Translations under genes and position numbers: made by a program
Shown: piece after piece, positions 1 to 56,253 of the stretch
Layout of the letters: every line of letters starts with the position of its first letter
How positions within the stretch are numbered: position 1 is the stretch's first letter
The notes under the pieces: model-generated
What the model was told of the DNA's origin: nothing
What the model saw: the letters and a program-made list of their open reading frames with translations, nothing else
The model's database searches: none
Virus record (IMG/VR): IMGVR_UViG_3300030451_004176
Location: 1 to 56,253 of that record
Source of the DNA: a virus
Lineage: Duplodnaviria > Caudoviricetes
Strand: one strand, 5' to 3'
DNA: 56,253 bases

Positions 1-266
1 CTTAATATTCCAGCAGATAAAGCATTTAATTGAACTAAATAACACCTTCCAGAAAGATTAGCATCTTTAGAAACTATTGCACTTGAACTTGAACTTGAGC
101 TTTTAAACCAGCCTGAAATACTAAAACTATCTGTAAATTGTAATTCTGTAGGATTGCCACAATTTATATACTCACTCCCATCAAAGGTTAGCCCATAGTT
201 ATCATTCTTACTACTATTCTCTTGGTTAGGTAATCTCCAGTTGCTTGCTATGTATTTTGTACTCAT
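1..266 (-). CDS. N-terminal part of a LamG/ConA-like fibre protein (runs off left edge)
   Basis: Not in the ORF track. Read manually as MSTKYIASNWRLPNQENSSKNDNYGLTFDGSEYINCG...FSISGWFK, open to position 1; paralogous to the N-terminus of 1924..5610. Confidence 0.85.
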   Translation of the reverse strand, partial: MSTKYIASNWRLPNQENSSKNDNYGLTFDGSEYINCGNPTELQFTDSFSISGWFKSSSSSSSAIVSKDANLSGRCYLVQLNALSAGIL

Positions 267-269
267 AAT

Positions 270-1217
270 TTAATCTCCTAATCTGTTCCAGTATTGTAAT
301 GAACTTGAATTTGTATAATTTCCTGTATCTGTGCTTAAATCTAATGCCTTGCCTGTGTTGTTGTTAGTAGCATTGTAAATCTCTGTAACTGCATCTGAAG
401 AAAGTGCTGTATTCCAAATGGCTACTTCATCTATCTTGCCATCCCATTCTGCTGTAGTTCCTCCACTATATATATAAGCTCCTATTACACCATTGCCATC
501 ACTATTATATAATTGGCTTGGATTAGTTCCTCCACCTGTGGAAAGTGTTTGTGCTACTCCATCTAAATAAATTTTAATTTTATCAACGTGTCCTGACTGT
601 GTACCATCATAAGTAAATGCAAGATGACGCCAACCATTTTTATAAAATACTTCTCCTGATGTTCTAACATATCCAACAGATGATGAATTTGCTCTAATAC
701 CTACCATTAACCCTATAGGTGATACACTACCTCCTAAATTATTTAATGTAAAATCAAAATGACCAGCATTATCTGCATTGTCCATTATTATACGCTGATT
801 TATAACTGTGCCATCCCAATAAACCCAAGCACTTACTGTCATAGCTGTTTGATTATTTAAGAAAGGCAGCCCACCTAATGCAACATAATTAGTTCCATCA
901 AATTCCATAGAATAGGTATTAACCAAGAATGGAGAAGCTGTAATACCTACTGTTTGGTTTGCTTGTACACCTCCAACAGTATAAGTTATTATATGACTAT
1001 CTATAGTAGAAGCGCTTAAATCAATCTGCCCTGTAGAGCTTGCTGTATTTGTTCCACTATCTACAAAAATAGTTCCAGTAGTACCTACAAAAACACCTCC
1101 TGGAGTTCCTGTAATTGTAGGAGTAGGATCAGCTTCATCTTGATGATAAGAACTCTTAGCATAACTAAATGCAGCCGAAGTTAAAACATTTAAAAGGCTG
1201 TGGTAGTGTCTGGACAT
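270..1217 (-). CDS. LamG/ConA-like virion fibre protein with N-terminal Ig-like segment
   Basis: YSMEFDG, TVSAWV, WRHLAFTYDG, GKIDEVAIWNTALS motifs; ends YWNRLGD. Confidence 0.85.
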   Translation of the reverse strand: MSRHYHSLLNVLTSAAFSYAKSSYHQDEADPTPTITGTPGGVFVGTTGTIFVDSGTNTASSTGQIDLSASTIDSHIITYTVGGVQANQTVGITASPFLVNTYSMEFDGTNYVALGGLPFLNNQTAMTVSAWVYWDGTVINQRIIMDNADNAGHFDFTLNNLGGSVSPIGLMVGIRANSSSVGYVRTSGEVFYKNGWRHLAFTYDGTQSGHVDKIKIYLDGVAQTLSTGGGTNPSQLYNSDGNGVIGAYIYSGGTTAEWDGKIDEVAIWNTALSSDAVTEIYNATNNNTGKALDLSTDTGNYTNSSSLQYWNRLGD

Positions 1218-1226
1218 AATACAAAA

Positions 1227-1634
1227 TTATGTAGATACTATCCAATACTCTACTCTAGTTCCACCCGCCCATTCTGCAAAAATGAGATTCAAAGCTGATG
1301 TGGTATATGTTCCACTTCCTATTAAAACCCACCCTGCTGGTACAGTAGGACCTGTGCCTGCATTGTGATAAATTTTTTGAACTATTCCTAACTGTGCGCC
1401 AGTTAAATCATTAGTGATGTTTCCTGTTGCAGGTGCTGATGAAGTATTGTATATTTCAGTTTGTGTAAAGCTAATTGCAGTTCCTGTAGTTTGAACAGCA
1501 GGTTCAACCGATGCTCTTATATCTGAAATAGTATATACTGGAGCCGTAGCATTAGCTTGACTAGACCTTCTATTAAGATCATCATTACTTGTAGGTATTC
1601 CTTGAAATTTTGTTCCTGTTGGTATTGTTGCCAT
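1227..1634 (-). CDS. putative virion fibre adaptor protein
   Basis: 135 aa, T/G-rich beta-type sequence lying between LamG genes. Confidence 0.55.
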   Translation of the reverse strand: MATIPTGTKFQGIPTSNDDLNRRSSQANATAPVYTISDIRASVEPAVQTTGTAISFTQTEIYNTSSAPATGNITNDLTGAQLGIVQKIYHNAGTGPTVPAGWVLIGSGTYTTSALNLIFAEWAGGTRVEYWIVST

Positions 1635-1646
1635 TGTATTATTTTT

Positions 1647-1895
1647 TTATTCTTCTGGTTCTGGTGCTGTCCACTCTGGAGTAGCTAATAACGCGAGGGC
1701 CTCTTCGTGATTAAGGGTAGATACAGGAACTAAAATTCCATTGGTTATAAAGCTAGGTTCTACTTGGTATGAAAGCATACTTTGAGAGTTAGCTACATTT
1801 CGTCTCATTGTCTGTGAACTTGTTGTATTGATCTGACTAAAATCTACTAAAGAAGTTTGCGTTTGAATATCTATTACTATGTAAGTTGTTGCCAT
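1647..1895 (-). CDS. small LamG-cassette-associated protein (paralog of 54705..54956)
   Basis: Both share TY.II.I...DFSQ(I/V)...TxR.NV..SQ....Y...P.FI..G...P..T.NH...L.L..T..W..PE. Confidence 0.75.
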   Translation of the reverse strand: MATTYIVIDIQTQTSLVDFSQINTTSSQTMRRNVANSQSMLSYQVEPSFITNGILVPVSTLNHEEALALLATPEWTAPEPEE

Positions 1896-1923
1896 TATTT
1901 AGTTTTTTACAAATTTAATAAAA

Positions 1924-4900
1924 TTAAGGGACATTTGTAGAACGTCCTGAGTTTGCTGGATTAGTTACCCCATCAGCGTAGTCACCCATATTAATGCTAT
2001 ATGCGTTTTTATCACTGCTAGACATATTACCTTTTAAATCTGCAATGGTTAAATTAGTTCCAGTTCCACTAGCTTCTGAACCAGGTGCGTTACCTACTAA
2101 ATCATCTACGTTACCTGTATTAGCTCCTTGTCCATCATTACTATTTTCAAGATCTCTAACCACCCAATCCGTTCCATCATAATAAGAACTATGCTCATCT
2201 AACGGCCACCAAGCCATTGGAGTTATTCTAAAGTTATTTAAATCTTGCGTAATACCATTGTTATATAAATTTATAATATCGTCTGATGAAAGAGCAGAAT
2301 CCCATATAGCTACATTAGATATTTCACCGTTATAAAAATTACCTACAACTCCAGTACTTGCATTCATTCCTGCGCCTATAATTAAAGGATCTGTAGAATC
2401 AATGTTACCAGTTGTATCAGTTTGAGTACTTACTAATGACCCATCTAAATAAAGCTTTATATTTCCACTTTCTCTAACTCCTACTACGTGATGCCAATTT
2501 CCATCTGCTACAGAACCTGAACTTTGTGCAGGTGTTGTTGGTGAAGAATTATCATCTAAAGCAAATCCAACTTTTTCACTAGAATCTAAATATAAAATAT
2601 ATGCTTTTCCTCCAGTACTAAATCCACCATTTATTACTAAATCCGCAACACTAACTACGTTTTGTGTAGTTTTAAACCAACAAGAAACACTACCATTTCC
2701 TGTACCCCAATTTAAAGAAGTATCATTACCACAATCAAAATAATCAGATTGAGCTGAATCAAAATTAAAACTATAGTTACTATACGGCTGTGTTCTAGTT
2801 AAATTACTAGTCACTAAGTTTGTAGTGTTCATACCTACGCTCTCACCATTTAACACAGAAACATTATTGTTTACTAAATTTTGTTCTGTCATCCCTGAAC
2901 TTAAAGCACTTTCTGCTGATACTGGTACATTGTCTACAATTATTGTAGAAGAATTAGCAATGCTTTGAATAGAAACTGAATTACCAGATTTATCATATAA
3001 ACCACCGCCAATAGTTTCTGTTTTATTTTCTAAAGTATTCCAAAGAAGCATACTTGAATTTTGTGGTATAGATTCTTTAGTTAACAAAGGTGTTCCATTG
3101 TTATATAATGTTGTTAATTCACTTGGTGTTAATGCTTTGTTCCAATATATAACATTTGACATTCTCATACCGTTAGCAGAACCATTACCATCTCTTATAG
3201 ATTGATTGTAATTTCTTGAGCCGCCTATATAAGGATTTAAATCGTACACTGTTCCTGTAGCTGATAAAGAATCAACTTCTTCATTATTGACATATGCTTT
3301 TATTACACTACCATTATAAGTCACTGTTAATAACCTCCATCCTACAGTAGGTGTACTAATATTCCCAAAATACAAGTTATTATTAACAAAACCTCCAGCA
3401 CCATCATTTGTTCTTAAAAGAATACTAACATTTGGTGCACCGCTTCTACTAACATTTACATAAAAGTTATAAGCCACATTATCACGGCTACCAAGTACTC
3501 TATCAAATGAGTTTATTGAATTATCGTGTAAATACCAAAACGATACAGTTAATTCTGGTTCGTTAATTAAGTTAAAGTTGTCATATGTTATAGCGTTATT
3601 ATTAGCAAATAATAAACACTTATCTACTGAAGCTGGGTATTTTTGATTTTCAACCAGCCAAGCTTCATATAAATTTTGAGTTTGGGAAGCATCTGGTTTT
3701 AGGTAAGTTTCTGTATTATCAAGTTTGTACCACGCTTTTAGGTTATCAGTGGCTATAGCAGTTGTTAAGGGTACTCCGTTGTTGTATAGTGTTTCTACTG
3801 AATCTGCACCTGTTGCTGGTAGTGAACTATTAAAAAGCATTACGTTGCTCATTTTGCCATCCCATTCATATGTACTATATTTTCCAATAATTAAATCACC
3901 ACTACCAGAAGGAATTGAAGTAGGAATAGAACCTAATGTAGTGAAAGCAACATAATTACCATCAGCGTAAACTTTTAATCTATCTGCATCAGTTGCACCA
4001 TTTCCGTCATAAACAATTGCAATATGCAACCATTTTTCTTCCCCAAGTGTTCCAAATTTACCAAGTGACCACGTACCTGCTATTTGACCAATGGCACTAC
4101 CTATCTTTACGTAAAATCGACCGCCACTTCCAGACCAGAAATAAAATCCAAAATTATCAACAGTACTTGTATAGGCAAGACCACTTTGTTGGTTTAATGA
4201 TGTAGGATTAACCCAAACTGAATAAGTTAAATTTGTATAGTTATCAACGTTAAGATTAGTATTTATAAAGTCATTACTCCCATCAAAATCAAAACTCTGT
4301 GGATATGCTGAAACTGCATCTGGTATCTGCCAATTGCCTGAACTATCTGCTTCCCAGTTTGCAGATTGGTCTAACTTATACCAAGCTTTTAGATTAGCTT
4401 CTTGAGGTTGTGTTCCTGTTAATGGCACTCCTGAATTGTAAAGTGTAGTAACTTCTGAAGCTAATAACTCTGTATCCCAAATTTGAACATTTGAAAGTTC
4501 TCCTTCAAAATAATGACCATTATAATCTCCATATCTACCTATAGTATAATTTTGTGTTCCTGCTGTACCAGCACTAATTGATGATGTATAAGTTCGTACT
4601 AAAGAACCATCTAAATAAAGTTTTTGACTTGTTCCATTAATTGCTAATGTTATATTATGCCAATTGTTATCATATGCAGCAGAAATATTATAGCTTGATA
4701 AATCATACCAAGAGGAACTGCCATTACCCATAATAGCAAAAAAGAAATTTTGATAAAAACCTAATTGTGCTCTTTGACTTCTTGATTGACCTGCTGAATT
4801 AGCATCAGCAAGAATAATTGAATCAGCTGCTGGTGCTGAAGCTATTTTAAACCAAGCAGAAAAACTATAAGCTGTTTCTGTTCCTATTTGAAAATTTGTA

Positions 4901-5610
4901 TTTACATAATCATTCCCATCAAACTCAAAAACACTATCTGCTCCAACTGAAATGTTAGGATAACCAGCATTTGAATTTGGATTTGAGTTGTCACCTAGTG
5001 GCCAATACGCTACAGGTTCTGCACCTGTTATAGCCATTGGATTGTTTAAGTTGTATAGGTAATTTCTTTGATCAGTAGATAATGTATAATCAAAAAAACA
5101 TACTTGTGAAATTTTACCACTAAAAGTTGCTGTTGTACTATGATATTTTCCTATTCTGAATGGATGTGTAGTGTTTAAAACTGTACCTGTTAGTGATGCT
5201 GTATCTTTTAAAACACCATCTAAATATACTTTAACATTAGTACCATCATAAACACCTATTACATTATACCAATTTCCTGTACTCCAGTCAGAAGTATTAA
5301 TATAAGTTGATACAGCAGTTTGGCTGCTATTTCTAACAACAAATCTTATATTACCACTTGTTTCAAGATTTAATGCAAAACTTCTATCTGTACCGCTTAA
5401 CCATTTTCCTAAAATACCTCTATCTTGACTTTTTAAATCAGAGTTAAACCAGCAAGAAAAAGAAAAAGAAGTTAAATCATCAAACAAAGATGGACTACCG
5501 CAGTCTATATAATCAGTACTTCCATTAAAGTTTATGCTATAATTACTTAACTTATCTTTGTTAGTGTTTCTTGGCATTCGCCACATTGGTGCTATATAAT
5601 TTGTACTCAT
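1924..5610 (-). CDS. five-LamG-domain virion fibre/adhesin
   Basis: Five repeats of FxFDG...S.W...W.H....DG...G.ISNV..W...L...LYN.G.P...W(Y/W).L(D/G). Confidence 0.9.
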   Translation of the reverse strand: MSTNYIAPMWRMPRNTNKDKLSNYSINFNGSTDYIDCGSPSLFDDLTSFSFSCWFNSDLKSQDRGILGKWLSGTDRSFALNLETSGNIRFVVRNSSQTAVSTYINTSDWSTGNWYNVIGVYDGTNVKVYLDGVLKDTASLTGTVLNTTHPFRIGKYHSTTATFSGKISQVCFFDYTLSTDQRNYLYNLNNPMAITGAEPVAYWPLGDNSNPNSNAGYPNISVGADSVFEFDGNDYVNTNFQIGTETAYSFSAWFKIASAPAADSIILADANSAGQSRSQRAQLGFYQNFFFAIMGNGSSSWYDLSSYNISAAYDNNWHNITLAINGTSQKLYLDGSLVRTYTSSISAGTAGTQNYTIGRYGDYNGHYFEGELSNVQIWDTELLASEVTTLYNSGVPLTGTQPQEANLKAWYKLDQSANWEADSSGNWQIPDAVSAYPQSFDFDGSNDFINTNLNVDNYTNLTYSVWVNPTSLNQQSGLAYTSTVDNFGFYFWSGSGGRFYVKIGSAIGQIAGTWSLGKFGTLGEEKWLHIAIVYDGNGATDADRLKVYADGNYVAFTTLGSIPTSIPSGSGDLIIGKYSTYEWDGKMSNVMLFNSSLPATGADSVETLYNNGVPLTTAIATDNLKAWYKLDNTETYLKPDASQTQNLYEAWLVENQKYPASVDKCLLFANNNAITYDNFNLINEPELTVSFWYLHDNSINSFDRVLGSRDNVAYNFYVNVSRSGAPNVSILLRTNDGAGGFVNNNLYFGNISTPTVGWRLLTVTYNGSVIKAYVNNEEVDSLSATGTVYDLNPYIGGSRNYNQSIRDGNGSANGMRMSNVIYWNKALTPSELTTLYNNGTPLLTKESIPQNSSMLLWNTLENKTETIGGGLYDKSGNSVSIQSIANSSTIIVDNVPVSAESALSSGMTEQNLVNNNVSVLNGESVGMNTTNLVTSNLTRTQPYSNYSFNFDSAQSDYFDCGNDTSLNWGTGNGSVSCWFKTTQNVVSVADLVINGGFSTGGKAYILYLDSSEKVGFALDDNSSPTTPAQSSGSVADGNWHHVVGVRESGNIKLYLDGSLVSTQTDTTGNIDSTDPLIIGAGMNASTGVVGNFYNGEISNVAIWDSALSSDDIINLYNNGITQDLNNFRITPMAWWPLDEHSSYYDGTDWVVRDLENSNDGQGANTGNVDDLVGNAPGSEASGTGTNLTIADLKGNMSSSDKNAYSINMGDYADGVTNPANSGRSTNVP

Positions 5611-5612
5611 AA

Positions 5613-6290
5613 TTAATCTCCCATTCTATACCAGGCAGCAGGTGCGCCTTCAGGTGTTTCACTTAAATCAGCTACCTTACCAGGATTATTTGCTGTGGCA
5701 TTGTATATAGCTTGTATTGTTTCTTCAGAAAGTTTTGTGCTCCAAATAGCTGCCTCATCAAGCTTACCAAGAAAAAAGTTACCTGTACCATTATAAGAAC
5801 CTATATGTAAATCCCTACTTGCTGCCTTAGTTCTTGTTGAACCTACTATTGTTTCTGTAAGTTGCCCATCAAAAAATTGCTTAATTGTATTTGTTGATTC
5901 TTCATATGTGAAAGCTATATGATGCCAAGTGTTTGTTGTAAGTCCTACAACGTTATAACCAGTATCAGCACTTAGTGTTCTTGTTTTTCTAAATGTTCTT
6001 ACACTACCATATCTATTAATAGAAATATCAAATCCAGCGATTGTAGAAGAACCAGAATTACCAAAAAAATAATCTGTATTTGTTCTTGTGTTTGATGTAT
6101 TAACCCAAATACAAGCTGACACATCTCCATTATCTAGATCTTGAAAAAGCCCAGCATTAAACGTACTAGCCACACCATCAAACTCCATTGAAAAACTATT
6201 ATCAATAGCAGTGTAAGCAAATGCACCACCGCCAGCGCCAGGTGTTGACTTAAATATAGTCGCTATGCCTACACCAATTGTTGTAAACAT
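5613..6290 (-). CDS. single-LamG head-fibre protein with N-terminal IGVGI docking peptide
   Basis: LamG motifs; ends WYRMGD; directly follows the spike-base-like gene. Confidence 0.8.
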   Translation of the reverse strand: MFTTIGVGIATIFKSTPGAGGGAFAYTAIDNSFSMEFDGVASTFNAGLFQDLDNGDVSACIWVNTSNTRTNTDYFFGNSGSSTIAGFDISINRYGSVRTFRKTRTLSADTGYNVVGLTTNTWHHIAFTYEESTNTIKQFFDGQLTETIVGSTRTKAASRDLHIGSYNGTGNFFLGKLDEAAIWSTKLSEETIQAIYNATANNPGKVADLSETPEGAPAAWYRMGD

Positions 6291-6767
6291 TTACCAAAGA
6301 GCTATGAAGTCAGCTGCAGTTGCAGTACCAGTGGCTTTTACAACTTTAGTCTGTACAGGTAAAAAAGAAGCGTTTGCGATGTTTTTAAATAAAACAGTGT
6401 TTTCGTCTGCAGTAAATAGGTTAACGTCTCCCCCTGTGCCCACAAATATGATGCAAGGTTCTTTAGCTACTTGACTATATATGATGTAAGCTTTAGAAGT
6501 TCCCGTAAATATATCTGCACTTAAAGTAAGTGTAGTGTCATTGTCTACTGCTTTAACTATTGCATAAGACCCGTCTGTACTATTTTCTACAATGTATCCA
6601 GTTTCTACTGTAGTTGTAAAACTAGTTCCAGAAGCCACTAACTTATTAGATGTAACAGAAGCGTTAGTCCCTGATGTAGCTATTCGAGAAGGATCTGGAT
6701 AAGCATTGATGTTATCCGTAGCAAATACTTTTAATGCTCTTGATGTTTGTAATTTTTGATATGCCAT
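6291..6767 (-). CDS. capsid vertex spike-base protein (RcGTA Rcc01079-like) with inserted beta domain
   Basis: C-terminal IFVGTGGDV...VLFKNIANASFLPVQTKVVKATGTATAADFIALW matches the family pattern as I recall it. Confidence 0.7.
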   Translation of the reverse strand: MAYQKLQTSRALKVFATDNINAYPDPSRIATSGTNASVTSNKLVASGTSFTTTVETGYIVENSTDGSYAIVKAVDNDTTLTLSADIFTGTSKAYIIYSQVAKEPCIIFVGTGGDVNLFTADENTVLFKNIANASFLPVQTKVVKATGTATAADFIALW

Positions 6768-6770
6768 TTT

Positions 6771-6929
6771 TTATTCTTTTGTAAAAGGATATTTTCGATT
6801 TAATGTATCTCGTCTTTCTTCACATCCACACGGTTTTCCTGTCATTTTAGAAACTGCTTTTACTCCAGCTTTTACTCCAGTAACCGTTGTGGCGAGATTA
6901 ATCACATCTCCTAATCCTTTCATTTTCAT
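6771..6929 (-). CDS. small hypothetical protein with GLGD...CGC motif
   Basis: Manual translation: MKMKGLGDVINLATTVTGVKAGVKAVSKMTGKPCGCEERRDTLNRKYPFTKE; tightly packed in the operon. Confidence 0.7.
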   Translation of the reverse strand: MKMKGLGDVINLATTVTGVKAGVKAVSKMTGKPCGCEERRDTLNRKYPFTKE

Positions 6930-6933
6930 ATTA

Positions 6934-7089
6934 TTACTTTTTAAACGCTAGTAAAAATTCTCTTGCAGCGACACCAAAAGCAAAGCCCCCATATAATGGG
7001 TGAGATTCTAAAATCATCAGTGCCCCAATCCCAACTGCACAAGCAGACTTAAATATGGGGTGTGCTATAATTAATGATATTTTTTTCAT
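6934..7089 (-). CDS. small membrane protein
   Basis: Manual translation, 51 aa with two hydrophobic stretches; start overlaps the upstream stop. Confidence 0.6.
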   Translation of the reverse strand: MKKISLIIAHPIFKSACAVGIGALMILESHPLYGGFAFGVAAREFLLAFKK

Positions 7090-7304
7090 TTTTTTATTAA
7101 TTTTCCTATATGTGATTTTACGCTTTTAGGGTAGTGCTTGTCTTCTTTCATTGAATGATCTCCAGAGTAAGCGTGACCTGTTAGATGTTTAGAATCTCCT
7201 TTAGATTCGTCTCTTCTAGCTTTCAAATCTTGCTTGTACTTTTTTCCTTTATGCTTCATTCCTAAAGACTCGTCTAATCTGTCGTTGTAACCTTGGTGTT
7301 TCAT
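7086..7304 (-). CDS. small basic hypothetical protein
   Basis: 72 aa, K/H-rich, in operon. Confidence 0.65.
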   Translation of the reverse strand: MKHQGYNDRLDESLGMKHKGKKYKQDLKARRDESKGDSKHLTGHAYSGDHSMKEDKHYPKSVKSHIGKLIKK

Positions 7305-7307
7305 TTT

Positions 7308-7415
7308 TTATTTTTTATATGGGTTTGATATTTTAACTAAAGTTTTTTTTGGTTTTATTGTTTTAACTCCACTCTTAACATATTGCTTAGAGGTTTTTTT
7401 TAATGTTTTTGGCAT
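7308..7415 (-). CDS. tiny Lys-rich protein
   Basis: Manual translation: MPKTLKKTSKQYVKSGVKTIKPKKTLVKISNPYKK; fills the gap exactly. Confidence 0.5.
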   Translation of the reverse strand: MPKTLKKTSKQYVKSGVKTIKPKKTLVKISNPYKK

Positions 7416-7420
7416 TTTAT

Positions 7421-7606
7421 TTATTTTTTAAATAAGTTAATATTAGCATTGGCTAGCTCTTGAGCTTCTGCCATCATCTGTACTTTGTCGTACCTTTTCA
7501 TTTGTTTTTTCATTCTAGCTAATTTAGAAATTCCCATTTCTGGTTGTGGTCTTAAATTAACTTCTCGGCCATCAATCATTCCGAGTCCGTCCATAAAATT
7601 TTTCAT
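7421..7606 (-). CDS. hypothetical protein
   Basis: 61 aa, downstream of the TATATTTG box at 7622-7629. Confidence 0.65.
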   Translation of the reverse strand: MKNFMDGLGMIDGREVNLRPQPEMGISKLARMKKQMKRYDKVQMMAEAQELANANINLFKK

Positions 7607-7633
7607 AGTGATTTATTTTTACAAATATACAAA

Positions 7634-7927
7634 TTAATATTTACCCCTTCTTGATTTAGGAGAACTCTTAGTAGATCCTCCTTTGCCAGCCCACAAGTGT
7701 TTACACGCCCAATACCGAGCTGTCAACTTCGATGTAGCCGTGTCACACTTATGTCTAGCTCTAAAACTTGTTCTAGCTGCCTTTGAGTAATTGTGACCGT
7801 ATCCTTTAGCGCCAAAGTGAATTAGCTTTTCTTTACCACCTTGACAAGCTTTTACCATTTTTTTCTTACCAGGTCTTGTGCTAGCACGTACTACATTGCA
7901 CTTCATATTTTTTTTACTCGTAGCCAT
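7634..7927 (-). CDS. basic viral protein (DUF5754-like)
   Basis: STRPGKK...IHFGAKGY...FRARHKC...ARYWA..LW pattern. Confidence 0.65.
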   Translation of the reverse strand: MATSKKNMKCNVVRASTRPGKKKMVKACQGGKEKLIHFGAKGYGHNYSKAARTSFRARHKCDTATSKLTARYWACKHLWAGKGGSTKSSPKSRRGKY

Positions 7928-8331
7928 TACCTTCTTTTTTTCTTTTCTACCTCTACTTCCTTCACAATTATAGTTGGTTTATTTTTTTTGTTCTTTAACT
8001 CTTCCAACTGTCTATTAAGTTCTTCTAGTTTACCATCACTTTCTGATCCTTCTTGAATTAATATAGACAATACTTTTAATTCTTCAAACAAAACATCATC
8101 TACCTGCTCTAACATATCTACTCTTTCTTGAAGATCTTCTATATTTTCTTTATTCCACTCTTCTTTTAGGTCATATTCTAGCCTTTTTACCTCTGTAGGC
8201 GGCAACATCTTTGCTTCTGCAATATCTTCCTGTAATGTATAATACATACCTACAAAAGAAGATGTTATCATTATTATTGCTATTACTGTCTTAATATCTA
8301 TTTTAAATTCTGTCGATTCAGATACCTTCAC
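7927..8331 (-). CDS. membrane-anchored coiled-coil protein
   Basis: N-terminal TM segment followed by a long E/L heptad helix. Confidence 0.65.
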   Translation of the reverse strand: MKVSESTEFKIDIKTVIAIIMITSSFVGMYYTLQEDIAEAKMLPPTEVKRLEYDLKEEWNKENIEDLQERVDMLEQVDDVLFEELKVLSILIQEGSESDGKLEELNRQLEELKNKKNKPTIIVKEVEVEKKKRR

Positions 8332-8333
8332 GA

Positions 8334-8585
8334 TTATGTGTATTTTTTAGTTACTTTACCCTTTTTTGTGTTGGATACATAGGTTTTCCCCTTGCTTCCT
8401 TCTCTTTTCTTTTTCCTTGCAGTAGCTGCTCGTTCTGCTTTTGTCATTGACATAGCTTTTTTATACGGTAAACAACGGTCTGGATTCTTTTTGTCTTTGC
8501 TCGTACCACACTCACCCTTTATAGATCCATCAGTTCCTATACGAACCCAACGTTGTTGTCTCCATTTTTTTAAAGCTCCCATCAA
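8334..8585 (-). CDS. basic viral protein (DUF5872-like)
   Basis: LKKW..Q.WV.I...RCLP.K....MT..E...T..KK pattern. Confidence 0.6.
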   Translation of the reverse strand: MMGALKKWRQQRWVRIGTDGSIKGECGTSKDKKNPDRCLPYKKAMSMTKAERAATARKKKREGSKGKTYVSNTKKGKVTKKYT

Positions 8586-9287
8586 TAACCCATTTCTGTT
8601 TTACCTTTCCCTGGGTTCATTTTTATTGTAGCACCCATTTCTTTATTTAAATTATAAAACTCAACTGCTTGTGGTATTCCCACAGCATTGTATGGAAATT
8701 CTTTTGTTTTCATCTTTCCTGTGTCTCCACATTTATATTTTACTGTTGGCATTTTTTTTCTTTTTTATCATTTTTAATACTTTAAAATCAGCTCCTGTGA
8801 TTTTATCGAAAGGCATAGCTGCTCTTGCAATCTTTCTTTGTGCTTTACTTAACTTACTCATTTCTTCTTTTTTGAAAGTGATTTAATTAGTCTGTCAATT
8901 TTACCTGCTTGAGCTTTATGCATAGCTGATGCTTTTTTTAATTGACTAGATATTTCTCTTAATTTTTTTGCGTCCATTATTTCTTTTTTCTTTTAGCACC
9001 CTTAGCGTAATTAGGATCTTTACAATATTTACTTGCCGCCATATTAGCATATGCACCAGGGTAAGTGTCAAAGGTTCTCTTTGCCCAAGCTATTCCAGCA
9101 GCACAAATTTTATTTTTCTTTTTGGTTTTTTTACGTGCCATATTTACACTTTTAAATGGTTTAATTTACCATTTAATTTATCTTTAGTATCTCCAATAGC
9201 TTTGATAGCTGATTCGCAAACTGCATTAACACATTTTTCTAGTGTTTCTTTTAAAAGAGGCTTGCCGCATTTTTCACATTTGTCCAT
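8582..9287 (-). CDS. five tiny coupled ORFs (8582-8752, 8733-8861, 8858-8977, 8977-9141, 9144-9287)
   Basis: Manually translated 39-56 aa ORFs with overlapping or abutting start/stop codons, mostly Lys-rich; absent from the ORF track. Confidence 0.65.
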
Positions 9288-9322
9288 TATAATTTAGATT
9301 AATTTATTAATTTTACAAAGAT

Positions 9323-9796
9323 ATGAAAAAGATTTTACGCAAACCTAAGCAACGAATCACCCCTTCTCATAATTATTTAAAGTACTGGCGAATCATTCGC
9401 TACTGGGCTAAAGCCAAGTATGGTTTTAGTGTGGGTGATCTGGATATGATGCTGTTTCTATACAGCGAAAACTTTTTTAACAAAAAAACATTTCACCAGT
9501 ATGCCGAGATGATGTCTTGGGATAGAACTCGTTTTAAAAAACTAATCGACAGAGGTTATATTAGATTATGGAGAGAAGGAAAGGGTAGAGAAGGAAATAT
9601 ATATGAACTGTCTTTTAAGGGTAAAAGAGCCGTCAGCTCTATCTATGCCAAACTAAATGGTGAAGAAATAGGGGAAGACCCAAGAGTAAATCCTTTATTT
9701 AAGGATGATGTGAAGTATATGGATAAGGTTTATCGAAATGCGATTATAGAACTAAACAAGTCTATAAAACAACCACCACGTCACGCTCTTGAATAA
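9323..9796 (+). CDS. putative winged-helix DNA-binding protein
   Basis: DLDMMLFLYS...RFKKLIDRGYIR...IYELSFKGK is a MarR-like wHTH pattern; lone plus-strand gene in this arm. Confidence 0.55.
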   Translation: MKKILRKPKQRITPSHNYLKYWRIIRYWAKAKYGFSVGDLDMMLFLYSENFFNKKTFHQYAEMMSWDRTRFKKLIDRGYIRLWREGKGREGNIYELSFKGKRAVSSIYAKLNGEEIGEDPRVNPLFKDDVKYMDKVYRNAIIELNKSIKQPPRHALE

Positions 9797-10019
9797 CTAC
9801 GTAAGATTTATCTAAAATAATTACTTCGTGTGCTTGCGCCTTGTCGTAATAGATCTCGTCTCCTTTATTAATCGTTTCCACTAGGTCACTAGTCTCTACC
9901 ACATTTGCTTTCTTGTATCTGAGTTGATTCTTATCGTCACTACTTAACAAAAGCCCAGAGTTAGTCTTTACTTCTTCTGTAATCGGATCAATCAGTATGT
10001 ATTTATTTACCGGCTTCAT
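9762..10019 (-). CDS. groES: co-chaperonin GroES
   Basis: MKPVNKYILIDP...KTNSGLLL...GDEIYY...YVVIQERDVVVV; adjacent to groEL. Confidence 0.9.
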   Translation of the reverse strand: MKPVNKYILIDPITEEVKTNSGLLLSSDDKNQLRYKKANVVETSDLVETINKGDEIYYDKAQAHEVIILDKSYVVIQERDVVVVL

Positions 10020-11619
10020 AATTACTGCTTACTTCTCTCGCCATTGTAATAATAGCGTTAGTGCTTAATATAGTCGTAGCCACTGATACAGCATTGACTA
10101 GTGCGTTCTTAGTTACTTTAAGTGGATCTAATATCCCCATCTTATACATATCACCCCACATATTGTTCTTCACATCGTATCCCATATTTACCTCACTGTT
10201 CTGGATCAACGTCTCTATCTCCGCAATCTCCATATCCTCCATCCCTGCGTTTTTACATATATTAAAGAAAGGCTCGGTAATACAATACCTATACAGCAAT
10301 ATCTCTCCAAAACTAGCACCAGTATCCATTAATTTAGAAGACGCCCTATATAAACTAACTCCTCCTCCTGGAAGAACCCCTTCTTCAAGTGCTGAACTCA
10401 CAGCACACACCGCATCCTCGATGCGGTCAAATTTTTCTTTCTGCTCAATGTCAGAGTGCGCACCCACAAAGATTACTCCTATCCCACCTTTCAAACTAGC
10501 TATACGCTCTGTTACAAAGTCTCGCTCACCCTTAGCCGTTAAACTACCGTGCTGTATCTTGAGCTCCTTAACCCTTTCCTCAATAGCTACCTTATCACCT
10601 TTGCCACCAATCATCACGGTGTCTTCTCTACTTACTATTACCTTCTCTGCTATACCAAGCTGGTCTAACGATATCATATTTAAATCATCACCCGTAGACT
10701 CGCTTATATAACTACCGCCAGTAGCCAAAGCAATGTCGCCCATTATCTCCTGCTTCTTATAGCCAAACTTAGGTGGAGTAATATTACATATCTTTAAACC
10801 ATTTCTTGCTGCATTAGCCGCAAGCGTATTCACTACGTTCTGGCTGCAGTCTGCAATAATAAGCAGCTCCTTGCCCTGATTAATAATTGGTTTTAATATA
10901 TTCTCAATTTGCAATACATTATTAATAACGTGATCCGTAATTAGCACATAACAGTTCTCCAGCACACACTCGTCCCGCTTGTGATTATTGATAAACGCAT
11001 TGTTGGTATATCCCCTCTGCAGTTTAATACCATCATATACCTCAGCATAAGTCTCTGAAGTCTCCGAGTTCTCTACCGTCACCACGCCATCAGCACCCAC
11101 CTTCTCGTAAGCCTCCGCAATGATCTTTCCTATCTCCCTGTCGTTATTTGCCGATATAGAAGCCACATCAAGCAGTCTCTTTTTATTTAGCTTCTTAGCC
11201 ATTCTCTCCAGCTCTTTGACTACTTTATCCCTTCCTTCGTTGATCTGCTTTACAAGCTTAGGAATATTGATATCTGGCTGCTCCTCCAACTCCTCCAACC
11301 CCTGTTCTATCAATGCTTCCGCCAGAACGATGCTCGTTGTCGTACCATCTCCAGCCGAATCTGCAGTGTTTTGAGAAGCCTCTCTAATCATCTGAACCGC
11401 TAGATTTTCTACCGGATCTAACAAGTAAACCGACTTAGCTACAGTCACTCCATCCTTTGTAACTGTAATACCACGGGTATGATTAGGGGATTCTATAACT
11501 ACTGTTTTACCAGCCGGACCAAGCGTGCTCTTTACTGCGTTGCAGATTTTAGTAATACCGCTTTTTAACTTGCGCTTGGCCTTCTCATCAAAGACCAACT
11601 CTTTAGGGGTGTAGGACAT
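10003..11619 (-). CDS. groEL: chaperonin GroEL
   Basis: STLGPAG, TKDGVTVAK, AGDGTTT, EEGVLPGGG, GILDPLKVTK motifs; 538 aa. Confidence 0.97.
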   Translation of the reverse strand: MSYTPKELVFDEKAKRKLKSGITKICNAVKSTLGPAGKTVVIESPNHTRGITVTKDGVTVAKSVYLLDPVENLAVQMIREASQNTADSAGDGTTTSIVLAEALIEQGLEELEEQPDINIPKLVKQINEGRDKVVKELERMAKKLNKKRLLDVASISANNDREIGKIIAEAYEKVGADGVVTVENSETSETYAEVYDGIKLQRGYTNNAFINNHKRDECVLENCYVLITDHVINNVLQIENILKPIINQGKELLIIADCSQNVVNTLAANAARNGLKICNITPPKFGYKKQEIMGDIALATGGSYISESTGDDLNMISLDQLGIAEKVIVSREDTVMIGGKGDKVAIEERVKELKIQHGSLTAKGERDFVTERIASLKGGIGVIFVGAHSDIEQKEKFDRIEDAVCAVSSALEEGVLPGGGVSLYRASSKLMDTGASFGEILLYRYCITEPFFNICKNAGMEDMEIAEIETLIQNSEVNMGYDVKNNMWGDMYKMGILDPLKVTKNALVNAVSVATTILSTNAIITMAREVSSNYEAGK

Positions 11620-11682
11620 ATTGTATTTAATTAAATTAGATTCGAAACAAATATATAAATAAATATTATACTACCAAACTAA

Positions 11683-11792
11683 AGTGCCGATGTGACGATT
11701 TTTACTATGTTTCAAGCTACTTATAAAAAAAAGCACTTATATATACTTTTATTTTTTTTTATTTATTTTCTTATAAAAAACGTCACTATAGT
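11683..11792 (-). repeat. 110-bp element, copy A (inverted relative to 18868-18977)
   Basis: Minus strand reads ACTATAGTGACGTTTTTT...AT-rich core...AAAATCGTCACATCGGCACT. Confidence 0.85.
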
Positions 11793-12570
11793 ACTAAAAC
11801 GTCACAAAATAGACCTATTTTAAAGAAACTAACCCCAGGACACTGCTGATGGTAGGCTTTAACTACAGCTGGCTTTTCACTTCTCAGCAGAAAAACGTCC
11901 CAAGGATCTTACTGTAGTAACATACAGTATATATAAAGATACTATATATATATTAGATATGTAGAGGTAGGGGGTTATATATTGATATACGTCTACGTGT
12001 GCGCATACGAAAACGATTTTTTTTGACATAGGGGGGTATAAAATAAATTTTTTTTTGTAGGATTTTTTGGCGTTTTTACGTGTGTGCGTGTGTGCGTAGT
12101 TAGTGCGTAGTGGTTAACGTTATATCTACGTTTAGTCCACGTAATAAATTTAAAATTTAAATCAAAGTAAATTCAATAATTTATTTTTCGTTTAACGTAT
12201 TAAACATTAACCTGATCAACAGATTAAGTTTAAATCTTAAACCTTCCCTTCAAGACATTCAGAGGGAAGGAATAGAATCTATCCCACAAATAATTAACCT
12301 AAACAAAAATATTTTTTATTGTTGTTTTACAGGTGCTAAAATCAAACAAAAGTTTATTAATTTTTTTTTCATCTCTGTTTAACAGGTTAGAAAACTTTGT
12401 TGTTTTGTTTAACGTGCTAAACTTTTTTTTCTTATCTGTTGTTTCCCTGTTATGTTCAAAATCAAAAAGGTTAAACAAAATTTGGATTGTATTTGTTTTA
12501 TTGCCTATAATTGTACCAACGAAACGCAAACGAATTGCAAACAAACAAACTTAAATTAAAATAAACAATT
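11793..12570. other. non-coding divergence region (candidate origin, packaging site or genome terminus)
   Basis: No credible ORF; strand switch; hairpins, TA runs, GTGTGC repeats and clustered ACGT. Confidence 0.5.
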
Positions 12571-12672
12571 ATGAATAAATATCAAAAAAACATCTTATGG
12601 TTTAACTTGAGTAAAATCATAACATTAACAACAATCCTAATAATAACAATATCAGTGCTTGCACAGGTATAA
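12571..12672 (+). CDS. 33-aa membrane peptide (paralog of the 13305 N-terminus)
   Basis: Manual translation: MNKYQKNILWFNLSKIITLTTILIITISVLAQV, after an AAACAATT leader. Confidence 0.7.
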   Translation: MNKYQKNILWFNLSKIITLTTILIITISVLAQV

Positions 12673-12710
12673 AAACAAGGGGGCGAAAGCCCCCAATAAA
12701 AACAAATAAA

Positions 12711-13082
12711 ATGCTAAGAACTAACTCAAAGAAATATTTAGATAATATTCAAACCTATTTATTAAGTGCAATAGATGGAAAAGATTACGGAATAAAAACA
12801 GATACACCAAAAGAAAAATTAGATTTTTTATTTGATTGTTTTGAAAGTGAATTTAATTATAAAAATAATCAACTGAGATATCCAAATTTTCAAAACAGGT
12901 TTGCAAATTGGTTGCAAGGTTTACCTTCTGCTATTAATATTCCATACCAATACAATAAAATTTTAGAACTATCTAAAAACTTATTAGAAGTGGATACCTT
13001 GAGCGAAAAATTAGAGGATCAAATTATTAAAAACTACTGGTCATTTATGGCGTATCACATAATCAAATTAAAAAACAAATAA
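12711..13082 (+). CDS. early hypothetical protein
   Basis: 123 aa, WLQGLPS motif, A-rich leader. Confidence 0.75.
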   Translation: MLRTNSKKYLDNIQTYLLSAIDGKDYGIKTDTPKEKLDFLFDCFESEFNYKNNQLRYPNFQNRFANWLQGLPSAINIPYQYNKILELSKNLLEVDTLSEKLEDQIIKNYWSFMAYHIIKLKNK

Positions 13083-13231
13083 AAAAGAGTATTGAAAAAA
13101 GAAAAAAATAAAACGGAAACGCAATCCGAAAAAGACATTTAACAGATGATAAACCACTAAATTTTTGGGGATTTTGACGAAATGAAAGAAAATTTATGAG
13201 GATTGAAACAATACTTTTTTTTAAAAAAACA

Positions 13232-13262
13232 TTTGCACATTAAAAAAACTTTAATATCTTTA
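13232..13262 (+). promoter_or_regulatory. Bacteroidota-type early promoter
   Basis: TTTG-19 nt-TATCTTTA, close to the -33/-7 consensus TTTG/TAnnTTTG. Confidence 0.6.
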
Positions 13263-13304
13263 CCAACGATTAACAAACAATAAACAAACAAAAAACAAAT
13301 AATT

Positions 13305-13493
13305 ATGGATAAGTACACAAAAAATATGATTTGGTTGAATTTGAGTCAAATCATTATAACAACAACAATTTTTATTTTAACAATCATTGTAATGGTTCAA
13401 TGTACATCAACACAAAATGTACATACAAACGATCTACATAAATACAACAAGAAAAGTTTATATAACGATTGTTACATATTCGCAAACAAATAA
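13305..13493 (+). CDS. small putative lipoprotein
   Basis: Hydrophobic segment ending VMVQ-C. Confidence 0.6.
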   Translation: MDKYTKNMIWLNLSQIIITTTIFILTIIVMVQCTSTQNVHTNDLHKYNKKSLYNDCYIFANK

Positions 13494-13501
13494 AATAAAA
13501 T

Positions 13502-13576
13502 AAATAGGGTTAAAGTTAGGAGAAACCAACTTTGTAAAATTATACTATTTGTCGTGTATAGTTCCCCTATTTTTTT
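13502..13576 (+). terminator. branched stem structure with U tract
   Basis: AAATAGGG/CCCTATTT outer stem, two inner hairpins, then a T run. Confidence 0.55.
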
Positions 13577-13599
13577 AAAAATAAAACAAACAATTAAAT

Positions 13600-14325
13600 A
13601 TGGAAGCAATTACAAAGCAATATAAAGAAGTAAAAAACTTACTATCTAAAGGAGGTAATGCAAAACTAAATAAGAATGAAATTACGACATTCAATTTATC
13701 ACTTGCACCACACACACAGAACGCAAAGGGCATAAACTTATGCCCTAAAGCTTCAAAAGGCTGTGCATTAGCTTGTTTATTTACGGCAGGACGTGGTAAG
13801 TTTACCAACGTACAACAATCAAGAATAAATAAAACAAATTACTATTTATTTGATAGGCAAAAATTTATTAATCAACTAGCAAAGGAGATCAACAAAATAG
13901 CTATCAAAAGTAAATTGACAAATGAAATGTTTGCTTTAAGGCTAAACACATTGAGCGATGTAGATTTTGTATACCAATTAAAAAAGTATGCGAATTTAGA
14001 TTTATTAAATGACGATACATACAAAAATATTATAGTGTATGACTATACGGCAATACCTGGAAAAGTGAAAAAGTATTTGGGAAGCAGGTATCACGTAACA
14101 TTATCACGAAAGGAAGACAATGAACAGGACGTTATGAACGTATTAAATGCAGGTGGCAATGTGTCGATAGTATTTAGAAATAAATTACCCGATACTTACA
14201 AAGGATTTAAAGTAATAGACGGAGATAAAACAGATTTAGAAATGACTAAACATAAAAATGTAGTATTAGGATTGAAGGCAAAAGGAGATGCCAAAAAAGA
14301 TAGTACTGGGTTTGTAGTAAATTAA
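13600..14325 (+). CDS. GP88-like protein (divergent radical-SAM-like Cys motif)
   Basis: LSLAP...CPKASKGCALACL..AGRG, RLNTLSD, YDYT, IDGD..D motifs. Confidence 0.7.
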   Translation: MEAITKQYKEVKNLLSKGGNAKLNKNEITTFNLSLAPHTQNAKGINLCPKASKGCALACLFTAGRGKFTNVQQSRINKTNYYLFDRQKFINQLAKEINKIAIKSKLTNEMFALRLNTLSDVDFVYQLKKYANLDLLNDDTYKNIIVYDYTAIPGKVKKYLGSRYHVTLSRKEDNEQDVMNVLNAGGNVSIVFRNKLPDTYKGFKVIDGDKTDLEMTKHKNVVLGLKAKGDAKKDSTGFVVN

Positions 14326-14342
14326 AAATAAAACAAATAATT

Positions 14343-14618
14343 ATGGAGCAAAATAAACTAATAGCAGAATTTATGGAAGTGCATCAAATAATGCACGATG
14401 GATATAGTGAGTATGACTTTGACGATAATACATTAGATGTATTACACGAAGAAGAACTACAATACCACTCCTCTTGGGATTGGTTGATGCCAGTAATTGA
14501 CAAGTGTTATCAAGAGCATATGAGTAAGCGTATTTCTGATGCAGTTATGACTTGCGATATAGACACCACTTACAAAGCAGTAGTAGAATTTATAAAAGAA
14601 TATAATAACTATAACTAA
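14343..14618 (+). CDS. early hypothetical protein
   Basis: NKLIAEFM...YHSSWDWLMPV...YKAVVEFIK, a pattern I recognise from Bacteroidota phages. Confidence 0.75.
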   Translation: MEQNKLIAEFMEVHQIMHDGYSEYDFDDNTLDVLHEEELQYHSSWDWLMPVIDKCYQEHMSKRISDAVMTCDIDTTYKAVVEFIKEYNNYN

Positions 14619-14630
14619 AAACAAACAATT

Positions 14631-14882
14631 ATGAAAACATATATATTTGACCAACTAAATACAGCTGATGGATACGAAATCTATTGGCTACACGATGAGC
14701 GACACGATGCCATTGATCCTAATGACTTGTACTATTACAAAGATGAATTCGAGGAAAAATGTAGAGAGATTGTATTTGATGAGGACGTTGACTACATCGA
14801 CTACGTATTTGAAGAAGAAATACAAGAATGGATACGAGAAGCAGAAGCAATACAGAAAGACCAAGAAAACTTTTACAGATAA
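14631..14882 (+). CDS. highly acidic early protein
   Basis: 83 aa, D/E/Y-rich, AAACAAACAATT leader. Confidence 0.7.
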   Translation: MKTYIFDQLNTADGYEIYWLHDERHDAIDPNDLYYYKDEFEEKCREIVFDEDVDYIDYVFEEEIQEWIREAEAIQKDQENFYR

Positions 14883-14904
14883 ACAAACAATAAAACAAAC
14901 AATT

Positions 14905-15099
14905 ATGAACAAACAAAATTTAATAAATGACATAAAGATCCAAGCCACAAAACTTTTCAACAAGAATGTAACTAATTTACATTACTCAGAGAATAGGTTG
15001 AATGCTTTGGAGTTAGACCAACTAATAAATTTATTGGTGTGGTTCAAAAAAGAAAATGACAAAATACTAACAATTAAAAGATTAGATAAAGATGAATAA
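14905..15099 (+). CDS. early hypothetical protein
   Basis: Start reassigned to the ATG after AAACAAACAATT (MNKQNLIND). Confidence 0.6.
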   Translation: MNKQNLINDIKIQATKLFNKNVTNLHYSENRLNALELDQLINLLVWFKKENDKILTIKRLDKDE

Positions 15100-15274
15100 A
15101 AAAATAAATCAGAAAGACGTAGAGAAATACGCATTGTGGGTGCTGAATGATTGTATGCAACCACACGATGAAATAGAATGGTTGGTTAACACAATACTAA
15201 ATAGCGATGATGTGCACCACGTGATTGAAGAAGTAATAACAGATATTGCTCAATCAACCAAAGATGAAATTTAA
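15092..15274 (+). CDS. early hypothetical protein
   Basis: 60 aa, overlaps the previous stop. Confidence 0.6.
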   Translation: MNKKINQKDVEKYALWVLNDCMQPHDEIEWLVNTILNSDDVHHVIEEVITDIAQSTKDEI

Positions 15275-15309
15275 TCAAAAAATAATAACAATTAAAAACG
15301 ATAAGTAAT

Positions 15310-15540
15310 ATGACACAACTAAAAGTAACAAACGTAAGATACTTTGAGACACGGAGAGGTCTTGGGTATGAATGCCGAACAAATCACAAAGGAATAAGCA
15401 TTTGGAATGACGGCAACGGTGGTATGACATTCATAGATGGAAATGAATACACCAAAGATTATAGAGAAGTGAAGTTATATAGTAAAATATATACAGACAC
15501 AATGTTAGAAAAATTAATTGATGATTATGAAAATGTATAA
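15310..15540 (+). CDS. early hypothetical protein
   Basis: RYFETRRGLGY...IWNDGNGG.T motif. Confidence 0.7.
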   Translation: MTQLKVTNVRYFETRRGLGYECRTNHKGISIWNDGNGGMTFIDGNEYTKDYREVKLYSKIYTDTMLEKLIDDYENV

Positions 15541-16020
15541 AGTATATAGATATTATGGTGGTGAATATCCACAAGATGTTTCTTGGTCTTGTACCTATGA
15601 GGGGGCAAAACTGCTTGGATCAGTAGCAGAACATTTTGAAATAGAAGAAGTTAAACTAAAAAAATACAGTAATGAAACTATTTAAAAAATACACCAGATG
15701 TATGAGACACAAGCAATACCTCGAAGAAAGGGTGCACAGATTACATTATCAAATATGTATGGATGCCGTTGAACGGGGTATGGTAGACCCACTAAAAAGA
15801 GAATTATTAATTAAATATAATGAAAGGCTAAAGAAATGGAAATCATAAAAGAGATAAAAAAACAATTAAAAGAACTTGACAAAGAGATCAAGAGACAAAA
15901 AAGAATAGAACAAATAATTAAAAATAAAATAACAAATGAAAAAAGATAAATTAAAAGAAAAGCTAATCGAGAAGGGAGTTTCTAAAGATTGGTTAGAAAA
16001 AAACTTTGTTCACATAACAG

Positions 16021-16245
16021 ATGAAGAAGATGACGAACAGAGACATTGAAATAATAAACGGCATCGCGGATCTAAAAGAATTAAATACGCAATTAAAAGA
16101 ATTAAAGTGGTGGCAGTACATACAAAAAAAAGAAATAAAAGCCACCATTGATGCCATAAAATTTATATATAAATTAAATAAACCAAACGATGAACTTAGA
16201 AAAATTTATACAAACGCAAAGAGAAATGGCAATGGAACTACTTGA
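16021..16245 (+). CDS. early hypothetical protein
   Basis: 74 aa within a run of short plus-strand ORFs. Confidence 0.5.
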   Translation: MKKMTNRDIEIINGIADLKELNTQLKELKWWQYIQKKEIKATIDAIKFIYKLNKPNDELRKIYTNAKRNGNGTT

Positions 16246-16479
16246 CTTTGGAAACTCAAGAGAAAAAGCCGAAGGCATAGGAATGCTTAGAGTGTTACAA
16301 GATTTAGATATTTTAATAAAAGCTAAAAAATAATTCACCAACATTTCTTGCATATTTTACTAACAATAATTATATTAGCACAATGGGAAAAAGTAAAGAT
16401 ATGTATATGTTTTATCATCAATTGATGACCATTGATGACGTATACTTACAACAAGAGTATTTATTAAACGAACAAGAAT

Positions 16480-16779
16480 ATGACGAAAACAGAATCAATA
16501 CAAAGTCTACTAAGGAAGGTCTGCAACAGGCTGAGAGTAGCACAATCAAATATATTTGATAAATCCAAAAAAAGAAAAAATATTGATGCTCGACATATGT
16601 TCTTTTACATATGTAAGCAAAACAATATAAACATTCATTACATACAGGAGTATGCTAATGATAAGTACGATCAGTATATTGATCACTCTACTATTATATA
16701 TGCACAAAATAAGATGGCAGAAAAAATAGATGATGATGCTGACTGGAGAAATCTTTATAACGAAATAACCAATAAATAA
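16480..16779 (+). CDS. DnaA domain IV-like HTH protein
   Basis: IF.KSKKR..IDARHMFFYIC...DHSTIIYA..K. Confidence 0.75.
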   Translation: MTKTESIQSLLRKVCNRLRVAQSNIFDKSKKRKNIDARHMFFYICKQNNINIHYIQEYANDKYDQYIDHSTIIYAQNKMAEKIDDDADWRNLYNEITNK

Positions 16780-16786
16780 ATAAACA

Positions 16787-17038
16787 ATGAAAAAAAAACA
16801 CACGTATTTAGATCAGTTAATGGAAGAAAGTGAGTCTAGTTATAAAAATGTATTAATAGCTTTAGAAATGTTACATAAAAAAGAACTGGAAGCAATAGAA
16901 ATGTTGCAAAGCAATGGTTACAAAGTAATTCATCCAAAATATAAATCAAATAAGGTAACAAAAGAAGGATTTAAAAAATACTGGGAAGATAAATATATAT
17001 ATTATAAAAAGCTTATAAATAAAATAAACAATAAATAA
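16787..17038 (+). CDS. hypothetical protein
   Basis: 83 aa, A-rich leader. Confidence 0.6.
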   Translation: MKKKHTYLDQLMEESESSYKNVLIALEMLHKKELEAIEMLQSNGYKVIHPKYKSNKVTKEGFKKYWEDKYIYYKKLINKINNK

Positions 17039-17045
17039 ATAAACA

Positions 17046-17606
17046 ATGAGTAAATTAAATTTAATACAATCGGAGTTGAAGGCTCCTAAAAACCAATACA
17101 ATAGTTTTGGCAAATACAAGTATCGTTCTTGTGAGGACATACTTGAGGCCGTAAAGCCTATACTAAAGAAACACAAAGCATCTATAACACTATCTGATGA
17201 GGTGGTAGATATGGGTGGTATCGTAACTATCATAGCCACAGCTACTTACAGAGAAGGATCAGAAGAGATCAGTGTAAGTTCTTGTGCTGGTGTAGATCCA
17301 AATAGAAAAGGGATGGACATAGCACAAAGCTTCGGAAGTTCTTCATCGTATGCAAGAAAGTATGCTTTGAATGGTTTATTACTAATAGATGACACCAATG
17401 ATCCTGATGTTACCAATACACACGGAAAGACACAGGTGGTTGTAAACAAAGGCGTAATAGACATAGGAGATGCAAAATGGTCGGACTGCTTAAAGTATGT
17501 AGTGGCTAATAAACATCTTGGGTTTGATGCTGTGGTAAATGCTTTGAAAAAGAAGTATGACTTTACTCCAAAGGCATTAAATGCTATTAAAAAAGAAGTT
17601 AAGTAA
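17046..17606 (+). CDS. erf: ERF-family ssDNA annealing protein
   Basis: IQSELKAPK..YNSFGKYKYRSCEDILEAVKP...AQSFGSSSSYARKYALNGL..IDDT.DPD. Confidence 0.92.
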   Translation: MSKLNLIQSELKAPKNQYNSFGKYKYRSCEDILEAVKPILKKHKASITLSDEVVDMGGIVTIIATATYREGSEEISVSSCAGVDPNRKGMDIAQSFGSSSSYARKYALNGLLLIDDTNDPDVTNTHGKTQVVVNKGVIDIGDAKWSDCLKYVVANKHLGFDAVVNALKKKYDFTPKALNAIKKEVK

Positions 17607-18340
17607 TGGAGGCGATATTAAAACGCCTTGAGAATGATAAAGATTATTATGGAGAGTTCGGTAAAAAATTCTTATCGAACTCAGACATATACACTTTATT
17701 AAATAATCCTAGAGGGTTTAGGCAACCCGTACAAGAAACAAAAGCGTTGATAGAGGGTAGATACTTTCATACTTTTATGTTAGAACCCGACAAAATAGAG
17801 ACGTTTAAAATTAGCACATCAAGATCAAGAAATAGTACAGCGTATAAAAAAGATTTATATGACTATGATGAAAAAATGCTTATACTACAGCACGAAGTTG
17901 ATCACTTAGTAGAACTATGTAGCGTAATGAAAGCTAACTTTAAATTCTTTGATGACATCTATGCCAACACAAACAAGTATGAAGTACCTGGTGTAGTGTT
18001 TTTAAAAGGTGAGCAGTGGAAGGGAAAGGCAGATGTACTATGTGAGGATAAGATTATAGATCTAAAAACCACATCAGATATATCCAAATTTCATTTATCA
18101 GCAAAGAAATACAACTATGATAGTCAGGCATACATATACCAACAGATATTTGGAGTGCCTGTACATTTTTACGTCATAGATAAAACAAGTATGTTGCTTG
18201 GTATTTATAAACCAACTGAATCATTTTTAGAAAGCGGAGAGAGAAAAGTAGAGAGAGCAGTTAATATCTATCGTCAGTTTTTTTCTGAAGATTCTGAGAT
18301 ATCTATTGATGATTTTTATTTTGATGAATTACTAAATTAA
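17606..18340 (+). CDS. PD-(D/E)XK exonuclease (ExoVIII/RecE, DUF3799-like)
   Basis: LSNS, G..FH..LEP, KGKAD...IIDLKTT, Y..QAYIY; coupled to erf. Confidence 0.85.
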   Translation: MEAILKRLENDKDYYGEFGKKFLSNSDIYTLLNNPRGFRQPVQETKALIEGRYFHTFMLEPDKIETFKISTSRSRNSTAYKKDLYDYDEKMLILQHEVDHLVELCSVMKANFKFFDDIYANTNKYEVPGVVFLKGEQWKGKADVLCEDKIIDLKTTSDISKFHLSAKKYNYDSQAYIYQQIFGVPVHFYVIDKTSMLLGIYKPTESFLESGERKVERAVNIYRQFFSEDSEISIDDFYFDELLN

Positions 18341-18404
18341 TTCCAGGTATGCTCACACTCTGGATTTATGTATAGATAAGTTGTGAGTAAATTAAAAACA
18401 AATA

Positions 18405-18638
18405 ATGATGACAAAAGAAAAAATATTTGCATCAGGTTTTTCTTTTAAGAGAAACGAAACAGCTCCTGAATTTGTAGTAGGGAGGCAGTCCATCAAGGTT
18501 GATGAGGCGGTAGCATTCTTAACATCACACGCTAAGAATGGTTGGGTAAACTTAGATATCAAACAAGCAAAAGGTGGTAACTACTACTGCGAGTTGGATA
18601 CTTACGAGCCCAAGAAAACTGAAGAAGTAAATTTCTAA
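18405..18638 (+). CDS. putative ssDNA-binding protein
   Basis: Small beta protein after the recombination pair; acidic tail ending in F. Confidence 0.55.
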   Translation: MMTKEKIFASGFSFKRNETAPEFVVGRQSIKVDEAVAFLTSHAKNGWVNLDIKQAKGGNYYCELDTYEPKKTEEVNF

Positions 18639-18685
18639 CAATATGGATTTAGCGTTGATCCAAAAGAGGACAATGCTTTATCTTA

Positions 18686-18728
18686 GGGGGGTGTAGGGTA
18701 AAGTTTTGGGTGCCGCACCCCCTTTTTT
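18686..18728 (+). terminator. intrinsic terminator
   Basis: GGGGGTGT...GCACCCCC followed by TTTTTT. Confidence 0.7.
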
Positions 18729-18867
18729 ATAAAGAAACAATTATGAAAACAATACAACACTTTTTTATAGAATTTTCAAGTAACTATTTATTATTACTAC
18801 TTATATACTTAATATTTATATTTCCATCTTTATGTTATGTTAAGTATACAAAAAGAAATAAAAAGAC

Positions 18868-18977
18868 ACTATAGTGACGTTTTTTTTAAAAAAAAATAAA
18901 AAAAATAAAAACTATATAAATGAATGTATTTTATATATTTACGCTAGATTTTATAACAAAATCGTCATTTCGGCACT
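18868..18977 (+). repeat. 110-bp element, copy B
   Basis: ACTATAGTGACGTTTTTT...AAAATCGTCATTTCGGCACT, 21 nt before the primase ATG. Confidence 0.85.
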
Positions 18978-18998
18978 AACAATTAAATTAATTTTAAA

Positions 18999-21485
18999 AT
19001 GGATAAGAGGTACATTACACTATTTAAAAACATTAAAGAAACAAGTCAACCTTTTCATAGAGGAGTAGAAGTGGCTTTACATAGAATACAAAATGGTAAG
19101 TCAAAAGATTTAATCGAAAAGATTAGATCGTTAAAACAAAAAAATAAAATAAACGAACTAAAGAAACAACTACCTGCGATTTGCTTTAGTGGAGTATTTA
19201 GTAAAAGAAACGATGCTTCCATTCAAGAACATAGTGGTTTGATATGTTTGGACTTCGATGAGTTTTCAAGTGATGAAGATTTACAAAAGTTTAAAAAAGA
19301 CATATGCAAGGATGAGTACGTGTATAGTTGCTTCATATCACCATCAGGTAGAGGATTAAAAGTGTTGGTTAAAATACCTAATGAAATAGATTCACACGTT
19401 TTTTTCTTTGAGGCATTGAACGATCACTTTAATTCAACTCATTTTGATTTAACTTGTAAGAACTTATCAAGGGTTTGTTATGAAAGTTATGATCCAGAGA
19501 TTTATATAAACGAAGAATCAAGACTATGGGTGGAGAAGTTAGAAAGAATAACTCCCGTAGAAGTAAAGACCAGTGAAGTATCTATTCCTATTACAGATGA
19601 AAGTAAGATTATTGAAATACTTACTAATTGGTGGGATAAAAAATACCCTATGCAAGAAGGGCAAAGAAACAACAACCTGTATATTTTGGCTGCAGCTTTT
19701 AACGATTTTGGTATAAGTAAATCTTTAGCTGAGTTTGTTGTGAAAAGATACGAGTCGGAAAGTTTTAGCGCAAAAGAAATTAAGCAAACTATTGACTCAG
19801 CTTATTCACAAGTGGCTAACTTTGGATCTAAATCATATGAAGATACTCAGAAGATATCTGAAATAAAATCAAAGATAATACAGGGGAGGACAAAAGATTC
19901 TATCGTTGCAGAACTAAGAGAAGAGTACGAAGAAGATAAGATTAAAGAAGTAGTAAACAAAATTAGCCTGGAAAATTCTAATGCTGACTTTTGGACAAGA
20001 TCTTCCAAAGGTGTTATTAAAATATTTCATTTAAAGTTTAAAAACTTTTTAGAAGAAGCAGGGTTTTACAAGTATAATCCACAGGGGAGTACAAGTTATG
20101 TGTTTGTAAGAGTAAAGAATAATTTGATTGATAACACCACTGAGAAAGAAATTAAAGACTTTGTTCTTAATTATTTAATGGAGGTAAATGATGTGGATGT
20201 TTATAACTATTTTGCGGAGAACACAAAATATTTTAGGGAAGAGTTTTTAACTTTACTATCTTCCGTAGATGTTCTTTTTATGCAAGACACAAAAAATATT
20301 TCTTATTTGTATTATACAAATTGTGCAGTTAAGATATCTCCTAATAAAATTGAATCCATAGATTACATAGACTTAGGTGGTTTTGTATGGAAAGACCACG
20401 TTATACCACGTAAGTTTGCTTTTTGTGATTATGATGATTGTGATTATCAAAAGTTTATATCTAATGTTTCTGCGGCTAACATTGAAAGAGTAAGGTCAAT
20501 GGAAAGCACTATTGGATATTTAATGCACGGATATAAAAATTTATCTTACTGCCCAGCTGTCATACTCTATGATGAAGTCTTGAGTAATGATCCTGAAGGA
20601 GGTACAGGTAAAGGTATATTTATGAATGCATTACAACATATGAAAAAGTTAGTGGTAATAGATGGTAAAGCTTTTCATTTTGAAAGAGCATTTCCTTATC
20701 AATTAGTTTCGGCAGATACTCAGCTACTTTGTTTTGATGACGTTAGAAAGAACTTTGACTTTGAAAGATTGTTTAGTGTGATTACAGAGGGACTTACTTT
20801 AGAGAAGAAAAATAAAGATGCAATAAAAATTCCTTTTGACAAATCTCCCAAAGTTGCTATCACTACTAACTACGCTATAAGAGGTGATGGTAATTCTTTT
20901 GAAAGAAGAAAGTGGGAATTAGAATTGGCACAACATTACAATTCAAGTTACACGCCATTAGATGAGTTTGGTAAATTGTTATTTGGCGATTGGGATAAGT
21001 CTGAGTGGTGTCAGTTTGACAACTATATGATTCATTGCTTACAGCTTTATATGAATAACGGATTAATTAAAAGTACTTTTGTTAATCTTAAAATTAAGAA
21101 GCTAGCACAAAAAACTTGTCACGAATTTATTGAGTGGCTTGGCTTAATAGACGGAAACATACCTAATGAAGATTTTGAGAATGGAGGTAAGGTTTATAAA
21201 CAAGATTTATATTTTGATTTTATATCTGACAACCCTGACTTTGCGCCAAAAGCAAAGAGAACGATTTCCAGGACTGAGTTTTATAGATGGTTGAAATCAT
21301 ATGGTGTGTATAAAACAAGTGTAAACCCATTAGAAGGAAAAGACGGCAGTAAGGGAAGGTGGATACAAATAATAAACAAACACGCAAGAGAGGAAGTAAA
21401 AGAAATACCTTTTGAAAATCCGGAAACAATTATAGAAGATGATCTATTTGTAGATGGAAATTCAATAATAGAACCACCATTTTAA
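18999..21485 (+). CDS. primase-helicase (VirE-N/BT4734-like AEP, PriCT and P-loop helicase)
   Basis: KKQLP..FSG.F..R, ICLDFD, FISPSGRGLK, EGQRNN, Walker A GGTGKG, Walker B LLCFDD, ITTNY. Confidence 0.88.
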   Translation: MDKRYITLFKNIKETSQPFHRGVEVALHRIQNGKSKDLIEKIRSLKQKNKINELKKQLPAICFSGVFSKRNDASIQEHSGLICLDFDEFSSDEDLQKFKKDICKDEYVYSCFISPSGRGLKVLVKIPNEIDSHVFFFEALNDHFNSTHFDLTCKNLSRVCYESYDPEIYINEESRLWVEKLERITPVEVKTSEVSIPITDESKIIEILTNWWDKKYPMQEGQRNNNLYILAAAFNDFGISKSLAEFVVKRYESESFSAKEIKQTIDSAYSQVANFGSKSYEDTQKISEIKSKIIQGRTKDSIVAELREEYEEDKIKEVVNKISLENSNADFWTRSSKGVIKIFHLKFKNFLEEAGFYKYNPQGSTSYVFVRVKNNLIDNTTEKEIKDFVLNYLMEVNDVDVYNYFAENTKYFREEFLTLLSSVDVLFMQDTKNISYLYYTNCAVKISPNKIESIDYIDLGGFVWKDHVIPRKFAFCDYDDCDYQKFISNVSAANIERVRSMESTIGYLMHGYKNLSYCPAVILYDEVLSNDPEGGTGKGIFMNALQHMKKLVVIDGKAFHFERAFPYQLVSADTQLLCFDDVRKNFDFERLFSVITEGLTLEKKNKDAIKIPFDKSPKVAITTNYAIRGDGNSFERRKWELELAQHYNSSYTPLDEFGKLLFGDWDKSEWCQFDNYMIHCLQLYMNNGLIKSTFVNLKIKKLAQKTCHEFIEWLGLIDGNIPNEDFENGGKVYKQDLYFDFISDNPDFAPKAKRTISRTEFYRWLKSYGVYKTSVNPLEGKDGSKGRWIQIINKHAREEVKEIPFENPETIIEDDLFVDGNSIIEPPF

Positions 21486-21766
21486 TGAAAAAAATATCAG
21501 ATCAACAACGAGTAAAGCAAGCCTTTGTAAATTCTTATAACATAATCGTTTCAGGAAAAGACCTGGAAGAATATTTAGATGAGTTAGAGGTTAGTTTAAT
21601 AAACTTAGATATAATATTTGCACACGATCCAACCACTAAGCTTACAAAGTTTGAGTTATTATTTTTGCTCACCTACTTTGAAGACGAAGAAGATTACGAA
21701 AGGTGTGCTGTATTGGATAAAATGTTAAGAGATGGAATTAAGAACGTACCAAAAACAAATAAGTAA
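21485..21766 (+). CDS. hypothetical protein with UVR-like tail
   Basis: YFEDEEDYERCAVL. Confidence 0.6.
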   Translation: MKKISDQQRVKQAFVNSYNIIVSGKDLEEYLDELEVSLINLDIIFAHDPTTKLTKFELLFLLTYFEDEEDYERCAVLDKMLRDGIKNVPKTNK

Positions 21767-22967
21767 AAAAGCAACAAGCATATTAAATCATTATAAGTTT
21801 GTTTACTTAGCAATGGAAGTAAGAACAGGCAAAACATTAACAAGCCTGGATATAGCAAATAATTTTTTAAAAATTCACAATGTATTGTTTATAACTAAAA
21901 AGAAAGCTATACCATCCATTGAAGAGGATTATGAAAAGTTAAATCCCAAGTATAGTATTCGTGTAACTAATTACGAACAGCTTCATAACATTGACAAAAG
22001 GGCGTGGGACGTGGTTATAGTTGATGAAGCACATTCATTGGGCGCTTTTCCTAAACCAAGTAAAAGAGCGAAACAAGTGAAAGATATTATAATCACATCA
22101 AACCCTTACGTAATATTTTTATCAGGCACTCCTACTCCTGAAAGTTTTTCGCAATTTTATCACCAGGTGTATGGTTGCCCGAACAACCCTTTCAGCAAAT
22201 ATAAAAACTTTTATCGCTTTGCTGATGATCACGTAACTAAAAGAGATAGAATGATAAACGGGTTTAGGGTAACTGACTATAGTAAAGGAAGAGAAACTAT
22301 AAAACATTTGATGCAACCATTTACGATATCTTACACTCAAAAAGAAGCTGGATTTACATCCGAGATAAAGGAAAGGTTTTTGAATGTAGAAATTGACGAA
22401 TACATTTATGCGATGTGTGAGGAGTTAAAGCGTGAAAGAGTAGTTCAGGTAGGAGAAGAGTTTATATTGGCTGACACACCCGTTAAATTAATGTCTAAGC
22501 TACATCAAATGTATAGTGGCACGGTTAAATTTGAAAGTGGAAATACAATGGTGTTAGATACCAGCAAGGCTGAGTACATAAAAAAAACATTTCAAGGTAA
22601 AAAGATTGGCGTGTTTTACAAGTTTAAAGCAGAGCTTGATGCACTTAAAAATATTTTTGGCGATAAGCTTGTTACTGATCTGCCTTCTTTTGATGATAAT
22701 AAAGGGAATGTTATAGCACTTCAAATAGTAAGTGGAAGGGAAGGTATATCTCTTCGTAATGCAGACTACATTGTGTATTATAACATAGACTTTAGCGCGA
22801 CTAGCTATTGGCAAAGTAGAGACAGGATGACTACTAAGACAAGGCTAAACAACAAAGTATATTGGGTGTTTTCAAAAAAGGGTATTGAGCCTAGAATATA
22901 CAAGGCGGTTTCTAACAAAAAGGATTACACGCTAAGACACTTTAAAAGAGATTTATTAAGTTTGTAA
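21732..22967 (+). CDS. SF2 (SNF2-like) helicase
   Basis: LRTYQ, RTGKT, VDEAH, LSGTP, EGISL, QSRDR. Confidence 0.9.
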   Translation: MELRTYQKQISKKATSILNHYKFVYLAMEVRTGKTLTSLDIANNFLKIHNVLFITKKKAIPSIEEDYEKLNPKYSIRVTNYEQLHNIDKRAWDVVIVDEAHSLGAFPKPSKRAKQVKDIIITSNPYVIFLSGTPTPESFSQFYHQVYGCPNNPFSKYKNFYRFADDHVTKRDRMINGFRVTDYSKGRETIKHLMQPFTISYTQKEAGFTSEIKERFLNVEIDEYIYAMCEELKRERVVQVGEEFILADTPVKLMSKLHQMYSGTVKFESGNTMVLDTSKAEYIKKTFQGKKIGVFYKFKAELDALKNIFGDKLVTDLPSFDDNKGNVIALQIVSGREGISLRNADYIVYYNIDFSATSYWQSRDRMTTKTRLNNKVYWVFSKKGIEPRIYKAVSNKKDYTLRHFKRDLLSL

Positions 22968-23078
22968 TTATGAAAGACGTAAGAGACATAGCTGATAAAA
23001 TATCTTTTAAGTTGTTAGCAACTAATAAACATCCTGATTATGAGTGGCTTGTAAGTTATTTAATAAAACAATTAATAG

Positions 23079-23477
23079 ATGAAAGAGAAGGAGATCAAAT
23101 TTATAGAGAACCTTAATAAAAGATTCAATAAGTATTTAGTACCATCTGAAGATGATTTCGATGTGTATGATGCATACAACGAAAACTCGATTCTGGAAAT
23201 AAAGATAAGAGATAAAGCATATGACACTAAATTTCTACAAGTAGACAAATGCTTTCAACTCTTAATGGTAGGTGAAGCAAATAAGAAAAGACCATTTTAT
23301 GTGGTCAGTGATCCTGAAGGTATATATGTGTACGACCTATTTGATCTGAAAGAAAATTTGCTAAAGAAACCAATCCATAAAATAAAATGTCCTTACAGAA
23401 CGGAATTTGCAAATAATATTTTTGTAGAGAAATATTTTTATGAATTAACAAAAGAAGAAGGGAGGTATTTTAAGTGA
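23079..23477 (+). CDS. putative PD-(D/E)XK nuclease
   Basis: YDAY....LEIKIR motif. Confidence 0.55.
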   Translation: MKEKEIKFIENLNKRFNKYLVPSEDDFDVYDAYNENSILEIKIRDKAYDTKFLQVDKCFQLLMVGEANKKRPFYVVSDPEGIYVYDLFDLKENLLKKPIHKIKCPYRTEFANNIFVEKYFYELTKEEGRYFK

Positions 23478-23642
23478 AAAAAAGATCATTAAACGAGTAT
23501 CGACAATCAAAAGATTACGGTTATAAAAATCCAAAACGTAAGAAACTATCAATCAAAGAGTTATGTAAGATGTATCCGAACAATGCTGATTTGGGAGCTG
23601 CAATAAGAGAAATGTTTTTATAATTTTCATAACTTTGTTTTT

Positions 23643-23891
23643 ATGAAAGAATCTGAGATTCAGAATAAAAGAATAAAAGAATTAGAGCAGAAGGGATATT
23701 ACGTAATCAAATTAAAATTAACTAACAAAAACGGGATACCAGATATATTAGCTATTCCGAAGGGATCAAATGTTTTGTTCTCTGAAATAAAAAAACCTGG
23801 TAAAAAATTATCTGGACTTCAAAAGTTTAGATTGCAAGAGCTAGAACGTTATGGATTTAGAACAGAAGTATACACAGGAGATGATCTATGA
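23643..23891 (+). CDS. VRR-NUC nuclease / Holliday junction resolvase-like
   Basis: ESEIQ...GIPDIL...FSEIKKPG..LS.LQ; TAACTTTG box at 23630-23637. Confidence 0.85.
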   Translation: MKESEIQNKRIKELEQKGYYVIKLKLTNKNGIPDILAIPKGSNVLFSEIKKPGKKLSGLQKFRLQELERYGFRTEVYTGDDL

Positions 23892-24282
23892 AGTAGAGGA
23901 CTACTTTATGAAAAAACTACAAAATGATTTTCAGCTAGATGTTTCTTTAAAAATAGCTGAATTAATTAATCAAACTGTGCACCAAATAAAACCAAACTCA
24001 AAAGTAGTAGAAGGTCACGATGATTTAAAAACAGCTTTACAAGAAGATATATATACGGTAGATTATTATGGAGGTGTTATCCACACTGAAAAAATTCCTA
24101 CCTTTTTTGAGTTGGAGGTAGAAACTTTACTTACAGAAGACCAGCCTCTTGTTGCTTTAATAGATATAAAAGAAGTGGAATGTGATAGATACTTAGATTT
24201 AATCAACAAAAAAAAATATCTAAATGAATCAATTAAATATAATAAAACAGAAGATAGAAGAGTTATACGATCTCAATCTTGA
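23881..24282 (+). CDS. hypothetical protein
   Basis: Start probably the ATG at 23881; acidic ~133 aa. Confidence 0.6.
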   Translation: MIYEVEDYFMKKLQNDFQLDVSLKIAELINQTVHQIKPNSKVVEGHDDLKTALQEDIYTVDYYGGVIHTEKIPTFFELEVETLLTEDQPLVALIDIKEVECDRYLDLINKKKYLNESIKYNKTEDRRVIRSQS

Positions 24283-24598
24283 AAAAAAAACTCGAAAAAG
24301 AGAATACGTAGAGGCAAGAAGTTTATTTTGTAAAATCTGTAGAGACACACTCAATGTTACTTTTCAACAAATAGGAAATGTTATCAATAAAAACCACGCC
24401 ACAGCAGTTTATTATAAAAAAACTATAGAAAACTTAATGACATACGATAAGGATATCGTAAATAATTACAATGAAATTTTACAAAAACTGCATTTGGAAG
24501 AAGAAAATTTTGATCATCTTGACAAAGATGAACTAAAAACCTTAATAAAAAGTTTGAAAAAAGAAAATAAATTATTAAAATTACAACTACAAAAATGA
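24224..24598 (+). CDS. DnaA domain IV-like HTH protein with coiled-coil tail
   Basis: KTRKREYVEARSLF...TFQQIG..INKNHATAVY. Confidence 0.75.
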   Translation: MNQLNIIKQKIEELYDLNLEKKTRKREYVEARSLFCKICRDTLNVTFQQIGNVINKNHATAVYYKKTIENLMTYDKDIVNNYNEILQKLHLEEENFDHLDKDELKTLIKSLKKENKLLKLQLQK

Positions 24599-24837
24599 GA
24601 GAATTGCCCTACACTTACGATGACATAGAAAAAATAATGAACTTTTCTTCTTGGTCTAATCGAGAAAAGATTGACGAGATGTTAAGAATTGATTGTAATT
24701 TATATGCTCATTTAGGAAAAGACTCCACCAAAACAGACAAAGAAAATGTAAAGAAAAAATCTCGTAATATATATAGATCTATTAAAGCCATAGATCATTC
24801 AATGGGCGAGAGTTTTTTACAGGCTATGGATAAGTAA
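24595..24837 (+). CDS. hypothetical protein
   Basis: 80 aa, ATGA overlap with the previous gene. Confidence 0.7.
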   Translation: MRELPYTYDDIEKIMNFSSWSNREKIDEMLRIDCNLYAHLGKDSTKTDKENVKKKSRNIYRSIKAIDHSMGESFLQAMDK

Positions 24838-24987
24838 AATGAATCAACACGTGACCTACGTTAACTTCGTTATGAAACAGATTAACGATTGCACTGATGC
24901 AATATATGAAGATCTTATGGATCAAGAACAGGTGGAGGTCAACAAACATTGTGATAAATTAATTAAACTTTTGCGAGACATTAAAGA

Positions 24988-25362
24988 ATGAAAGTCTGCA
25001 ACACTTGTCGCAAAAAAAAACCACTTGATCATTATTGGTCAGCAGGAATTAAAAACGGCAAGAAGTATTACAGAGCTAAATGTAAAGAGTGTTACAACAA
25101 AGTAAAAGCTCATCTTAGATATCGTAACAGAGACTGGCTCACATCTTACAAGGAGGACTTGTCGTGTTGCAAGTGTGGGTATTCTAAAAAGACTCACCCA
25201 ACCTTTAGCACCAGGGCTTTAGAGTTTCATCATAGAGAAGACAACAAAGAGTTCGAGGTAAGCAATGGTGTTCACAGCGGATTATCAATAAGCACTATCC
25301 AAGCAGAAATTGACAAATGCATTGTGGTATGCTCAAGATGTCATATGGAGATCCACTCTTAA
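24988..25362 (+). CDS. HNH endonuclease with Zn fingers
   Basis: CNTC..CKEC..CCKCG..LEFHH..KC.VVCSRCHMEIH. Confidence 0.85.
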   Translation: MKVCNTCRKKKPLDHYWSAGIKNGKKYYRAKCKECYNKVKAHLRYRNRDWLTSYKEDLSCCKCGYSKKTHPTFSTRALEFHHREDNKEFEVSNGVHSGLSISTIQAEIDKCIVVCSRCHMEIHS

Positions 25363-28300
25363 TTTTTGAATCTCATAAAATCTACTAAATCTACACCATT
25401 AAAATCTAATGTATCTACTGCATTTCTATACTCTTCTTCTGTCATTTTTAATGTGGCTAATCTTTTCTTTAAAGCTTCTCTGGCAGTCATTTTACTCTCT
25501 GGTGCCATTGGTATTCTTAATTTTTGACCTTTATAAAACTCATAAAATTTATCCAATTTTAACTTTTTTCTTCTAGCGTCAGACATTTTAGACACTTCAC
25601 TGTATAAAGAATTATAGAATTTTTTAGTAAGTTTTGTTTTTACATCTCTTGGTGCGTTTGAAATAATTTCTTGTTGTTCTTTTGCATTAAAACCTTTATC
25701 TGTTAATATTTGTAGAGCTTCTTTTTCAGGAACACCTCCAGCTTCAACCAAAGCTTTGTAATCTTTATGAAGCTCATTAACCATTTCTTTATACTTTTCA
25801 TTTTGATTAGTGAACTCTTCTTGAAAATCTCTAAATCTTAAAAATACTGAAGATCCTTTTATATCAGTTGGGAAAATATTTTTTAAATAACCATCCTCCC
25901 CTACAAATTGATCAAAGTTTTCAGCAAAATCATCTATTAAAACATCAAAGTTTTTTTCTAAATAATCATCAATATTATCATACCCTTCTTGCTGTAACCC
26001 TCTTTCTATAAAACTGCTGGCTGCATCTTCTATGTCTTTTTTTCTTCCACCATATTCAAACTTTCCAGCTTTATATCCAAATTGTTTTCTCATATCCACT
26101 TCAAATGGTTTAACGCCAGTCATTGATATAGCAATATCTTTAAACCCTTGATCTTTAGCTTTTTCTGCAAACTTTATAAAACCAGGTAGTATTTTTCTTT
26201 TTACATAATCAATTATAGCGTCCATTTTGACATCATCACTTGCTTCAGGTTCATATATATTTCCTCCATAATCACTTTGATTATTTATTACATTTGATAT
26301 TGTTCGAGCTAATATATCTCCTGATAAAAAGTTTTCTGCTCCACCCACTTTTAACATTTCAATTGTGTTTTGAACAATGTCTTTTTCAGGATCCCAAGCG
26401 TTCATCATTTTTATAGATGGTCCAAAAGGATTAGATGCTGTTGCATCTATATATTTATAAACACCATTTTCAATACTTAAAGGAATTATATCTGAATTTT
26501 CTTGCCAAGAAAATGTATATCTTTTAGATTGATCAAACTTGGCTTTTCCTTCTGGGGTGTTTCTATCCATATCTTCATCTTCTTGTGAAGATCCAACTAT
26601 AGCAGCAACTCCTGCAGTAGCAGCTGATATACCTGCTAATCTTTTTAACCCTATTGCTTTTATCATAGGATTAGGATCAGATATTTCTTGATAAGCTAAT
26701 TTTAAATTTTTTAATTGAATCCTAAAAGACTCATAGGTAAATGATAAGAAAGGAGAAGCTACAGGAACTGTCTTAAATCTTCTCACAAAATCAGAAATTT
26801 TAGAATAATTAGGATATATATCTTTTATTATGTCAGCTGCTTTTTTATTTATAATTTTCTTTTCTTCAGCATTTAATTTATTATAAGGTTTACCGTACTC
26901 CGCCAAAGAATATTGACCAGCTTCATTAAAGAATCCATATATTTTCCAAAAATTATCTCCAGCTTCATAAGTTTTTTTAGGAAATCCTTTAATTGCATTT
27001 ATCATTCTAGATGAAAAAGTATTTTTTTCGTTAGCAGAATCTAATAAAATATCTTCAGGAGATTTTTGTAATAAATCTTCAACCATTTCTAATCTAACAC
27101 TAGAATTTATTACACCTTCTTTTATTAAATAATTATATATATCTCTTCCATCTTTTTGAAATGTTTTAACAACATCTGGAAGTTTTAACAAATTAATATG
27201 ACCATTGTTAGCAGCTATCAAAGTGTTACCTGTAAAATTAATAGCTTGAGTTGTAGGAGATAGCACAGTTAATCCATACTTGTAATAACCTACCGATTTT
27301 TGCCACCCTCTAATTAAATTATCTTTTAACTTTTCAAACTCTGCCTTTTCTTTTATACCAGATAAATCAGGCTCGTTTAATTCGTAAGCCATTCCTTCAT
27401 TAGAATAATAAGTTTTTCCACCTACAATAAACACATTGTTATGACTTCCATCTGGATGTGCTTTTATAGCATCTTCTTGAGATTCAAATATCACATTTGT
27501 TTTTAACCCTAAATCAATAACATCTTTAATAGCTTTCATTGAAGCTACTTTTGCCGATTGAGATTGAATGGTTTGTGCAAATTGTTGTACGGCATCACCG
27601 TACTGCCCCATTAACATTCTTATTTTTAAAGGAACTCTCTTTTTTGATTTTTGTTTTACAGGATTCTTAATTCCTTTTTCTAGAATTTCTTTACCATTTT
27701 TAGAGGTATACGCTTCTATATCTCTTCTAGTGTTTTCTGCAGCTAACTCTGGGCTTTGCCCTTGCTCTATGTATTTATTAAATATATCCTGTGCTGCATT
27801 TGATAAAACATCATCTGTTACTTTTTTATACCAGTTTTTATCATTGAAAACCTGGTAACTTCTTTTTAAATAAGATCCTAAGTTTTCTTCCATTATATTG
27901 ATGGTTTCTTCATCAATCATACCTAGTGTTCTATTTAATTCAATAATATCTTTTGTGTTTTTATCAATTATAGATCTCAATTCCACACTAGCTTGAAACA
28001 CATCATCAGGCATAGATTCTGGAGTTAGTTGATCAAGTATTTTTAATTTTTCAAAAGCATCAATGGTTTCTAATCTGTCTTCTAGATTAGCTATTTTAGA
28101 ATCAATACCATCTTTTTGTTTTTGAGCTTGTTTAGATTTAGGATCTATTTCTGTTTTAGCTTTTTCTAAATCACTTATTTGATTTTCGATACTATTTTTT
28201 TCATTTTCTAAATCATTTATTACTTCTTCTTTAGTCTTAGAGCCTTCAAAAAATTCTTTTGGTACTAAGCCATTTAAGTATGCTTGAGAAGCAATTTTTG

Positions 28301-31300
28301 CTTCATTTTTATCTGATTCATTTTTTATTTTTCTTACAGCTGTATTGTAATCATTTATAGCATCAACACCTTGTTGAGATATGTAACTTCTATAACTTAT
28401 TTCAGAATCTACAATATTTTTAAATGCTTGAGGTAAAAATCTTTTACTAGTTAAAAGAACTCTATTTAAATACTCTATGGTTTCTTTAAAGTCTTTTGGT
28501 GTTGGGTTACCAGCTTTGTCTCTTCCCATAAACCAATTGTTTATTTTTCGGAATATGGATGTAAAATCAAATCCTGCTTTTTTTATTTCTTCTTCCTTTT
28601 CGATATCAGACTCCCGTACTTCTTCTTCCACTTCTTGTATACCTTCGGTTGGTTGAGCATCAAGTATATCTCCTGTTTCTTGCTTTTGAATGGCATAATT
28701 ATTAATTTTAGTTAGTAATTCATCTGCTTTAATATCTCTGTCTGTACTAATGTCAATATCTAAATCAGGTATTAATTCAGAAATTTGACTCAACTCCTCT
28801 AAGGTTAAGTTATTATCTCTAGACACAGCATAAGCAGCAATCTTTCTTGCTTCTATAATGCCGTCTTCTAGAGTTTCTTCTACCTCTTCCACTTCTTCTA
28901 CCTCTTCCACTTCTTCTACCTCTTCTGGTTTTTGTTGAGTTTCTTTGTCTTGGAGAGCTCTTTCTTTTAAAGCAGATACTTCTTTTTCAGATTGGTCAAT
29001 TATATCATCTATTTCTTGTTGCTTTGCTTTTATTAACCCATCGTACCCTCTTTGCATTCTTTTATTAGTAGCATTAGATTTTTGTTCTTCCAGCTTATTA
29101 AGCTCTAATATTTTTCTTGCAATGTCTGATTTCTGTTCTGGATCTAACCCAGGATAGGCGTTAGTTTGTTCGTAGGCATTTTTAATATCCTCAATGCGTT
29201 GCATTATATCGTTAGCCTCATCAGCAGTTAATTCTCCTTTTGCAATTTCTACTTTTAACTTAGTTTCAAAACCTTGTTTTATATCTTCGTCTTCAGCAAT
29301 AATTAAAGCCGCAGCTATTTGTTCATCTGTCGCTATGTCTGACGGACCATTTTGAGCTAGAGTAACTGCAGTGCTTACGATACCACCCGCTGCAAAACCT
29401 AAGCTACCTTCTAAAGCGGTGTCTTTCCAAAACTGTTTAGTAGATGGATTAAACTGTTCGCTTTCAGTAAACAACTCTCCTTCAGTGTTGCCTGCCAGCT
29501 TTTCCATTTCATTCAATATTTCCTGAAGCCCTTTTTGAGTCCACCCCTGTGATATTTCTGTAACAGCTTCTCCAGTTGCTCCAGTAAAAAGTTTTGCAAC
29601 TTTGTAAGGATTGCTAAATATTTCTTCAATGTGTCTAAAAAATCCACGTAAGGTAGATTTCTTTCCAGCATCCATAAAGTATTTTTTTAAAAGCTTTTCT
29701 AATACAGCACCTATTTTACCAGTAGAAAATTTAAGACCTAATCTGTCTAAATAAAAAATAGCAATACCAACTGCTGTTTTTAAAGCTAACTTGTGACTTT
29801 CTGGAATATCATCAAATAAAGGATCTGTATCCATTCTTTCTGACAACCTTTCATAAACCATTGCTGCAGAAGAAGCAGGTAATGCATTCATCATAATACC
29901 CGCAGCTGATGGTCCTAATACTAGAAAAGCAGCCGTAATGTTTCCAGCTAATTCATCAAGAACAGTTAATAACTGTCTTCCCCAATTGCCTTGTCTTCTT
30001 ATAGCTTCTATTTTTTCTTTTGGTATATCTCCTTCCAGTCCTAAAAAATCTCTTAAATCATCTGCATCTTTTCGTATTTGATTTCTTTGATCTTCATCTA
30101 ACCCGCCAAAGGGAGTCTGAAGTAAATCCAACATATGTATGTAAGCACCAAGCAAAGGATCTTGAATAGCGTCTATAAAAATTTGCGTCCAATATGCGTA
30201 TTCATCAGACAAGTTCATTTCATATGGACCTGTTTCAATTTGATACTTTCTATAGTACTCTATTTTTTGAGCAATCAAAGCAGTGGATTCATCTTGAAGC
30301 TCATCCATCACCTCTGCTTTAGCAATAATTTTTCTGCTAGTTTCTTCAATTTCTTCTTGCAGTTTCAGGTAATCATCAGCAGCTTGGTTTATTTCTTCAA
30401 ACGTTGAGTTAGGATCTCCAACAATTTTTTTTAATTCTTCTGCTTGTGTTGTTTGATCTTCTAGTTTTTTAATGTAATCTTCTCTTAAATCAAGTAGTTC
30501 TTTTTCTAATTGTACAATGTTTTTTCTAATTGCTTTTATCTCCTCTAAGTCTATTTGCTCATCTACTTCACTTCTTACTTTTTGTATTTCTGTTCTTTCT
30601 GAACGAGCATTTTTTTCAATGAATTTTTTTAACTTCTCTTTTTCCTTTTTTATTTTTCTTCTTTGCTTTTCAGGTTTTATTGGTTTTAAAGCTAAATCTC
30701 CATCTCCTCCACCTGTAAATATTTTCCCTATAGGACCCAAATCAACATCGGTTCTGGCTATATTTAAATCAATTGTTATTTCATCCGTTACATTACCATC
30801 TTCATCAACCGCCTTTACAATCATTGAGTCTCCAATACCTGATTGCTCCGCTTCAATACCATAGTCATTATAAATAGAGTTTACAAATGGAACTGAGTCT
30901 TCTTCATCACTGGTTATTATCTGATCTCCAATAGGTGTATCCAAAACTTTTGTGGGGGCTTCACCTGATTCTGTTTCATCAAAAGCTTTGTCAATTTCAG
31001 CTGTACTATATCTAGTGGTTATGTCTGAGTCAGGGTGTAATCTACGATGGGAATTTACTTTTTCTTTAAACTCATCTTTCTTTACTTCTTTGTCTACTCT
31101 TTTCGTTTCTTCTAATACTGTTTTCTGCAGCTCTGTAGGTTCCTTTCCTTCTGCAGTAGGTAATACTATAGACTCCTCAATGACAACTTCTTTTTCATTT
31201 CCTTCTGGGTCGGTGTATGTAGCTTTAACTACATCTTTCATTTCTTCAACTTCACTAACGTCTTTATAAAGCTCTAACTGTTGTTTCTTATCTTCTCTTC

Positions 31301-32339
31301 TGACTATTTGTTGTTGTAACCCTGGATCTGTATTTGGATCTTTTCCTAATGCTGTTTCATTTTCTATAACTACATCTAAGTCTTCAATTTCTTTTTCCAG
31401 TTCTTGTATTTCTTGACTAGTTGTTTTACCTGTTTCTGTTTCTGGGTCAATAGCAGTAGGTACACTAAAATCCCCTGTAGTTGTTTTACCTGTCTTTTCT
31501 TGTGTCTTGGTAACAACTACTACTTCATCTAACAATATACCATCAAAAGATGGGTCTTGCTCTTTGATTTTGTCTAAGACTTTTTGTTGATCTTCATCTT
31601 TTAATTCAGATGGTTTGGTAGGTGTATTTTGATCTATCTCAAAAATTGTTTTTCGATCATCTGCCTCTGCGTCTGGAGTTGGTGTTGGTGCTGGGGCTGC
31701 TGGAGGAGGTGTTTTTGTAATTTCCTCTTTTAAAGATTCTTGAGCAGCTTCATAGTTTTCTTTGTAGTATATCCCGCTTTTAGCAAATATTTCTCCACCT
31801 GGGGACTTAGATGCTCTTTTTAAATCATTTCGGGCTTTTCGATTAGTGGTTTTATATGAATACTTACCTATGTCATATCCAATTCCTTTAAATTTTACAT
31901 TCGTAGGAATATATCCTTTCTCAGCTTGTTCAAAAGTAATACCTTCTACGTCTGGGTCTAAGCCAGTTATTCGTTTATACTTCTCTTTCCATTTATCATC
32001 TGTGGGTTGTTGAGCAGCAGGTGGTTGTTGAGCAGCAGGTGGTTGTTGAGCAGCAGGGGAAGAAGCTTCTTCATCATTATCAACGGGAGAAGGTGGTTCA
32101 ACCTCCGTTGGAGAAGGCTCCGATGAGGTAGGCTCTTGATTTTCCACGATAGTGGATTCCATACTTTCCTCTGGAGAAATAGAAGTTGAATCTTTTTTTT
32201 TTAAAACAGATTTTTTTATTGACTCTAATTCTTCTACTCCGTCAATATCATCAAACCTTTCTAGTAAGTCTTGATTACTTACATCAGAATTATCTTGTAA
32301 TACTTTAGTAACTCTTCTTAATGTTTTTTCACTTGCCAT
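25359..32339 (-). CDS. large internal virion / DNA ejection protein
   Basis: 2326 aa, helical; last gene of the podovirus-type core block; acidic low-complexity N-terminus. Confidence 0.65.
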   Translation of the reverse strand: MASEKTLRRVTKVLQDNSDVSNQDLLERFDDIDGVEELESIKKSVLKKKDSTSISPEESMESTIVENQEPTSSEPSPTEVEPPSPVDNDEEASSPAAQQPPAAQQPPAAQQPTDDKWKEKYKRITGLDPDVEGITFEQAEKGYIPTNVKFKGIGYDIGKYSYKTTNRKARNDLKRASKSPGGEIFAKSGIYYKENYEAAQESLKEEITKTPPPAAPAPTPTPDAEADDRKTIFEIDQNTPTKPSELKDEDQQKVLDKIKEQDPSFDGILLDEVVVVTKTQEKTGKTTTGDFSVPTAIDPETETGKTTSQEIQELEKEIEDLDVVIENETALGKDPNTDPGLQQQIVRREDKKQQLELYKDVSEVEEMKDVVKATYTDPEGNEKEVVIEESIVLPTAEGKEPTELQKTVLEETKRVDKEVKKDEFKEKVNSHRRLHPDSDITTRYSTAEIDKAFDETESGEAPTKVLDTPIGDQIITSDEEDSVPFVNSIYNDYGIEAEQSGIGDSMIVKAVDEDGNVTDEITIDLNIARTDVDLGPIGKIFTGGGDGDLALKPIKPEKQRRKIKKEKEKLKKFIEKNARSERTEIQKVRSEVDEQIDLEEIKAIRKNIVQLEKELLDLREDYIKKLEDQTTQAEELKKIVGDPNSTFEEINQAADDYLKLQEEIEETSRKIIAKAEVMDELQDESTALIAQKIEYYRKYQIETGPYEMNLSDEYAYWTQIFIDAIQDPLLGAYIHMLDLLQTPFGGLDEDQRNQIRKDADDLRDFLGLEGDIPKEKIEAIRRQGNWGRQLLTVLDELAGNITAAFLVLGPSAAGIMMNALPASSAAMVYERLSERMDTDPLFDDIPESHKLALKTAVGIAIFYLDRLGLKFSTGKIGAVLEKLLKKYFMDAGKKSTLRGFFRHIEEIFSNPYKVAKLFTGATGEAVTEISQGWTQKGLQEILNEMEKLAGNTEGELFTESEQFNPSTKQFWKDTALEGSLGFAAGGIVSTAVTLAQNGPSDIATDEQIAAALIIAEDEDIKQGFETKLKVEIAKGELTADEANDIMQRIEDIKNAYEQTNAYPGLDPEQKSDIARKILELNKLEEQKSNATNKRMQRGYDGLIKAKQQEIDDIIDQSEKEVSALKERALQDKETQQKPEEVEEVEEVEEVEEVEETLEDGIIEARKIAAYAVSRDNNLTLEELSQISELIPDLDIDISTDRDIKADELLTKINNYAIQKQETGDILDAQPTEGIQEVEEEVRESDIEKEEEIKKAGFDFTSIFRKINNWFMGRDKAGNPTPKDFKETIEYLNRVLLTSKRFLPQAFKNIVDSEISYRSYISQQGVDAINDYNTAVRKIKNESDKNEAKIASQAYLNGLVPKEFFEGSKTKEEVINDLENEKNSIENQISDLEKAKTEIDPKSKQAQKQKDGIDSKIANLEDRLETIDAFEKLKILDQLTPESMPDDVFQASVELRSIIDKNTKDIIELNRTLGMIDEETINIMEENLGSYLKRSYQVFNDKNWYKKVTDDVLSNAAQDIFNKYIEQGQSPELAAENTRRDIEAYTSKNGKEILEKGIKNPVKQKSKKRVPLKIRMLMGQYGDAVQQFAQTIQSQSAKVASMKAIKDVIDLGLKTNVIFESQEDAIKAHPDGSHNNVFIVGGKTYYSNEGMAYELNEPDLSGIKEKAEFEKLKDNLIRGWQKSVGYYKYGLTVLSPTTQAINFTGNTLIAANNGHINLLKLPDVVKTFQKDGRDIYNYLIKEGVINSSVRLEMVEDLLQKSPEDILLDSANEKNTFSSRMINAIKGFPKKTYEAGDNFWKIYGFFNEAGQYSLAEYGKPYNKLNAEEKKIINKKAADIIKDIYPNYSKISDFVRRFKTVPVASPFLSFTYESFRIQLKNLKLAYQEISDPNPMIKAIGLKRLAGISAATAGVAAIVGSSQEDEDMDRNTPEGKAKFDQSKRYTFSWQENSDIIPLSIENGVYKYIDATASNPFGPSIKMMNAWDPEKDIVQNTIEMLKVGGAENFLSGDILARTISNVINNQSDYGGNIYEPEASDDVKMDAIIDYVKRKILPGFIKFAEKAKDQGFKDIAISMTGVKPFEVDMRKQFGYKAGKFEYGGRKKDIEDAASSFIERGLQQEGYDNIDDYLEKNFDVLIDDFAENFDQFVGEDGYLKNIFPTDIKGSSVFLRFRDFQEEFTNQNEKYKEMVNELHKDYKALVEAGGVPEKEALQILTDKGFNAKEQQEIISNAPRDVKTKLTKKFYNSLYSEVSKMSDARRKKLKLDKFYEFYKGQKLRIPMAPESKMTAREALKKRLATLKMTEEEYRNAVDTLDFNGVDLVDFMRFKN
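28875..28925. repeat. 18-bp tandem repeat encoding EEV repeats
   Basis: ttcttctacctcttccac x ~2.8. Confidence 0.85.
32005..32057. repeat. 18-bp tandem repeat encoding PAAQQP x3
   Basis: ggttgttgagcagcaggt x ~3. Confidence 0.9.
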
Positions 32340-32349
32340 TAATTATATT

Positions 32350-34137
32350 TTAAATAATATCAACTACACCATCACCTAGTGTAGCATCTAACTCAGCTTG
32401 AAATAATTTTAAAAATTCAGGTCCTCTTGTTAGGGTTGGATTTTCCCATAATATTTTATTCAACGATTCAATAACTTGCCTGTGTTGAGTTGGAGCTAAA
32501 TTAGCAGGTATTTTAAAATTAACAGGATTATTTCTAAACGGTGTTCTTTTACCCATAGAAATTTCTAAATTTTCTGCAGTTTCTTTTACGCCTACATTAC
32601 CCCTAAATGATTCAGGAACATAACCAGGCATATCTGTTCCTAAGTTTTCAAAGTTTGTAGAGTAAGCAACTTGCTTCTTAGCATCAGACCTATTTAAATA
32701 TTCTTCCAAAGGAACTGCTCTTATACCCACTCGTACAGTAACATCTGAATCTCTTTCCCCTGGATCTGCCTTAAATACTTCTGCTTTTCCTGGGTTATAA
32801 TCTGTTGTAGTAGTAATATTGCTTTTTCTCCAAACATCAGTAAAAGAAGATTTATCATTAGTAGCTTTTTGATAAATACTATATAAATCCTGTGTTATTT
32901 TTTCATTTGAAATTGGTTGCCCATTCTGCCTAACATTTACTATAGTTCTTTGTATTTTACTTTTTTCTGGGAAATCAAAAACATAAGCAGTTATTTCTCC
33001 ATTTTGATCTAACTCATAATTAACATCATCTGCACCTAGTGTTGTAGCTATTGATGACATAGAAGATTGAAAATCCGTTCCAGTTGTTAAAACATTATTT
33101 ACTGATTTAACAAAATCGCTTCCTGTTTTTAATTTATCTACTGCTGCTTGACCCTTATCACTACCTACTCCAGACACACTTTCAAAAGGAAGTGTTCCTT
33201 TTACATCTTCTGCAAAAGCTTTAATAGCATCTTCATTTATTTTTTCAATTTGTTCTGGCACAACTGATATGATACCATCTTTTATTGTCATAAAAATACT
33301 TTCGGTATCGTTAGAATCGTAAGTATCAAAGTTTACTTTTTTATAACCACTTTTATTATTTTGAATTAAATAATTAGTAGCACTTATTTGTCCTTGATCT
33401 GTAAATTGAGCAGCAGATAAATCCTCAACAGTTTTTTCAAAATTAGGGTTGTTCCTTGGATCGAGTATAGTAGTTCTTCCATCTGCGCTAGTTTTACTTG
33501 ATGCCTTTTGAACAGCCTTACTAACATTAGAGACTTTGGTAGTGGTATCAAACTTATCAGACTTAAATAGCATTAAACCATTTAAATCCTTCATAGTCAT
33601 CGATTCTCCAATAGGTTGATTGTTACCATCATATCTTTGAAAAACTAATCTCCCATTTTGAAACTTAGGCTCCAAATTGTCAACTTGACCAAACCTTTCT
33701 AATAAATCTCCAGCAGCTGAATTAACAGGTCCCATATCTCCTGTTTGAACACCTTTTTGATATTTTTGATATGAGGTGTTGTAGTTTTGATTAAAACTTT
33801 TAAATAAATTGTATTGACCTTTTAAGTCGGCATAAGCAATGTTGTAATCCTTTTGAGATATCTCTTTAGATAACATTTGATCTTTTAAGGCTTCATTAGC
33901 ATTTGCTAAAGAATAACCTACATTAGATACAAAGACTTGATGAGATGCTCTTTCTGAACCTTTTAAACCCTCTATTCCTTCTTCTAACTCTTTAGCAGCA
34001 GATATTACTCCACTTCTTTCTTCTAGTCTAGCTTTCTCTCCCTCCTCTAATTTATCAGTTATTTTTTTAGTTACATCTGACCAATTTACAGCGGTAGGTC
34101 TTTCTCTTTCAACATATCCGTAAAATTCTTTTGCCAT
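32350..34137 (-). CDS. internal virion / ejection protein
   Basis: 595 aa, middle gene of a small-medium-large trio after the nozzle. Confidence 0.55.
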   Translation of the reverse strand: MAKEFYGYVERERPTAVNWSDVTKKITDKLEEGEKARLEERSGVISAAKELEEGIEGLKGSERASHQVFVSNVGYSLANANEALKDQMLSKEISQKDYNIAYADLKGQYNLFKSFNQNYNTSYQKYQKGVQTGDMGPVNSAAGDLLERFGQVDNLEPKFQNGRLVFQRYDGNNQPIGESMTMKDLNGLMLFKSDKFDTTTKVSNVSKAVQKASSKTSADGRTTILDPRNNPNFEKTVEDLSAAQFTDQGQISATNYLIQNNKSGYKKVNFDTYDSNDTESIFMTIKDGIISVVPEQIEKINEDAIKAFAEDVKGTLPFESVSGVGSDKGQAAVDKLKTGSDFVKSVNNVLTTGTDFQSSMSSIATTLGADDVNYELDQNGEITAYVFDFPEKSKIQRTIVNVRQNGQPISNEKITQDLYSIYQKATNDKSSFTDVWRKSNITTTTDYNPGKAEVFKADPGERDSDVTVRVGIRAVPLEEYLNRSDAKKQVAYSTNFENLGTDMPGYVPESFRGNVGVKETAENLEISMGKRTPFRNNPVNFKIPANLAPTQHRQVIESLNKILWENPTLTRGPEFLKLFQAELDATLGDGVVDII

Positions 34138-34140
34138 TTT

Positions 34141-34683
34141 TTATGCTAAATAATTAAATAATCCAGCACCTACTTCACCAAAAGCTTCAAAACCTCCTTG
34201 CATTTGACCTGTTCTTTGTTGTTCGTATTGTGCAGCAGCTATTTGAGCACCTTTAGCTCTTTCTAATTGAATATCCTGAATTCTTTTTGCAACAGCTTGT
34301 TCTTCAGTTGCTATATCAGATTCGAGTTCTTGAATGTCTTTTTGTCTTTGAGCAAATATATCTTGCTGAGTCTTACTAACTTGCTGTTGTAAACTAGGGG
34401 CTAAAGCTAAAGCTGTTCTAAAATCACCACCTACGTTTTCTAATATTTGAGAAGCTGCTTGTGATGTGGCTTCTATTTGTGGTGTATATATATCTTCGTT
34501 TACTGTTCTTAATTTTTCAGCATTTATTTTAGCTTGCTTCATAGCTTCTTCTACAGCTAAACTTGCTTGATCCTCAGCATCCTGCATATACTCTCTTGAT
34601 TTGTTTGCACTAATTAGATCTCCAATACCGCTAGCAGCTTGAAGCCCTAAAGTAATTAATATCTTAGCTGTGAGTGGATCCAT
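34141..34683 (-). CDS. small ejection (pilot-like) protein
   Basis: MDPLT plus hydrophobic A/G N-terminus, Q/A coiled coil; TATATTTG box at 34715-34722. Confidence 0.6.
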   Translation of the reverse strand: MDPLTAKILITLGLQAASGIGDLISANKSREYMQDAEDQASLAVEEAMKQAKINAEKLRTVNEDIYTPQIEATSQAASQILENVGGDFRTALALAPSLQQQVSKTQQDIFAQRQKDIQELESDIATEEQAVAKRIQDIQLERAKGAQIAAAQYEQQRTGQMQGGFEAFGEVGAGLFNYLA

Positions 34684-34723
34684 AAAGAGTTTGTTTTTAA
34701 TTAAGCTTTAAATGCAAATATAG

Positions 34724-35524
34724 TTAATTTTTACGTAAAGTAGGGTTGCTCATCATCATATCTGAAACCACAGAAAACAATTCTGAAGCAAACCTATCAT
34801 CGCTTGTTAATGTGTATTTCATATAATGACCTCTTATTCCGTGTGATTCAGCCACTGTATTTTTAACATACATTATAAAATCTCCATTATTCGGAGGAGT
34901 TATAGGTAGAGTAGCATTAATCGTAATTACATTGGTTGCTCTATTTACATCTGTTACAGTTCCAGAATCTTTCACTCCAGAGGGGCCTATTCCCGGAGAG
35001 AAGATAGTGTCTCCTATGCTTAAAATAGAATCTATTTCAACGTTAGAGGCAAAGGCAATGTCAAAAACATTAGGCGCTGTATTAGTAACAGTAGTGCAAT
35101 TAGCAATACCATTGGCGTATCTAATTAAAAAATTAATATCAGTACTTACATAACGGATAAAAGAAAATTGATTACCTTCCTTTGTTTCAAAATAAGCTTT
35201 ATCAATTGAAGCTACTTGCGGTAATCCGCTAGCTCCCAATAAATCTGTTTCCAAATCCACTTTCCATTTGGTATCGGATTGTATTTCTATGGTCTTAAAA
35301 AGTTTATTTTCAAGAGGAGATTTATTAAATACACTCGTTACCTTAGATTCATATTGTACGCCATAAAAATTAGCTCTATTTGTATTAGTATTATGCCTGT
35401 ATAGTTGTCCATTTTTAAATGAATAAAAATAATTATTCAAACCAAGCATTGACTCAGGTATAAAAGAATAAAAAGAAGGCCATCCTTTATCGCTAGGGCT
35501 ATATGTTAAAGTATATTCTGACAT
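34724..35524 (-). CDS. tail protein, probably the separated C-terminal part of the nozzle
   Basis: TLTYS...GWPSFYSFIPE, KEG, GIRGHY motifs. Confidence 0.55.
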   Translation of the reverse strand: MSEYTLTYSPSDKGWPSFYSFIPESMLGLNNYFYSFKNGQLYRHNTNTNRANFYGVQYESKVTSVFNKSPLENKLFKTIEIQSDTKWKVDLETDLLGASGLPQVASIDKAYFETKEGNQFSFIRYVSTDINFLIRYANGIANCTTVTNTAPNVFDIAFASNVEIDSILSIGDTIFSPGIGPSGVKDSGTVTDVNRATNVITINATLPITPPNNGDFIMYVKNTVAESHGIRGHYMKYTLTSDDRFASELFSVVSDMMMSNPTLRKN

Positions 35525-38500
35525 TATGAAAAGTAATCATATATAATATAAAGATAATTTAATGATGGTGGTGGCGCAGAAGGGTTAAAATTAAAACTAC
35601 CTGAGTAAACTCCCGTGCTAGTGGGTGACACAGTAGTAATGTTGTTAGCAGCTGTAAGCAAAGCATTAATGTTTGATGGGTTATTTTGGTATAGTATATT
35701 ACTCCAAAAATACATTTGTCTGTTACTAGTAGGATCAAAATCATAAGTATCAGAAGTTTCTTTGGAAGTAATAACATCCACCACTGAAGAAACAGATCCT
35801 GTAACCAAACCTGTGGTTGGTATCATATTAACACCTTCTTGACCTGATATAATTTCATACTGAGCTACATAGTTTCCAGCTGTTTTACCAGGGATAATAT
35901 CAGTTTCAAAAATAATGGTATCCGAATACAATGGGCTTGAATAAGGTTCTGCATTAGACCATCTAAACTTATTTGTTATTTGTTTCCCAGCATCAGAAGG
36001 ATTATAAACAGTTACTAAAACAACTGCAAATTCAGCAGCATTAATGCAAGTATTTGTTAATTGAAAAGTAGCTGGTGTTACAGTTGGATTACTTACAACT
36101 ACCTCAACATTAGCTTCTTCTACAGACGCTTTGTCTTTTGTAAAATTTAAAGTTCCACTTCCAGTAATAGCTCCTGTGGTAGCAGTAATCCCATCATAAG
36201 TTACATTTAATGTAATCTCACCTGCAGAAATATCATATCCAAGACTTCCTGAACCTATGCCAGTTCCGTAATCTAAAATGTAATTTACATTATCTTTTCT
36301 TGTTGTAAAAGTTAATATATTTCCACAATTGTATAGTTTTATCTCTTGGGGTAAATTAATTTCATTAGAAGATAAAACATATTCGTCAATAAAAGGGTCG
36401 TAAGCTCCTATTTTTTGTGTGTTTGGATATTCAATAAATAAATCCCTAAACCAACTTCTCAACCCAAAATTTGAAGCTACACTCAGCTGTTCGTTGCTGT
36501 ACGAATCTCCACGAAGCTCTATAACAGCTCCTCTTGATGAATCAGTAAAATATTTTCCAATACCATATTGAACATAGCTTTCTGGATTTTTACTTATACC
36601 ATATTCCTCTACTCTTGCTATTTGAGTGCCTAATACATTAGTACTAGCTGAAACATTAGCACTTCCATCAGAGTTCAACAGTTGAGTTTTCTCCGCAAGC
36701 ACATAAGATATTTTGTTTTCTTGAAGGGTTAATAAGTCCGACTTTCTACCATCTAATATTTGTATATCTCCATACCTATTGTCTAAATCTTTAAAGTTTA
36801 AGGTTCCTAGATTAAAAGAGTTTAAACGGTTAATATTACCTTCTAAGTTAAATAACCCACTATACGTTATAGAAGCCCCTCTATCAGCTTCTTTAAACTC
36901 TTCATCAGACACACCATAAACTCTGTTTCCTATAGTAAAGTTTTGTTTTTTAATAGAGTCTAATATTCTAATACTTTCTACTCCATTTCTAAATGTAAAA
37001 CAGTCATAAAACTCATTTATTACAATAGCTGGTGAATTAGCTGTACCCGGTTGAACTGGAGTTGAACCAGCAAAAGCAAGTTCGATACAAATCGTGTAAA
37101 CATCTGGCACTTCTACCACAGTATGTTCTCCTTGATAAGCCGTGTGTGTAAAAGGTAAATTCTGATTTATAATTACAGTGTCTCCGACAGTATAAGAGTG
37201 TGGTGTGTTAGAGCCACCAAATATAGAGTTATCTGTAAAAACTACATTGTTACCATAACCATTGGTTGAAGCAGTTAAGCCAACGGCAGTTCTATAAGCG
37301 TTGTTTTGACCATTATCAGCAAAGCTCCAATCAAATTGATTTTGAAAATTACCTTGATGTTTATTGTTAATTATTTCATAAGACTCTTCTCCTTCAAAAA
37401 AGAAATTAGGATTTGATTCAACTGGTTCTGTTTCAAAAACAAGTGGTTGAGATACTTGTTCTTCTATTGTAATACTAGCCGAAACTTTACTAGGAGCAAA
37501 ATCAAGTTGTATAGGGCTAACTGCACTAACGCAAGCTTGGTAATTACAACGAAATCCAATAGCTGGTGTCCCTGGACTATTCAATGGGTTTAAACTAATT
37601 ACGTGATAATCTCCAGCTGGCTTCAAAACTGAAGGTGTTTGAATAGATTCTCCAATAAATTTAATAGGAAACTCAGGTTCTGAGTTTGGTCCATAAGATA
37701 TGTTTAATACTGGAAACTCATTATTAATTCCAGAGACAAACTGATCAGTAATCATTTGAGATAAGTTTGTTCTAAAGTTTTGAGAAGATGTTCCTGTTGT
37801 TACATTATAATTTTTATTAGCTCTTTTAGTAATTTTTAAATGTTGATAACCCACCTCTTTACAAGCAGTAAAAAGATAAGTATCAGCCTTTTCCCTCTCA
37901 TATAAAACATCAATTGTAATGTAAGTACCTACAGGAATAATGCCTGTTGCCCAGGGACCTGTAAGCATAGGCGATAAATCTAAACACAAATTAGCATATT
38001 GAGCAGATAAAGAAGATCCTTGCTGAGATTCTACCCCTTCAACAGTTACTGACTCAAACCCTACTCCTAAAGGATCATAAGTAGTGGTTCTTTTCAACTT
38101 AATATAAACTCCAGCAGGAGGATTAGGGGTGGATGTCACATTAGGTTGTGTGCTTTTTGTTACAACAACTACTTCTTCGTAATTACTTTTTGGTGAGTTA
38201 CCATCGTTTTTAGCTATTAGTATTTGACCTTCAGTAACTTTAGCAGCTTGCTCACCTTCTAATAAACACCAAAAAAATTGATTTTCATCATTATCTTCAT
38301 ATGCTCTCACAGCATATATAGTATCATACTCTAAGCCAGATGGCTTGATAGCAAACTTATATTTTTTCGCCCAAGAAGGAGGATTCATTGATGGGGGAAT
38401 AGTAGTTTTTGCTTTGTTTTGTATAACAGAATTTGAAGCTGGTACTTTAAAACTACTGTTGTTACTTAATAATGGAGTAGAAGACCTGTTGTATTCATCC

Positions 38501-40407
38501 ATATATATAAGACCAATATCAAAATCTCTGTTACTATGTAAACTTTTTTTATCAGAAAGACCATTTATTGTGAAAAACGGAGGTGATGAAGCCTGATACC
38601 TAACACCTTCAAAAGAAAAAACTCCACCTGCACTCCCTGGTGTGCTGTAATAAACAGGCATAGGAAGTTGCATTGTTATTTTGTTTGTATCGTTATTTGG
38701 AGGTGCAACAGTAGTTATTTTAAAACCTGTTTGTCCAACAGGATAACTTGGAGGCGATACAGAAGTTCCATCTTGACATCCTGAAGGGTTGTTGGGCGAT
38801 GCAAAATTAGCAGCTGAGTTTACGGGAGTTGCAGCAGAACTTGTTACCGTGTTCTCAGCCGGATTAACTAAAGACCCATTATTTATAAAATCTGTAACTG
38901 TAGCTGGAGAAGCACTTGCCGCACTAGTAAAAGAAATAAAAGATTTTGTAGGTGCAATATTAGCTGGGCCAATTCCAAAAGCTCTTTCAAACTCATTACT
39001 ATTAAAGAAGTCATATGCGTTGGCATAAGAATCATTTATATAAAAAGAAAATCCAACGTTTGCTATAACTGGATTTGATCTAGTTACATTTAGATTTAAA
39101 ACTGCAGCATTATCATTAACTACTTCTGACTGTAATCCAGAAACAATAGAACAACTAAATGTAATTAAAGTTCCAGCTGTAAACTGAACTCCTGTAAAAT
39201 CAAAAGTAGCTTCAGTGTCACTAATAGTGTTTGTTACTCCAGGATTACCCATTAAGTAGTCAGAGTCTGTTATTGTCCCTACAATACTTGAAGAAGAAGA
39301 TGTATTTGTTAATTGAGTTTCTTGACTAGGTTGAAAAAGCTCTGAAGTAAAATTAATATTTATATCGTTTCCATCAGAGTCTTTTATATCATATCCATCT
39401 ACATAGTTACCATACATCAATCTATTAGACTGAAAAGTCTGAGCTTTAGCGAATCTAGGAACATTGTCAAAAAGTCTTAATATTTCTGAAGTAGCTAATA
39501 TGTTTTTAATCTTCTTATCCTTAAATAAAATACTTTGTGTGGCATTATTTACCCACCCATTGTCAGCTTTATTGTAACTGTCTATAACTTTTATAACATC
39601 ATTATTAGAATCTTTAAAACAAAGCTCTATATCTGTAACTCTTTTATCCCCAGTATTAAACTGAAGAGTTAAAGAGTTAAATTTATTTTGCATTGAATTA
39701 TTTAAAGATGTAGCAAAATCAAAATCAAATTCATCTTGAGGTCTGAACGCAGGAGAAGTAAACTGTGATAGAGCACTGTACTCACCATCTAAATATCGGT
39801 ATCTGTAGGCAAAACAAAGAAAATTATCAAAAACATAACCTTCTTCTAAAGGAGGAGATTGTGTTAAAATAACAGTAGGTTTTTCTGAAGGTGGTTTTAC
39901 AATGACAGATAAGTCGTTTTCTACAATAGTGTCAATACCACCGGTAGGTAAACCATAAGTTCTTTTTACGTTTATTTTTCTAGGTGGATTATAATCGTCT
40001 GTCCAAAAAAGTAAATCACCAATTAAGTTAACACCAGTTATATGGTAAGTTTTATTGAAGTTTAAAATACTAACAGACACAACGTGGTATATTATATTTC
40101 CTGTTACTACATTATAAGAAACAATTAAATCACCATTAATTGGGTCATTAATAAACCAGTATATATTGTTATCTATTTGATCAGCATAACTACCAATGCA
40201 AACTGCATTAGAAGATAAGGCTGTTCCCTGAAAGTTAATGTCAGTTAGTTTTTCGTTTCCTTTTGCTTTTTCTAATGAACCAACTTCTGAAACTGCTGTA
40301 GACCCAGTACGTAAATTTAAAGCATCAATGTATTCTCCTGGAGCTAAAATCCTTTCATCATCGGACTTATTCATTACGCCCTTTAAAAAAGTACTTACTG
40401 CCTTCAT
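35524..40407 (-). CDS. tail nozzle / stabilization protein
   Basis: MNKSDDER...GEYIDALN, LLFWTD.YNPPRKIN, FAYRYRY.DGEYSA, RLMYGNY, YGISKNPES. Confidence 0.8.
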   Translation of the reverse strand: MKAVSTFLKGVMNKSDDERILAPGEYIDALNLRTGSTAVSEVGSLEKAKGNEKLTDINFQGTALSSNAVCIGSYADQIDNNIYWFINDPINGDLIVSYNVVTGNIIYHVVSVSILNFNKTYHITGVNLIGDLLFWTDDYNPPRKINVKRTYGLPTGGIDTIVENDLSVIVKPPSEKPTVILTQSPPLEEGYVFDNFLCFAYRYRYLDGEYSALSQFTSPAFRPQDEFDFDFATSLNNSMQNKFNSLTLQFNTGDKRVTDIELCFKDSNNDVIKVIDSYNKADNGWVNNATQSILFKDKKIKNILATSEILRLFDNVPRFAKAQTFQSNRLMYGNYVDGYDIKDSDGNDININFTSELFQPSQETQLTNTSSSSSIVGTITDSDYLMGNPGVTNTISDTEATFDFTGVQFTAGTLITFSCSIVSGLQSEVVNDNAAVLNLNVTRSNPVIANVGFSFYINDSYANAYDFFNSNEFERAFGIGPANIAPTKSFISFTSAASASPATVTDFINNGSLVNPAENTVTSSAATPVNSAANFASPNNPSGCQDGTSVSPPSYPVGQTGFKITTVAPPNNDTNKITMQLPMPVYYSTPGSAGGVFSFEGVRYQASSPPFFTINGLSDKKSLHSNRDFDIGLIYMDEYNRSSTPLLSNNSSFKVPASNSVIQNKAKTTIPPSMNPPSWAKKYKFAIKPSGLEYDTIYAVRAYEDNDENQFFWCLLEGEQAAKVTEGQILIAKNDGNSPKSNYEEVVVVTKSTQPNVTSTPNPPAGVYIKLKRTTTYDPLGVGFESVTVEGVESQQGSSLSAQYANLCLDLSPMLTGPWATGIIPVGTYITIDVLYEREKADTYLFTACKEVGYQHLKITKRANKNYNVTTGTSSQNFRTNLSQMITDQFVSGINNEFPVLNISYGPNSEPEFPIKFIGESIQTPSVLKPAGDYHVISLNPLNSPGTPAIGFRCNYQACVSAVSPIQLDFAPSKVSASITIEEQVSQPLVFETEPVESNPNFFFEGEESYEIINNKHQGNFQNQFDWSFADNGQNNAYRTAVGLTASTNGYGNNVVFTDNSIFGGSNTPHSYTVGDTVIINQNLPFTHTAYQGEHTVVEVPDVYTICIELAFAGSTPVQPGTANSPAIVINEFYDCFTFRNGVESIRILDSIKKQNFTIGNRVYGVSDEEFKEADRGASITYSGLFNLEGNINRLNSFNLGTLNFKDLDNRYGDIQILDGRKSDLLTLQENKISYVLAEKTQLLNSDGSANVSASTNVLGTQIARVEEYGISKNPESYVQYGIGKYFTDSSRGAVIELRGDSYSNEQLSVASNFGLRSWFRDLFIEYPNTQKIGAYDPFIDEYVLSSNEINLPQEIKLYNCGNILTFTTRKDNVNYILDYGTGIGSGSLGYDISAGEITLNVTYDGITATTGAITGSGTLNFTKDKASVEEANVEVVVSNPTVTPATFQLTNTCINAAEFAVVLVTVYNPSDAGKQITNKFRWSNAEPYSSPLYSDTIIFETDIIPGKTAGNYVAQYEIISGQEGVNMIPTTGLVTGSVSSVVDVITSKETSDTYDFDPTSNRQMYFWSNILYQNNPSNINALLTAANNITTVSPTSTGVYSGSFNFNPSAPPPSLNYLYIIYDYFS

Positions 40408-40408
40408 T

Positions 40409-41341
40409 CTACTTAATTATTTTATCTTGACCCCTCAAGTTCATCAATAATCTACCAGGGTGAATGTTGCTCATTCTTATTTTCGCATTTCTTAATAACG
40501 CACTTTTGTTTCTTCTAGCTCTTTGCACTTGGTATTCAGGAATACCTAATTTAGAATTTAACAATGAATATGTAATATAAGCATATATAAATTCTTCAAA
40601 TAATTTATTGACCGTTATTAAAGAGTTATCTCCATTTTCCATACCATCAGAAACATACTCTAATATAACTATTTTACCACCAGCTCCACTGCTGAAATTT
40701 ATCACACCTCCCTTATTGTCAATTCTAAAAGTAGGTAAAGCATTAGCAGTTTCTGTATTTAATCCAAATCTTTTTCCAAAAGCATAGTCAAATGCCCAGA
40801 ACCCAGCTTCCTCAATATACCATCCGTAGTATCCGTGAAAAGGACTAGATTCATTTAGATATATGCTTTTCTTTCTTTTCTTAATTCTATCCATATCAAT
40901 GTTAGAATCATTTGGTTTTAATACGTTTCCGTTTTGATCAAATAAAATATTACAATCGTTATCTTGAAGATAAGCTTCTGCATAATTTGTTTGTATATTT
41001 TCTGTTAAAGGAAATAAAACACCGTCATAATAAATAGAAACACGAACCCAGTTTACATAGTCAGGAGGTAATATATATTTTAAAGTATCATCACATACCT
41101 CAAGTTCTAATATTTTAATTTCTTTAAAAGCATCATAATTTAATTCTTGAATAGCTCGTTTTGCGTGAAATAATATTTTGTATCTTTCTTCATTAGTAGT
41201 TAAATTATTGTTGTCGTGATACATCAACATATAATTATTAACCACATCCTTTAAAGAAACATATTGATAAGATCCCCAGTTTTTATCAAGAGGTAAATTA
41301 CCACCGTTTTCGTAATATTGGTATTGAGAAATATAAGCCAT
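40409..41341 (-). CDS. tail ring/adaptor structural protein
   Basis: LPPDYVNWVR, ILEYVSDG motifs; located before the nozzle. Confidence 0.7.
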   Translation of the reverse strand: MAYISQYQYYENGGNLPLDKNWGSYQYVSLKDVVNNYMLMYHDNNNLTTNEERYKILFHAKRAIQELNYDAFKEIKILELEVCDDTLKYILPPDYVNWVRVSIYYDGVLFPLTENIQTNYAEAYLQDNDCNILFDQNGNVLKPNDSNIDMDRIKKRKKSIYLNESSPFHGYYGWYIEEAGFWAFDYAFGKRFGLNTETANALPTFRIDNKGGVINFSSGAGGKIVILEYVSDGMENGDNSLITVNKLFEEFIYAYITYSLLNSKLGIPEYQVQRARRNKSALLRNAKIRMSNIHPGRLLMNLRGQDKIIK

Positions 41342-42066
41342 TAAGTTTCAGTTTGAGTGTTTAATATTTCCGAAGCGTTTGCGTCAGCTACAATCTCTTG
41401 CTCTCTTATAGATAAACCACTATATTTTAATATTCTAGTTACCAATTCAGCATAGTCCGACATTGGTAATTCAAAGTCTTGATAGTCAGGTTGTGATTGG
41501 TCAAATATTGGCTCTCCTAAAGTAAGGGTATTAAACGTCCATTTAGGGTCTTTAGGATATCTAATATATTGTAGCGTTAAGTTCCCTACTATAGTGTTGG
41601 GATAAACTCTTAATGAATTAGATAAGTTTGAAGCAGGTGATGGAGTAGGTTGAAAAACGTAAGCTGGAAACTCAGTAGAAGGAGCAGTTAGTAATGAAGA
41701 GTTTAATAAATTTATTTTAGACTCATTTACTCTTTCGACTATTGTACTTCCATTTAATAAATCCAATAACGTGTACCAGTCATTAGGAAGCGGATATACA
41801 CCTCCAGCTTGAGCAATACTAATTTGCATAGTAAAAGTGTCTATAACTTCTGCTAATTGCTTTTTAAGATCAGCTAAACCACTGCCAGACAATCTGCCTA
41901 ATCTATTGTTTTCTTTGTTTATTTGTCTATTGTAACCATAAAAATATTGTTCGAATATGTCTAGTTGAGCTTGTTTTGCAAACAAGTTAAAATCAGAGGG
42001 TGAAATATATCCGTAATTATTTTTATTTAAAATAGATAATACTGTGTTTCTTACTTCATTGATCAT
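41341..42066 (-). CDS. head-tail adaptor (tail tubular A-like)
   Basis: LNKNNYGYISP.DFN..A..AQ, YIRYPKDPKW, DFELP motifs. Confidence 0.7.
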   Translation of the reverse strand: MINEVRNTVLSILNKNNYGYISPSDFNLFAKQAQLDIFEQYFYGYNRQINKENNRLGRLSGSGLADLKKQLAEVIDTFTMQISIAQAGGVYPLPNDWYTLLDLLNGSTIVERVNESKINLLNSSLLTAPSTEFPAYVFQPTPSPASNLSNSLRVYPNTIVGNLTLQYIRYPKDPKWTFNTLTLGEPIFDQSQPDYQDFELPMSDYAELVTRILKYSGLSIREQEIVADANASEILNTQTET

Positions 42067-42082
42067 CTAATTCTCTTTTTTA

Positions 42083-42123
42083 CAAAGATAAACAAAAAAA
42101 AAGAGCACTCATAAAGTGCTCTT
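42083..42123 (-). terminator. terminator followed immediately by a TATCTTTG promoter box
   Basis: AAGAGCACT-TTATG-AGTGCTCTT plus T run; box at 42083-42090. Confidence 0.8.
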
Positions 42124-42144
42124 GTAGATAAAGTAAATGTAAAA

Positions 42145-42651
42145 TTATCCTATAGATATTCCAATAACTCTAAATGGATCAATTGTAATATCGTGAGCAA
42201 CGTCTTTCCAATGTGTTTGTAAAGCAGTTACAACAAAATCTTCTATTTGATCTCTTACATATTCGCTTCCAGCTGCCACAGGAGTATGAACTAAAGTGAC
42301 TACATCAACAGCTGCTACATCATCATAAGTGATAGTAACGGTAGATGTACTAGCTTGCTCAATTAAACCAATGTTTCCACAGGAAACTAATTGATTATTA
42401 CTAAGAGTGTCTGAGTGAATAAAATATGCTTTAGAAGTGGGAACTGTAGTTCCTACAGATAAAACTGTTTGGCTGTCTACAGCGGTAACAGTGGTGTATG
42501 TGTTGTCAGTAGAGTTGTGAACTATATCACCTACTTGAACATTATCAGTGACAAAAGTAGCACTACTATCTGTTAGCTTGTTAGCTGTTCCAGAAGTAGT
42601 AGTTCCATTGGCTAATAATTTGAATACAGGTACGCTTAAAAACTTTTCCAT
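42145..42651 (-). CDS. virion protein, paralog of 42663..42962 with inserted beta domain
   Basis: Both share KFLS.PV, NQLVS, L.H..VA.GSE..RD...D.VV.ALQ..W.DV. Confidence 0.75.
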   Translation of the reverse strand: MEKFLSVPVFKLLANGTTTSGTANKLTDSSATFVTDNVQVGDIVHNSTDNTYTTVTAVDSQTVLSVGTTVPTSKAYFIHSDTLSNNQLVSCGNIGLIEQASTSTVTITYDDVAAVDVVTLVHTPVAAGSEYVRDQIEDFVVTALQTHWKDVAHDITIDPFRVIGISIG

Positions 42652-42662
42652 AATTGTAAAAA

Positions 42663-42962
42663 TTAAGCAATTACAATAGCACTTACTGCTTTCGGTAGTT
42701 TACCGACTACTTTTACAACGTCTCTCCAAGGTTGTTGTAAAGCTAATACAACTTCATCTTGAAGCAAATCTCTCATCTCTTCACTTCCTGACGCAACTGT
42801 TGCGTGAGTAAGAGTGATTTTTTTGCCTCCTCCATAAAAAATAGTAACATTGTCTAAAGGATCAGATCCTGAAGCATCTCCTACTTCGATCAACTTAACA
42901 TCTGATGCAGAAACCAACTGGTTTTGCTCACCTGTTACGGGTATACTTAAAAACTTTTGCAT
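42663..42962 (-). CDS. putative capsid decoration protein
   Basis: Start reassigned to MQKFLSIPV, downstream of the TACCTTTG box at 42994-43001. Confidence 0.7.
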   Translation of the reverse strand: MQKFLSIPVTGEQNQLVSASDVKLIEVGDASGSDPLDNVTIFYGGGKKITLTHATVASGSEEMRDLLQDEVVLALQQPWRDVVKVVGKLPKAVSAIVIA

Positions 42963-43002
42963 AGTTAAAAAAATTAAGTGGGTTAATAAAAAACAAAGGT
43001 AA

Positions 43003-43079
43003 TAAAAAAACCCCACTATAAGAAGTGGGGCTTTGACTTAGGATAAGTGTTGAGTGATTATAAACAAACAATTAAATTA
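43003..43079 (-). ncRNA. candidate ~75-nt small RNA
   Basis: TATATTTG box at 43083-43090, no ATG-started ORF, CCCCACT/AGTGGGG hairpin plus T7. Confidence 0.5.
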
Positions 43080-43097
43080 CCACAAATATAATAATTT

Positions 43098-43832
43098 TTA
43101 TTTTAACATTTTGATTAATGCTTCATATATTTCTACATTATTTTCTTTTTTGAAAAAATCAGCTAACACTGTAGAAGGAGTTTCACCAAAAGGAATACTA
43201 CATAATTTAGTTTTTTTAGATTTTAAATTATAGTAAATTTCTTTATCATTGTTTCTGGTCTTTAATAAAGATTGACCAAACATTTTATCAATATTATCAA
43301 ATAAATCCAAGTCTGGATCTTCTAATGCATTTAAAAAGTCCTCTGGATTATTTCTCGCAAATAACAAAACATCTCTTTTTATTTCTGAAGAAGCTGCTAT
43401 TCTAGTGTCTACATTTAAATACACTCTAGCTAAAGATTCCATTTTATCAAAACTTAGTCCTGCGGCTTCTTGTTGTGCTTTAGCTTCTAATTCTAAATAC
43501 TGCACCTCTTCTTGAGCATCTTTCTCTCTATCTATTTCCTCAAAAATCTGTCCGTTTGCAGGGTGATAATACAAAAACTCTTGCAATACTGGATTTGTTT
43601 TTGGAACAAACAACATACCATCTTCAAAAACCACTGGCTCTAAAACTGAAGTGGCATCTTGCTCATCTTCAAAAGGTGATTTTTGATTTGAAGCATACCT
43701 AAGTGGTCTACTTGTTGTTCCATCAAAATGTAAAAGGGGTTTTCTTCGACTGTTTCTTGAGTTAAGAGTATAACTCAAAGGCTTTACATTATTACGTAGC
43801 CTATATGTTCTATCTTTTATTTCTTTTTTCAT
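43098..43832 (-). CDS. conserved protein downstream of the major capsid protein
   Basis: Start reassigned to MKKEIKDR; LRYASNQKSPF.DEQ, FEDG.L.V...NP.LQ.FL..HP. Confidence 0.75.
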   Translation of the reverse strand: MKKEIKDRTYRLRNNVKPLSYTLNSRNSRRKPLLHFDGTTSRPLRYASNQKSPFEDEQDATSVLEPVVFEDGMLFVPKTNPVLQEFLYYHPANGQIFEEIDREKDAQEEVQYLELEAKAQQEAAGLSFDKMESLARVYLNVDTRIAASSEIKRDVLLFARNNPEDFLNALEDPDLDLFDNIDKMFGQSLLKTRNNDKEIYYNLKSKKTKLCSIPFGETPSTVLADFFKKENNVEIYEALIKMLK

Positions 43833-43852
43833 TATATTAAATTTGATTAAAT

Positions 43853-43884
43853 TAAAAAAAGGGGGGCTAAAACACCCCCCTCTT
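43853..43884 (-). terminator. terminator after the major capsid gene
   Basis: GGGGGG-TGTTTTAG-CCCCCC plus T7 on the minus strand. Confidence 0.8.
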
Positions 43885-43893
43885 AAGTTACTA

Positions 43894-45315
43894 TTACTTA
43901 AATAACAAGAAGTTATTTGCACCCATAGTACAAAGTGCTCTTTCAGATAAGAAGTTAACAGTCATAACATCTTTATCGCTAGTAGCAGCACCACCAGCAG
44001 ATCCAGTTATCCACGACTTATATCTTCTATCTTCAGTTTCTGACGCTCTATATCTTACGTGTAAGAATGGTCTTTTAGCATTTCTACCTAATACTTGATC
44101 GTAAACATTAGTTGAACCAGCAGGTACTAATACACCTTCAACAGCTCCACCAACTAAACCACCTCGCATAGTAGGATCGTTTAGATATTTCCAATCTGAT
44201 TTGTAGAAATCATAACCTCTTCGGAATCCAGTAAATCCTAGGTTAAGTGCCATTTCTTCGTCATTGTCAAACAATCCGTAAGAAGTACCACCTGCACCGT
44301 AAGAGTTCTGAGCAGCTAACATATCATCAATAGCAAATGAAGTAGATCTATTTAAGAAAAGTACATTCTCTTCAATAGCTCCTTGCTTATCTAATCTTTC
44401 AACGATATCGTCAAAATCAGCTAATGCAGCTAAAGCTCCAGTCCAAACGTTTCCTCTTTGCTCTATAGCGTGGAAAAGACCTTCTGAACCTTTGAAAGAA
44501 TCTCCAATAGCTCCTGATGCAGCTTCTGCAGGAACAGCTTCGATCATTGCTGATTCTAAATAATCATCAAATCTCATTCTTGTTTCGTGCTCTGCTTTTA
44601 AATACCAAAGGTATCCATCAGCACCATCTTCAGTAGATACTTCGATCCACCCGATTTGTGCCATATCAGATCCATTTACTTCATAAGTATCTTTTAAGAT
44701 AATAGGATTGTTTTCTAAAATAGTGTCAAATGGCTCAAGAGATCCTGACATTCCATTTTGACCTTTTTTAAATTCAGATCCATAAATCCAAACAGTTACT
44801 TTTTCATTTGCATCAACTCCAGTACCAACACCAGTATATCCACCACCTTCGTAAAACTTAACAGTGAAAGTAGTAGCAGTAACAGCAGTTACGATACCTT
44901 TGTTAGAAATACCAGCGAAACCTGTGTTACCAGAAATCATAACTGTATTCCCTATTCTAATAGCAATATTAGAGGCATCAGCAGGATTAAATACCTGGTT
45001 AGCAGGAATCAAAACATCAGCTACAGTAAAAGTAGCAGTGTCGTCAGCAGCAGCAGCTGGTGTAGATACGCTTGTATATTTAATATGCAATCTTCCTTGC
45101 TCCGCCCATTTGATAAGGTCAGAGTTAGAAGGCATTTCAGCTCCCGTCATTCGAAGGAAACCGCTTATTGTTCTATTGCCATATCTTTCAAACTCCTTTT
45201 CATAGGTGTCAGGAAGATATTGGTTTAAGAAATTAAAATTGGCTAAGTAGTTAGTAGCACTAGGTACTTTAGTAGCACTAGGCTGTAACGCAAAGCCAGG
45301 TACATTTAAACTCAT
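43894..45315 (-). CDS. major capsid protein
   Basis: After portal and scaffold, followed by a terminator; W.EQGRLH, GSDMAQIGW.E, LNLGF.GFRRGYDFYK motifs. Confidence 0.88.
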   Translation of the reverse strand: MSLNVPGFALQPSATKVPSATNYLANFNFLNQYLPDTYEKEFERYGNRTISGFLRMTGAEMPSNSDLIKWAEQGRLHIKYTSVSTPAAAADDTATFTVADVLIPANQVFNPADASNIAIRIGNTVMISGNTGFAGISNKGIVTAVTATTFTVKFYEGGGYTGVGTGVDANEKVTVWIYGSEFKKGQNGMSGSLEPFDTILENNPIILKDTYEVNGSDMAQIGWIEVSTEDGADGYLWYLKAEHETRMRFDDYLESAMIEAVPAEAASGAIGDSFKGSEGLFHAIEQRGNVWTGALAALADFDDIVERLDKQGAIEENVLFLNRSTSFAIDDMLAAQNSYGAGGTSYGLFDNDEEMALNLGFTGFRRGYDFYKSDWKYLNDPTMRGGLVGGAVEGVLVPAGSTNVYDQVLGRNAKRPFLHVRYRASETEDRRYKSWITGSAGGAATSDKDVMTVNFLSERALCTMGANNFLLFK

Positions 45316-45326
45316 TTTTTATGTTT

Positions 45327-46400
45327 TTATTTTCGGTTTGACTTTATTACTAAACCTCGCCTTGAGGTCGGAGTCACCGCTTTAATTTTGAGCCCTTGTT
45401 TTACTGTGGTTTCTGGAGCAGATCTCATCTTCAAATCAATGTTTTTCATTTTTTTATTTTGATTATCTAATGCTTCACTTTTCCCTGCATCATAGAAAAA
45501 CTTTGCAAACTTATCAGGGTTCATAGCTAAAGCTAATGACCGGTGATATCCACTTACATCAGAAAGTTCTCCTTGATCATTAGTAAATTTGTTTAAAAAA
45601 TTACCAATGTCAGATTGAGATTTCATTAGTTCATTTCTATCTCCTGGAGTAAAAACATAATCCTTGTCTTCAATTTTGAACTTAAAACCTTTAAACTCTT
45701 CTCCGAAAAGATTGGTTGTTTTGTTTTTAAAACTTTCTGATCTTTTTTTAAGTAGTTCAGAATTTTTTAAATTCTCCTCTTTATATTCTAAAAAAGCTTT
45801 GTAGTCATCTGAAGATTTAAAAGAAGTTTCTTCTGTTGACTCAACAGGAGATTTATACTTACTTTTTTGGTCTTCAAAATACTTCAATGCTTTTGAAAGC
45901 TCTTTTTTCTTTTCAATGCCTTTTTGTTTTATAGCATATTCTGAATCAACATTTTCATCAGCTCTAAATTTAGAATCAATTAAAAACTTAATTTCTTCGT
46001 TATCTAATTCTGGCTCTTGTTCAGCATAATATTTAAATAAAACACTTTCTGGATCTTCCTGAGAGTAATCTTTATTTAAAGCCATAAAATCATCGTATCC
46101 TCTACCGGTTTCTTTTTTATAGTCTAAATAAGCTTTTATGTCTCCAGGCAATTCTTCATTGTTGTTTTTTTGATCCATAAGGTCATTTAAAGAATTAATC
46201 TCTTTATCGTACCTTTCTTTAATAAATGAAAGAACTTGTTCTTCTCCCAATTCAGGAGTAGTGTTTTCTACTACTACTTCCTCTTTTGGTTCTTCTATTT
46301 TTTCTTCTACCTGTTCTTCGTGTTTTTGAAGTAACTCTTCTTCCACTTGTTGAACAGATTTTTGTGGAACATCTTCCACGGCTTTTACTTTAATTTCCAT
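45327..46400 (-). CDS. capsid scaffolding protein
   Basis: Acidic helical protein between portal and capsid; TAACTTTG box at 46418-46425. Confidence 0.7.
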   Translation of the reverse strand: MEIKVKAVEDVPQKSVQQVEEELLQKHEEQVEEKIEEPKEEVVVENTTPELGEEQVLSFIKERYDKEINSLNDLMDQKNNNEELPGDIKAYLDYKKETGRGYDDFMALNKDYSQEDPESVLFKYYAEQEPELDNEEIKFLIDSKFRADENVDSEYAIKQKGIEKKKELSKALKYFEDQKSKYKSPVESTEETSFKSSDDYKAFLEYKEENLKNSELLKKRSESFKNKTTNLFGEEFKGFKFKIEDKDYVFTPGDRNELMKSQSDIGNFLNKFTNDQGELSDVSGYHRSLALAMNPDKFAKFFYDAGKSEALDNQNKKMKNIDLKMRSAPETTVKQGLKIKAVTPTSRRGLVIKSNRK

Positions 46401-46442
46401 TTAATTTAATTTTTTTACAAAGTTAATAAATATTTTATTATC

Positions 46443-48887
46443 TTATCGCGGTTCAAACTCAGCAAAATCAAAACCATCTAATGTGTCTTCATTAGACTCA
46501 AAGTTAATAGGAGCTAAATTATCTTTACGTTGTTGTATTAATTTTGATTGTTGGGTGTTTTGTTGGCTAATTCTTTTTGATTTACCTTCTTCTCTTTCTT
46601 TTTCTCTTTTATTTATAGCTTGTTCTTCAACGCCTTTTAATTGCATTTGCAAATTAAATTCGTGATCCATAAGCTGTTTTTTAAGGTCGGCTTCATTTTG
46701 CAACTTTTCAATCTCAAATGCAGCTTCCGCTTGTTTGGACTGAATTTTAATTTGCCCTTCCATTTGCATTTTTTGTTGAGCCGCTTGAGCAGCCATTTGT
46801 TGAGATTGAAATTGAGTCTGAGCTTGCATTTGCTGTTGCATAGCTTGATCTTCTCTGTCTTTTTGTTGCTTTTGTTTTCTTTTTAATTTTAATAATTGAT
46901 TAGCAACTTTAAGATTTTTTACTTCTCTAATGTCAATAGCGTCTTCTAAACTAATGTCAGTTTTTGACAAAGCCATTTGTATGTTAGCTTCTAGCTGGGC
47001 TCTTTGTTCTTCGTCTGGTGCTATTTCTATAAATATACCAAAATCATATATGTATAAATCTTTTATGTCATTTAATCTAGATACATTGTATTTTCCAATT
47101 TGATTTATAAACTCTTCTTTAAAATCTGAATATTCAAGAATGTCAGAAACTCTCATTGATATATTTTCAGCCATTGTTTTGCTCATATATAAAGTAGCAT
47201 CAAGTATGTGTCTAGTAGCTGTATTAGAATTAAGAGCAGCTAACTTTTGTAAGCCAACCAATGAATTAGGGTCTGGGGTGCTTCCGTCTCTAGCTTCATT
47301 TAATCCAGTTACGGTTCTAATCATATTTAAATAATGATTATAATTATTTATTAAAGCAGCCATTTTTCTTTCACCGGTATTACCTGTAAGTGGTTGGATA
47401 GGGACTCTAGCATTGTTAAACTCTCCATCTTGTGTGTAACTTCTACCAACTACACTACCAGTTTGAAAATATAACCTAAGTGCATCCTCTGGATTATAGG
47501 CTTGACCTGTTCCTAAATCAACTTCGTTTAATCCATCTGCATCAATAAACACCCCATCTGGAACCATTTTAGCTACGACTTGTTGTAATTTTAAATGAGT
47601 GATTTGTATTTGATCGGCAAAAGGAATCATTCTTCTCACTAAAGATTCAATACTTCCTTTATACATTCTAGGAGCACAAGCTACAAAAGATGGTCTAGCG
47701 TGTTGTGAAGCAGACTTTGGTCTAACCATATTTTTAGCTAACTCCCATTTTAACATAATATTAGAACCCATCACCATTATTCCTTCATACCAAACTTCAA
47801 TCTTTTTTTCTACTCTTTCAAAATTTCCTTCATCCATCATTTCTTGTGGAGGGTTGAAGCCTTCTTCTTTTTCAATTATTTTATATTGACCATTTTCAAA
47901 TTTCTTTTTCTTATATACAAACTTTTTAAATGTTTTGTAATTAAAATAAAGAAGTGTAGCAGTGTTTTTCTGAAATAAAGTGTTGTCATAAAATCTATTG
48001 AGGTTATAATAGTCATACCATAACTGACTGTGTTTAGCAATAGTTTCAAGTTCTTCATTAGTTAGTGATGGATCTATTTTTAATAATTCTGCGATAGGAA
48101 CTGTTTTTACTTCTCCCCAATAAAAACAATCTTTAAAATAAGGATCTTCAGTGTAACTGTATACCACGTTAGCTGGGTCAACATAATCTATTTTTATACC
48201 TTCTCCAGGTAAAAACTGTTGTTTCATTACGCCAATCCCTAAAACAGTCATATCATAATTTACTCTCTTTTTTATATCCAAGAATTGATTTTCTTCTAAT
48301 ATGGTGTTTATAGCTTCTTCTTCTGCAATCTCAATAGAAGGTTTGTAGTTTAATTGCATATGAAGCTGTAATTCATTGTCGTTTTCTGGTAAATCTTGAA
48401 CTCCACTAACAAATAAATCTAAACCAAAACTTTTTTGCATATCTTTAAAAAGCTCTTGGTTGTTCATATCATATTGAATTTGCTTTTGATATTCACTTCG
48501 CATATCCATTGACAAGGCATCTTGAGCATAAGCTTTTACTGTAAACAACCTATCTGCCATTCCGTTGACTACAATGTCTACAAACTTAGGTAAAACCGGA
48601 ATGGGTGTCCAATCTAAATTTAAATAAGATAAATCACCATCAACTGCTAATTCATTTTTATATTTAGCAACTGATTGTTCTCCTCTTGCGTATAGACGTA
48701 ATTGTAAAAATTTATTATATTGGTCATAAAAACGACAAGAGTAAACTCCTGCTCCTCCATTTCTAAACCATTCATATTGTATGGCTTGACCTATTTTTAA
48801 ACCATATTCTTGTGTTTCTTTTTCTGCGTCTGAAGCAAATTGATTAGGAAAACTTGTAGACTGTACTTGTATTTCAATGTTTTTCAT
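46443..48887 (-). CDS. portal protein
   Basis: 814 aa after terminase; LNLDWTP.P..PKFVD, TGLNEARDG; Q-rich barrel-like C-terminus. Confidence 0.88.
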   Translation of the reverse strand: MKNIEIQVQSTSFPNQFASDAEKETQEYGLKIGQAIQYEWFRNGGAGVYSCRFYDQYNKFLQLRLYARGEQSVAKYKNELAVDGDLSYLNLDWTPIPVLPKFVDIVVNGMADRLFTVKAYAQDALSMDMRSEYQKQIQYDMNNQELFKDMQKSFGLDLFVSGVQDLPENDNELQLHMQLNYKPSIEIAEEEAINTILEENQFLDIKKRVNYDMTVLGIGVMKQQFLPGEGIKIDYVDPANVVYSYTEDPYFKDCFYWGEVKTVPIAELLKIDPSLTNEELETIAKHSQLWYDYYNLNRFYDNTLFQKNTATLLYFNYKTFKKFVYKKKKFENGQYKIIEKEEGFNPPQEMMDEGNFERVEKKIEVWYEGIMVMGSNIMLKWELAKNMVRPKSASQHARPSFVACAPRMYKGSIESLVRRMIPFADQIQITHLKLQQVVAKMVPDGVFIDADGLNEVDLGTGQAYNPEDALRLYFQTGSVVGRSYTQDGEFNNARVPIQPLTGNTGERKMAALINNYNHYLNMIRTVTGLNEARDGSTPDPNSLVGLQKLAALNSNTATRHILDATLYMSKTMAENISMRVSDILEYSDFKEEFINQIGKYNVSRLNDIKDLYIYDFGIFIEIAPDEEQRAQLEANIQMALSKTDISLEDAIDIREVKNLKVANQLLKLKRKQKQQKDREDQAMQQQMQAQTQFQSQQMAAQAAQQKMQMEGQIKIQSKQAEAAFEIEKLQNEADLKKQLMDHEFNLQMQLKGVEEQAINKREKEREEGKSKRISQQNTQQSKLIQQRKDNLAPINFESNEDTLDGFDFAEFEPR

Positions 48888-51133
48888 TATCTTATTAATT
48901 CACTTAAATTTCCTTTATTTGTGTATCTTGCAAAGTTAATGCTTATTTTTGACTCTTTCACCACCGGCTGATACAGATGTTTTTGATTAGCCATTATAGC
49001 TAATCCTGAGCTAATTGTAGCATCAAACTTAGTTCTTTTATTTATATTAAATCGAGCCCAATCTTCAAGAGTTCTTGTAAAGTACATAGAACCAATACAA
49101 TCAGATTCTCGATGTATTCCTTCCAAATCAAAACCTACATATTTTTCAATGTAAGCTTCAATGGCGGCTGCGTGAGCTTGCTTTACATCTTCACTAGTAT
49201 TTGGAATACCGCCTAATTCTTTTTCCGACACGGAGAGTTTTGTATATCTTTTATCTGGTCTATTCATACAATATCCTCTGTAGCCTCTGTTTTTAAAATG
49301 ATACAATAACCTAGGCTTGTTATTTTCTACGAGTATAGGCATACCATAAAAAACGCAAGCCATTAAAACTTCTTCAAAAAATATCTCTGCTGTTTGAGGT
49401 CTAGCTACGTATTCTAAAAAAAATTCATTAGTAGGTGCTTCATCCATATGATACTTCGTCATTCCGTGTAAAGCACCGTTAGATCCACCTCCTCCTACTG
49501 TTCCAGAGATATCATAACTGTCACAACCAAAAGCACCTAAGTGCTCATTACCAGGATAATACCTCCCGTTACGACTTTCTTTTTTATTTCTTAAATTATT
49601 TTTAGGAACCCAACTAACTAAAAATCTACCTTTTGGATCGGGGGACCAAATTACTTTGGTGTCTTTAACTCCGTTCTGCCAATGAAAAGACCCTCTAGTT
49701 AAAAAATGTTCTTTAATTAAAGAATCATTATAATCTATTTGTTGATATATTTTTGTTAGATTGAAAAGAGATTGTTTGCTTTCATCTCTAAATGCGTGGG
49801 ATTCAGTTCTAGGAAACTGACGATAAAATTCATTAAGAGCATCAGCATCGTTTTTTAATGACGCTACTTCATTCTCCCAATAATTAACTGCTCCCATATA
49901 TATATACTCTCCATCGTTTCCAACAACTGGATTGCTAGGCGTTTCTAAAACAGGCATACCATAACGATCTATATATCCTTCGAAATTGTATTCCATAGGA
50001 ATGAATAAAGAATATAACCCACTCTTAGTCTGACCGTTAGCATTTCTTTTGGTAACGTCAGAGTCATAATAAAGTTTTTTAAAATTATCCCCACCTTTGT
50101 CTAATGCATTGGAAGTAGAGCCCATCATACACTTACCTATAATTTTACTTCCTAATCTTAAACACGTTTTGGTTACCCTCCAGTTATTTAGTATGTTATC
50201 TGGCTTATCCCACTTACCACTTTCATCGTGTATAAGGAGCTGTAATTTTTCTCCATCGTATGAGTTGTCTGAAGTGTTTTTCCAGTCTATAGTAGTATCA
50301 AGTCCTTCTAACTCAATATCTTCTGTTTCATACATATTCTTCTTTGTGATCTTACTGGCAGGAACCCTATACGCTAATTCTGTTTTTGGCTTGTCCATAC
50401 CATCTTGTATAGGCTTAAAAAAGAAAGGGTAGTTATTAGAAATAGGAACTACTTTGTCGGTAAATAATTTCTTAGCGTCTCCACCAGTTTTCGACAGTAT
50501 ACCTATCCTGGAATCTTTTGATATTGTACCTGTGTTTACCGCTTCACAAGAACCCATAAACGAAAAACCAGATCGTCTTATCTTTAAATAACACATTCCA
50601 AAACTTCTTTTGTCAGCTTTACAAGCTTCCCAAAAAATATAAAATACACGGTTTGCTTCTCTGTAATTAGGATATCCTACATCTATTTTAGTCCACTGCA
50701 GATAATTGTAATGCGTACCCGTAATGTAAGTAGGATTACCATTATTCATAAACCAATATCCTAAATCTCTTTTGTCAAATTCAGATTCAATATAATCTAC
50801 CCACTTATCTTTAAATTCAGCACTTCTTTCATTCCATTGAAATATAGAGTTTATGCGCTTTAGTTCTTTGTGGTGCTCTTGTCTTTCCCAATATTGTTCT
50901 TGTTGTTTTTTAGATCGAGTATATACTTTCTTAGGTTGTAAAGGTAATCCCACCAAAAGCCCTTGAATATTATATATTTCTCCTAACGTACCATCTTTTG
51001 ATATGACAACAATACCATACTTTTCATTATAGCCATATTCCCATTTTTTTGTTTTGTTTTTATTTACTAAAACATTTTTTGGAATAAGGCCATCTATAAC
51101 CTTATATAAACTATTTAGACCTTCTTTCTGCAA
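48887..51133 (-). CDS. terL: terminase large subunit
   Basis: LKIRRSGFS (Walker A), LIHDESGK (Walker B), GCDSYD, ENNK, FDATI (nuclease). Confidence 0.9.
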   Translation of the reverse strand: MQKEGLNSLYKVIDGLIPKNVLVNKNKTKKWEYGYNEKYGIVVISKDGTLGEIYNIQGLLVGLPLQPKKVYTRSKKQQEQYWERQEHHKELKRINSIFQWNERSAEFKDKWVDYIESEFDKRDLGYWFMNNGNPTYITGTHYNYLQWTKIDVGYPNYREANRVFYIFWEACKADKRSFGMCYLKIRRSGFSFMGSCEAVNTGTISKDSRIGILSKTGGDAKKLFTDKVVPISNNYPFFFKPIQDGMDKPKTELAYRVPASKITKKNMYETEDIELEGLDTTIDWKNTSDNSYDGEKLQLLIHDESGKWDKPDNILNNWRVTKTCLRLGSKIIGKCMMGSTSNALDKGGDNFKKLYYDSDVTKRNANGQTKSGLYSLFIPMEYNFEGYIDRYGMPVLETPSNPVVGNDGEYIYMGAVNYWENEVASLKNDADALNEFYRQFPRTESHAFRDESKQSLFNLTKIYQQIDYNDSLIKEHFLTRGSFHWQNGVKDTKVIWSPDPKGRFLVSWVPKNNLRNKKESRNGRYYPGNEHLGAFGCDSYDISGTVGGGGSNGALHGMTKYHMDEAPTNEFFLEYVARPQTAEIFFEEVLMACVFYGMPILVENNKPRLLYHFKNRGYRGYCMNRPDKRYTKLSVSEKELGGIPNTSEDVKQAHAAAIEAYIEKYVGFDLEGIHRESDCIGSMYFTRTLEDWARFNINKRTKFDATISSGLAIMANQKHLYQPVVKESKISINFARYTNKGNLSELIR

Positions 51134-51389
51134 AACCTTGATTAGTTGTTTTTACTTCTTTTTTAGCTACCCCGTTTAAATTTTCTTTTTCAGTTTCTAT
51201 CTTGTTTAAAATATCAAAAGCATCTGTTATAGCCAACTTTTTAGTAGCTGCTGCGTTCTTTAATCTATCAGCGGCTAACTCATCTTCAGGGTTAGGCTTT
51301 ATAATATCTTCTTTAGCTACTTTAATAAGTTGCTCTACAGCTTTATATCCTGCTTCAATTATTTTTAATTTTATTTCATTCGATTCCAT
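51111..51389 (-). CDS. putative terminase small subunit
   Basis: Helical 92 aa overlapping the terL start. Confidence 0.45.
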   Translation of the reverse strand: MESNEIKLKIIEAGYKAVEQLIKVAKEDIIKPNPEDELAADRLKNAAATKKLAITDAFDILNKIETEKENLNGVAKKEVKTTNQGFAERRSK

Positions 51390-51952
51390 TAGAGTTTTAT
51401 TGTTACGTTATTACATCTTACTCTGTAAAGTTTCTCTTCATCTATAGTAAACTCATATTCTGAATTAGGTTTAAAACAAACTTTATCTCCTTGGTCTACT
51501 CCTAGATTTTCAAGTATTTTATTATTAATACACACCTCCCCTGTTAAAGGTTGATAAGTATCATTACTAAATATAATAGATTTTTCTTTTAAAGAAGGTT
51601 TTATAAAACAATACTCTCCGTGAGAAAACCATTTGTTTTTTTGTTTGTAAGCAAAAAATTGACTTTCATCTACTAGAAACTCATTATCTTTTAAAAAACT
51701 TCTTCCGCTTTTTTCTCTGCCTTTCATATCGTAGTATAACTTAAATACATTATGATGAACCAGCAGAGTGTCTCCCTTTTTTATTGGCCCTTTGTAATTT
51801 ATAGGGGTTGAAACTACTTTAGCAAACCTGTTAGAAACAGTATGATCTTCTTTGGTAGAAGAAATAATAAAATCTACATCTCCTATTTTTTTAACATTAT
51901 CATACCTTTTATTGTTTAAAGGGTTTACCACAAAACAAAAAGGTGACTTCAT
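51389..51952 (-). CDS. tandem two-domain GroES-like protein
   Basis: Two repeats: VVNP...AKVVSTP...IKKGDTLLV and FIKP...GEV...VDQGDKVCF...EFTIDEEKLYRV. Confidence 0.55.
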   Translation of the reverse strand: MKSPFCFVVNPLNNKRYDNVKKIGDVDFIISSTKEDHTVSNRFAKVVSTPINYKGPIKKGDTLLVHHNVFKLYYDMKGREKSGRSFLKDNEFLVDESQFFAYKQKNKWFSHGEYCFIKPSLKEKSIIFSNDTYQPLTGEVCINNKILENLGVDQGDKVCFKPNSEYEFTIDEEKLYRVRCNNVTIKL

Positions 51953-51953
51953 A

Positions 51954-52178
51954 TTAAAAATCTAAATTATACTCAATAGCTAAAGGTATAGTGGAATTAA
52001 AAGATTTCCACAAAAAAACTTCATCTTCTTTTATGATCCATATTTTTATAGATCCTTCGTTTGTATCGTGTTTTATGTGGTGAATACTATATTTACCACC
52101 TAGAACATTTTGTCCAATTATATAATGCATTGATCCAGACTTATAGTCAGGCCCAACTGATATTTTTCTAATTTCCAT
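51954..52178 (-). CDS. hypothetical protein
   Basis: IRKISVGPDYK..MHY..GQ...LWK.F. Confidence 0.7.
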   Translation of the reverse strand: MEIRKISVGPDYKSGSMHYIIGQNVLGGKYSIHHIKHDTNEGSIKIWIIKEDEVFLWKSFNSTIPLAIEYNLDF

Positions 52179-52194
52179 TTCATTAAATTAAATT

Positions 52195-53355
52195 TTACGA
52201 TTTCCAGAAATGCAAACAAATTCTTTTTACCGAATTAGCTTCAGCATCTGTAGGTAGGTCTGTGCTTAAATTTGAAGTAGGAGTAGCATCATATGCTGCT
52301 GTTGACTGTGATAAATTAACATCAGTTAAAGAAACAGTTTTTCCTAAAGGTCTGTAACTATTGGAAGAAACTCTTATAACAATATTTTGTCCATCTGTTA
52401 AATTAAACGGCTCTGAAAATGTTCCGGTATTTATTCCTGCTGTAGCACCGCTAATAGTTACACTACCTAATAAAGCTCCAGAGGCAGCAGTTAAGGTTCC
52501 GCTATAAATAGCTACATTTATATCTACGCCTGCATTTGTTGTAGAAGACCATAAAGAAACTCTATTTACTCCTGTAATATTCGCATCTGAAACAGCTTGT
52601 GTCCAAATAGTCCAATTTCCGTTTTGAGCTGAGTCTCCTGAATATATTTCTAAAGGGGAAAACCCATCATCTTCAGCAGCTGCCGAAACGGCTGCCCATT
52701 TCACACCTCCTGTTTGTGTGCTATCTGCTGTAAGCACGTGATTGTTTGTACCTACAGGCAAAGCTATAGGGTCTGTAACCCCATCACCTACTAATAAAGA
52801 TCCTTTGGCAGTAACGTCTAAAGCAGTAATAGCTGAAGTTCCGCTACCTAATAAAACAAAACCATCTGAAAAACTAGTGGCTCCAGTCCCTCCATTGGCC
52901 ACCGCTAGAGTTCCTGATACATTATCAACACTTATTTGTGCAAAGTTAGCATTGACGCCATTAGAAGTTAAAACATATCCTGTATCAGCAGCAGCAGCAT
53001 TAGTTAAGTTATCTATTGCAGCTTGGCGTGTAGCAGCTCCAGTTCCTCCGTCTGCAATAGCCAGTGTTCCTGTTATAGATGAAGCTCCTAAATCAACAGC
53101 CATCTCTGTGGCTTCAAATACAATTCCACCGTTTAATTTTAAATCAGCACTTATTGTAGATGGAACAGTTCCAAAATTAATATCTATACCATCTCCCGCC
53201 TGTATAGACGCACCTCCACCACCAATGAAGTTAGCTATGGATTGCATTGTTACCGTTTTAGTGCTGTTAGAATCGCTAACGTCTGTTAATACTAAATAGT
53301 CCCCAGCTGCTGGGGTTATAGAGGGGTAGGATGAGGTATCAGATATTTTAGCCAT
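52195..53355 (-). CDS. tail fibre protein
   Basis: MAKIS...DYLVLTD anchor; GTLA(I/V)A.GGTGA repeats; [16 protein letters not shown]. Confidence 0.75.
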
Positions 53356-53581
53356 TTTCTTCTTTCTTTTTTACTTCTCCAGTTTTTAAATCAATTACAG
53401 AATCTTTACCATATTTCTCTATTAACTCTCTTTCTATGAGTTGAAACTTTCTTTTTATTTCTTGAATCTCTTCGATTATAGAAAGTTTTTGTAATTCTGC
53501 ATCTCCTAAAGAAACTTTTAAAGTGTTAAAATTCTTATTAAGTTCAGTTATGTTATTAAGTTCTTTTTCTTCTAATTTCAT
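53348..53581 (-). CDS. small coiled-coil protein (possible fibre chaperone)
   Basis: L.EKYG...IDLKTGE; TATCTTTG box at 53610-53617. Confidence 0.6.
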
Positions 53582-53618
53582 TGTATTAAATTTAAGTTGT
53601 GTATTATTGCAAAGATAG

Positions 53619-54068
53619 TTATTTTTTGTCTTTCATAGTGGAACCATAAAAATATCCAGTTATGCTCAAAGCTATGCCTTCTGTGATACCAATTAAATGA
53701 ATCCAAATTTCTTTATTGTGTTCTGGTATTTGTAAAAACACAATAGCATATACTAAAAAACCAAATGCAGACAAGCCTACTAATCCAGTTAAGTTAAACA
53801 TAAAGTCAAACTTTTTAAATTTAGAAACCTCTATCTCTCTTTTCCTAGCTGAGTCTCTGTCTTCTACTTCAAGTTTATATACTTCTACTATTTGAGCGTG
53901 CAGAGCAGCTTTTTCTTCAGGTGTTAAGTCAGGGTCTTGTGAGATGAGGTTTTTGACAATTCCAAGACTGCCATTATCGGGGAGCACGTCTCCAATAACA
54001 TCTAAAATTTTGGGTGCTTTTTCTTTTAAGAATTTACCTACTTTTGTATCTTTTAATTTAGTTTTCAT
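53619..54068 (-). CDS. putative holin
   Basis: DRDSARKRE followed by two TM helices and YFYGS; near the endolysin. Confidence 0.7.
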   Translation of the reverse strand: MKTKLKDTKVGKFLKEKAPKILDVIGDVLPDNGSLGIVKNLISQDPDLTPEEKAALHAQIVEVYKLEVEDRDSARKREIEVSKFKKFDFMFNLTGLVGLSAFGFLVYAIVFLQIPEHNKEIWIHLIGITEGIALSITGYFYGSTMKDKK

Positions 54069-54250
54069 TTTCCTATAAGACCTTCAATAAAAGTGGCAAG
54101 ACTTGCTCCAAAGATAGCTAGAGAAGTCCAGAATTTTTTCTCTAAGCTTCTGATTCGGTTTTCGTGATCATTCTTTTGCTTACTAATCTCTTCTAGCTTA
54201 GTTGTAATAACAGCTTGTCCCTCCAATAATTGATTTATTTTTTCTTCCAT
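54065..54250 (-). CDS. small coiled-coil membrane protein (lysis-associated)
   Basis: DHENRIRSLEK plus C-terminal TM. Confidence 0.6.
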   Translation of the reverse strand: MEEKINQLLEGQAVITTKLEEISKQKNDHENRIRSLEKKFWTSLAIFGASLATFIEGLIGK

Positions 54251-54708
54251 TGTTTGTAACGTGTTCTGTTCTTACTGTCTTTGTAAGCAACAAGTATTTG
54301 GTTTCTTTGTTTTTCGCCTGGATTATATGATATATGAACCCAATCGGGGTTTTCGTCTGTTCCGAACTCCCAAATCATTTGATCAAAATCCAAATTATCT
54401 TTTACAAAGATAAACAAATCTGAGTTATCTGGCTGAGAATGACCGTCTCTGTCCAGATCTATAGCTTGTCCTTTGCTATGTTGAGATGTTTTACTACCTC
54501 CTATAGCCTCATTAAGAGCTTTTGATCGGTATCCAGAAGATATATGAATAGGAACGCCAAAGTAATCTCTAATAGGTTGAAAGATGTTTTCTGCTAGGGC
54601 TTTCATATTCTCAATGTGCTCTGGTGTGGGAGTGTTGTCAATGCCTTTTCGTAAAGCAGTCCAGCTCTTAGTCATTTCTTTTAACGATAGGTTTTTAGAT
54701 AGTTTCAT
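54235..54708 (-). CDS. endolysin, peptidase M15 family
   Basis: SSGYRS..LN..IGG...SQH..GQAID...WVHISY; start reassigned to MKLSKN. Confidence 0.9.
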   Translation of the reverse strand: MKLSKNLSLKEMTKSWTALRKGIDNTPTPEHIENMKALAENIFQPIRDYFGVPIHISSGYRSKALNEAIGGSKTSQHSKGQAIDLDRDGHSQPDNSDLFIFVKDNLDFDQMIWEFGTDENPDWVHISYNPGEKQRNQILVAYKDSKNRTRYKQWKKK

Positions 54709-54956
54709 TCTGATAGAGGTGTTTCTGGTGAGTTCCAAGCATCAGTAGACATTAAAACTAAGCAATCTGCGTGGTTCATAGTTTCTATTGGGGTTACAGT
54801 TCCATCCTTTATAAAAATAGGTGTTGAGGTGTATTTAATAACAAATTGTGATTCATCAACATTTTTACGAATTGTGTTTTCACTTTTTTCATATACCTGT
54901 GAAAAGTCAATGTTGCTTAAATCTGCTATATTTATTATTGAATATGTTTTTTCCAT
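54705..54956 (-). CDS. small LamG-cassette-associated protein (paralog of 1647..1895)
   Basis: IDFSQV...TIRKNV...P.F motif. Confidence 0.75.
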   Translation of the reverse strand: MEKTYSIINIADLSNIDFSQVYEKSENTIRKNVDESQFVIKYTSTPIFIKDGTVTPIETMNHADCLVLMSTDAWNSPETPLSE

Positions 54957-54965
54957 TTTTATATT

Positions 54966-55724
54966 TTAAGTCGGTACATCTTCTACAATATCGCTTGATG
55001 ATGCGTTTATCATTGTTAAATTATATCCGCTTGTTCCGTGATCGATTAATGTAGGATATGTATCACCATCTCCCATACGATACCAAGTTGTAGGTGCGGT
55101 TAAACCGTTACTATTTAAATCGTTTGGCACCCCTGAATTATATATAGTTGAAGCATCATCCCTTAAATCAACACCAGACCATAAAGCAACTTCATCTAAA
55201 TTACCCTGAAAAGATTTATTTGCTTGTGTAGTACCACCAACTGTCAAAGTAGCTGGATGTGATGGAAAACTTGAGTTACCTATAGCTGAACTTAATGTTA
55301 CTTCGCTACCATCAACAAACAATTTTGTTTTATTTTCATTTGGTGATAAACTTAAATCTACACAAAATAAAATATGATGCCATAAACCGTCTTGCCTAAA
55401 ATTGCCTATGTCTACAAATACCTTTTTTCCAGATGTACCTTGTGCCAAAGTAAATATAAATTTTACTTGGCTTCCCATAGTTAATTCTATTTCAAATGTT
55501 TTTCTGCTATATGGTGGTCCAACTTTTACTACAGTATCGTGTTGGTTGCTATTATTTCCGTTGCATTTAAACCAAAAAGAAAAAGAACCTTTTGTTTCCC
55601 CATCAAATTCAGAATAATTCACTGATGTTTCCGTCCTTGAATCAATCCCATCAAAAAGAATTGATTTAGTGTTTGTAAAGGAGGGACCTGCTACATTTAA
55701 TAAGCTATGATAATGTCTACTCAT
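54966..55724 (-). CDS. single-LamG fibre protein
   Basis: LamG motifs; first 11 aa identical to 270..1217. Confidence 0.85.
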   Translation of the reverse strand: MSRHYHSLLNVAGPSFTNTKSILFDGIDSRTETSVNYSEFDGETKGSFSFWFKCNGNNSNQHDTVVKVGPPYSRKTFEIELTMGSQVKFIFTLAQGTSGKKVFVDIGNFRQDGLWHHILFCVDLSLSPNENKTKLFVDGSEVTLSSAIGNSSFPSHPATLTVGGTTQANKSFQGNLDEVALWSGVDLRDDASTIYNSGVPNDLNSNGLTAPTTWYRMGDGDTYPTLIDHGTSGYNLTMINASSSDIVEDVPT

Positions 55725-56253
55725 TACGGTGTATCTTCTACTCTTGCAGTTTCACTCATATTAATACTCCAACTATTGTTATCACTCCATTTAGTGCTTC
55801 CTTCTAAATTTGTAGGCACATCCATATTAGTGCCTGTTCCATTTGCTTCACTTCTTGGTGCATCTCCTACTAAACCATCAATTCCTATGTTCTGTCCTGT
55901 TCCATCATTTGAGCCACCTGTAGACATATCTCTTACAGTCCATTGGCTACCATTCCAAAAGCTATTACTTCCTAAAGGATACCAAGCTACAGGTTGAGGT
56001 GTGAAACTTGTAAGGTCTTGAGGTACACCATTTGAATATAGTTTTAGAACTTCTGTAGATGTTAACTCTTCATTGAATACAGATATATTTGACATCTTAC
56101 CATTTAAGTGTCTATTACCAAAACTTCTACCAATTTTAAAGGGTGCTGCCGTGTTTGTCATAGCTACATAAGTACCATTTACAAAGGTTGAAGTAGTCAT
56201 TTCATCTCCATTTAAATATATTTTTAAACCGCTTACACTTGCACTACCATCAT
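55724..56253 (-). CDS. C-terminal part of a LamG fibre protein (runs off right edge)
   Basis: Frame open to the window end (DGSASVSGLKIYLNG...); C-terminus parallels 1924..5610. Confidence 0.85.
   Translation of the reverse strand, partial: DGSASVSGLKIYLNGDEMTTSTFVNGTYVAMTNTAAPFKIGRSFGNRHLNGKMSNISVFNEELTSTEVLKLYSNGVPQDLTSFTPQPVAWYPLGSNSFWNGSQWTVRDMSTGGSNDGTGQNIGIDGLVGDAPRSEANGTGTNMDVPTNLEGSTKWSDNNSWSINMSETARVEDTP

Follow-up and report, generated by a model that had tools for sequence, protein, structure and literature searches.

Comparative evidence for a probable head-to-tail joint between consecutive laminin G-like bead chains in the fibre cassette of a marine phage

Consecutive laminin G-like (LamG) genes at this locus end and begin with recurrent short motifs placed only 2-3 nt apart, and the question is whether their products are joined to one another in the fibre and, if so, by which parts of the chains. 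The window (the whole stretch of DNA analysed, 56,253 nt) carries a fibre cassette from a podovirus-like marine phage, kin to the phages of Flavobacteriia. The large group of uncultured marine phages to which it belongs amounts to hundreds of protein clusters, and its terminase is akin to its counterparts in Flavobacterium and Cellulophaga phages. The best reading by comparative inference, to which we assign a probability of about 0.6, is a head-to-tail joint between the W-strand that ends one chain and the N-terminal strand of the next. A preliminary description of this DNA had gone further, proposing nested LamG domains in which the N-terminal strand and a surplus tail segment of the long chain together complete the truncated beads ending in RMGD. 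Its coordinates and motifs are all confirmed (Table 1), including the RMGD/RLGD ends and the MST.YIA..WR(M/L)P starts with which the downstream chains open at both junctions.

Table 1. Fibre genes of the window and the elements discussed in the text
Feature	Position	Strand	Basis or remark
158-aa protein	6291..6767	-	ORF; directly upstream of fibre cassette
Chain 1, 225 aa, single LamG bead, C-terminus is the W-strand (M-end)	5613..6290	-	Laminin_G_3, E 5.9e-21
W-strand AWYRMGD, C-terminus of chain 1	5616..5636	-	Strand at residues 219-221
Chain 2, 1228 aa, five LamG beads	1924..5610	-	Pfam, W-strand positions
N-start strand MSTNYIAPMWRMPRN, proposed donor strand	5566..5610	-	N-terminus of 1228-aa protein
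Residues 914-940, segments 2 and 3 of the stack after core 4	2791..2871	-	Highly conserved, predicted disordered
Tail after core 5, residues 1134-1228	1927..2211	-	W-strand, hairpin and V..L.GNAP packed; last ~50 residues conserved, disordered
h82, 82-aa protein after the tail-bearing chain	1647..1895	-	ORF
Chain 3, 315-aa LamG protein, MSRHYHSLLNV start, QYWNRLGD end (M-end)	270..1217	-	ORF, Pfam
Chain 4 start, MSTKYIASNWRLPNQ.. N-terminus	3..266	-	88-aa fragment, cut by contig end
C-terminal portion of a LamG chain, tail homologous to that of the 1228-aa protein	55724..56251	-	Probably end of chain 4
Chain 5, 252-aa self-contained terminal bead, MSRHYHSLLNV start	54966..55724	-	ORF, Pfam
Closure of 252-aa bead: W-strand, hairpin (TLIDHG..NLTMIN), DIVEDVPT	54969..55088	-	Sequence
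83-aa paralogue of h82	54705..54956	-	ORF

The beads belong to the Laminin_G_3 family (PF13385), for which the Pfam gathering threshold is 27.6 bits. Each small protein contains one stretch above this threshold (75.6 bits for the 225-aa, 80.7 for the 315-aa and 59.1 for the 252-aa protein), as does the fragment 55724..56251 (38.5 bits), while the 1228-aa protein scores 310.4 bits over five stretches, in agreement with the five cores first described; the 88-aa fragment 3..266 has no Laminin_G_3 match in Pfam. The Pentaxin family (PF00354, gathering threshold 25 bits) is matched by the 1228-aa protein at residues 1021-1120 (47.9 bits), a stretch that lies under a stronger Laminin_G_3 match, with the 252-aa protein below the cut-off (17.7 bits) and no match in the 225-aa protein. 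In structural searches with Foldseek the model of the 225-aa chain finds pentraxins as its top matches (4pbp, PTX3, SAP and CRP; E from 2.5e-9, TM about 0.5), and this bead, as modelled, has a pentraxin-like fold. Alignments from a profile search of solved structures stop at profile positions 197-209, short of the W-strand, and do not assign the W-strand to a core. Pfam searches at E<=10 with the tail, the linker between cores 4 and 5, the closure of the 252-aa bead and the N-start peptide yielded nothing meaningful (DUF3833, E 0.16).

In related loci the slot upstream of the small chain holds either a homologue of the 158-aa protein (L010) or a 98-aa ORF (L014-L016); residues 107-155 of the 158-aa protein show a weak match to the PHROG 'tail fiber protein' (E 4.3e-5). 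An h82 homologue of about 80 aa follows the last fibre chain in most of these loci; h82 gave no meaningful family match in Pfam or PHROGs, and a search of the Atlas returned its own cluster only. The two ends of the contig do not join in frame, so sequence must be missing between 3..266 and 55724..56251, and full-length relatives of chain 4 measure about 960-1190 aa. The last 96 residues of the 252-aa protein align with the final stretch of phrog_347 (E 5.8e-14). By blastn, positions 1-8000 of the window gave three short matches only, outside the fibre genes, and a tblastn search of the phage collection with the 225-aa protein gave none.

Within the fibre chains the beads vary while the linkers are conserved: cores share about 40% identity, and the termini and linkers are the conserved parts. 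A linker runs from a helix through the W-strand ('M'), an optional hairpin and a second W/V..P strand ('N') into the first strand of the next bead. In the 1228-aa protein W-strands start at residues 203, 410, 627, 857 and 1134, and the W..P strand that had been noted after WYKLD is present as NWQIPD (a W..IP strand) following WYKLDQ at residue 410. After beads 1 and 2 of this chain the W-strand is followed by no hairpin and no clear W..P strand; these elements are thus dispensable, a point that counts against the joint.

It is inside such a linker that the chains of the window are separated. At the 5613/5610 junction the 225-aa chain ends AAWYRMGD and is followed by TAA, a 2-nt spacer and the start of the 1228-aa chain, MSTNYIAPMWRMPRN; at 270/266 the 315-aa chain ends QYWNRLGD and is followed by TAA, a 3-nt spacer and MSTKYIASNWRLPNQ. 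Both motifs recur in relatives. The 225-aa protein has 199 relatives at E<=1e-3, of which 120 were listed; the W-strand motif ends 118 of these, in 108 cases exactly as WYRMGD, and over 114 sequences W220 and Y221 never vary while A219, R222, M223, G224 and D225 are each conserved in at least 90%. The N-start motif opens 87 of 120 listed relatives, a further 24 having been called from an internal Met, and its T3, W10 and R11 are invariant; the family of the 1228-aa protein has 168 matches at E<=1e-3. End and start also go together. Among 80 related loci there are 42 N-start ORFs, for 39 of which the end of the upstream ORF lies within 60 nt (the other three sit at locus edges), and all 39 of these upstream ORFs end in the W-strand motif. 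Seen from the upstream side, there are 80 distinct junctions with an M-end; in 74 an ORF with the N-start pattern begins no more than 13 nt further on (one of the 74 being a false positive), two more proved on inspection to be N-start variants and four have no start within 20 nt. The pairing of M-end and N-start is therefore real, far from chance and almost always present. The covariation of M and L between W.R[ML]GD and WR[ML]P was dropped as evidence of contact, as it follows a few lineages: RLGD ends pair with WRLP in six of six cases, WRLP is found with RMGD as well, and RMGD also with WRQP.

Such a pairing could arise with no physical joint at all, if the chains were separate fibre or decoration proteins on the virion and their ends served translational coupling and as crossover linkers for the shuffling of beads. 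The junction DNA lends this some substance. The last two codons of chain 1, GGAGAT, form a Shine-Dalgarno-like site for the next gene, and at both junctions of the window GGAGAT stands 5-6 nt upstream of the ATG, with TAA and a short spacer between the genes; the identity of synonymous codons is somewhat higher there (0.76-0.77) than in the flanks (0.64-0.65). The shuffling of beads is itself real, since the core of the 225-aa protein shares 66% identity with a bead inside P0121 whose flanks differ. In L075 two small M-end chains stand in tandem before one long chain. However, the conserved stretches, about 30 residues at the upstream C-terminus and about 25 at the downstream N-terminus, far exceed what a ribosome-binding site needs, and 23% of the junction codons differ at identical residues, which places selection on the protein. 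The downstream chains of the 4-chain variants, moreover, open with pieces of ordinary internal linkers and share no anchor motif, which is hard to square with independent attachment. We consider the absence of a joint unlikely, if far from negligible.

At the other extreme, readthrough of the TAA or a frameshift might yield one covalent polypeptide. The 270/266 genes would allow it, as they share a frame and are separated by TAA plus one codon. The 5613/5610 genes, on the other hand, are out of frame owing to the 2-nt spacer (5611-5612), and where a downstream start is present (76 junctions) the spacers measure 0, 1, 2, 3, 4, 8, 9, 10, 11, 12 or 13 nt and fall in all three frames, so that the constant frame relation of programmed readthrough or frameshifting is absent across these junctions. 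Each downstream gene also has its own ATG, with GGAG just upstream at both junctions of the window, and recoding seems to us scarcely credible.

Evidence of another kind comes from relatives in which the fibre is cut differently. Fused versions had been suggested as worth seeking, and the linker that is broken here is indeed continuous in P0216 (742 aa) and in an ORF of L013; L034 and L036, conversely, have their breaks at two further linkers, both uninterrupted in the 1228-aa protein. Together these point to a beads-on-a-string fibre with movable chain breaks, and gene order combined with the fused and alternatively split relatives argues for consecutive genes here forming one fibre. The polypeptide is thus broken at linkers that differ from phage to phage, and here two breaks fall between M and N, which is why the upstream chains (225 and 315 aa) end in ...W.R(M/L)GD and the downstream ones begin M.T.Y.....WR(M/L)P. 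In the bacterial-type LamG_3 array P0122 one W element precedes each core and none follows the last, a pattern suggesting that M and N are normally one structural unit and that the M/N break cuts inside it. An N-start chain comes after chains whose end is M and nothing further, but not after terminal beads closed in cis (M, hairpin and V.D.P), counted here as the 252-aa protein and the 232-aa protein of L011. As first described, the 252-aa protein continues past WYRMGD with a closing segment (..TLIDHGTSGYNLTMIN..DIVEDVPT), and the 232-aa protein has a C-terminal closure of the same kind.

The breaks inside an otherwise continuous linker, the pairing of ends with starts and the cis-closed terminal beads together make a non-covalent joint of consecutive chains likely, and the N-terminal strand of the downstream chain would be the most probable donor. 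It would lie against the last bead or the W-strand of the upstream chain, so that the sheet that is continuous in the fused relatives would be restored non-covalently and the chains joined head to tail, the 225-aa to the 1228-aa chain and the 315-aa to the MSTKY chain. Conserved termini are by themselves no proof of contact between chains, since the internal linkers are conserved too.

Structure predictions bear on what such a joint would have to supply. The AlphaFold2 read-out consisted of pLDDT and secondary structure without coordinates, from which strand pairing is not readable. The 225-aa chain alone is predicted to fold confidently (pLDDT 84.9, pTM 0.83, core pLDDT 85-97, 15 strands; residues 1-21 below 50 and predicted disordered), with its W-strand in place and a pLDDT of about 90 in the block 211-220. 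The prediction speaks against nesting and against the supposed truncated core that would be unable to fold by itself, and nothing shows the need for a donated strand, yet a missing edge strand stays compatible with it. AlphaFold2 places the W-strand confidently where the core before it is present, in the 225-aa chain and after core 5 (pLDDT about 91), and predicts no strand where that core is absent (residues 626-631, pLDDT 52-70). The N-type strand AWLV (residues 650-653), by contrast, is predicted as a strand without the preceding core (pLDDT 74-82), so that N may be part of the bead after it and the break may be no more than a domain boundary. A complex prediction of the 225-aa chain with residues 1-212 of the 1228-aa chain, run without controls, returned scores of 0.00 and 0.00 and is counted neither way.

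The nested arrangement fares worse. Cores 4 and 5 fold confidently in a construct without cores 1-3, and like the 225-aa bead the bead cores are predicted to fold individually, in tandem and not nested. Nesting had rested on six closing segments stacked as three after core 4 and three after core 5, a count that is not objectively reproducible: the core 4-core 5 linker and the tail show no significant similarity by BLASTP (E 4.6), with two short collinear matches only. The tail likewise fails to lead back to the upstream chain. In fused relatives it runs onward into the next bead (P0138, P0195 and P0377) or into a non-LamG domain (P0354, P0361 and P0371), and no result ties it to the 225-aa chain. 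The chain break of L034 and L036 falls just before the 914-940 element, which leaves segments 2 and 3 of the first stack on the same chain as the next bead. A comparison of the number of cores with that of a 'GM..NLV' element was dropped as a test of nesting, the regular expression being crude, the HMM giving no more than five cores per protein and the rho of 0.52 being uninterpretable. What does speak for nesting, besides the near-constant pairing of M-end with N-start, is that the monomer model leaves four of the six (residues 914-940 and 1180-1227) outside any packed structure although no other parts are as conserved, and these would therefore be free to bind elsewhere. Of the conditions under which the preliminary description would have been refuted, independent folding of an RMGD-ending chain is thus predicted, whereas packing of all six segments within the long chain is not. 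We regard nesting with completion by a tail segment as very unlikely. Of the scheme in the preliminary description, the non-covalent joint through the N-terminal strand is thus retained as likely by comparison, while nesting, the truncated core and the role of the tail segment are not supported.

The unpacked segments nevertheless call for a partner. Within the family, conservation is highest in segments 2 and 3 of both stacks (column identity about 0.79 in the 914-940 blocks and 0.75-0.94 in the tail), yet these are predicted disordered: pLDDT is below 50 for residues 914-940 and 1180-1227, compared with 76-91 for 1133-1176. The tail motif is carried by 250 representatives, and the tail of the fragment 55724..56251, described as the same three-segment tail, is homologous to that of the 1228-aa protein (49% identity, E 3e-22). 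The extra segments, conserved but lacking predicted structure, are candidates for folding coupled to binding and probably bind another partner, be it one more bead, the 82-aa protein or copies of the same chain. A tentative extension of the head-to-tail joint, possible but rather doubtful, is a fibre that snaps together, each downstream WR(M/L)P strand entering the last bead of the preceding chain and each unfolded tail binding the next MSRHYH-type bead, which would give a daisy chain from the 225-aa through the 1228-aa, 315-aa and MSTKY chains to the 252-aa protein. If so, phages could exchange whole chains or single beads and leave the joints undisturbed, and a donor-strand-like assembly on a lectin fold would be widespread in uncultured marine phages. 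The head-to-tail joint, if real, would itself provide a simple, portable way of assembling long receptor-binding fibres from exchangeable pieces, with variable lectin-like beads and nearly invariant connectors, explain the reshuffling of host-recognition modules in a large group of uncultured marine phages, bring a lectin fold into the small set of strand-exchange systems and serve as a scaffold for fibre engineering. Full-text searches on laminin G tail fibres of marine phages, on Laminin_G_3 in phages and on donor strands in phage tail fibres turned up no description of such a fibre.

Several known systems share parts of this arrangement. In the long tail fibre of T4 the products of neighbouring genes (gp34, gp35, gp36 and gp37) are joined end to end non-covalently as trimeric beta-structures. 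The likeness lies in one fibre made from several neighbouring genes with non-covalent joints, as proposed here, and in a separate small assembly factor encoded nearby; there is no sequence relation, PHROGs having given no such match, and the fibre here differs in being a string of LamG beads whose breaks are movable between relatives and lie inside a recognisable domain linker. Chaperone-usher pili are head-to-tail homopolymers in which an N-terminal extension strand completes an Ig-like acceptor fold, which by itself is unstable and lacks a strand. Here too the next chain carries a conserved N-terminal extension, and strand donation by it is what we propose, but the 225-aa acceptor bead is predicted to fold alone, unlike the incomplete acceptor of the pili; the fold is a LamG/pentraxin jelly roll, the chains are a fixed set of different proteins and no chaperone or usher is evident. 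The multi-tailspike complexes of CBA120 and G7C likewise set several receptor-binding proteins side by side with conserved terminal modules, but these are branched and use dedicated N-terminal docking domains, whereas the ends here are single linker strands and the implied geometry is linear. The bacterial Laminin_G_3 arrays share the domain family, and the pentraxins are the nearest solved folds. The bacterial array P0122 has the same W-strand/hairpin element placed before each core, whereas in the phage the element comes after its core and the arrays are cut into separate genes; since the terminal phage beads end with this element, the phage arrangement appears circularly shifted relative to the bacterial arrays.

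Chains of LamG beads in the fibre cassette of this phage begin and end in a fixed manner. The 225-aa protein terminates in AAWYRMGD, and between its TAA stop and an ATG opening MSTNYIAPMWRMPRN lies the spacer 'tt'; the 315-aa protein terminates in QYWNRLGD, with the spacer 'att' between its TAA stop and an ATG opening MSTKYIASNWRLPNQ. The 252-aa protein has 34 further residues beyond WYRMGD. Rereading of the sequence confirmed all the motifs that the preliminary description had given for these ends and the starts that follow, and Pfam likewise recovered the five LamG cores of the 1228-aa long protein, in which the W-strand starts at residues 203, 410, 627, 857 and 1134 and a WRMP element at residue 10. 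We favour, with a probability of about 0.6, a head-to-tail joint of consecutive chains formed by the W-strand end of one chain and the MST.YIA..WR(M/L)P start of the next. One public annotation of the long protein (P0136, 1220 aa) begins at the internal Met of MWRMP (window 5584-5610), but relatives with Ile or Thr in place of this Met show that translation really starts at the MST.. ATG further upstream.

Genes of the fibre cassette, all on the minus strand, in gene order
Product	Position	Strand	Remark
158 aa	6291-6767	-	first in fibre gene order
225 aa	5613-6290	-	one Laminin_G_3 stretch (Pfam)
1228 aa	1924-5610	-	five Laminin_G_3 stretches (Pfam)
82 aa	1647-1895	-	paralogue at 54705-54956
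135 aa	1227-1634	-	between 82-aa and 315-aa genes
315 aa	270-1217	-	one Laminin_G_3 stretch (Pfam)
MSTKY chain start	3-266	-	gene cut by contig end
C-terminal part of LamG chain	55724-56251	-	beyond gap between contig ends
252 aa	54966-55724	-	one Laminin_G_3 stretch (Pfam); terminal bead
83 aa	54705-54956	-	paralogue of 82-aa protein
Endolysin	54235-54738	-	last in listed order

At E<=1e-3, 199 relatives of the 225-aa protein were found among proteins of comparable length, and in 118 of the 120 listed, whose ends were read, the W-strand motif terminates the chain (WYRMGD 108, AWYRFE 5, WNRLGD 2, single variants 3), the remaining two looking truncated. Identity over the whole of this family is ~40%, but the opening of the ordered part (F.YTAIDNSFSMEFDG) and the 30 C-terminal residues hardly vary. 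Among the 120 listed of 168 relatives of the long protein's first bead, 87 have the full start motif, 24 a call at the internal Met and nine another start; 92 end with the same tail, five with WYRMGD, three with ..EDTP and 20 otherwise, half of these last (10/20) with ..NFSN or ..IIDYAN. For 39 of 42 genes with this start in 80 further loci an upstream ORF ends within 60 nt, in every case (39/39) with the W-strand motif and a TAA stop. A reverse scan of 92 loci gave 80 distinct W-strand ends; behind 74 of them an ORF matching the start pattern begins no more than 13 nt away (one match, a second small chain in locus L075, is a false positive); two more precede start variants recognizable on inspection and four have no start within 20 nt. 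Spacer length varies across relatives from 0 to 13 nt, with each of the three frames represented, which rules out uniform readthrough or frameshift. Translational coupling is real: the hexamer GGAGAT, coding for the final GD, lies 5-6 nt ahead of the ATG at both window junctions, and synonymous codons agree more often at the junction (identity 0.76-0.77) than in the flanks (0.64-0.65), where codon usage would predict 0.52-0.54. As an explanation of the conserved ends, however, coupling accounts for a few codons only, leaving 30 invariant residues unexplained, and 23% of identical junction residues still use different codons.

The junction is also found fused. In P0216 (742 aa) and in an ORF of locus L013 (cut by its contig end) the junction is continuous within one chain, in the order W-strand, six residues, ..LPQILMPEN.. 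element, next bead. Loci L034 (1-3107) and L036 (3736-10478) encode the fibre in four chains, split at the WYRMGD site and at two others that are uninterrupted in the window's 1228-aa protein, one past a ..FNFSN strand and one within the stack behind bead 4. Each chain could possibly attach independently, but this fits poorly with the downstream chains of these two loci opening on pieces of ordinary linkers. Five large proteins end in WYRMGD (P0138, P0141, P0188, P0195, P0197); the two that were read, P0138 and P0195, carry the start motif and the tail, then one more bead ending WYRMGD, and in three-chain loci such as L059 a large WYRMGD-ending protein stands between the chain with the W-strand end and that with the start motif. 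The 225-aa core recurs as an internal bead with different flanks in P0121 (and L012 354-1730) at 66% identity, direct evidence for shuffling of single beads between chains. Fused, re-split and bead-shuffled relatives together point to a beads-on-a-string fibre family in which beads and chain breaks both move and breaks always fall in linkers.

The tails of the long protein and of the 55724-56251 chain are homologous (49% identity, E 3e-22), whereas the resemblance between the core4-core5 linker and the tail comes down to two short collinear stretches (E 4.6), so that the '3+3 closing segments' proposed earlier are a reading rather than a measured repeat. No result ties the tail to the upstream chain, whose completion by it had also been proposed; in relatives it continues into another bead (P0377, P0138) or, in P0354, P0361 and P0371, to a ~250-residue non-LamG domain of the same chain ending ..NTTLGRQV (also in L075 and L117), which may be a distal tip that this phage lacks or encodes separately. 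Locus L015 encodes a 559-aa non-LamG protein (6459-8138) with an N-terminal ..NLPGQS..GGG motif also present in the small LamG chains of that phage, which suggests that the motif attaches several fibre proteins alike to the virion.

As to which bead owns the W-strand, the models favour the preceding one, in agreement with the layout of two terminal beads, the 252-aa protein and a 232-aa protein of L011, where W-strand, hairpin and V.D.P lie at the very end; the C-terminus of the former aligns with the end of phrog_347. In pentraxins the last two strands are also located after the helix. In the bacterial-type array P0122, by contrast, a W-strand element precedes each core and none lies past the last, which argues that element plus core form one unit and that the phage arrays, with the element following the core, are circularly shifted. 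Under preceding-bead topology each window bead has its W-strand and second strand in cis except those ending WYRMGD or WNRLGD, for which the next chain's N-terminus is the sole candidate. The downstream chain would thus supply the second strand of the upstream bead, which is the central point of the preliminary description; given the head-to-tail joint, we put the odds of such donation at about even.

Structure predictions bear on this in both directions. The AlphaFold2 model of the 225-aa chain (114-row alignment; mean pLDDT 84.9, pTM 0.83), nearest to pentraxins among solved folds, has a core at 85-97, residues 1-21 below 50, and the W-strand as a strand at residues 219-221 (block 211-220, pLDDT ~90). 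Such confidence for the bead alone speaks against the earlier view that its core needs help to fold, while an absent edge strand is possible and compatible with the models. Nested domains are likewise disfavoured: in the model of long-chain residues 617-1228 (68-row alignment; pLDDT 75.6, pTM 0.50) cores 4 and 5 are confident. Behind core 5 the W-strand, hairpin and V..L.GNAP element reach pLDDT 76-91, and behind core 4 they reach 65-79; the W-strand at 626-631, with core 3 missing from the construct, has 52-70 and is not modelled as a strand. For completion of the upstream bead by the downstream N-terminal strand, strand bookkeeping is favourable; against it, the predicted 225-aa bead looks complete alone, AWLV (650-653) is modelled as an ordered strand (pLDDT 74-82) although its preceding bead is missing from the construct, and beads 1 and 2 of the long chain have no clear second strand. 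Residues 914-940 and 1180-1227 (window 2791-2871 and 1930-2073) are predicted disordered (pLDDT below 50; 37-43), yet nothing else in the family is as strongly conserved (column identity 0.75-0.94). Across the nine low-confidence blocks column identity averages 0.77, compared with 0.48 over the 53 remaining ones (Mann-Whitney p 9e-5, Spearman -0.40). By these predictions the two stretches appear to be candidates for folding upon contact with a partner.

Fibres assembled end to end from the products of several genes have precedents such as the T4 long tail fibre, and phage proteins with LamG domains are likewise known. Full-text literature searches, judged from listings and abstract openings, yielded no description of such a fibre; the novelty here lies in the fixed pairing of strand-like ends, in chain breaks that move inside a lectin-bead array and in the conserved segments predicted to be unfolded.

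The window is an entire IMG/VR virus record; it is linear, an estimated 93% complete and 32.7% G+C, and encodes a large terminase, portal, virion proteins, primase/helicase and a GroEL-like chaperonin (10003-11619; phrog_5725, E 2.5e-137). Its terminase shares 45% identity with the enzymes of Flavobacterium and Cellulophaga podophages and 75% with the one from an uncultured freshwater phage; from the former likeness the host is probably a member of Flavobacteriia. Both contig ends lie inside LamG fibre genes (1-266, MSTKY chain start; 55724-56253, tail-bearing chain end), probably one gene broken by assembly; the ends are out of frame with each other, and therefore some sequence is missing. 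Searches with the ~82-aa proteins gave no family and no function; most related loci have a homologue behind the last fibre chain, and the protein may act as a factor in assembly. Another fibre or spike may be encoded at 52195-53355, where a 386-aa protein with Gly/Thr/Ala-rich repeats matches no family; in L035 a homologue of greater length (551 aa) is found close to the lysis genes.

What the first reader, a model, noticed from the sequence alone, without database searches (positions are those of the whole stretch)
43003..43090. Candidate late small RNA antisense to early-gene translation leaders
Seen: a minus-strand TATATTTG box (43083-43090) is followed ~50 nt later by a terminator hairpin (43011-43030 plus T7), with no ATG-started ORF between. 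The next gene has its own box (42994-43001). The predicted 5' end, AUUUAAUUGUUUGUUU (43062-43077), is exactly complementary over 16 nt to the GP88-like leader (13584-13599). It also matches 13 nt of the leaders/starts at 14619-14631 and about 14893-14905, and the primase leader at 18978-18990. Established: Bacteroidota initiate translation on A-rich leaders without SD. Inference: a trans-acting sRNA that silences early, and perhaps host, mRNAs late in infection. The motif is low complexity, so chance matching is possible.
Basis: partly seen in the sequence, partly recalled or inferred. Interest (0 to 1): 0.8.

Follow-up and report, generated by a model that had tools for sequence, protein, structure and literature searches.

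The report
Candidate phage anti-leader small RNA
A marine Bacteroidota phage carries a conserved promoter-plus-terminator unit that probably makes a ~75-base non-coding RNA whose front end mirrors the ribosome-loading leaders of the phage's own early genes, but nobody has yet shown that the RNA is made or acts.

Summary
The described anatomy is real. On the minus strand, gene X stops at 43098-43100. It is followed by a TATATTTG box (43083-43090), 46 unstructured nt, a strong terminator (43007-43034 plus T7) and a second box (42994-43001) for gene Y.

- **Promoter type.** Nine other minus-strand boxes of this type lie 14-31 nt before an ATG, so it looks like a real promoter type here.
- **Distribution.** The unit occurs only in one clade of uncultivated relatives.
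- **Conservation.** A 20-nt block after the box is invariant in 8 distinct sequences, while four-fold sites have drifted to 49-63% identity.
- **Complementarity.** It beats shuffles (0 of 500) and ranks in the top 0.2-1.2% of natural windows.
- **New finding.** The best partner is the leader of a 77-aa early gene (18375-18406, 27 bp, -25 kcal/mol). This looks like homology: the unit resembles an inverted copy of that early leader region.

Against it: there is no expression evidence and no compensatory covariation. The GP88 site is missing in one close relative. The duplexes are AU-rich.

Verdict: a plausible anti-leader sRNA that doubles as the gene X 3' UTR (about 0.38).

The parts
43098..43832 (-). 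Gene X (244 aa, unknown function, phrog_34748). It follows the major capsid gene and its terminator. The candidate RNA is identical to the last ~75 nt of its 3' UTR.
   Evidence: there is no terminator between its stop codon and the hairpin
43083..43090 (-). P1: an orphan sigma-A-type -7 box, TATATTTG.
   Evidence: kept in all 8 distinct element sequences and in L026
43004..43078 (-). Predicted non-coding RNA of ~75 nt. The +1 at 43078 follows the -12..-5 box rule; the 3' end lies in the T-run.
   Evidence: the predicted length is 74-76 nt in 7 relatives
43054..43073 (-). Invariant block AATTGTTTGTTTATAATCAC (RNA nt 6-25), unstructured in the consensus fold. This is the proposed seed.
43062..43077 (-). 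The 16-mer that is exactly complementary to the GP88 leader.
43042..43048 (-). Second conserved island, ACTTATC (RNA nt 31-37). It pairs with GATAAGT in the 18405 leader.
43004..43034 (-). Intrinsic terminator: 11-pair hairpin plus T7.
42994..43001 (-). P2: TACCTTTG box, 31 nt before the gene Y ATG (gene Y is 42663-42962).
18375..18406 (+). Best predicted target: leader and start (-30..+2) of a 77-aa early gene. It is 26 of 32 identical to the reverse complement of the RNA and forms 27 bp in 4 helices.
13584..13599 (+). GP88 leader, positions -16..-1, an exact 16-nt complement.
14619..14631 (+). 13-nt complement that ends at the A of the ATG of an 83-aa gene.
14893..14905 (+). 13-nt complement that ends at the A of an ATG at 14905.
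18727..18743 (+). 16 of 17 complement at the start of a 43-aa gene.
18978..18990 (+). 13-nt complement in the primase/helicase leader (-21..-9).

Best explanation
A conserved promoter-terminator unit sits directly after gene X. The P1 box TATATTTG starts transcription at about 43078, and the intrinsic terminator ends it at about 43004. This gives a ~75-nt non-coding RNA. The same sequence also forms the 3' end of the gene X mRNA.

The first ~40 nt of the RNA are unstructured and antisense to the C/A-rich, Shine-Dalgarno-less translation-initiation regions (TIRs) of opposite-strand early genes. The most extensive match is to the 77-aa gene at 18405. Matches of 13-16 nt fall at GP88 and several other early genes that share the AAACAAACAATTA leader motif. 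Pairing over -30..+2 would block 30S loading and so shut down these early proteins once structural-gene transcription is high. The unit most likely arose as an inverted copy of an early 'hairpin + leader' intergenic region and was then kept by selection.

Shown here: the anatomy, the conservation, and complementarity beyond chance. Inferred: that P1 fires, that the RNA accumulates, the timing, and the repression.
For: 1. Promoter type. TAnnTTTG is not enriched overall: 95 sites against 90.9 expected. But 17 of the 95 boxes fall in the 9.1% of bases that are intergenic. Nine other minus-strand boxes sit 14-31 nt before an ATG, and P1 is the only one followed by a terminator instead of a gene.
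2. Terminator. It has 11 pairs plus T7 and z -3.84. It is the only consensus structure in 8 sequences, which leaves 46 nt unpaired at the 5' end.
3. Selection. Window-to-relative identity is 0.86-0.93 in 43085-43057. It is 0.47-0.73 in the spacer 43056-43029 and 0.49-0.63 at four-fold sites of gene X. A 20-nt block is invariant in 8 distinct sequences.
4. Extra sequence. The unit is extra sequence compared with most relatives. Other late terminators in the window, and the homologous terminators in three named phages, lie within about 20-27 nt of the stop codon; here the gap is 63 nt.
5. Pairing with 23 early TIRs. The top-5 mean is -14.8 kcal/mol against -9.4 +/- 1.2 for shuffles (0 of 500). 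Only 8 of 3538 natural late-strand windows do as well. In G000, G001 and G002 the seed pairs better with opposite-strand TIRs than with same-strand TIRs (Mann-Whitney p 0.0005-0.0014; 0 of 200 shuffles in each genome).
6. The 18405 leader. Energies are -25.2, -23.5 and -23.7 kcal/mol in the three genomes that have the unit. They are -12.9, -12.9 and -10.9 for the three seed-leader pairs tested in G003 and G004, which lack it. Both conserved islands of the RNA pair with this leader in the same order and with similar spacing.
7. Homology. The reverse complement of four element variants aligns to 18360-18406 with scores 33-38; 0-6 of 1000 shuffles reach those scores.
Against: - No expression evidence. 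The two metatranscriptome runs gave contigs on 43985-44898 (capsid gene) only. Contigs cannot show a small RNA in any case.
- The duplexes are AU-rich, with 2 G-C pairs in the 16-mer. No RNA chaperone is known to me for these hosts; Bacteroidota lack Hfq (recalled).
- Low complexity inflates matches. The window holds 29 exact repeat pairs of 16 nt or more. With 46-nt windows, 17 of 1410 natural windows reach the observed minimum energy and 6 of 1410 reach the top-5 mean. The lowest shuffle (-24.8) almost reaches the observed -25.2.
- The GP88 site is absent in G001 although the seed is identical.
- G003 and G004 have a 15 of 16 leader motif without the unit.
- No compensatory change was seen: 0 of 11 pairs in the terminator. 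No seed-target covariation could be tested, because the L009, L010 and L026 clades have only short contigs.
- If the unit is an inverted duplicate, the complementarity needs no function to explain it.
- The three genomes with both loci are close kin, so they count as roughly one observation.
Confidence: 0.38

Rival explanations
1. The conserved block is a cis-acting signal at P1, not a trans-acting RNA. It could be an operator for a DNA-binding regulator (GTGATT-N13-15-AATCAC flanks the block in most relatives). It could be a 5' UTR element of read-through transcripts into gene Y. Or it could be a lambda pR'-tR'-like promoter-terminator switch read through by an antiterminator. The match to early leaders would then be inherited from the duplicated region and incidental.
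For: - The palindrome half-sites are present in L007-L010 and L062.
- The invariant block reaches TAATCAC, beyond the 16-mer.
- Terminators in this phage must be leaky, because gene X has no box of its own after the capsid-gene terminator.
- The promoter-short RNA-terminator-late genes layout resembles lambda pR'/6S RNA (recalled).
Against: - The 5' half-site is the least conserved part: GTAATT in the window, ATGATT in L005.
- By the -12..-5 rule its first bases lie before +1.
- No TAnnTTTG-like pause element occurs in +1..+30.
- P2 directly after the terminator makes read-through from P1 unnecessary.
- No segment could pair with a terminator arm as an anti-terminator.
Confidence: 0.22
2. It is ordinary: the gene X 3' UTR and terminator, with a leftover or chance promoter box. 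The complementarity is a by-product of (TTTG)n-like against (CAAA)n-like low-complexity sequence, or of an old duplication. Any short transcript has no role.
For: - In relatives, TATATTTG directly after gene X is the gene Y promoter (L018-L020, L029). P1 could therefore be a relic cut off by an inserted terminator-P2 pair.
- Terminators at this site come and go among relatives.
- There are 29 exact repeats of 16 nt or more.
- The box type is at chance frequency genome-wide.
- There is no Rfam match.
Against: - A relic would decay. Instead, box plus block are 86-93% identical to the window in lineages whose four-fold sites are 49-63% identical, and the adjacent spacer does drift.
- A 20-nt block is invariant in 8 distinct sequences.
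- A divergent version with the same layout survives in L026, where gene X is 50% identical.
- The pairing beats shuffles in three genomes.
Confidence: 0.2
3. It is a real small RNA, but its main targets are host mRNAs or another partner (a sponge, or a protein-binding RNA). The early-leader matches would be secondary.
For: - The anatomy and conservation are as for the best explanation.
- Bacteroidota leaders are generally A-rich and lack a Shine-Dalgarno sequence, so host TIRs could match too (PMC6847099, abstract).
- The invariance of UAAUCAC is not needed for the 13-16-nt phage sites.
Against: - No host genome is known, so nothing could be scanned.
- The seed discriminates early from late phage TIRs.
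- The extended 18405 duplex uses both conserved islands and part of UAAUCAC.
Confidence: 0.12

Closest known systems
Type I 3'UTR-derived sRNAs of enterobacteria (DapZ, MicL; recalled, not checked in a paper here)
   Same: The RNA has its own promoter placed at or after the end of the upstream gene. It shares that mRNA's intrinsic terminator. It has a single-stranded 5' seed that pairs with TIRs.
   Different: Those sRNAs are chromosomal and Hfq-dependent, and they target Shine-Dalgarno-containing sites. Here the unit belongs to a virulent-type phage of a phylum without Shine-Dalgarno use. The targets would be the phage's own early genes, and nothing has been shown experimentally.
P1/P7 c4 antisense RNA and its repeated target sites in the ant leader (recalled)
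   Same: It is a phage RNA that acts in trans on short complementary sites at a TIR of the phage's own gene. Regulator and target look like diverged copies of one sequence.
   Different: c4 is processed from the same operon a short distance upstream and controls one gene in immunity of a temperate phage. Here the partners lie 24-30 kb apart on opposite strands, several early genes share the motif, and there is a dedicated promoter and terminator.
Cis-antisense RNAs in phage temporal control: lambda OOP and P22 sar (recalled); PAK_P3/PAK_P4 asRNAs (PMC5563952, abstract and passages)
   Same: Antisense RNA is used to shape the early/late programme of a phage.
   Different: Those RNAs are encoded opposite their targets and are fully complementary. 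In PAK_P4, 15 of 17 asRNAs lie within structural genes and are higher early in infection. The candidate here is trans-encoded, partly complementary and aimed at early genes.
T4 RegA translational repressor (protein; recalled)
   Same: The logic is the same: late shut-off of many early mRNAs through a shared sequence at their initiation regions.
   Different: RegA is a protein. Here the proposed effector is an RNA.
Lambda pR'-tR' unit with 6S RNA and Q antitermination (recalled)
   Same: A promoter is followed within about 75 nt by a terminator ahead of structural genes, so a short RNA is made by default.
   Different: No -7-like pause element was found in the transcribed part. An independent promoter P2 follows the terminator. 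No antiterminator was identified.
Bacteroidota chromosomal sRNAs: GibS of Bacteroides thetaiotaomicron (PMC7366714, listing and abstract start only); Rfp18 of F. psychrophilum (PMC9723704, passages)
   Same: These are base-pairing sRNAs with an intrinsic terminator in a phylum that has TAnnTTTG promoters.
   Different: There is no sequence relation (Rfam gave 0 matches). They are host-encoded and control metabolic or protease targets.

Membership tests
Trans-acting base-pairing sRNA with intrinsic terminator | Own promoter | tested here: inconclusive
   A perfect TAnnTTTG box of the type that precedes 9 other minus-strand genes at 14-31 nt and is conserved in all relatives with the unit. This is a motif only; no transcription start site data exist.
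Trans-acting base-pairing sRNA with intrinsic terminator | Intrinsic terminator at the 3' end | tested here: met
   11-pair hairpin plus T7; z -3.84; kept in 8 of 8 sequences.
Trans-acting base-pairing sRNA with intrinsic terminator | Non-coding | tested here: met
   No ATG. The TTG frame and the opposite-strand GTG frame are broken by the 1-nt indel in L005-L008.
Trans-acting base-pairing sRNA with intrinsic terminator | Discrete transcript detected | not testable with these tools
   Only contigs of two RNA runs were available, and they cover the capsid gene alone.
Trans-acting base-pairing sRNA with intrinsic terminator | Conserved single-stranded seed | tested here: met
   A 20-nt invariant block that is unpaired in the consensus fold. 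It is more conserved than four-fold sites and than the spacer.
Trans-acting base-pairing sRNA with intrinsic terminator | Target complementarity beyond chance, with covariation | tested here: inconclusive
   Pairing beats shuffles and ranks in the top 0.2-1.2% of natural windows. No covariation could be tested. The GP88 site is lost in G001.
Type I 3'UTR-derived sRNA | Promoter lies between the upstream stop codon and a terminator shared with that mRNA | tested here: met
   The stop is at 43098-43100, the box at 43083-43090 and the only terminator at 43007-43034.
Lambda-type promoter-proximal terminator / Q antitermination unit | Promoter-like pause element in the initially transcribed region | tested here: not met
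   No TAnnTTTG match occurs between 43078 and 43035.
Lambda-type promoter-proximal terminator / Q antitermination unit | Downstream genes depend on read-through (no promoter after the terminator) | tested here: not met
   P2 lies at 42994-43001, 31 nt before gene Y, and is conserved widely.
Lambda-type promoter-proximal terminator / Q antitermination unit | Antiterminator gene present | not tested
   Only 10 of the window's proteins were scanned; none matched an antiterminator family.
Any Rfam family | Match at gathering score | tested here: not met
   0 matches in the whole window.
Cis-antisense RNA | Encoded opposite its target | tested here: not met
   The targets lie 24-30 kb away. Nothing is encoded on the plus strand at 43003-43097.

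The most novel reading that the evidence does not exclude
A virulent-type marine Bacteroidota phage made a regulatory RNA by copying one of its own early 'hairpin + leader' intergenic regions in reverse behind a highly transcribed structural gene. From a dedicated host-type promoter, and as the 3' UTR of gene X, it produces an anti-leader RNA. This RNA masks the shared Shine-Dalgarno-less initiation region of a set of early genes (the 77-aa gene at 18405, GP88, small ORFs, primase). It would be an RNA counterpart of T4 RegA and the first phage sRNA described for this phylum.
Probability: 0.3. Interest if true: 0.75.

Novelty: new variant of a known kind. Interest (0 to 1): 0.55.

Why it matters
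- **New regulatory logic.** In the papers I could search, phage-encoded sRNAs come almost only from phages of Proteobacteria and act mostly on host genes or as cis-antisense RNAs. The evidence is searches, and a review (PMC12197685) in which the term 'early gene' occurs 0 times. A trans-acting RNA that turns off a group of the phage's own early genes through a shared leader motif would be new.
- **Translation without Shine-Dalgarno.** It would give a natural handle on how initiation on Shine-Dalgarno-less leaders can be blocked.
- **Origin of regulatory RNAs.** The apparent origin by inverted duplication of a leader region is a simple, testable route by which antisense regulators could arise.
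- **If wrong.** The locus still shows that promoter-terminator-promoter arrangements in these phages are under strong selection.

Tried and rejected
- **Close cultured relatives.** Megablast of 42000-46000 against phage records found nothing. The named relatives MW202828, elemoA and phi38:1 have gene X at 44% identity or less and no P1, so published Cellulophaga or Flavobacterium phage data cannot test the unit.
- **RNA evidence.** Of 24 runs listed, 2 are RNA. Laying X19, X20, X10 and X14 gave RNA contigs only on 43985-44898. The X10 and X14 contigs tile the region evenly, as DNA would. This says nothing about the small RNA either way.
- **More variants.** The metagenome scan gave 14 loci. 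I printed 12 and dropped L085 and L086, which are cut. Four carry the unit, and all are identical to types already seen. The pattern AATTGTTTGTTTN{0,1}TAATCAC hit 16 stretches; one was a new member (L062) and 5 were unrelated. The pattern TATATTTGTAGTGNTNTAAT hit 28 stretches; the new ones are a coding sequence or other promoters, not the unit.
- **Covariation.** I searched for the complement of the L010 seed (28 stretches) and of the L026 seed (68 stretches). By tblastn with the window's proteins, none of the new contigs belongs to this phage group. In MW202828 the G/T-rich gene X 3' UTR has no early-leader complement with 3 mismatches or fewer.
- **Leader of the 77-aa gene elsewhere.** The search found 42 loci and I printed 41 (L222 lacks upstream sequence). 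Only the two from G001 and G002 have the GATAAGTTGTGAG leader.
- **RNA hairpin GUGAUU/AAUCAC.** Rejected. Its first bases fall before +1, and the window's own copy has a mismatch.
- **Small peptide.** Rejected because of indels in relatives.
- **Attenuator.** Rejected because there is no alternative pairing.
- **Function of the 77-aa protein.** No Pfam or PHROG family matched. The Atlas gave only unnamed viral clusters.
- **Closed or unseen sources.** Supplements of PMC9723704 (transcription start site tables) were not seen and could refine the box-to-start distance.

Full report
**Context**

The window is a whole IMG/VR virus record of 56,253 bases, linear and 93% complete. GC content is 27-40%. 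It has no tRNA genes and no Rfam match.

The capsid protein finds 85 phage records. The best is 64% identical. By organism they are Flavobacterium 68, Cellulophaga 15, Maribacter 1 and unnamed 1. It is therefore an uncultivated marine Bacteroidota podophage-like genome.

Genes run on the minus strand in 1-11619 and 25359-56253; the latter block is structural. They run on the plus strand in about 12570-25362; this block holds small genes, GP88 and primase/helicase. The labels 'early' and 'late' below rest only on this layout.

**The observation**

All coordinates in the finding are right. Read on the minus strand:

- Gene X (244 aa) stops at 43098-43100.
- TATATTTG lies at 43090-43083.
- A 46-nt stretch without an ATG follows.
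- A hairpin lies at 43034-43007, with T7 at 43010-43004.
- TACCTTTG lies at 43001-42994.
- The gene Y ATG is at 42962.

The 81-nt stretch folds at -17.9 kcal/mol (z -3.84; 0 of 200 shuffles fold as well).

**Is the box a promoter?**

TAnnTTTG is at chance frequency overall: 95 sites against 90.9 +/- 9.7 expected. Its placement is not random, though. Of the 95 boxes, 17 fall in the 9.1% of bases that are intergenic. On the minus strand, 9 others sit 14-31 nt before an ATG. P1 is the only one followed by a terminator.

In F. psychrophilum the sigma-A box occupies -12 to -5 (PMC9723704, passages). That puts +1 at 43078 and gives a 75-nt RNA. The same rule gives 74-76 nt in seven relatives.

**Relatives**

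Gene X found 28 IMG/VR loci. I printed 27; L030 is cut and was dropped.

- Ten loci (gene X 75-100% identical) carry the unit.
- One (L026, 50% identical) has a divergent version with the same layout and a different terminator.
- Sixteen lack it. They have either stop-terminator-TATCTTTG or a single box directly before gene Y.

G003 and G004 (gene X 66% and 61% identical) also lack it. So do three named phages. One more member, L062, came from a pattern scan. The metagenome scan added no new type. The unit is therefore specific to one clade and is extra sequence: the stop-to-hairpin distance is 63 nt here, against about 20-27 nt elsewhere.

**Selection**

| Measure | Identity to the window |
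|---|---|
| Four-fold sites of gene X, L005 / L007 / L009 / L010 | 0.60 / 0.63 / 0.54 / 0.49 |
| Box plus seed window, 43085-43057 | 0.86-0.93 |
| Spacer, 43056-43029 | 0.47-0.73 |
| Terminator 3' arm, P2 and gene Y leader | 0.77-1.00 |

AATTGTTTGTTT(A)TAATCAC is invariant in 8 distinct sequences apart from one single-base indel, and ACTTATCC is kept in 7 of 8. RNAalifold finds only the terminator hairpin: 11 pairs, none with a compensatory change. A conserved unpaired 5' part, a drifting spacer and a conserved terminator is the usual build of a base-pairing sRNA. It argues against a decaying relic.

**Complementarity**

A 16-nt exact match is not rare in this genome, which has 29 exact repeat pairs of 16 nt or more. 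What matters is that the seed is the reverse complement of a recurrent early-leader motif, AAACAAACAATTA. The nine best antisense hits of 12 nt or more all fall in 13.2-19.0 kb, and most abut start codons.

- Outside the early block, only three minus-strand loci touch 3 or more early translation-initiation regions (TIRs) with matches of 11 nt or more. The seed is one of them.
- By duplex energy against 23 early TIRs, the top-5 mean is -14.8 kcal/mol against -9.4 +/- 1.2 for shuffles (0 of 500).
- Among 3538 natural late-strand windows, 8 match the top-5 mean and 13 match the overall mean.
- In G000, G001 and G002 the genome's own seed prefers opposite-strand TIRs over same-strand TIRs (p 0.0005-0.0014; 0 of 200 shuffles each).

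**A better target, and an origin**

With the whole 46-nt 5' part, the best partner is the leader of a 77-aa gene at 18405. It forms 27 bp in four helices over -30..+2 at -25.2 kcal/mol, and it uses both conserved islands.

The same leader is present in G001 and G002 (-23.5 and -23.7 kcal/mol). In G003 and G004, which lack the unit, the homologous gene has an unrelated leader (-12.9, -12.9 and -10.9 kcal/mol for the three pairs tested). Among 41 printed homologues, only those two share this leader.

At the DNA level, the reverse complement of the RNA is 26 of 32 identical to 18375-18406. No shuffle in 2000 reaches that score at this leader; 11 of 300 reach it somewhere in the early block. Four diverged variants of the unit each align to 18360-18406 over 32-48 columns (scores 33-38; 0-6 of 1000 shuffles).

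Read on the plus strand, the unit is 'hairpin, about 11 nt, GATAAGT..., leader motif'. That is the same order as the intergenic region before 18405. I therefore infer that the unit is an inverted copy of an early leader region. This explains the complementarity by descent. The later conservation of the copy, which has no gene to serve, is what points to an antisense role.

**Controls that weaken the case**

- With 46-nt windows, 17 of 1410 natural windows reach the observed minimum energy and 6 of 1410 reach the top-5 mean. One shuffle came within 0.4 kcal/mol.
- G001 has the identical seed but a different GP88 leader. Its best site is 15 of 16 at another gene.
- G003 and G004 carry a 15 of 16 motif without the unit.
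- The three genomes with both loci are close kin.
- No covariation test was possible.
- No RNA evidence could be had.

**Verdict**

The anatomy is confirmed. The complementarity is more than chance but may be inherited. Function is inferred from conservation only.

| Reading | Confidence |
|---|---|
| Anti-leader small RNA, doubling as the gene X 3' UTR end | 0.38 |
| Cis-acting signal at P1 | 0.22 |
| Ordinary UTR and terminator with a relic box | 0.20 |
| Real RNA with other targets | 0.12 |

In searches and in a 2025 review (passages) I found no phage sRNA that silences the phage's own early genes in trans. This claim rests on those searches only.

Noticed in passing
window 12505-12530 and 13255-13272 (+): Two plus-strand sites share the motif (T)ACCAACGA directly after a near-miss of the -7 box (TATAATTG, TATCTTTA). 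Long CAAA-rich leaders follow. The same motif precedes the GP88 homologue in G002. These are candidate early promoters of a type different from the minus-strand TAnnTTTG boxes. No plus-strand early gene has a perfect box at the usual distance.
   Followed up: partly
window 12560-19000 (+): Early genes share near-identical leader pieces. AAAACAAACAATTATGAA occurs at 14618 and 14892; AATAAAACAAACAATTA at 13580 and 14889; AAACAATTATGAAAACA at 14623 and 18735; and a 21-mer at 16770 and 17029. This suggests repeated duplication of leader-plus-start cassettes. In many relatives the motif lies inside the 3' end of the upstream gene.
   Followed up: partly
window 14905 (+): The ORF listed as 14668-15099 probably starts at the in-frame ATG at 14905, which carries the leader motif and follows the stop of the 83-aa gene 14631-14882. 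My simple gene list miscalled it.
   Followed up: partly
window 11620-12570: This is a ~950-nt gene-poor region between the divergent blocks. It holds repeats (AAAAACGTCAC three times), GT-rich runs (gtgtgtgcgtgtgtgcg) and an 18-mer, AAAAAACGTCACTATAGT, whose inverted copy lies at 18868-18885 just before the primase gene. It may be an origin or a regulatory region.
   Followed up: no
window 42145-42962 (-): Gene Y (99 aa) and gene Z (168 aa) begin alike (MQKFLSIPV / MEKFLSVPV) and share 84% DNA identity over 43 nt at their starts. They are paralogues. L008 and L074 have a different gene in place of gene Y, and several relatives lack both.
   Followed up: partly
window 43857-43884 (-): A strong terminator sits directly after the capsid gene. 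Gene X behind it has no TAnnTTTG box, so gene X must be expressed by read-through. Terminators here are probably leaky.
   Followed up: no
window 43093-43108 and 13367-13382: A second exact 16-mer (AATTTTTATTTTAACA) is shared between the stop region of gene X, right next to P1, and the 62-aa early ORF 13305-13493. It lies 200 nt from the GP88 leader site but is not collinear with the first 16-mer.
   Followed up: no
window 40119-40135 (-): Inside the 1627-aa gene, TGGTGATTTAATTGTTT matches 16 of 17 with the start of the candidate RNA, and matches exactly the GTGATTTAATTGTTT form of relatives L007-L009. It is coding sequence and probably a chance match.
   Followed up: no
window 25359-32339 (-): A 2326-aa protein whose only family match is to a virion structural protein (phrog_22602, residues 1479-2033). 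It holds 18-nt tandem repeats at 28875-28925 and 32005-32057. I did not test whether it is a virion RNA polymerase like those of crAss-like phages.
   Followed up: no
L116, L119, L118, L122, L125, L132 (IMG/VR contigs): TATATTTGTAGTGTTnTAAT recurs in unrelated contigs, often in intergenic, promoter-like positions; in L116 and L119 a leader and an ATG follow. TAGTG after the box may be a preferred start context.
   Followed up: no
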